Origin: Candidatus Hodarchaeota archaeon
GTDB lineage: Archaea > Asgardarchaeota > Lokiarchaeia > Sigyniarchaeales > SOKP01
Reading direction: 5' to 3'
Length of the DNA stretch: 20,867 bases
Assembly (NCBI GenBank): GCA_048887225.1
Contig: JBHLJY010000032.1
Span: 1-20,867 of the forward strand
The position numbers and the translations under genes are program-made. Shown here piece by piece: positions 1-20,867 of this stretch (position 1 is its first letter; the number at the start of each line of letters is the position of its first letter). Below the pieces are notes generated by a model. The model was not told the DNA's origin. It worked only from the letters and a program-made list of their open reading frames with translations, and searched no databases.

Positions 1-199
1 AATTATAAATTTAATTTCTATGGTTTATAAACCTTAAACTAAAACAATTAAAAAAAATAAGTATTGAGACTTGACCTATTAATTTAATTTTTAATTATAA
101 AACAAACTAATTATTACACAAAAATATATAAAAGAATAAATTTAACAATTTTTATAGATTTAACAACCTAAATTTATTGAACTAAAGGGTGAATTAAAA

Positions 200-553
200 T
201 TGGATGTTGAGAAAAATATTTTAGAATGGTTACAGCAACTTAAAGAACACAGAAAAACAGAACCAGAGAAAATACCTTCTGAACCGAAAAAAAAATCAGA
301 TGACGAATTAAAAGAAATGATTCAAGTTAGAGCATATTTTCTTTCGCATAACCAGCTAAGTTACAATGAATTATGCTGGATGCTTGCTGAAAAACAACTT
401 ATAATTCAAAAAGGCGATGAAAACGTTACTGAAAATGAAATTCGGAAAAAAGCTGAAGAGGTATTTCGATCTTCTTGTACTTATGATGAACTATGTTGGT
501 TGATTTCAGAGCTCAATATTTTGATTGAACAGAAGATATTAGATATAGGGTGA
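200..553 (+). CDS. Hypothetical protein with two tandem DUF2934-like helical repeats
   Basis: TTG start 7 nt after GGTGA. Internal duplication IQVRAYFLS...SYNELCWMLAEKQL / IRKKAEEVF...TYDELCWLISELNI resembles the IRxRAY...W..AE..L pattern of DUF2934. Confidence 0.6.
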   Translation: MDVEKNILEWLQQLKEHRKTEPEKIPSEPKKKSDDELKEMIQVRAYFLSHNQLSYNELCWMLAEKQLIIQKGDENVTENEIRKKAEEVFRSSCTYDELCWLISELNILIEQKILDIG

Positions 554-603
554 TATCGATTAAATTTCAGTATTAAAAAAACTTGAATTGTTATTTATTC
601 CTC

Positions 604-1341
604 TTATTTCAATAAATCCTCTAATTCTCTATCTGAGAGAAACCCTTTAAGTTCCATTGTTTCTTTAATTTTTTCAATAATTTCTGGCGCTCTAGATATC
701 CCTGATTTCTCAGCCTCAAAGGAATCGATCATTTCCTTCATATCGTCTATTTTTTTATCTTTTATAAGAAGTTCAGCTTTGAGACTTTCAATTTCTTTAT
801 CTTTTTCTATTAAATTGGCTCTGATGTCTTCAATTTCCTTATTTTTTTGTTCTAAATTCGTTTTGACGCCTTCAATTTCTTCGTTTTTATGTTCTAAAAT
901 CGTTTTGACGCCTTCAATTTCTTCGTTTTTTTGTTCTAAATTCGTTTTGACGCTCTCAATTTCTTTGTTTTTTTGTTCTAAATCCGCGATATTACTCTTA
1001 AGACTTTCAATTTCTTTTTCTTTATTTGATATAATTTGTACAACATCATCTATTTTTTTAGCTGAATTTTTTTCCAATTCTGCTAAACTACTTTCTAAAT
1101 CTGATTTGTCTGATTTAAGGCTATCAATTACTTCATTCAATTCAAGCTTCTCTTTTTTAACATTCTCTAGGTCAAGTTTACATGAGGTTAGAAACATCTC
1201 TGAACCTTCAAGGCGTTCTTTGGCTTTATGAAGTTCTTGTTCTAAATTAGTAATTTTGGACCTAAGGTCTAATAATACTTTCCCCTCAACTTTTTGTTTT
1301 ATTTCAGGTTTACTCTCTACTTTAGACCAATCAATACCTAT
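604..1341 (-). CDS. Coiled-coil protein with 14-aa tandem repeats (about 245 aa; probable ATA start upstream of the ORF-track start at 1197)
   Basis: The frame stays open from 1197 back to an in-frame TGA inside a GGTGA SD. The extension reads (M)GIDWSKVESKPEIKQKVEGKVLLDLRSKITNLEQELHKAKERLE, and ATA lies 6 nt after GGTGA. The body is heptad-rich E/K/L with a short C-terminal KGFLSDRELE cap. Confidence 0.7.
   Translation of the reverse strand: MGIDWSKVESKPEIKQKVEGKVLLDLRSKITNLEQELHKAKERLEGSEMFLTSCKLDLENVKKEKLELNEVIDSLKSDKSDLESSLAELEKNSAKKIDDVVQIISNKEKEIESLKSNIADLEQKNKEIESVKTNLEQKNEEIEGVKTILEHKNEEIEGVKTNLEQKNKEIEDIRANLIEKDKEIESLKAELLIKDKKIDDMKEMIDSFEAEKSGISRAPEIIEKIKETMELKGFLSDRELEDLLK
830..981. 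repeat. 42-bp coding tandem repeat (about 3.5 near-identical units, degenerate units on both sides)
   Basis: Unit ttgttctaaattcgttttgacgccttcaatttcttcgttttt recurs at about 847, 889 and 931. It encodes LEQKNKEIESVKTN / LEQKNEEIEGVKTI / LEHKNEEIEGVKTN / LEQKNKEIEDIRAN. Confidence 0.9.
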
Positions 1342-1487
1342 AATTATTCACCTTCTAATTGCCAATTATTAAATTTTTTATATTTCAATTATTATTATTA
1401 TATATTTTAAATAAATTGAATAAATTTAAATAATATTCAACTAAAATTTAAAATAATTAAATCAAAAAAGAACAGAGGATTGGGAAG

Positions 1488-2057
1488 ATGGGAACTTTAA
1501 GTGAACATTGTTATGCTTTTCCAGTTTTAGGAGGGATAATAACAATTATAGCTCTCTTAACACCAGCGGCTCATTACATCTCTGATGATACTATGTATTA
1601 TGGTATTTATGTTTGGATGTGGGGTTTATTAATGAGAAGGGCGCTCGGACATATGAGCATGAAGGTTTTTAATAGGAGATGGGATGATTTCGTTGAATAT
1701 TGGGGTCTTGAGCTTTTTGGAATTGTTCCATCAATGATTTGTACATTATTAATCGCATTAGGATCAATAGTATTACTTAGAACTGCTCAGAAAGTTAAAA
1801 AAGGCAATATGGATGAGGATAAAGCAGCAAAATTATGGACAATAGTCGCACTCATAAACATTGGTGCAACTATTTTTTGGATAATTTGGATTGAATTTTA
1901 TTATGCAGGGGTATATCAAATTATTTTAGGGCAAATCGTAATGAGTGCTCCAGAAGAAGGGCATACTGGCTTCTGGGCCTTTTATAATGTAGGATTTGGA
2001 GTGATTGGTGTCTTTATCGGGGCTGCAGTTGCGTTAATAGGTGTGTATGTCAAATAG
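1488..2057 (+). CDS. Hypothetical integral membrane protein, about 4 TM helices
   Basis: 189-aa ORF with GAGG upstream. Four hydrophobic stretches (FPVLGGIITIIALL; GIVPSMICTLLIALGSIVLL; LWTIVALINIGATIFWIIWI; GFGVIGVFIGAAVALIGVYV). Confidence 0.75.
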   Translation: MGTLSEHCYAFPVLGGIITIIALLTPAAHYISDDTMYYGIYVWMWGLLMRRALGHMSMKVFNRRWDDFVEYWGLELFGIVPSMICTLLIALGSIVLLRTAQKVKKGNMDEDKAAKLWTIVALINIGATIFWIIWIEFYYAGVYQIILGQIVMSAPEEGHTGFWAFYNVGFGVIGVFIGAAVALIGVYVK

Positions 2058-2067
2058 AAGTTATATT

Positions 2068-2100
2068 GTTTTTTTTTTAATTCATTTTCATTTTTTTTTT
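2068..2100 (+). terminator. Oligo-T tracts, probable archaeal-type terminator
   Basis: Two T10 runs directly after the stop of 1488..2057. Confidence 0.45.
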
Positions 2101-2172
2101 AAATAATTTTTGCTGAAATTGTAATTAAAATACAGTTTTTTCTTGCTTATAATATTAAAAAAAATACAAATA

Positions 2173-2299
2173 GGAGAGAAGGGGTATAAAATCCAACCCT
2201 AAAATGTGAAAAGTCAAGAGAATATTAAACTTATAACAAGTTATTTATAAGTTTAAGGGCGAAATCCAATATTGGGTAGGATTTTTAGATACCTTCTCC
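2173..2299 (-). ncRNA. Candidate ~130-nt rod-like structured ncRNA (unassigned family)
   Basis: Nested inverted repeats: GAGAAGG 2176-2182 / CCTTCTC 2292-2298; AAAATCC 2188-2194 / GGATTTT 2279-2285; ACCC 2196-2199 / GGGT 2274-2277; perfect 12-bp inner stem 2225-2236 / 2245-2256. Minus-strand TTTATATA lies 23 nt upstream (2330-2323) and a T8 tract lies downstream (2164-2157). Confidence 0.5.
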
Positions 2300-2418
2300 G
2301 TAATATAGAATAAAAGAAGTTATATATAAATCTATTGAGTATAATTTATTAAAGCTTCAAATTGCCTTTTTTTGTTGCGAGAGCATTAAAAATTAAAAAA
2401 AAAGATTTTAAGTTAATC

Positions 2419-2553
2419 TTATATTTTTTCGAACATGTCCTTGCCAACTCCACACACAGGACATGTCCAATCATCGGGTAATTCTTCAAAGCTAGTTCCT
2501 TCGGCTTCCTCGTCGTAGATATATCCACACGCTTGACACTCCCATTTTGCCAA
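2419..2553 (-). CDS. Rubredoxin (short-chain, 44 aa; not in ORF track)
   Basis: Manual translation [44 protein letters not shown], with CxxCGYIYD and LPDDWxCPVCG motifs. TTG start with AAGGAG upstream. Confidence 0.95.
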
Positions 2554-2717
2554 ATTTAGCAACTCCTTCTATATTAGTCTGTTTTATTTATTTTTATAGA
2601 GTTAAATTGAAAATCTTTTAAAAATATTAATTTAATATTTTATAAAATTTATTCTAAATAAAATATTATTAATTATTGACATCGAGTTTTTAAATTTTTA
2701 TTATAGTGTATTACATA

Positions 2718-5120
2718 ATGAAATCTGCCTCTAAATTGAATAGGACTCTCAGATTAAAAAACAGTCTATTGTCAAGCCCTTATGAGATATGCTTAGAACG
2801 AATCAAATATTTTACCGAAATATATAAAGAGAATAAGGAAGACCCTGAGATAATAAAAAAAGCTAAGGCAATTGCTCATGTATTAAAAAATATGGTAATT
2901 TTTATTAGGGACAATGAATTACTCGTTGGCAACGAAACAAGTAAAAATTTAGCAGAAAAAATCAATTTGGATTTATATTCTTATGAAGGGAGCCTTGGAG
3001 AAAGAAGTAGCATTAGAAAATTAGTAGAAAGAAAAGTCCAGCCTTTCCAAATTGAAGATTCTGAAATTGACGATTTATTAAAAATTATCCCATTTTGGAA
3101 AAATAAAGCTCTATATAGTGATATAATATATCAACGACTATTAAGTGAAAAAGTTCTTTCAGGAACTGGTTTAAATGCATCAATGGCACCTAATATAGCC
3201 ATTCTTTCTGGTACCAACGAAGGTCATTTATCAGCAGGGTATGAAAAACTCCTAAAATTAGGTTATAATGGAATTATTAAAGAAGCAGAATCGTATCAAA
3301 AAATTTTAAACAAGAGTGACCCAGAATATCAAGATAAAAATAATTTTTATGAAGCTGTAAAGATTTACTATAATGCAGCGACTGAGTTCGCAATGCGATA
3401 TTCAATTCTTGCGAGTGAAATGTCGCTAAAAGAAAAAAATCAACAACGAAAGGACGAGCTTGATTTAATAGCCGAAACAATGAAAAATATCTCAATTAAT
3501 CCTCCCCATTCTTTTTACGAAGCGATTCAGTATATATGGTTTACTCAAAATATTGCAAATATCATATATTACAGAAGCGTTTTAGCCTTGGGGAGATTAG
3601 ATCAATTATTATGGCCGTATTATCAAAAAGATATTATAGAAGATAAAATATTTACTCGAGATTTTGCTTTAAATTTGATTGAAGAATTAAATTTAAAATT
3701 AACTTGGAATTGTACATTATTACCTACAGATTATACTTCGATTGCAAACGCTTTAGGCCTAAATACACAAACAATCACAATATCAGGTGTAAATAAGGAA
3801 GGAAAGGATGCAACAAATGAGATTTCCTATCTTTTTTTGGAAGCCTATAAGAATATTAAATCACTTACATCTGACTTGTCTATTCGAATTCACGAAAATA
3901 CCCCAGAAAGATTTTATCTTGAAGCGATGAAGGTTTTCAAATCAACTTCTGGTATTGCTTTTTATAACGATGAGGTTATAATTCCAGCTCTCGTTAAATC
4001 TGGGTATTCTCTGGAAGATGCTCGTAATTATGTCATTATTGGATGTGTGGAACCAACGGGCCAAGGAAACTCTTTTGCTGCAACTGGTAGGATGTTTACG
4101 AATTTACCTGGTGTATTAGAGTTAACTTTAAATAATGGATATAGTCATATGTCAGAACAGATTGATGGTTTAGAAACGGGAGATCCCAGAACTTTCAAAA
4201 CTTTTGAGGATTTTTATGAAGCTTTTACGTGGCAACTCCGCTTTAATATCGAAAAAACTGTGAAAATAGCAAAAATAGGGGATGAGGAAACGATAAAATA
4301 TTATCAACAGCCATTTATTTCTGCGAGTCTCGAGGGATGTTTGGAAAGTGGGAAAGATTATACTGCAGGTGGAGCTAAATATAATTTCTCTTCTATAACT
4401 GCTTATGGTTTTGGAACTTTAGTTGACTCTATGTACAATATAAAAAAAGTTGTTTATGACGAGAAAATAATGACTTTATCAGAATTAATTGAGATATTAA
4501 ATTTAAATTTTAGAAGAAAAGAAAATTTTCGCCAAAACTTAATAAATAAATATGAAAAATGGGGAAATGACAAGAAAGAAGTGGATAACCTAGCAGTAGA
4601 ATTATGGGATACCTTTTGTAGTGAAATTGTTAAGCATAAACCAACTTGGGGAGGTCGATATAATCCAGGAGCATATTCTATGGGAATCCACGTCATGGTG
4701 GGTTTTATTACAAGAGCGACTGCTGATGGTAGAAAAGCAATGTATCCACTTTCAAATAGTTTATCTCCAGTAAATAATGTTGAAAAAAATGGAATCACCG
4801 CAACTCTTAATTCTATTGCTAAATTAAATTATGAATTAGCTACTAATGGTGTGGCTGTAAATGTAAGATTCCATCCCCTTAACTTTGAAAGCGATGAAAA
4901 TGTAAAAAAATTTTATTATCTCTTAAAAGGTTATTTTGAAAAAGGTGGAATGCAAATTCAACCTACAGTAGTTTCGACTGAAACACTAAGAGATGCCCAA
5001 AAGCATCCCGAAAATTATACCGATTTAATTGTAAAAGTTGGAGGGTATAATGCAACCTTTGTTGATCTAGGAGTCCCTATTCAGAATGACATTATAGATC
5101 GATTAGAAAACAATTTGTAA
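2718..5120 (+). CDS. Glycyl-radical enzyme (PFL-like superfamily, single-Cys GCVEP eliminase/dehydratase type), substrate unknown
   Basis: About 800 aa with ELLVGN, ALGRLDQLLWPYY, IIGCVEP thiyl loop (4041-4055), ATADGRKA and C-terminal LIVKVGGYNATF glycyl loop. ATG 2718 is preferred over GTG 2706 because it lies about 21 nt after a TTTAAA box (leaderless). Confidence 0.9.
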   Translation: MKSASKLNRTLRLKNSLLSSPYEICLERIKYFTEIYKENKEDPEIIKKAKAIAHVLKNMVIFIRDNELLVGNETSKNLAEKINLDLYSYEGSLGERSSIRKLVERKVQPFQIEDSEIDDLLKIIPFWKNKALYSDIIYQRLLSEKVLSGTGLNASMAPNIAILSGTNEGHLSAGYEKLLKLGYNGIIKEAESYQKILNKSDPEYQDKNNFYEAVKIYYNAATEFAMRYSILASEMSLKEKNQQRKDELDLIAETMKNISINPPHSFYEAIQYIWFTQNIANIIYYRSVLALGRLDQLLWPYYQKDIIEDKIFTRDFALNLIEELNLKLTWNCTLLPTDYTSIANALGLNTQTITISGVNKEGKDATNEISYLFLEAYKNIKSLTSDLSIRIHENTPERFYLEAMKVFKSTSGIAFYNDEVIIPALVKSGYSLEDARNYVIIGCVEPTGQGNSFAATGRMFTNLPGVLELTLNNGYSHMSEQIDGLETGDPRTFKTFEDFYEAFTWQLRFNIEKTVKIAKIGDEETIKYYQQPFISASLEGCLESGKDYTAGGAKYNFSSITAYGFGTLVDSMYNIKKVVYDEKIMTLSELIEILNLNFRRKENFRQNLINKYEKWGNDKKEVDNLAVELWDTFCSEIVKHKPTWGGRYNPGAYSMGIHVMVGFITRATADGRKAMYPLSNSLSPVNNVEKNGITATLNSIAKLNYELATNGVAVNVRFHPLNFESDENVKKFYYLLKGYFEKGGMQIQPTVVSTETLRDAQKHPENYTDLIVKVGGYNATFVDLGVPIQNDIIDRLENNL

Positions 5121-5152
5121 TTAAAAACGTAAGATTGGACTTCAAAATTTCA

Positions 5153-5719
5153 TTATTTAAAAGGATCAGGATGCTCTTTAAGATAATTATACAATACAGG
5201 AGCATTTTTATCACGATTAGAAACGATTGGATTTTCAACTTTCCAATCAATATTTAAATCAGGATCGTTCCAATATATCTCTCTTTCTAACTTAGGATCA
5301 TAATAATTAGATGTTTTATATTGAACTTCAGCATAATCAGATAAAACGGAAAATCCGTGAGCAAAACTCATCGGAATTAAAATTTGACGAAAATTTTCTG
5401 AACTCAGCTCTATACCATGCCATTTTTTAAAATTTGGAGAATCAGGACGAATATCCACAACTATATCCCATATTTTTCCATAACTACATCTTACTAATTT
5501 AGTTTGTCCAGGATAAGCTTGAAAATGTAAGCCTCTTACTGTATTTTTCTGAGATTTAGAATGGTTATCTTGATTAAATCTCCAATTAATATTCAGATCT
5601 TTAAATAAGGCTTCATATTTTTTGAGGGAAAAAGATTCATAAAAAAACCCTCTCGAGTCCTTAAAAACATCAGGTTCAATTATCCAAACTTCTGGAAAGA
5701 TTGTTTGAATTTTTTTCAT
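5153..5719 (-). CDS. rmlC: dTDP-4-dehydrorhamnose 3,5-epimerase
   Basis: Motifs DSRGFFYE, QDNHSKS, VRGLHFQ, QTKLVRC, DIVVDIRPDSP, FAHGF and WNDPDLNIDW. Confidence 0.95.
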   Translation of the reverse strand: MKKIQTIFPEVWIIEPDVFKDSRGFFYESFSLKKYEALFKDLNINWRFNQDNHSKSQKNTVRGLHFQAYPGQTKLVRCSYGKIWDIVVDIRPDSPNFKKWHGIELSSENFRQILIPMSFAHGFSVLSDYAEVQYKTSNYYDPKLEREIYWNDPDLNIDWKVENPIVSNRDKNAPVLYNYLKEHPDPFK

Positions 5720-5789
5720 TAAAAACTATAGAATTATGATTTGATTATAATTAAAAATTAAAATGATTATTATTAAAAATATGCATCAA

Positions 5790-5933
5790 TTAAGAATTAG
5801 ATTTTTTTACAAACATCTTTTTTGAAGAACGGCATTTAGGACATCTATACTCATCATCTAGTTTCTCAAAATGTACTTGCTTTTCATCATCAATATAGAG
5901 ATAATTACATTTTTTACATCTATAAGTAGGCAT
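5790..5933 (-). CDS. Rubredoxin-like protein (47 aa, basic, divergent; not in ORF track)
   Basis: Manual translation MPTYRCKKCNYLYIDDEKQVHFEKLDDEYRCPKCRSSKKMFVKKSNS*, with two CxxC knuckles at rubredoxin spacing. AAGGT upstream; lies downstream of the NAD(P)H oxidoreductase on the same strand. Confidence 0.85.
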   Translation of the reverse strand: MPTYRCKKCNYLYIDDEKQVHFEKLDDEYRCPKCRSSKKMFVKKSNS

Positions 5934-6013
5934 TAATTAGTTTACCTTTTTTTGATATACCTAATTATTTAATCTTATCCAATTATTTTAATTTTAAACT
6001 TATTTTTTAAAAA

Positions 6014-7363
6014 TTAAATTATTCTTTTTTTAAATTTATTCTTAGAGCCTTTACAGTTAGGACATTTCCAGTCATTAGGCAAATATTTAAATAAAAGCTC
6101 CATTTTAGCTTCATCATAAATATTTCCACATCCACCACAAATCCACTCAAATAAATTAATTGCTTCTCTGAGTTCATTATCATCAATCTCTTTTTCAATG
6201 TTTTTGTTCACATAAGGAATAGCTTTCCTTTCTCCAAATAGAATAGCTCCCTTAAGCTTATTATCCTTTAAAACGATTTTTTTATAACATCCTCCTTTTT
6301 TATCAACATTTTTTAGGATTTCCCATCCTGCTCCAATAAGTTCTGAGTCAGAAGGATCATAAATGCCAACTGAGGTTAGATCAATACCTACAATTTTAAG
6401 AGTGTTTTTTGGAATAGTTCCATGATATTCAATATTTTTTTTACCAATTATAGCAGAGGCTACAATTTTAGACTGTTCTAAGCATGCTGGAATGATTCCC
6501 CAGGTTTGATTTTTATATTCAATACAATCACCGACTGCATAGATATCATCGGCACTGGTTTCAAGATACCGATTAACAATAATTCCTTTATTTGTTTCTA
6601 ACTTAGCCTCCCTTGCTAGATCAATTGTAGGCCTTATTCCTGCTTGTATCATTACAATATCAGCTTCAAGTTTCGGGCCATCTTTAATTTTTATCCCTGT
6701 AGCTTTGTTATTTCCTAAGACCTCTTCTGTAGCGGCACCTAAAATTACTTTAATTCCCATATTTTCGATTTCTTCTTTTAAAAATTCTCCGCAATCTAAA
6801 TCTAATTGACGTGGCAATAATCGGGTAAAAAACTCGACAACCGTTGTATCAAGTTCTAAATTTTTTATCTGTCTTGCTAGCTCTAATCCTAATAATCCTC
6901 CTCCAATAATTATCGCTTTTTTTGCATTTTTCTCATCGATATAATTTCTGATTTCGAATGCATCATTAATAGTACGTAAAGTAAATACACCATTTTTCAG
7001 CAATTCTACGGCATTTTTAATTGGTGGTATATTTGGTTTACTTCCAGTTGCCAAAAGTAGTTTATCATAAAAAATCGGGTCTGTTTCGTTTTTAATAAAA
7101 ATATGTTTATGTTTTGGATGAATTTTAACGATTTTATTATTCAAAAAGGTCTTTATGTAATTTCTTTCATACCAGTCTTTATTAAACACGATTAAATCAT
7201 CAATAGATACTAAGCCACTAATAATTTGTGGAAGCTTAATTCTTGTATAATAGAGATATTTTTCTTGTGAGTAAATCTCGATCTCTACGTCTTTATCAAG
7301 GTTGCGTATATTCTGAGCCGAGAAAGTTCCTGCAACACCATTACCCACAATTATAATTTTCAT
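6014..7363 (-). CDS. FAD-dependent NAD(P)H:rubredoxin oxidoreductase-like protein with fused C-terminal rubredoxin domain
   Basis: GNGVAG (FAD), LLLATGS, IIGGGLLGLE (NAD), TSADDIYAVGDC and LKGAILFGE. C-terminal WICGGCGNIYDE...LPNDWKCPNC. Confidence 0.9.
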   Translation of the reverse strand: MKIIIVGNGVAGTFSAQNIRNLDKDVEIEIYSQEKYLYYTRIKLPQIISGLVSIDDLIVFNKDWYERNYIKTFLNNKIVKIHPKHKHIFIKNETDPIFYDKLLLATGSKPNIPPIKNAVELLKNGVFTLRTINDAFEIRNYIDEKNAKKAIIIGGGLLGLELARQIKNLELDTTVVEFFTRLLPRQLDLDCGEFLKEEIENMGIKVILGAATEEVLGNNKATGIKIKDGPKLEADIVMIQAGIRPTIDLAREAKLETNKGIIVNRYLETSADDIYAVGDCIEYKNQTWGIIPACLEQSKIVASAIIGKKNIEYHGTIPKNTLKIVGIDLTSVGIYDPSDSELIGAGWEILKNVDKKGGCYKKIVLKDNKLKGAILFGERKAIPYVNKNIEKEIDDNELREAINLFEWICGGCGNIYDEAKMELLFKYLPNDWKCPNCKGSKNKFKKRII

Positions 7364-7430
7364 ACTTTTATTAGTTACTCTAAATTATTTTAAGATTTTT
7401 ATTTAATAAATAAAATTAAGATCAATATTT

Positions 7431-7461
7431 CTTGAAACATGTTCGAGAGAGCTTTTAAATA
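7431..7461 (+). promoter_or_regulatory. Palindromic AACATGTT(CGA) operator-like site followed by a TATA-like box, between the divergent oxidoreductase and cooS genes
   Basis: AACATGTTCGA at 7436-7446 and TTAAATA at 7455. The same 11-mer with the same offset to a TATA-like box occurs at 9466. Confidence 0.5.
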
Positions 7462-7537
7462 AAATATTAATATATTTTCTAATAGTTCATAAGAACTAAT
7501 TTTTAAAATTTAGCAATTTTAATAATAAAAAAAGAAA

Positions 7538-9457
7538 ATGGTTTATAAAATAATGGAAGGAGAGAGAATTTCTTATCATAAATCGGTACAAAAGGTTTAT
7601 GAAAGAATTAAAAAAGATGATATGAATACTATCTGGGACCGATTTGAAGCTCAAGGATTTGGAGGAGTCCCTGATAAAAGATGTCCATTTTGCTTGAAAG
7701 GAGCTCGCTGTGATCTATGCTCTAATGGACCTTGCCGCTCAGATGCCTCAATAGACAAAAGAGGAGTATGTGGAATTACTGCTGATGGAATGGCAATGCG
7801 AATGATGTTATTAAGAAATGTTATGGGTGCCTCAACCTATCATTATCATACTGAAACTACCTTAAAAACTCTAAAAGCAACTGCCGAGGGCAAAACCCCT
7901 TTTAAAATTAGTGAGCCTGAGAAATTGAAAGATTTTGCTCAGAAGCTGGGGGTGGATACATCGGGTTCAGCTAATGATATTGCAATTCGCTTAGTCGAAT
8001 TTGCTAAAAATGATTTTAATAGATCTTATGACCACCCAAGTAAAATTGTAGAAGCTTTGGCACCTAAAGAGAGACAAGAAGTTTGGAAAAAAATTGGGAT
8101 TTTTCCAGGAGGAATTTATGGTGAAATGATGCTTTCAACGAGTTCTTGTCTGACAAATGTCGATGGTTTTTATGCGAGCTTAGCTTTAAAAGCTATGAGA
8201 CTTGGTGTTTCGATGGCGTATCAGAGCCAAATAATTAACGAATTTTGCCAAGATATCTTGTTTAACATTCCGCGACCTCATAAAATGCGTGTAAATCTCG
8301 GTGTTTTAGACCCTGATTATGTTAATGCATTACCTAATGGTCATGAGCCCTTTTTAGGCTTTGCTATGGTTCAAGTGGCTCGAAAACCAGAATGGCAAGA
8401 AAAAGCAAAAGCTGTTGGTGCGAAAGGATTGCGAATAATTGCCAATATTGAAACTGGACAAGAGATGATACAACGATGGGAAATGGATGATGTGTTTTAT
8501 GGATTTACTGGTAATTGGATAATGCAAGAAGCTGTATTAGGAAGTGGTTGTATTGATATTTTTGTCTGTGATATGAATTGCTGTATGCCCATTGATCCTA
8601 AATATGCTGAAAAATATAAATTTAAATTGATTCCTGTAAGTGAGGTTGTAGCTTTTGAAGGGGTTACTGAAAGATTAGATTATATTCCAGAACAGGCAGA
8701 AGCTCAAGCAGAAAAACTTTTACAAATGGCGATCGATAATTTTAAAGAACGCAGAGCGTCTATTGAACCAGTTCCTAATTTGGAAATGGGTGAAGCAATA
8801 GTTGGATTCTCTACAGAAAGCATTGTTGATGCCCTTGGCGGAAAACTTGATCCTTTATTAGATGCAATTAAAAATGGAACAATCAGAGGTGTTGTTGGGC
8901 TAGTTTCTTGTACAACTTTAAGGGATTACGGTCAAGATGTACATACTGTGAATGTCGCTAAAGAACTAATTAAGAGAGATATTCTAGTATTGTCTATGGG
9001 CTGTGGAAATGGAGGATTACAAGTTGCGGGGCTTTGCTTACCAGAAGCTAAAGATTTAGCAGGTCCAGGACTTAAAGCTTTATGTGAAAAATTGGGTATT
9101 CCACCTATATTGAGTTATGGTACTTGTACGGATACAGGGAGAGTAGCAGATTTGATTGGAGCAGTATCCAATGCACTAGGGGGTGTCCCTGTTCCTGACC
9201 TACCCGTAGCTGCTGCGGCTCCAGAATACATGGAACAAAAAGCTACGATCGATGCCGTATTTGCCTTGGCTTATGGACTTTATACTTATGTCAATCCAGT
9301 TCCAACTGTTACGGGTGGTCCAAATTTAGTAAAACTCTTAACTGAAAACTGCAAGGATATTACAGGGGGTATTTTACATTTGGAGACTGATGCAACTCAG
9401 GCCGCGGAGGGAATTTTAACTCACATTGAAGCAAATAGGAAAAAGTTAGGAATCTGA
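7538..9457 (+). CDS. cooS: Anaerobic CO dehydrogenase (CooS)/prismane-family protein, atypical CooS-V-like variant
   Basis: B-cluster C58/C61/C66/C78 (CDLCSNGPC...GVCG). C-cluster positions NGH269, DMNC348, VSC458, MGC489, GTC530, plus K568. However ANIE305TGQE replaces GICCTGNE, Y101 replaces the catalytic His, and the D-cluster is C49xxC52. Confidence 0.85.
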   Translation: MVYKIMEGERISYHKSVQKVYERIKKDDMNTIWDRFEAQGFGGVPDKRCPFCLKGARCDLCSNGPCRSDASIDKRGVCGITADGMAMRMMLLRNVMGASTYHYHTETTLKTLKATAEGKTPFKISEPEKLKDFAQKLGVDTSGSANDIAIRLVEFAKNDFNRSYDHPSKIVEALAPKERQEVWKKIGIFPGGIYGEMMLSTSSCLTNVDGFYASLALKAMRLGVSMAYQSQIINEFCQDILFNIPRPHKMRVNLGVLDPDYVNALPNGHEPFLGFAMVQVARKPEWQEKAKAVGAKGLRIIANIETGQEMIQRWEMDDVFYGFTGNWIMQEAVLGSGCIDIFVCDMNCCMPIDPKYAEKYKFKLIPVSEVVAFEGVTERLDYIPEQAEAQAEKLLQMAIDNFKERRASIEPVPNLEMGEAIVGFSTESIVDALGGKLDPLLDAIKNGTIRGVVGLVSCTTLRDYGQDVHTVNVAKELIKRDILVLSMGCGNGGLQVAGLCLPEAKDLAGPGLKALCEKLGIPPILSYGTCTDTGRVADLIGAVSNALGGVPVPDLPVAAAAPEYMEQKATIDAVFALAYGLYTYVNPVPTVTGGPNLVKLLTENCKDITGGILHLETDATQAAEGILTHIEANRKKLGI

Positions 9458-9460
9458 GTA

Positions 9461-9491
9461 TTTTGAACATGTTCGAAATTAAAGTTATATT
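9461..9491 (+). promoter_or_regulatory. Palindromic TTTGAACATGTTCGAA site plus TATA-like box upstream of the 4Fe-4S protein gene
   Basis: GAACATGTTC is a perfect 10-bp palindrome at 9465-9474, followed by TTATAT at 9485. It matches the site at 7436. Confidence 0.5.
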
Positions 9492-9544
9492 CCGATTAAA
9501 GTTCTAAATAATTAAGAAAATAAATAAAAAAAAGGGGAATAATA

Positions 9545-10330
9545 ATGACTGAAACAAAACAATATAAAAAAATTAATAGGAAAATAATAGAAATTGATGA
9601 TGATCTCTGCACTGGATGTGGAAATTGCGTTACTACTTGCGCTGAGGGTGCGCTTGAAGTTGTTGATGGAAAAGCTAGAATTATAAAAGAAATTTTCTGT
9701 GATGGTTTAGGGGCTTGTATAGGAGAGTGTCCTGAGGGTGCCCTGAAAATTATCGAGAGAGAGGCGTTTGAATTTGATGAAGAAGCGGTAGAAACTCATC
9801 TAGAAGAAATTAAATTTCAAGAAGAAATTAGCCGCCATATAGCAACTGAGGAACCTGGTAATATGGCTTGTGGATGCCCTGGATCACGAACAATGACTTT
9901 TGTTGAATCTGATGATGCAGAGGAACAAGTTTTAGAAGGTAAGGTAAAATCACAATTAAGACAATGGCCCGTTCAAATGCATTTAATCTCGCCTTTAGCA
10001 TCTTATTACCAAGGAGCTGATGTTTTGCTAGCAGCGGATTGTACAGCATTTTCATACGGAGGATTCCATAGCGAACTTTTAAAGGGAAAAGCGATAGTAA
10101 TTGCTTGTCCTAAACTCGATCAAGGTCAAGAGAGTTATATTCAAAAAATTAAATCTCTTATTGATGATGCAAAAATCAACACATTAACAGTTGCTACAAT
10201 GGAAGTTCCTTGCTGTCGGGGTTTACTAATGCTCGCGCAAGAAGCAGCAAAAAGGGCAACGAGAAAAGTTCCAATAAAATATTTAGTTATTGGGATACAA
10301 GGAGATCTACTCCATGAAGAATGGATATAA
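9545..10330 (+). CDS. 4Fe-4S dicluster ferredoxin-domain protein with Cys-rich C-terminal domain (type often found beside hcp genes)
   Basis: CTGCGNCVTTC and CDGLGACIGECP, then CGCPGS, SQLRQWPVQ, AADC, IACPKLD and MEVPCC motifs. Confidence 0.85.
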   Translation: MTETKQYKKINRKIIEIDDDLCTGCGNCVTTCAEGALEVVDGKARIIKEIFCDGLGACIGECPEGALKIIEREAFEFDEEAVETHLEEIKFQEEISRHIATEEPGNMACGCPGSRTMTFVESDDAEEQVLEGKVKSQLRQWPVQMHLISPLASYYQGADVLLAADCTAFSYGGFHSELLKGKAIVIACPKLDQGQESYIQKIKSLIDDAKINTLTVATMEVPCCRGLLMLAQEAAKRATRKVPIKYLVIGIQGDLLHEEWI

Positions 10331-10380
10331 TTAAAGAATAAAAAACTATTTTTTTAAATTGATTTAGAATAAAGGATGCA

Positions 10381-11037
10381 TTATGCTTCAAATATTATTT
10401 TCTTTCTAATTATTTTTCTTAACATAACAGATAATGCCGATTTTGACTTTCCTAATTCATTTGCCAGATTTTCTAGTGAAATTTTTCTGGGGACTTCAAA
10501 AAATCCTGAATCTATAGCTTTATCCAAAACATTAGATTCCTCTAAACTTAATCGAGCCTTTTCATCCTCAAGATTATATGGGGCTTTCCCAATACGGAGT
10601 AAAGTGAAATCAATATTTTTCTGTTCAAAAAGGGTTAAAAGTTTATCAATTCGATCTCGTGTGGAAATCAATCTCCAATATGCGTTGCCATCTCTAACTT
10701 TTACTGGAAAATCAACTAAGATTCCATGCTTGATTACACCATAAAGTAAGTAAGGATCTTTTGTTTTTACATTAATTTTAATTCTATTTTCTTCCTGTTC
10801 AATGATGCTGAATTCGAATACAGATGCATGATTCTTAATTTCATTACTAACTGAATTGATGTCGTAATAATTTATCTCAACAATTGAATTTCCGATGGAT
10901 TTGTCTAAATCATATGGAAGAAAATATAAAATTTCCATTTTCACATCGGGAAATTTTTTGAAAATTTCAGAAATCCACAGCTGGTCAGGAAATTTAATTT
11001 TTACCCTAGCTAAGCTCGGTTTATTCGAATCCATCAT
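10381..11037 (-). CDS. Transcriptional regulator with C-terminal HTH_10 (bacterio-opsin activator type) domain
   Basis: C-terminal LDKAIDSGFFEVPRKISLENLANELGKSKSALSVMLRK is the typical GYF/YxxPRxxxLxELAxxLGxSxS pattern. Leaderless ATG after AAAAG-TTTTAAAT. Confidence 0.88.
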   Translation of the reverse strand: MMDSNKPSLARVKIKFPDQLWISEIFKKFPDVKMEILYFLPYDLDKSIGNSIVEINYYDINSVSNEIKNHASVFEFSIIEQEENRIKINVKTKDPYLLYGVIKHGILVDFPVKVRDGNAYWRLISTRDRIDKLLTLFEQKNIDFTLLRIGKAPYNLEDEKARLSLEESNVLDKAIDSGFFEVPRKISLENLANELGKSKSALSVMLRKIIRKKIIFEA

Positions 11038-11110
11038 TAATTAATAGATAGTAATAAATTTAAAACTTTTTTAGGATTAATTAATAAAAAATAAAATAAC
11101 TTGTTATATT

Positions 11111-11710
11111 ATGGTGGAAAATAAAAATTTATTATTAGGTTTGTGTGGAAGTCCACGAAAACAAGGAACTGAATTCGCTATCCACTATGCCTTAAATTAT
11201 GCAGCTAAAAAATTTAATTTTGAAACAGAATTTTGGACGGTTAGGGGAAAGACAATTAAATTTTGTGTGCATTGCGATTATTGCATTCGAGAGAAAAAGG
11301 GATGTGCTCATGTTGATAATTTGGGAGAACTTTATCCTAAAATTGAGGAAGCAAAATTTTTGTTATTAGGGACTCCTGTTTTTCAAGGAAATTTATCTGG
11401 GCAACTAAAAGCAATAATGGATCGTTGTCGTGCATTACTCGCTATAAATCCGAATGTATTTAAAAATAAAGTTGGAATAGCTCTAGCAGTTGGTGGTGAT
11501 AGAAGTGGTGGTCAAGAAATCGCAATTAGATCGATTTTAGATTTTTATCAACAAAATCAGATAATATGTGTTTCAGGTGGAGCATTTGGAGCTAATCTGG
11601 GTGCGAGTCTTTGGAGTAAAGATTTAGGAAAGAAAGGAATTGAACAAGATGAGGAGGGTTTAAGGAGTATTAGAAAAGTTATAAAAAGGTTAGCCGAATT
11701 TAAAAAATAA
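11111..11710 (+). CDS. Iron-sulfur flavoprotein (Isf; flavodoxin-like, NADPH-dependent FMN reductase family)
   Basis: GSPRKQGT phosphate loop, compact CVHCDYC-x6-C cluster motif, GTPVF, LKAIMDR and GGDRSGGQE. Confidence 0.9.
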   Translation: MVENKNLLLGLCGSPRKQGTEFAIHYALNYAAKKFNFETEFWTVRGKTIKFCVHCDYCIREKKGCAHVDNLGELYPKIEEAKFLLLGTPVFQGNLSGQLKAIMDRCRALLAINPNVFKNKVGIALAVGGDRSGGQEIAIRSILDFYQQNQIICVSGGAFGANLGASLWSKDLGKKGIEQDEEGLRSIRKVIKRLAEFKK

Positions 11711-11745
11711 ATTAAGACTTGTACAAAGAAAAGAAATTAATTACA

Positions 11746-12051
11746 TCACATTTTAAATAAATTTTTAAAGAGTTTTTTAGCTTCTTTTTTCTTAAGTCCT
11801 GATATTCCCCATAATTCGTTAAAATGATATTTTCCTTTAAACATTACGACTGGTGTATTAACAACACAGCCTTCTTCATCACAAAACATTTTTACAAAAT
11901 TAGGATCATGTAATAGTTGATGTACAAACTTTTCATCCTCAATGTCTTGTTCAACATACGATAAATTATTTTCTTTCATCCAATCTTTTAATTCAATGCA
12001 TCTTGAACAATCTTTTTTTGTAATGATTATAGGTAACTGAATTTCAGACAT
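11746..12051 (-). CDS. Glutaredoxin/NrdH-like redoxin
   Basis: TKKDCSRC active site and NTPVV cis-Pro motif, plus an extra C-x4-C (FCDEEGC). Confidence 0.75.
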   Translation of the reverse strand: MSEIQLPIIITKKDCSRCIELKDWMKENNLSYVEQDIEDEKFVHQLLHDPNFVKMFCDEEGCVVNTPVVMFKGKYHFNELWGISGLKKKEAKKLFKNLFKM

Positions 12052-12260
12052 ATTAAATATAAGAATAATAATTATAAAAAAGTTTGATCTTCTAAATTAT
12101 AACTTAGATAAGCGTATCTTTAGGTTATTGCTTAAAATTAATAGCTTTATACAATCTAAAATATTAAAAACTTCATCAATTTTCTTTCAGATTTCTTTTA
12201 ATTCTAATACAAAATCTATAAATTATAATCAACAAATTCTAATTCCTAAAGTTTCTTTTT

Positions 12261-12716
12261 ATGATAAATATGTCCAATTCTAAAAACGAATCTTTCAATA
12301 CGGCTATAAAAAATTTATTCCATGGTGATTCATGGGAGCAAAGAGCTGCAGCTGCCATTGAACTTGGAAAATTAAAAGATTCTCGCGCTACTAATTTATT
12401 AGCAAAAGCCATTAACTCCGAAAAGGATTCTGTTGTAATTAATCGCATTATTGAAGCAATGGGTAAAATTAGAGATCCAAAAGCTACAATGGTTATTATT
12501 CATTTTTTAAAACAAGAATTAGAATTTCCAGAAGAAGAACAAAATAAAAATAGATTGTTTGTAATTATTGAGAGCTTAATGAAAATAGGAGATAAAAGAG
12601 CACTGGAGCATTTAGGCATTTTACTTAATTCTTGCGACAGTGATATCAGATCTTTAACTGAAGACGCTTTTGAATGTATTGACCCAAACTGGAAACAAAA
12701 TATTAAAAAAACCTAA
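12261..12716 (+). CDS. HEAT/PBS-lyase repeat protein
   Basis: Repeats RAAAAIELGKLKDSRA, RIIEAMGKIRDPKA and IIESLMKIGDKRA. The start could be the ATG at 12270. Confidence 0.85.
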   Translation: MINMSNSKNESFNTAIKNLFHGDSWEQRAAAAIELGKLKDSRATNLLAKAINSEKDSVVINRIIEAMGKIRDPKATMVIIHFLKQELEFPEEEQNKNRLFVIIESLMKIGDKRALEHLGILLNSCDSDIRSLTEDAFECIDPNWKQNIKKT

Positions 12717-12774
12717 ATAGTTAAATTTACAAAATAAATTATATTTGATTTTAAAATAAATAAATCGAAAAGTA

Positions 12775-13095
12775 ATGACTACTGAAGAATTAATTGATAA
12801 TTTAGCAATACCGATTGATGGAGAGAAAGATGAAAGAGAAATAACCATTTTTACCTTAAGCACATGTATGTGGTGTAAAAAATGTAAAAGATGGCTGAAT
12901 GAACGGAATGTTAAATATAGATATATTGATGTGGATAAAATACAATACTCCCAAAAGTCGGAAATCCTAAAATATCTAAAAAAGAATTATCAGCAACGAA
13001 TATCATACCCATATATGGTTTGCGATAAAAAAGATGTAGTTGTAGGGTATAATCCTGGTAAATATGAAGAATTAATGAAAGGGGGGAGAGAATAA
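12775..13095 (+). CDS. Glutaredoxin family protein (methanoredoxin-like partner of the ferredoxin:disulfide reductase)
   Basis: TLSTCMWCKKC, YRYIDVD, ISYP and VVGYN motifs. Its stop is 1 nt before the FTR-family gene. Confidence 0.88.
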   Translation: MTTEELIDNLAIPIDGEKDEREITIFTLSTCMWCKKCKRWLNERNVKYRYIDVDKIQYSQKSEILKYLKKNYQQRISYPYMVCDKKDVVVGYNPGKYEELMKGGRE

Positions 13096-13096
13096 A

Positions 13097-13465
13097 ATGG
13101 AAATGGAAACTAAAGAAGGAATGATGGAATATTGTAAGAAAGTTTGTGAGACAAATAAGTGGATTTTAAATAAAGACGAAGAAACATTAAATGATTTAAT
13201 AGAAGGGCTTGTAGATAATAAAAAGATGTATGGATATCAATCATGTCCTTGCCGGCTTCCATCAGGTAAAAGAGATCTAGATCGCGATTTAATTTGCCCA
13301 TGTGATTATGCCCCAGCAGATATTAAAGAATATGGTGCTTGTTATTGTAATCTATATTTACGTCCAGATTTCCATGAACGCGGAGTAGATTTCATAACTG
13401 TTCCCGAAAGAAGACCTGTAGACAAAGAAGAAGCAGTAATGCGCTTTATAAATGAACAAAGTTAA
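13097..13465 (+). CDS. Ferredoxin:thioredoxin/glutaredoxin reductase catalytic subunit (FTR-beta/FDR family)
   Basis: CPC...CPC...CYC motifs (YGYQSCPCR, DLICPCDY, YGACYCNLY) and VPERRP. GGGGGAG SD upstream. Confidence 0.92.
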   Translation: MEMETKEGMMEYCKKVCETNKWILNKDEETLNDLIEGLVDNKKMYGYQSCPCRLPSGKRDLDRDLICPCDYAPADIKEYGACYCNLYLRPDFHERGVDFITVPERRPVDKEEAVMRFINEQS

Positions 13466-13538
13466 AATCCCCTTAACTGAAATCCTTTTTTATTTTATAA
13501 TTATAATCTTTAAATAATGCAGATTCTCAATTTATTAC

Positions 13539-13697
13539 ATGACATATAAGAAAGATATAACTGATGAGGAATTAGAGAAAGAAATAGAAAAAGCCTTTAA
13601 AGAGGATGAGGCAAAACGAGACCATTGTGGTACTGCTCTTCCCAGTTCTAAAGAAATCGGAGTTCAAAGGGAGAATATAAAGGTTAAAAAAGAATAA
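13539..13697 (+). CDS. Small charged hypothetical protein with a single Cys (52 aa; not in ORF track)
   Basis: MTYKKDITDEELEKEIEKAFKEDEAKRDHCGTALPSSKEIGVQRENIKVKKE*. TTTAAATA box at 13509-13516 lies 22 nt before the ATG. Purine-rich, coding-like composition with a T-rich tract after the stop. Confidence 0.65.
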   Translation: MTYKKDITDEELEKEIEKAFKEDEAKRDHCGTALPSSKEIGVQRENIKVKKE

Positions 13698-13801
13698 TTT
13701 AAATTATTTCTATTTTTGTCTCTTTTTTTAAATCGTTTCCTATAGATATAAAGAAAGATATTAATTATTAAACTTAAGTTCCATTATTTTGGGTGATTTC
13801 A

Positions 13802-14776
13802 GTGAAAGAGAGAATAAAAGGAAGAAAGAACTTTCCGACTGAAGAAGTGGATCCAAATAATTTCCTTTCAGATGAAGATATTAGAAAGATGGTTAAAAAT
13901 GTTGAAAATATTAAATTTGACCAAAACGATTTCTTTAAACTTTATAATTGTGTTCTATGCGGAGAATGTGAGACTGATATGGATCGCATTCTGTTAAAAC
14001 AGAAGTTTATACTAGATGGGAACATATTTGAAGGATTTGGCGAAATGCTTGAGAATTATGAAAAATACCGATCTCCCTATCCAACAAATAAGATGCGTAT
14101 AAAAAAACCAGATGGTGTACCTAAATCGTCAGATACACTCTTCTTTATGGGATGCCTTTCAACCATTAGAATTCCCAGATACACTGAACATGCTCTTCAA
14201 TATTTTCTTAAACAGAAAATTGATTTCACAGTTTTAGAGACTGAGATCTGCTGTGGATGGCATTTATTTGCAAGTGGATTAAAACGAGAATTTGAAATTT
14301 GCTTAAAGGAAAACTTTGAGATTTTTAAAAGATTTAAAAAAATTATTTGTCTCTGCCCAGCATGCTATTACTTATTCAATACTTTTTATAAACTAAAAGA
14401 TTTAGAATTTAAATATATAGCTGATTATTTAAAACCTTCAGAAACTAAAAAAGAAGGAAGAATTGGCATTCAGCATCCATGTCATTTAATATTCCGAGAA
14501 AGAGGAGATTTAGAGAAATCAGTAGAAAAGATTTTAAAAAAGAGTGGTTATACAATAAGAGATGTTCCGCATTGGTGCTGTGGCGGTGGAATAGGATGGA
14601 TGGGAAGAACGGATGTGATTGATGCGATTGCTAGAAAAAGAATGGAAGATTTTAATAAAGAAAATATAGATTATATAACAACTTACTGTGTAAGTTGTTG
14701 GTGGATTTTAAGAAGATATAGCAAATTGTGTAAAATCAAGCCAAAACCAAGAGATATTTTTGAATTACTTTTATGA
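13802..14776 (+). CDS. CCG-domain Fe-S protein (HdrB/HdrD/GlpC-like), N-terminally reduced
   Basis: FMGC...ICCG...CPAC and QHPC...WCCGGG...YCVSC form two CCG domains, with a single CVLCGEC motif at the N-terminus. GTG 13802 is preferred because the track's GTG 13793 lies inside the GGTGA SD. Confidence 0.85.
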   Translation: MKERIKGRKNFPTEEVDPNNFLSDEDIRKMVKNVENIKFDQNDFFKLYNCVLCGECETDMDRILLKQKFILDGNIFEGFGEMLENYEKYRSPYPTNKMRIKKPDGVPKSSDTLFFMGCLSTIRIPRYTEHALQYFLKQKIDFTVLETEICCGWHLFASGLKREFEICLKENFEIFKRFKKIICLCPACYYLFNTFYKLKDLEFKYIADYLKPSETKKEGRIGIQHPCHLIFRERGDLEKSVEKILKKSGYTIRDVPHWCCGGGIGWMGRTDVIDAIARKRMEDFNKENIDYITTYCVSCWWILRRYSKLCKIKPKPRDIFELLL

Positions 14777-14787
14777 ATTCAATTTAT

Positions 14788-15648
14788 TTATATAATTTTA
14801 TTGATCAGTTGGGGGATATCCCACGGTAACTGAGCAATTGAAGCACCTGCATCTTGTAATGCCTTAATTTTTCCTTTTGCAGTTCCAAAATTTCCAGATA
14901 TTATTGCTCCAGCGTGTCCCATACGTTTACCTTCAGGGGCGCTTTTCCCTGCGATATATGCGATAATAGGTTTCGATACATTATTTTTAATGAATTCTGC
15001 TGTTTTTTCTTCCTCATCACTTCCAATTTCACCAATAAGGACAATTAATTTCGTATTTGGATCTTCCTCATAATACTTGACTGCTTCAACCATCGTTGTT
15101 CCTCTAACAGGATCTCCACCAATTCCAATATAAGCAGAAACTCCTATTCCTGCATCTCCTATAGCTTTTGTTATTTCGTAAGAAAGCGTTCCACTTTTTG
15201 ATATAACAGCGACATCACCATAATGGCATATATCACTCGGCATAACTCCTAATTTAATTCTTTCAGGTATTAGCATTCCAGGGCAATTTGGTCCTATTAA
15301 ATGTAAGTTTTTTTCTTTGGCTATTTCAACAAGTCGAACCATATCGAAAATTGGCAAATTTTCAGTTATAATGCAGGTTATTTTTATTCCTTCGTTTAAA
15401 CTTTCTGCTATAGCATTATAAGCAAAAAAGGCGGGGACAAATACAATACTTGTATCAGCATCTTGTTCATTAATTGCTTCTTTTACTTTGTTATACACTG
15501 GTATGCCATGAACTTCTTGACCCCCCTTTCCTGGTGTAACCCCCGCAACAATATTAGTGCCGTAATCAAGCATAAGACGGGTATGAAATGTTCCTTGATT
15601 TCCCGTAATGCCTTGAACCATAACTTTTGATTCCTTTTTAATATATAT
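14788..15648 (-). CDS. sucD: Succinyl-CoA synthetase alpha subunit (probable ATA start)
   Basis: VQGITG, GVTPGKGG, IGPNCPG, SKSGTL, GIGGDP, GEIG and phospho-His motif RMGHAGA. The frame extends upstream as IYIKKESKV, matching the usual SucD N-terminus. Confidence 0.93.
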   Translation of the reverse strand: MYIKKESKVMVQGITGNQGTFHTRLMLDYGTNIVAGVTPGKGGQEVHGIPVYNKVKEAINEQDADTSIVFVPAFFAYNAIAESLNEGIKITCIITENLPIFDMVRLVEIAKEKNLHLIGPNCPGMLIPERIKLGVMPSDICHYGDVAVISKSGTLSYEITKAIGDAGIGVSAYIGIGGDPVRGTTMVEAVKYYEEDPNTKLIVLIGEIGSDEEEKTAEFIKNNVSKPIIAYIAGKSAPEGKRMGHAGAIISGNFGTAKGKIKALQDAGASIAQLPWDIPQLINKII

Positions 15649-15670
15649 TTCTAATCACCTTTTAATATGA

Positions 15671-16792
15671 TTAGCTTAACACTTCCTTAACTTTTTCTAC
15701 TGCTTCAATTACATTTTTAAAAGCATTTATTCCGACATTTTTTAGGAGGGCAATTCCTTCTAATTCATTTGTTCCAGTTAATCTAATTACCATAGGGGGA
15801 GCATCAGTGAATTCCTTCAAAGCTTGAATTATCCCCTCAGCAACTATATCACATCGAGTAATCCCTCCATAAATATTAATGAATACACATTTTGGATCTA
15901 ATTTAAATAGGAGTTTTAAAGCTTCATAGACTCGTTCTTTATTTGCCCCCCCTCCTACATCTAAAAAGTTAGATGGTTTTAGCCCTAATTGAGATAACAC
16001 ATCTAGAATTGCCATAGTCAATCCTGCACCATTTGCTAAAATTCCAATATCTCCATCAAGCTCGACAAAAGAAAAACCAATTTTTTTAGCTCTTTTTTCT
16101 AAATCTGTAAGTTTTCTTTCTTGTAATTTTTTTATAAGTGGTTGACGAAATGCAGAATTTTCATCTAAAATTATTTTAGCATCTACTGCAAGTATTCCTG
16201 ACGGAGTTAGAACTAAAGGGTTGATCTCAACTAGTAAAGCTTCGTGACTTGTTGTGATTTTCCATAATTTAACAAAAATATCTTTAGCATCGTCTAAATT
16301 TTTTCCTAAAAATCTTAATTTTTTAGCTGCTTTCTTAGCCATTTCTTCAGTTAATCCTTCTTTTAACGTAAAACTTTCTTTAATTATTGCTTCAGGATGT
16401 TTTGCAGCAACTTCTTCAATATCGATACCTCCTCTTTTACTAGTAATAAAATAAAATTGTCGTCTTAATGCGTCCAAGGAGATCGAACAATAGTATTCAT
16501 GTTGGATTTTTACTAATTCTTCAATGAGAATAGCTTCAATCCTCAATCGTCCATCTTCTTTGCTAAAGAATTCATTACATAAAGATATACATTCATCTTT
16601 ATTTTGAGCAATTTTTATTAATCCAGATTTTTTCCGACTCCCAATCGCAATTTGCGACTTCACAATTGCTGGAAATGGGAAATTTTCAACTTTTCCTTTG
16701 ATCTCATCTTTCTTACTTATTAATATATTTTTAGCAAGTGGAACGTTGAATTTATCCAAAATTTCTTTACTTTCATATTCAAGTAAGTGAAT
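15671..16792 (-). CDS. sucC: Succinyl-CoA synthetase beta subunit (probable ATT start)
   Basis: EINPL, DAK, NGAGL, NFLDVGGGA, NIYGGITRCD and RLTGTN motifs. The upstream in-frame IHLLEYESKEIL matches the conserved MxLxEYxxKxL N-terminus. Confidence 0.93.
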   Translation of the reverse strand: MHLLEYESKEILDKFNVPLAKNILISKKDEIKGKVENFPFPAIVKSQIAIGSRKKSGLIKIAQNKDECISLCNEFFSKEDGRLRIEAILIEELVKIQHEYYCSISLDALRRQFYFITSKRGGIDIEEVAAKHPEAIIKESFTLKEGLTEEMAKKAAKKLRFLGKNLDDAKDIFVKLWKITTSHEALLVEINPLVLTPSGILAVDAKIILDENSAFRQPLIKKLQERKLTDLEKRAKKIGFSFVELDGDIGILANGAGLTMAILDVLSQLGLKPSNFLDVGGGANKERVYEALKLLFKLDPKCVFINIYGGITRCDIVAEGIIQALKEFTDAPPMVIRLTGTNELEGIALLKNVGINAFKNVIEAVEKVKEVLS

Positions 16793-16954
16793 TGCTGATC
16801 CCTCCCGAATCTTTATTGTAATGAATTAGAATAACTTTAATTGAAATAAATAATAATATATTCAAATTAATTTTAAATTTCCATTTAAATTAATAAACAT
16901 TTTAATAATTAATAGAATCATTTCGTTAAAATGTAACAGAATATTAAAAAAATT

Positions 16955-18145
16955 ATGAATAAAGAAATTAGTGAAGCTAGGAATCATTTTGAGAAAGTGA
17001 TAAAGGAACAATTAGAAAGAATTGAAATTTTAAAGCGTGAGGGAGATTGGATTGATTATACTTCTCTTAAACCAGTTATTATAGGGATTATAGGTGGAGA
17101 TGGAATAGGACCCGAGATATCTAAACATGCGAAAAATATTCTTGAATATATGTTAAATGAGGAGATAAAAAATGGAAAAGTAAAATTACAAGTAATAGAT
17201 GGATTAACTATTGAAAATAGAGCAAAATTTATGAAAGCAATCCCCGATGATATTTTAAAAGAAATTAAAAAATGTCATGTTTTATTGAAGGGTCCAACAA
17301 CAACCCCAAGAAAAGGAGATAATTTGCCTAATATTGAAAGTGCCAATGTAGCGATGCGTCGCGAATTAGATCTTTTTGCTAATGTTCGTCCAGTCAAGAT
17401 TCCTGAAAAAAAAATTGACTGGATGTTTTTTAGGGAAAATACAGAGGGATCGTATATATTAGGTTCAAAAGGATTGAATATTACAAATGATTTATCAATC
17501 GATTTTAAAGTAATTACAACTCAAGGGGCTGAACGTATAATTCGATTAGCATTTGATTATGCTAGGAAGAATAATATTGATAGGATTACAGTAATAACAA
17601 AAGCTAATGTTGTGAAAACAACTAATGGAAAATTCTTATCAATTGCAGAAGAAATTGCTAAAGATTATCCAGAAATAGAATTGGATGATTGGTATATTGA
17701 TATTATGACTGCTAAATTGATTGATCCCGCAAGACAGAGTCAATTTAAGGTTATTGTTGCTCCAAATTTATATGGCGATATTATAACGGACGAAGCAGCA
17801 CAAATGCAAGGTGGAGTGGGTACTGCAGGAAGTGCTAATATAGGAAAACGTTACGCCATGTTTGAAGCAATACATGGCTCTGCACCACGAATGATTGAAG
17901 AAGGCCGAGCTAAATATGCAGATCCTTCAAGTTTAATTAGAGCAACTATTATGATGTTGAATCATATCGGTTTCCAGAAAAAAGCTAAAAAATTAGAAAT
18001 GGCTTTAGATATATGTGGAATCTATGAGAAAAAATTAGTTTTAACGGGTAGACCTAATGGAAGCACAGCTAAAGCATTCTCAGAATATATTATGGAAACC
18101 CTAAAAGATCCTAATTTAGAAGAAAAATGGAATAAATACCGATGA
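16955..18145 (+). CDS. icd: Isocitrate/isopropylmalate dehydrogenase family enzyme, probably isocitrate dehydrogenase given context
   Basis: GDGIGPEI, LKGPTTTP, SANVAMRRELDLFANVRP, RENTEG, PNLYGDIITD and FEAIHGSAP. Co-oriented with fumC and aconitase. Confidence 0.8.
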   Translation: MNKEISEARNHFEKVIKEQLERIEILKREGDWIDYTSLKPVIIGIIGGDGIGPEISKHAKNILEYMLNEEIKNGKVKLQVIDGLTIENRAKFMKAIPDDILKEIKKCHVLLKGPTTTPRKGDNLPNIESANVAMRRELDLFANVRPVKIPEKKIDWMFFRENTEGSYILGSKGLNITNDLSIDFKVITTQGAERIIRLAFDYARKNNIDRITVITKANVVKTTNGKFLSIAEEIAKDYPEIELDDWYIDIMTAKLIDPARQSQFKVIVAPNLYGDIITDEAAQMQGGVGTAGSANIGKRYAMFEAIHGSAPRMIEEGRAKYADPSSLIRATIMMLNHIGFQKKAKKLEMALDICGIYEKKLVLTGRPNGSTAKAFSEYIMETLKDPNLEEKWNKYR

Positions 18146-18183
18146 AATAAAATATAATTAAATTCTCGAGTGGTAAATTTTTC

Positions 18184-19575
18184 ATGTCGAATGAATTTCG
18201 TAAAGAAAAAGATATTTTAGGAGAATTAAATGTGCCTAAAGATGTGTATTGGGGAATAAATACTCAAAGAGCAATTAATAATTTTAAGATAAGTAGAAAA
18301 ACATTTCCTGATATTTTCATAAAAGCGCTTGCAATTATTAAGAAAGCGTGTATAAAAGCAAATTTAAAATTAGGATTATTAGAGGAAAAAATAGGTAAAG
18401 CACTAATAAAAGCGGTTGATGAGATAATTATCGAAAACAAGCATTTAGATCAATTTCCTATTGATGTCTTTCAAACAGGGTCCGGAACCCAAACAAATAT
18501 GAATATGAATGAAGTGTTAGCAAATAGAGCAAATGAAATTTTAGGATATTCAAAAGGTAAAAAAGAACCAGTACATCCAAATGATCATGTAAATAAGGGA
18601 CAATCTTCTAATGATGTTATTCCCTCAGCAATGCACCTTGCGATTTTTAAAAGCATTAAAGAAAATTTATTGCCTTCATTACTTAACCTTGATCGTGTTT
18701 TAGGCCAGAAAATAGAAGAATTTAGTGGTATTGTAAAAGTTGGTAGAACACATCTACAAGATGCTATTCCAATTCCATTATCTTTAGAATTTGATGTTTA
18801 TAAAAGTCATAATAAAAGCAATATAGAAAAATTAGAAAGTACCTTCTTTCATTTATCAAATATTCCAATAGGAGGTACTGCTTTAGGGACAGGTTTAAAC
18901 ACCCATAAAGATTTTGCTAAATTAGTATGTTCAAATTTAGTAGAATTTTTTGGATTTTCTTTTGAACCAAATGAGAATAAAGCTGAAAATATTTCATCGC
19001 ATAGGATTCTTGTTGATGTGAGTGGAATACTTCGTCTTATAGCATTTAATTTTTTAAAAATGGCAAATGATATTCGTTGGATGGGAAGTGGTCCAAGGGC
19101 AGGTTTGGCTGAATTGAAATTACCTCCTAATGAGCCCGGTTCTTCTATTATGCCAGGAAAAATAAATCCTACTCAATGTGAAATGCTAATTCAAGTAAGT
19201 CTACAGGTTATAGGCAATGATTCAGTTGTTTCATTAGCAGAAGGTCATGGGAGTATTTTAGATCTTAATGTTTGTAAACCGATAATGATATATAGCATCC
19301 TTGATTCAATAAACATTCTTAGTAATGGAGTAAATTCATTCATAGAGAATTGCTTGAAAGGATTAGAGGCAAATATCGATAATATTAAATCTCAATTAGA
19401 TCGAATGTTAATGATTGTTACAAATCTAAATCCTATTATCGGATATGATAAAGCTTCAGAAATCGCCAAAAAAGCGTATAAGGAAAACAAAACAATAAAA
19501 CAAGTTATTAGGGAAATGGGAATAGAAATTAAAGAGGATCTTGATAAGTTATTAGATCCCAAAAAAATGGTTTAA
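18184..19575 (+). CDS. fumC: Class II fumarate hydratase
   Basis: FQTGSGTQTNMNMNEV, HPNDHVN, QSSND, GRTHLQDA and signature GSSIMPGKINP. Confidence 0.92.
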   Translation: MSNEFRKEKDILGELNVPKDVYWGINTQRAINNFKISRKTFPDIFIKALAIIKKACIKANLKLGLLEEKIGKALIKAVDEIIIENKHLDQFPIDVFQTGSGTQTNMNMNEVLANRANEILGYSKGKKEPVHPNDHVNKGQSSNDVIPSAMHLAIFKSIKENLLPSLLNLDRVLGQKIEEFSGIVKVGRTHLQDAIPIPLSLEFDVYKSHNKSNIEKLESTFFHLSNIPIGGTALGTGLNTHKDFAKLVCSNLVEFFGFSFEPNENKAENISSHRILVDVSGILRLIAFNFLKMANDIRWMGSGPRAGLAELKLPPNEPGSSIMPGKINPTQCEMLIQVSLQVIGNDSVVSLAEGHGSILDLNVCKPIMIYSILDSINILSNGVNSFIENCLKGLEANIDNIKSQLDRMLMIVTNLNPIIGYDKASEIAKKAYKENKTIKQVIREMGIEIKEDLDKLLDPKKMV

Positions 19576-19591
19576 ATTTGGAGAAATAAAA

Positions 19592-20867
19592 ATGACATCT
19601 GTTGCAAAAAGAATATTGCTAGAACATCTGGTTGAAGGAGAGTTTATAGTTGGGGAAGAGATAGGGATAAAAATAAATAACACTCTTACTCAAGATGCTA
19701 CTGGTACAATGGCTTATCTTCAATTTGAAGCAATGAAATTGGATAAAGTTCAAACAGAATTATCTGTCTCATTTGTTGACCACAATACGCTTCAAACAGA
19801 TTTTAAAAATGCTGATGATCATCGTTATTTAGCTTCGATAGCTGCGAAATATGGGATAAAATTTTCAAAACCTGGTAATGGAATTTGTCATCAAGTATTC
19901 CTTGAGAGATTTGCTGAACCAGGAAAAACCTTAATTGGATCGGATTCTCATACACCTACTGCAGGAGCCATGGGAATGATTGCGATTGGTGCAGGGGGGT
20001 TAGATATAGCAGTAGCTATGGGAGGAGGATTGTTTTATCTTAAAACTCCAGAAATAGTCGGAATAAAATTAACAGGGAAATTATCAGAATTTGTTTCAGC
20101 AAAAGATGTAATTTTAGAAGTTTTAAGAAGGATTAATGTTAAAGGTGGAGTAGGAAAAATTTTGGAATATTTTGGACCTGGTGTAAATACATTATCGGTT
20201 CCTGAACGTGCTACAATTACTAATATGGGAGTTGAAACTGGATCAACCACGTCAATTTTTCCATCTGACGAAATTACGAGAGACTTTCTTAGGGTTCAAA
20301 ATAGAGAAGAGCAATGGATTGAGATTCCAGAAGGAAATAAAGATGATTATGACGAAATTATTGAAATAGATTTAAACGAGTTGGTTCCTCTTGTTGCTAA
20401 ACCACATTCTCCTGGAAATATAGTTCCTATATCAGAAGTTGAAGGATTAAAAGTTGACCAAGTTGCAATAGGATCCTGTACAAATAGCTCTCTGAAAGAT
20501 ATGTTGATGGTTGCTGCTCTTTTAAAAGGTAAAAAAATTTATGAAGACATAGTTTTAGGAATATCTCCCGGTTCTAGACAAGTTCTATTTGAGATAGCTA
20601 GGAGTGGTGCTTTGGCGGATATTATATCTGCTGGGGCTAGAATATTTGAATCCACATGTGGTCCATGTATAGGAATGGGATTTGCTCCGAAATCTAATGG
20701 CGTTTCTGTTCGCACTTTTAACAGAAATTTTTATGGAAGAAGTGGTACTAAAAGTGCTGAAGTTTATCTTTTAAGCCCAGAATCTGCTGTTGCAGCCTCG
20801 TTATATGGAAAAATTACAGATCCTAGAAAACTTGGAAAATATCCAAACATAAAAATGCCAAATAACA
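19592..20867 (+). CDS. Aconitate hydratase (short Aquifex/archaeal type), truncated by window end; absent from ORF track
   Basis: ATG after GGAG; MTSVAKRILLEHLVEG...TQDATGTMAYLQFEAM, DHN, GICHQ, GSDSHT, GSCTN, CGPCIGMG and FNRNF. The frame is open to the end of the window. Confidence 0.92.
   Translation, partial: MTSVAKRILLEHLVEGEFIVGEEIGIKINNTLTQDATGTMAYLQFEAMKLDKVQTELSVSFVDHNTLQTDFKNADDHRYLASIAAKYGIKFSKPGNGICHQVFLERFAEPGKTLIGSDSHTPTAGAMGMIAIGAGGLDIAVAMGGGLFYLKTPEIVGIKLTGKLSEFVSAKDVILEVLRRINVKGGVGKILEYFGPGVNTLSVPERATITNMGVETGSTTSIFPSDEITRDFLRVQNREEQWIEIPEGNKDDYDEIIEIDLNELVPLVAKPHSPGNIVPISEVEGLKVDQVAIGSCTNSSLKDMLMVAALLKGKKIYEDIVLGISPGSRQVLFEIARSGALADIISAGARIFESTCGPCIGMGFAPKSNGVSVRTFNRNFYGRSGTKSAEVYLLSPESAVAASLYGKITDPRKLGKYPNIKMPNN

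Follow-up and report, generated by a model that had tools for sequence, protein, structure and literature searches.

A CooS-V-type homolog of CO dehydrogenase in a conserved, operator-marked redox gene neighborhood of Asgard archaea

CooS-V (CODH-V) of Carboxydothermus hydrogenoformans has the fold of a CO dehydrogenase (CODH), but it carries a hybrid cluster and lacks CO/CO2 activity; NO reduction was not found, NH2OH turnover is slow, cluster potentials are ~300 mV lower than in Hcp, oxidation yields a Cys persulfide, and a physiological function distinct from that of Hcp is favored (Jeoung et al., 2022; PMC9311411). In that study, CODH-II with the C295E exchange is Ni-deficient and inactive. 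The enzyme class is already published (Inoue, 2019; Jeoung, 2022), with no clear gene neighborhood for clade D in published surveys. A clade D deletion in C. autoethanogenum and transcriptome data from A. fulgidus gave no CO phenotype, while genetic data cited by Inoue et al. indicate a possible contribution of the M. acetivorans D-1 enzymes to CO oxidation. A 2026 preprint reports that CODH-HCP co-occurrence is highest for clade D, and proposes a sensing or regulatory role (10.1101/2025.09.14.676152). Linkage of hcp to frdX and an NO-sensitive frdX knock-down have been described (PMC1274295, PMC12915319), as have CooS/CooF/FNOR clusters (PMC6344411).

The locus considered here lies in a window (the whole stretch of DNA analyzed) of 20,867 nt from an Asgard archaeon. 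All of the neighbors originally predicted for its cooS-like gene (an NROR-rubredoxin fusion, a rubredoxin, a 4Fe-4S protein with the motif SQLRQWPVQ, an HTH_10 regulator and Isf) were found in place:

2419..2562, minus strand: canonical rubredoxin, 47 aa (Pfam Rubredoxin 56.7 bits), divergent from a glycyl-radical enzyme gene
5790..5933, minus strand: rubredoxin-like protein, 47 aa, CxxC...CxxC (Pfam Rubredoxin 28.3 bits, cut-off 23)
6014..7363, minus strand: NROR-Rd, 449 aa, an NAD(P)H:rubredoxin oxidoreductase that ends in a rubredoxin domain (Pyr_redox_2 191.6 bits, Rubredoxin_C 56.1 bits, Rubredoxin 25.5 bits), divergent from cooS-like
7435..7444: operator copy 1, AAACATGTTC, differing from GAACATGTTC at one position, between the divergent NROR-Rd and cooS-like genes
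7538..9457, plus strand: cooS-like gene, ORF of 639 aa, CooS-V-type CODH-fold protein (clade D, group D-1)
9465..9474: operator copy 2, perfect GAACATGTTC palindrome, after the cooS-like stop and before the frdX-like start
9545..10330, plus strand: frdX-like gene, 261 aa, KSQLRQWPVQ, 4Fe-4S dicluster (PF27217 in precomputed annotation)
10381..11037, minus strand: HTH_10 regulator, 218 aa (HTH_10 47.7 bits), convergent with frdX-like
11111..11710, plus strand: Isf-like FMN reductase, 199 aa, C-x2-C-x2-C-x6-C (FMN_red 92.7 bits)
11746..12051, minus strand: conserved 101-aa protein, weakly glutaredoxin-like (NCBIfam matches only E 2e-4)
12261..14776, plus strand: thiol-redox block (Pfam, NCBIfam, synteny with the module) of a HEAT-repeat protein, a glutaredoxin, a protein like the catalytic subunit of ferredoxin:thioredoxin reductase (FTR) and a CCG (HdrB-like) protein

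The 47-aa rubredoxin-like gene at 5790..5933 follows NROR-Rd downstream, in the same orientation. A PF00301 search found three rubredoxin domains in the genome, all inside the window; whether the rubredoxin at 2419..2562 belongs to the module is uncertain. The 101-aa gene invariably adjoins the Isf-like gene in the synteny comparisons, and no intergenic operator was found in the thiol-redox block. CooC, CooF, ACS and hydrogenase had no match among the window ORFs scanned with Pfam or NCBIfam, as had been claimed. Other genes in the window encode the glycyl-radical enzyme, RmlC, the thiol-redox proteins, sucCD, Iso_dh (isocitrate/isopropylmalate dehydrogenase family), fumarase and aconitase. 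One SOR and three rubrerythrin-like genes, for rubredoxin-dependent acceptors, are located elsewhere in the genome.

The gene product at 7553-9457 is confirmed as a CooS-V-type enzyme of CODH clade D, structural group D-1. Translation probably starts at Met6 (7553), where homologs and a 634-aa database copy begin. Among solved structures it matches CooS-V of C. hydrogenoformans best (7B7Q; 695 bits, E 6e-208, residues 10-639), against at most 410 bits for any active CODH structure with HMMER, and all D-1 signature residues are present. The tree places it among Glu305/Tyr101 sequences that are monophyletic (SH-aLRT 100); the Asn/Cys and Tyr/Cys groups of clade D are their sisters, and canonical-motif sequences fall separately. 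Structure match, residue table and tree agree with the assignment first made from the letters alone, to the CooS-V type rather than to clade E/F. The warning that automated annotation would miscall it as a CO dehydrogenase was also justified: it scores 734.5 bits against TIGR01702 (equivalog cut-off 478), and NCBI and JGI give its close homologs that name. Against TIGR01703 (Hcp) it scores 35 bits, with a cut-off of 360.8.

The diagnostic residues are all where they had been reported. GASTYHYH begins at residue 97, placing Tyr101 opposite the catalytic His in HMMER alignments to solved CODHs, and ANIETGQE begins at residue 302, placing Glu305 opposite the second Cys in CCTGNE. YMEQKA, from residue 564, supplies Glu566 and Lys568. 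Across 71 aligned sequences the columns of C49, C58, C61, C66 and C78, and of H269, C348, C458, C489, C530 and K568, hold the canonical residues. The predicted ligands are C49/C52 for a bridging cluster, C58/C61/C66/C78 for the B-cluster, and H269, E305, C348, C458, C489, C530 and E566 for a hybrid cluster.

The 261-aa protein encoded downstream belongs to the FrdX family, hcp-linked as originally proposed, and is the genome's only full-length member. Over 94% of its length it shares 40% identity (E 5e-53) with the 4Fe-4S gene product of a Roseburia hcp-crp-4Fe4S cluster. It is also 42-50% identical to the product of a gene that is almost universal among Desulfobacteria and lies no more than 1.5 kb from hcp in 10/30 loci. 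An N-terminal ferredoxin domain is followed by a Cys/His-rich domain, for which no clear structural relative was found, with five conserved Cys and one conserved His; its invariant positions are S136, L138, W141-P142, Q144, C166, H175, C188-P-K-x-D192 and V221-P-C-C224. FrdX-family genes are the commonest neighbor of this CooS subfamily (28/88 loci, or 24 of the 55 with good flanks), in both gene orders and in phyla including WOR-3, Dehalococcoidia, Methanofastidiosa, Thermococci, Methanophagales and Freyarchaeota. In one Desulfobacterales genome (G001), the FrdX and CooS-V-like genes are on separate contigs.

The two operator copies are among only three intergenic GAACATGTTC-type sites in the whole genome. 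Copy 1 lies 7 nt upstream of a TATA-like box, TTTTAAAT, at 7452-7459, and its region forms an aligned conserved block across 18 intergenic regions. Allowing one mismatch and a distance of up to 260 nt, an operator is present upstream of cooS-like in 27/30 Loki-type loci and 1/50 others; frdX-like is preceded by the operator in 16/16 Asgard and 0/13 non-Asgard loci. Where the cooS-like gene lies elsewhere in the genome (L010, L030, L035, L140), it still bears the operator. The most likely reader of the site would be the adjacent HTH_10 protein, whose gene invariably adjoins frdX-like in genomes of the family. No conserved Cys was found in its family alignment, and its model (pLDDT 88.6) has two tandem alpha/beta domains preceding the HTH.

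The synteny survey recovered the gene order of the module in ~18 independent Asgard contigs, with neighbor proteins 60-86% identical, which is more than chance and shows a conserved neighborhood. NROR-Rd is at position -1 in ~20 Asgard loci (60-69% identity), with the small rubredoxin-like protein beside it (57-67%) and the Isf-like protein in its same position (71-86%). The full module is restricted to one Asgard family; in other Asgard families the cooS-like gene has neither these neighbors nor the operator. Six sister genomes without a cooS-like gene (G035, G076, G118, G149, G197 and G109) keep the NROR-Rd/FrdX/HTH_10/Isf core, with NROR-Rd divergent from frdX-like instead, and the first four of these have no Hcp match either. 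Family tallies are 47/61 for FrdX, 50/61 for HTH_10 and 39/61 for CooS-like. The core thus has a function of its own, FrdX and NROR-Rd do not depend on the CooS-like enzyme, and the cooS-like gene is an optional addition. Hcp was not found in this genome, as had been claimed, and exceeds the family cut-off in only 2 of the 201 Asgard genomes sampled. A CooS-like enzyme filling the Hcp role, as proposed, would not be a clean replacement, with 9 of 108 Hcp-positive Desulfobacteria genomes also carrying a CooS-V-like enzyme, and the proposal is further weakened by the properties of CooS-V itself (PMC9311411).

The whole is probably best explained by a CooS-V-type optional terminal reductase in an operator-marked redox-stress regulon. 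In the Loki-type Asgard family, GAACATGTTC just upstream of TATA-like boxes would define a small regulon, its core the divergent pair of NROR-Rd (with the small rubredoxin) and the FrdX-family Fe-S protein, between which cooS-like sits with its own operator copy. In place of the Ni,Fe C-cluster there would be an Fe/S/O hybrid cluster with His269, Glu305, Cys348, Cys458, Cys489, Cys530 and Glu566 as ligands, and Tyr101 stands where the acid-base His would be, so that CO oxidation is not expected. Electrons supplied by NAD(P)H or ferredoxin may reach the bridging and B clusters of the CooS-like enzyme via rubredoxin, FrdX or both, and go on to reduce a small oxidant, for example hydroxylamine or a different N-oxide, peroxide or O2; the stress response would include Isf as well. 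Synteny and the shared operator are the grounds for the proposed NAD(P)H to rubredoxin/ferredoxin to CooS-like chain; that the core stands without cooS-like counts against it.

A less likely reading is that the NROR-Rd/Rd/FrdX/HTH_10/Isf core is self-sufficient and the cooS-like gene a co-regulated passenger whose product takes no electrons from its neighbors. FrdX would then be catalytic or terminal through its C-terminal domain, with its conserved Cys and His residues, and NROR-Rd would serve SOR and the rubrerythrins encoded elsewhere, leaving the CooS-like protein a separate role, for example in redox sensing (compare the preprint's proposal for clade D), persulfide or sulfur chemistry (compare the persulfide of oxidized CooS-V) or Fe-S repair. 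The six cooS-less genomes, the four among them without Hcp, and the higher tallies of FrdX and HTH_10 all fit this. Against it, FrdX adjoins CooS-V-like genes in unrelated phyla without NROR-Rd or the operator, FrdX-family genes also adjoin hcp, and the same operator accompanies cooS-like wherever it lies.

Continued CO dehydrogenase activity, possibly weak or CO2-reducing, with FrdX as a CooF stand-in passing electrons to the NROR-like flavoprotein and NAD(P)+, would resemble the published CooS-CooF-FNOR clusters, and NROR-Rd is 31-34% identical to a flavoprotein by canonical-motif CooS in related Asgard genomes. Five C-cluster ligands and Lys568 are retained, and the M. acetivorans data lean the same way. 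It is nonetheless improbable: the Cys holding the exo-Fe is replaced by Glu, as in the inactive C295E variant, and the catalytic His by Tyr; CooS-V lacks the activity, the window lacks cooC, and the clade D deletion and transcriptome data gave no CO phenotype. Least credible, and already disfavored, is that the genes are together only through the shared ancestry of closely related MAGs. The full module does occur in one family, with cooS-like alone in others, but gene order is kept in loci whose neighbor proteins have drifted to 60-70% identity, cooS-like and frdX-like both retain the operator, and adjacency to FrdX recurs in distant phyla in both orientations.

Compared with CooS-V, the CooS-like protein is alike in fold, length and ligand set (His259, Glu295, Cys338, Cys449, Cys480, Cys521 and Glu556 in CooS-V numbering), in having Tyr for the catalytic His, and in the extra Cys that gives a CxxC bridging-cluster motif. 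Unlike CooS-V, it is in a separate, extremely conserved subgroup (76-86% identity across Asgard archaea, Bathyarchaeia, Dehalococcoidia, WOR-3 and Desulfobacterales) and has a defined gene context and operator. The CooS-CooF-FNOR clusters of CODH clades C, D-3, G-1 and E-1 similarly combine a CooS-fold protein, a poly-ferredoxin-type carrier and a NirB/NROR-like FAD flavoprotein, but here the carrier is FrdX rather than CooF, the flavoprotein has a fused rubredoxin, and this CooS has neither the Ni-site Cys nor the catalytic His, so that electrons probably flow toward it, not away. The NROR to Rd to SOR/rubrerythrin/flavodiiron stress chains share NROR and rubredoxins in a strict anaerobe, beside Isf and glutaredoxins, although the module itself has no SOR, rubrerythrin or flavodiiron gene and its divergent partner is FrdX, with or without a CooS-V-like gene. 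In the hcp-frdX and hcp-hcpR-frdX nitrosative-stress operons of Desulfobacteria and Clostridia, as here, an FrdX-family protein is the partner of a hybrid-cluster enzyme from the prismane/CODH superfamily, and a dedicated transcription factor (here the candidate HTH_10) acts at a palindrome; the terminal enzyme here is of the CooS-V type instead of Hcp, the regulator an archaeal HTH_10 instead of the CRP/FNR-type HcpR, and an NROR-rubredoxin fusion and Isf are attached. What this adds to the published class is context: the link to FrdX, the palindrome with HTH_10, the core without cooS, and the absence of Hcp from this genome with its rarity among the Asgard genomes sampled.

The cooS-like gene of the window (GC content ~30%), in a 3.27 Mb genome of 49 contigs that is 98% complete, lies among the following features:

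5790-5933, reverse strand: small rubredoxin (Rd)
6014-7363, reverse strand: NAD(P)H:rubredoxin oxidoreductase-rubredoxin fusion (NROR-Rd)
7435-7444: operator copy 1, AAACATGTTC, in the NROR-Rd/cooS-like intergenic region
7538-9457, forward strand: cooS-like gene
9465-9474: operator copy 2, perfect, between the cooS-like stop and the frdX-like start
9545-10330, forward strand: frdX-like gene for a 4Fe-4S protein
10381-11037, reverse strand: HTH_10 regulator
11111-11710, forward strand: putative Isf-type protein

Profile scans of the window found the neighbouring genes as they had been named from the sequence, and none of the ORFs scanned matched CooC, CooF, ACS or a hydrogenase, again as had been said. 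A canonical CODH context was rejected on the same ground, with no cooC, cooF, ACS or Ech hydrogenase gene across the 20.9 kb.

The cooS-like ORF encodes 639 aa; its homologs and a 634-aa database copy start at Met6, corresponding to position 7553. Sources assign near-identical copies to Promethearchaeota, Hodarchaeota, Hermodarchaeota, and similar MAGs, so the window probably belongs to a Loki-type Asgard archaeon. The product belongs to the Prismane/CODH family (473.6 bits). In HMMER alignments with three solved CODHs (Thermococcus AM4, CODH-IV, and D. vulgaris), Glu305 falls on the second Cys of CCTGNE and Tyr101 on the catalytic His, equivalent to the acid-base His93 of CODH-II. Glu305 also aligns with Glu295 of CooS-V, and replaces the C-cluster Cys that is Cys295 in CODH-II. 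The motifs concerned are GASTYHYH (Tyr101), ANIETGQE (Glu305), and YMEQKA (Glu566 and Lys568); among 71 aligned sequences, those that carry all the canonical motifs have H, CC, and x-E-K where the query has Y, IE, and E-Q-K. The B-cluster Cys, H269, C348, C458, C489, C530, and K568 are all retained. The motif positions are those of the original prediction. The equivalents of the hybrid-cluster ligands are H269, C348, C458, C489, C530, and E566, matching every one of the CooS-V ligands (His259, Cys338, Cys449, Cys480, Cys521, and Glu556). A CxxC bridging-cluster motif is present as C49-P-F-C52, the C52 column being Gly in most canonical-motif sequences; in CooS-V, the change of Gly41 to Cys41 gives a CxxC bridging motif with a [2Fe-2S] cluster. 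Features that have been tied to the hybrid cluster are the Glu for Cys295, the extra Cys41, Glu556, and the His and Cys ligands (Jeoung, PMC9311411), all of which the query shares. Such enzymes, defined by a Tyr at the acid-base His, are the structural group D-1 of clade D in the naming of Inoue (2019).

The closest solved structure to the query is 7B7Q, the C. hydrogenoformans CooS-V (E 6e-208, 695 bits), compared with 410 bits for the top active CODH; P0122, a protein representing the group with Glu305 and Tyr101, matches 7B7Q at 705 bits. In a quick IQ-TREE reconstruction (51 rows, with 20 gappy or degenerate rows omitted), the query is inside this Glu/Tyr group, which a branch with SH-aLRT 100 sets off from the rest. 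Its sisters are the Asn/Cys and Tyr/Cys variants of clade D, and the canonical-motif sequences are separate from it. Because the tree places the query there with a support of 100, it does not group with clade E/F, the outcome that the original prediction had named as speaking against it. Judged by its sequence, the protein is a CooS-V-type enzyme of CODH clade D, structural group D-1, and as a D-1 member it is predicted to carry an Fe/S/O hybrid cluster without Ni and not to oxidize CO. The alternative of a canonical Ni,Fe-CODH (clades E/F) can claim the Lys of the His93/Lys563 pair, the only one of the two that is kept; it was rejected, one C-cluster Cys being Glu and the catalytic His Tyr. 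That automated annotation would call it a CO dehydrogenase, as had been foreseen, is apparent both from its score against TIGR01702 (734.5 bits, equivalog cut-off 478) and from its close homologs, which carry that name in their source records.

A genome scan with the query matched at least 597 stretches, at least 584 of them encoding a relative. The best 80 of these at least 584 relatives are 76-86% identical to the query and come from Asgard, Bathyarchaeia, Thermoplasmata, Methanofastidiosa, Dehalococcoidia, WOR-3, Desulfobacterales, and Actinomycetota. Such identity across archaea and bacteria points to a tightly constrained gene that would have been transferred repeatedly between the domains. 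Among loci L006-L085, Asgard and bacterial (Dehalococcoidia, WOR-3, Desulfobacterales) CooS-V-like proteins are 76-86% identical, far closer than phylogenetic distance predicts. The distribution within the Asgard is patchy, with a CooS-V-like match at E <=1e-100 in 39 of 201 sampled genomes, including 24 of the 40 from the window's own family. In four sister genomes (contigs G173:C41, G194:C4, G331:C6, and G327:C110) the match ends near residue 561-568 at an in-frame stop, which falls at the Glu566/Lys568 motif; the window copy is uninterrupted. Three genomes of the family (G126, G104, and G114; loci L092-L094) have a second CooS, only 35% identical to the query, that carries canonical motifs and is directly followed by an NROR-like flavoprotein, which is the published CooS-FNOR arrangement.

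The 261-aa product of the frdX-like gene consists of a ferredoxin domain followed by one with invariant S-x-L-x-x-W-P-x-Q, AADC, H, CPKxD, and VPCC motifs, assigned to PF27217 in precomputed annotation. Of 121 Desulfobacteria genomes sampled, 108 have a homolog that is 42-50% identical, and in 10 of 30 inspectable Desulfobacteria loci hcp is located within 1.5 kb of it. The 4Fe-4S gene of a Roseburia plasmid hcp-crp-4Fe4S cluster also matches (40% identity, 94% of length, E 5e-53); no hcp was found within 5 kb of an Acetoanaerobium homolog. The earlier statement that this 4Fe-4S family flanks hcp is supported by the Roseburia cluster and the ten Desulfobacteria loci, and the adjacency is consistent with the published hcp-frdX linkage (PMC1274295) and with the NO sensitivity of a C. 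difficile frdX knock-down (PMC12915319). By its shared invariant motifs and these matches the protein is a member of the FrdX family, tied to the named frdX of D. vulgaris and C. difficile through context and published description. Foldseek and VIA-align searches with its C-terminal domain gave only generic alpha/beta matches, the top one a beta-carbonic anhydrase (Z 6.7).

FrdX is the commonest neighbour of the CooS-V-like gene (28 of 88 loci). Of the 55 loci whose flanks each extend 1.5 kb or more, 24 have it within 7 kb, and it directly adjoins the gene, in both gene orders, in 9 of 26 loci from non-Asgard lineages. The neighbourhood on which the original prediction relied is conserved. In other Asgard families the cooS-like gene has neither the module neighbours nor the operator. 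The window copy is the only full-length FrdX member in its genome. FrdX as a dedicated CooS partner is ruled out as a strict rule by family genomes with FrdX and no cooS-like gene, and taxonomy confounds a split of the FrdX tree by partner, in which CooS linkage was simply assumed for the Asgard rows from protein searches. A complex prediction for the CooS-like monomer (not the dimer) with the FrdX-like protein gave a score of 0.00 and no answer, which speaks neither for nor against an interaction.

In 61 genomes of the window's family, the CooS-like gene is present in 39, FrdX in 47, and HTH_10 in 50. The order Rd, NROR-Rd, one operator, FrdX, HTH_10, Isf, and thiol-redox genes is kept in six genomes that have no cooS-like gene, of which four are 100% complete; NROR-Rd and frdX-like there form a divergent pair. 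One further genome (G013) has this layout and a cooS-like gene 17 kb away on the same contig. Since the core is intact in the sister genomes, the cooS-like gene is optional, located either between NROR-Rd and frdX-like with its own operator or elsewhere, and the Rd/NROR-Rd/FrdX/HTH_10/Isf core must function independently of it.

In 18 aligned NROR-Rd/cooS-like intergenic regions, a TTTTAAAT-like box is closely preceded by an invariant GAACATGTTC block. Allowing up to one mismatch, 27 of 30 Loki-type loci have this palindromic operator in the 260 nt ahead of the cooS-like gene, vs. one of 50 others; ahead of frdX-like, it is present in 16 of 16 Asgard loci and none of 13 others. Copies of the cooS-like gene away from the module still carry it (loci L010, L030, L035, and L140). 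The argument rests on this conserved position and not on the genome-wide count, which was rejected as evidence (six perfect sites, not clearly more than the ~3 of a hand estimate from base composition). Intergenic sites number three genome-wide, two in the window and one on contig 49 (locus L150), where the features are:

3-752, reverse strand: DUF166 gene, flanking the operator
820-829: third intergenic GAACATGTTC
885-1724, forward strand: gene for a 279-aa protein with a weak RIO-kinase-like match, flanking the operator

The two flanking genes are possible further members of the regulon. A gene for a PFL-like glycyl-radical enzyme (1733-4060, reverse strand) lies 0.9 kb from this site; its paralog in the window (2706-5120, forward strand) is divergent from a canonical rubredoxin gene (2419-2562), with no activase gene visible beside it. 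The HTH_10 gene adjoins frdX-like in every case among the family genomes, and its product is the obvious candidate reader of the operator, a pairing that we infer. The HTH_10 alignment has no conserved Cys, and the modelled sensor part, two alpha/beta domains, gave no informative structural match; the best was Ta1207, a protein of unknown function (TM 0.46).

NROR-Rd combines a Pyr_redox_2 FAD/NAD domain (191.6 bits), a rubredoxin-reductase C-terminal domain (56.1), and a fused rubredoxin (25.5), and reaches no NCBIfam equivalog cut-off. All three rubredoxin-domain matches of the genome are within the window (2419-2562, 5790-5933, and 6014-6150). One SOR gene and three rubrerythrin-like genes are located elsewhere in the genome, so NROR-Rd may serve these enzymes as well, or instead. 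The 11111-11710 product (FMN_red, 92.7 bits; a compact N-terminal C-x2-C-x2-C-x6-C at residues 52-65) appears to be of Isf type, with predicted FMN and cluster binding. Beyond it is a conserved thiol-redox block (11746-14776) encoding two glutaredoxin-like, HEAT-repeat, FTR catalytic-subunit-like, and CCG/HdrB-like proteins. In NCBIfam the block matches selenoprotein families (Uxx-star, FtrB double-selenoprotein), but the window copies have no in-frame TGA. The TCA-type run that follows (14788-20866; sucD, sucC, Iso_dh of the isocitrate/isopropylmalate dehydrogenase family, class II fumarase, and aconitase family) is unrelated to the module.

The original prediction had a CODH-fold enzyme filling the Hcp role. 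With 35.1 bits against TIGR01703 (cut-off 360.8), the cooS-like protein is not a member of the Hcp family, and it may work similarly. Hcp is absent from the window's genome, where the only PF03063 matches are the cooS-like gene and two CdhA genes, both on contigs outside the window. Only two of the 201 Asgard genomes have Hcp above the cut-off, and neither FrdX nor the operator was found within 1.5 kb of those two hcp loci. Among the Desulfobacteria, the CooS-V-like gene is present in four of 13 Hcp-negative vs. nine of 108 Hcp-positive genomes, at most an enrichment, as related genomes are not independent; the nine rule out a strict replacement of Hcp. Hcp and the CooS-V-like enzyme are not mutually exclusive. 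CooS-V itself does not reduce NO, turns over NH2OH slowly, and has cluster potentials ~300 mV below those of Hcp (PMC9311411), which argues for a chemistry related to, but distinct from, that of Hcp.

Tentatively, and with more doubt than confidence, FrdX and the NAD(P)H:rubredoxin reductase could be seen as a general low-potential electron supply for interchangeable hybrid-cluster enzymes: many bacteria would use Hcp, and Loki-type Asgard and several sediment lineages the CooS-V-type enzyme. For these Asgard, the latter enzyme, from a near-invariant gene passed between archaea and bacteria, would then be a principal means of defence against N-oxide or oxygen-derived oxidants, and a dedicated HTH_10 sensor would control it at GAACATGTTC. 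In this scheme, the route of the electrons, the substrate, and the assignment of the regulator are putative.

As to the physiological role of CooS-V and other clade D CODHs, the sole biochemical study failed to yield a good substrate, and in a 2026 survey of gene context clade D had no clear neighbourhood. This locus offers testable candidate partners (FrdX and NROR-rubredoxin) as well as a defined operator and a candidate for its regulator, and the sister genomes that have the module without the enzyme provide a natural comparison. It also hints at how strictly anaerobic Asgard may handle oxidants, which is relevant to debates on their ecology. The presence of cooS in Loki-, Thor-, and Heimdall-type MAGs has been interpreted as CO metabolism or carbon fixation (e.g., PMC7495880); the cooS-like gene of the window should not be counted as either. 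The enzyme class was already known, and the window protein adds a member to it. The association with FrdX, the operator, and the layout with the gene as an optional insert together make a new variation on the hcp-frdX and CooS-CooF-FNOR themes.
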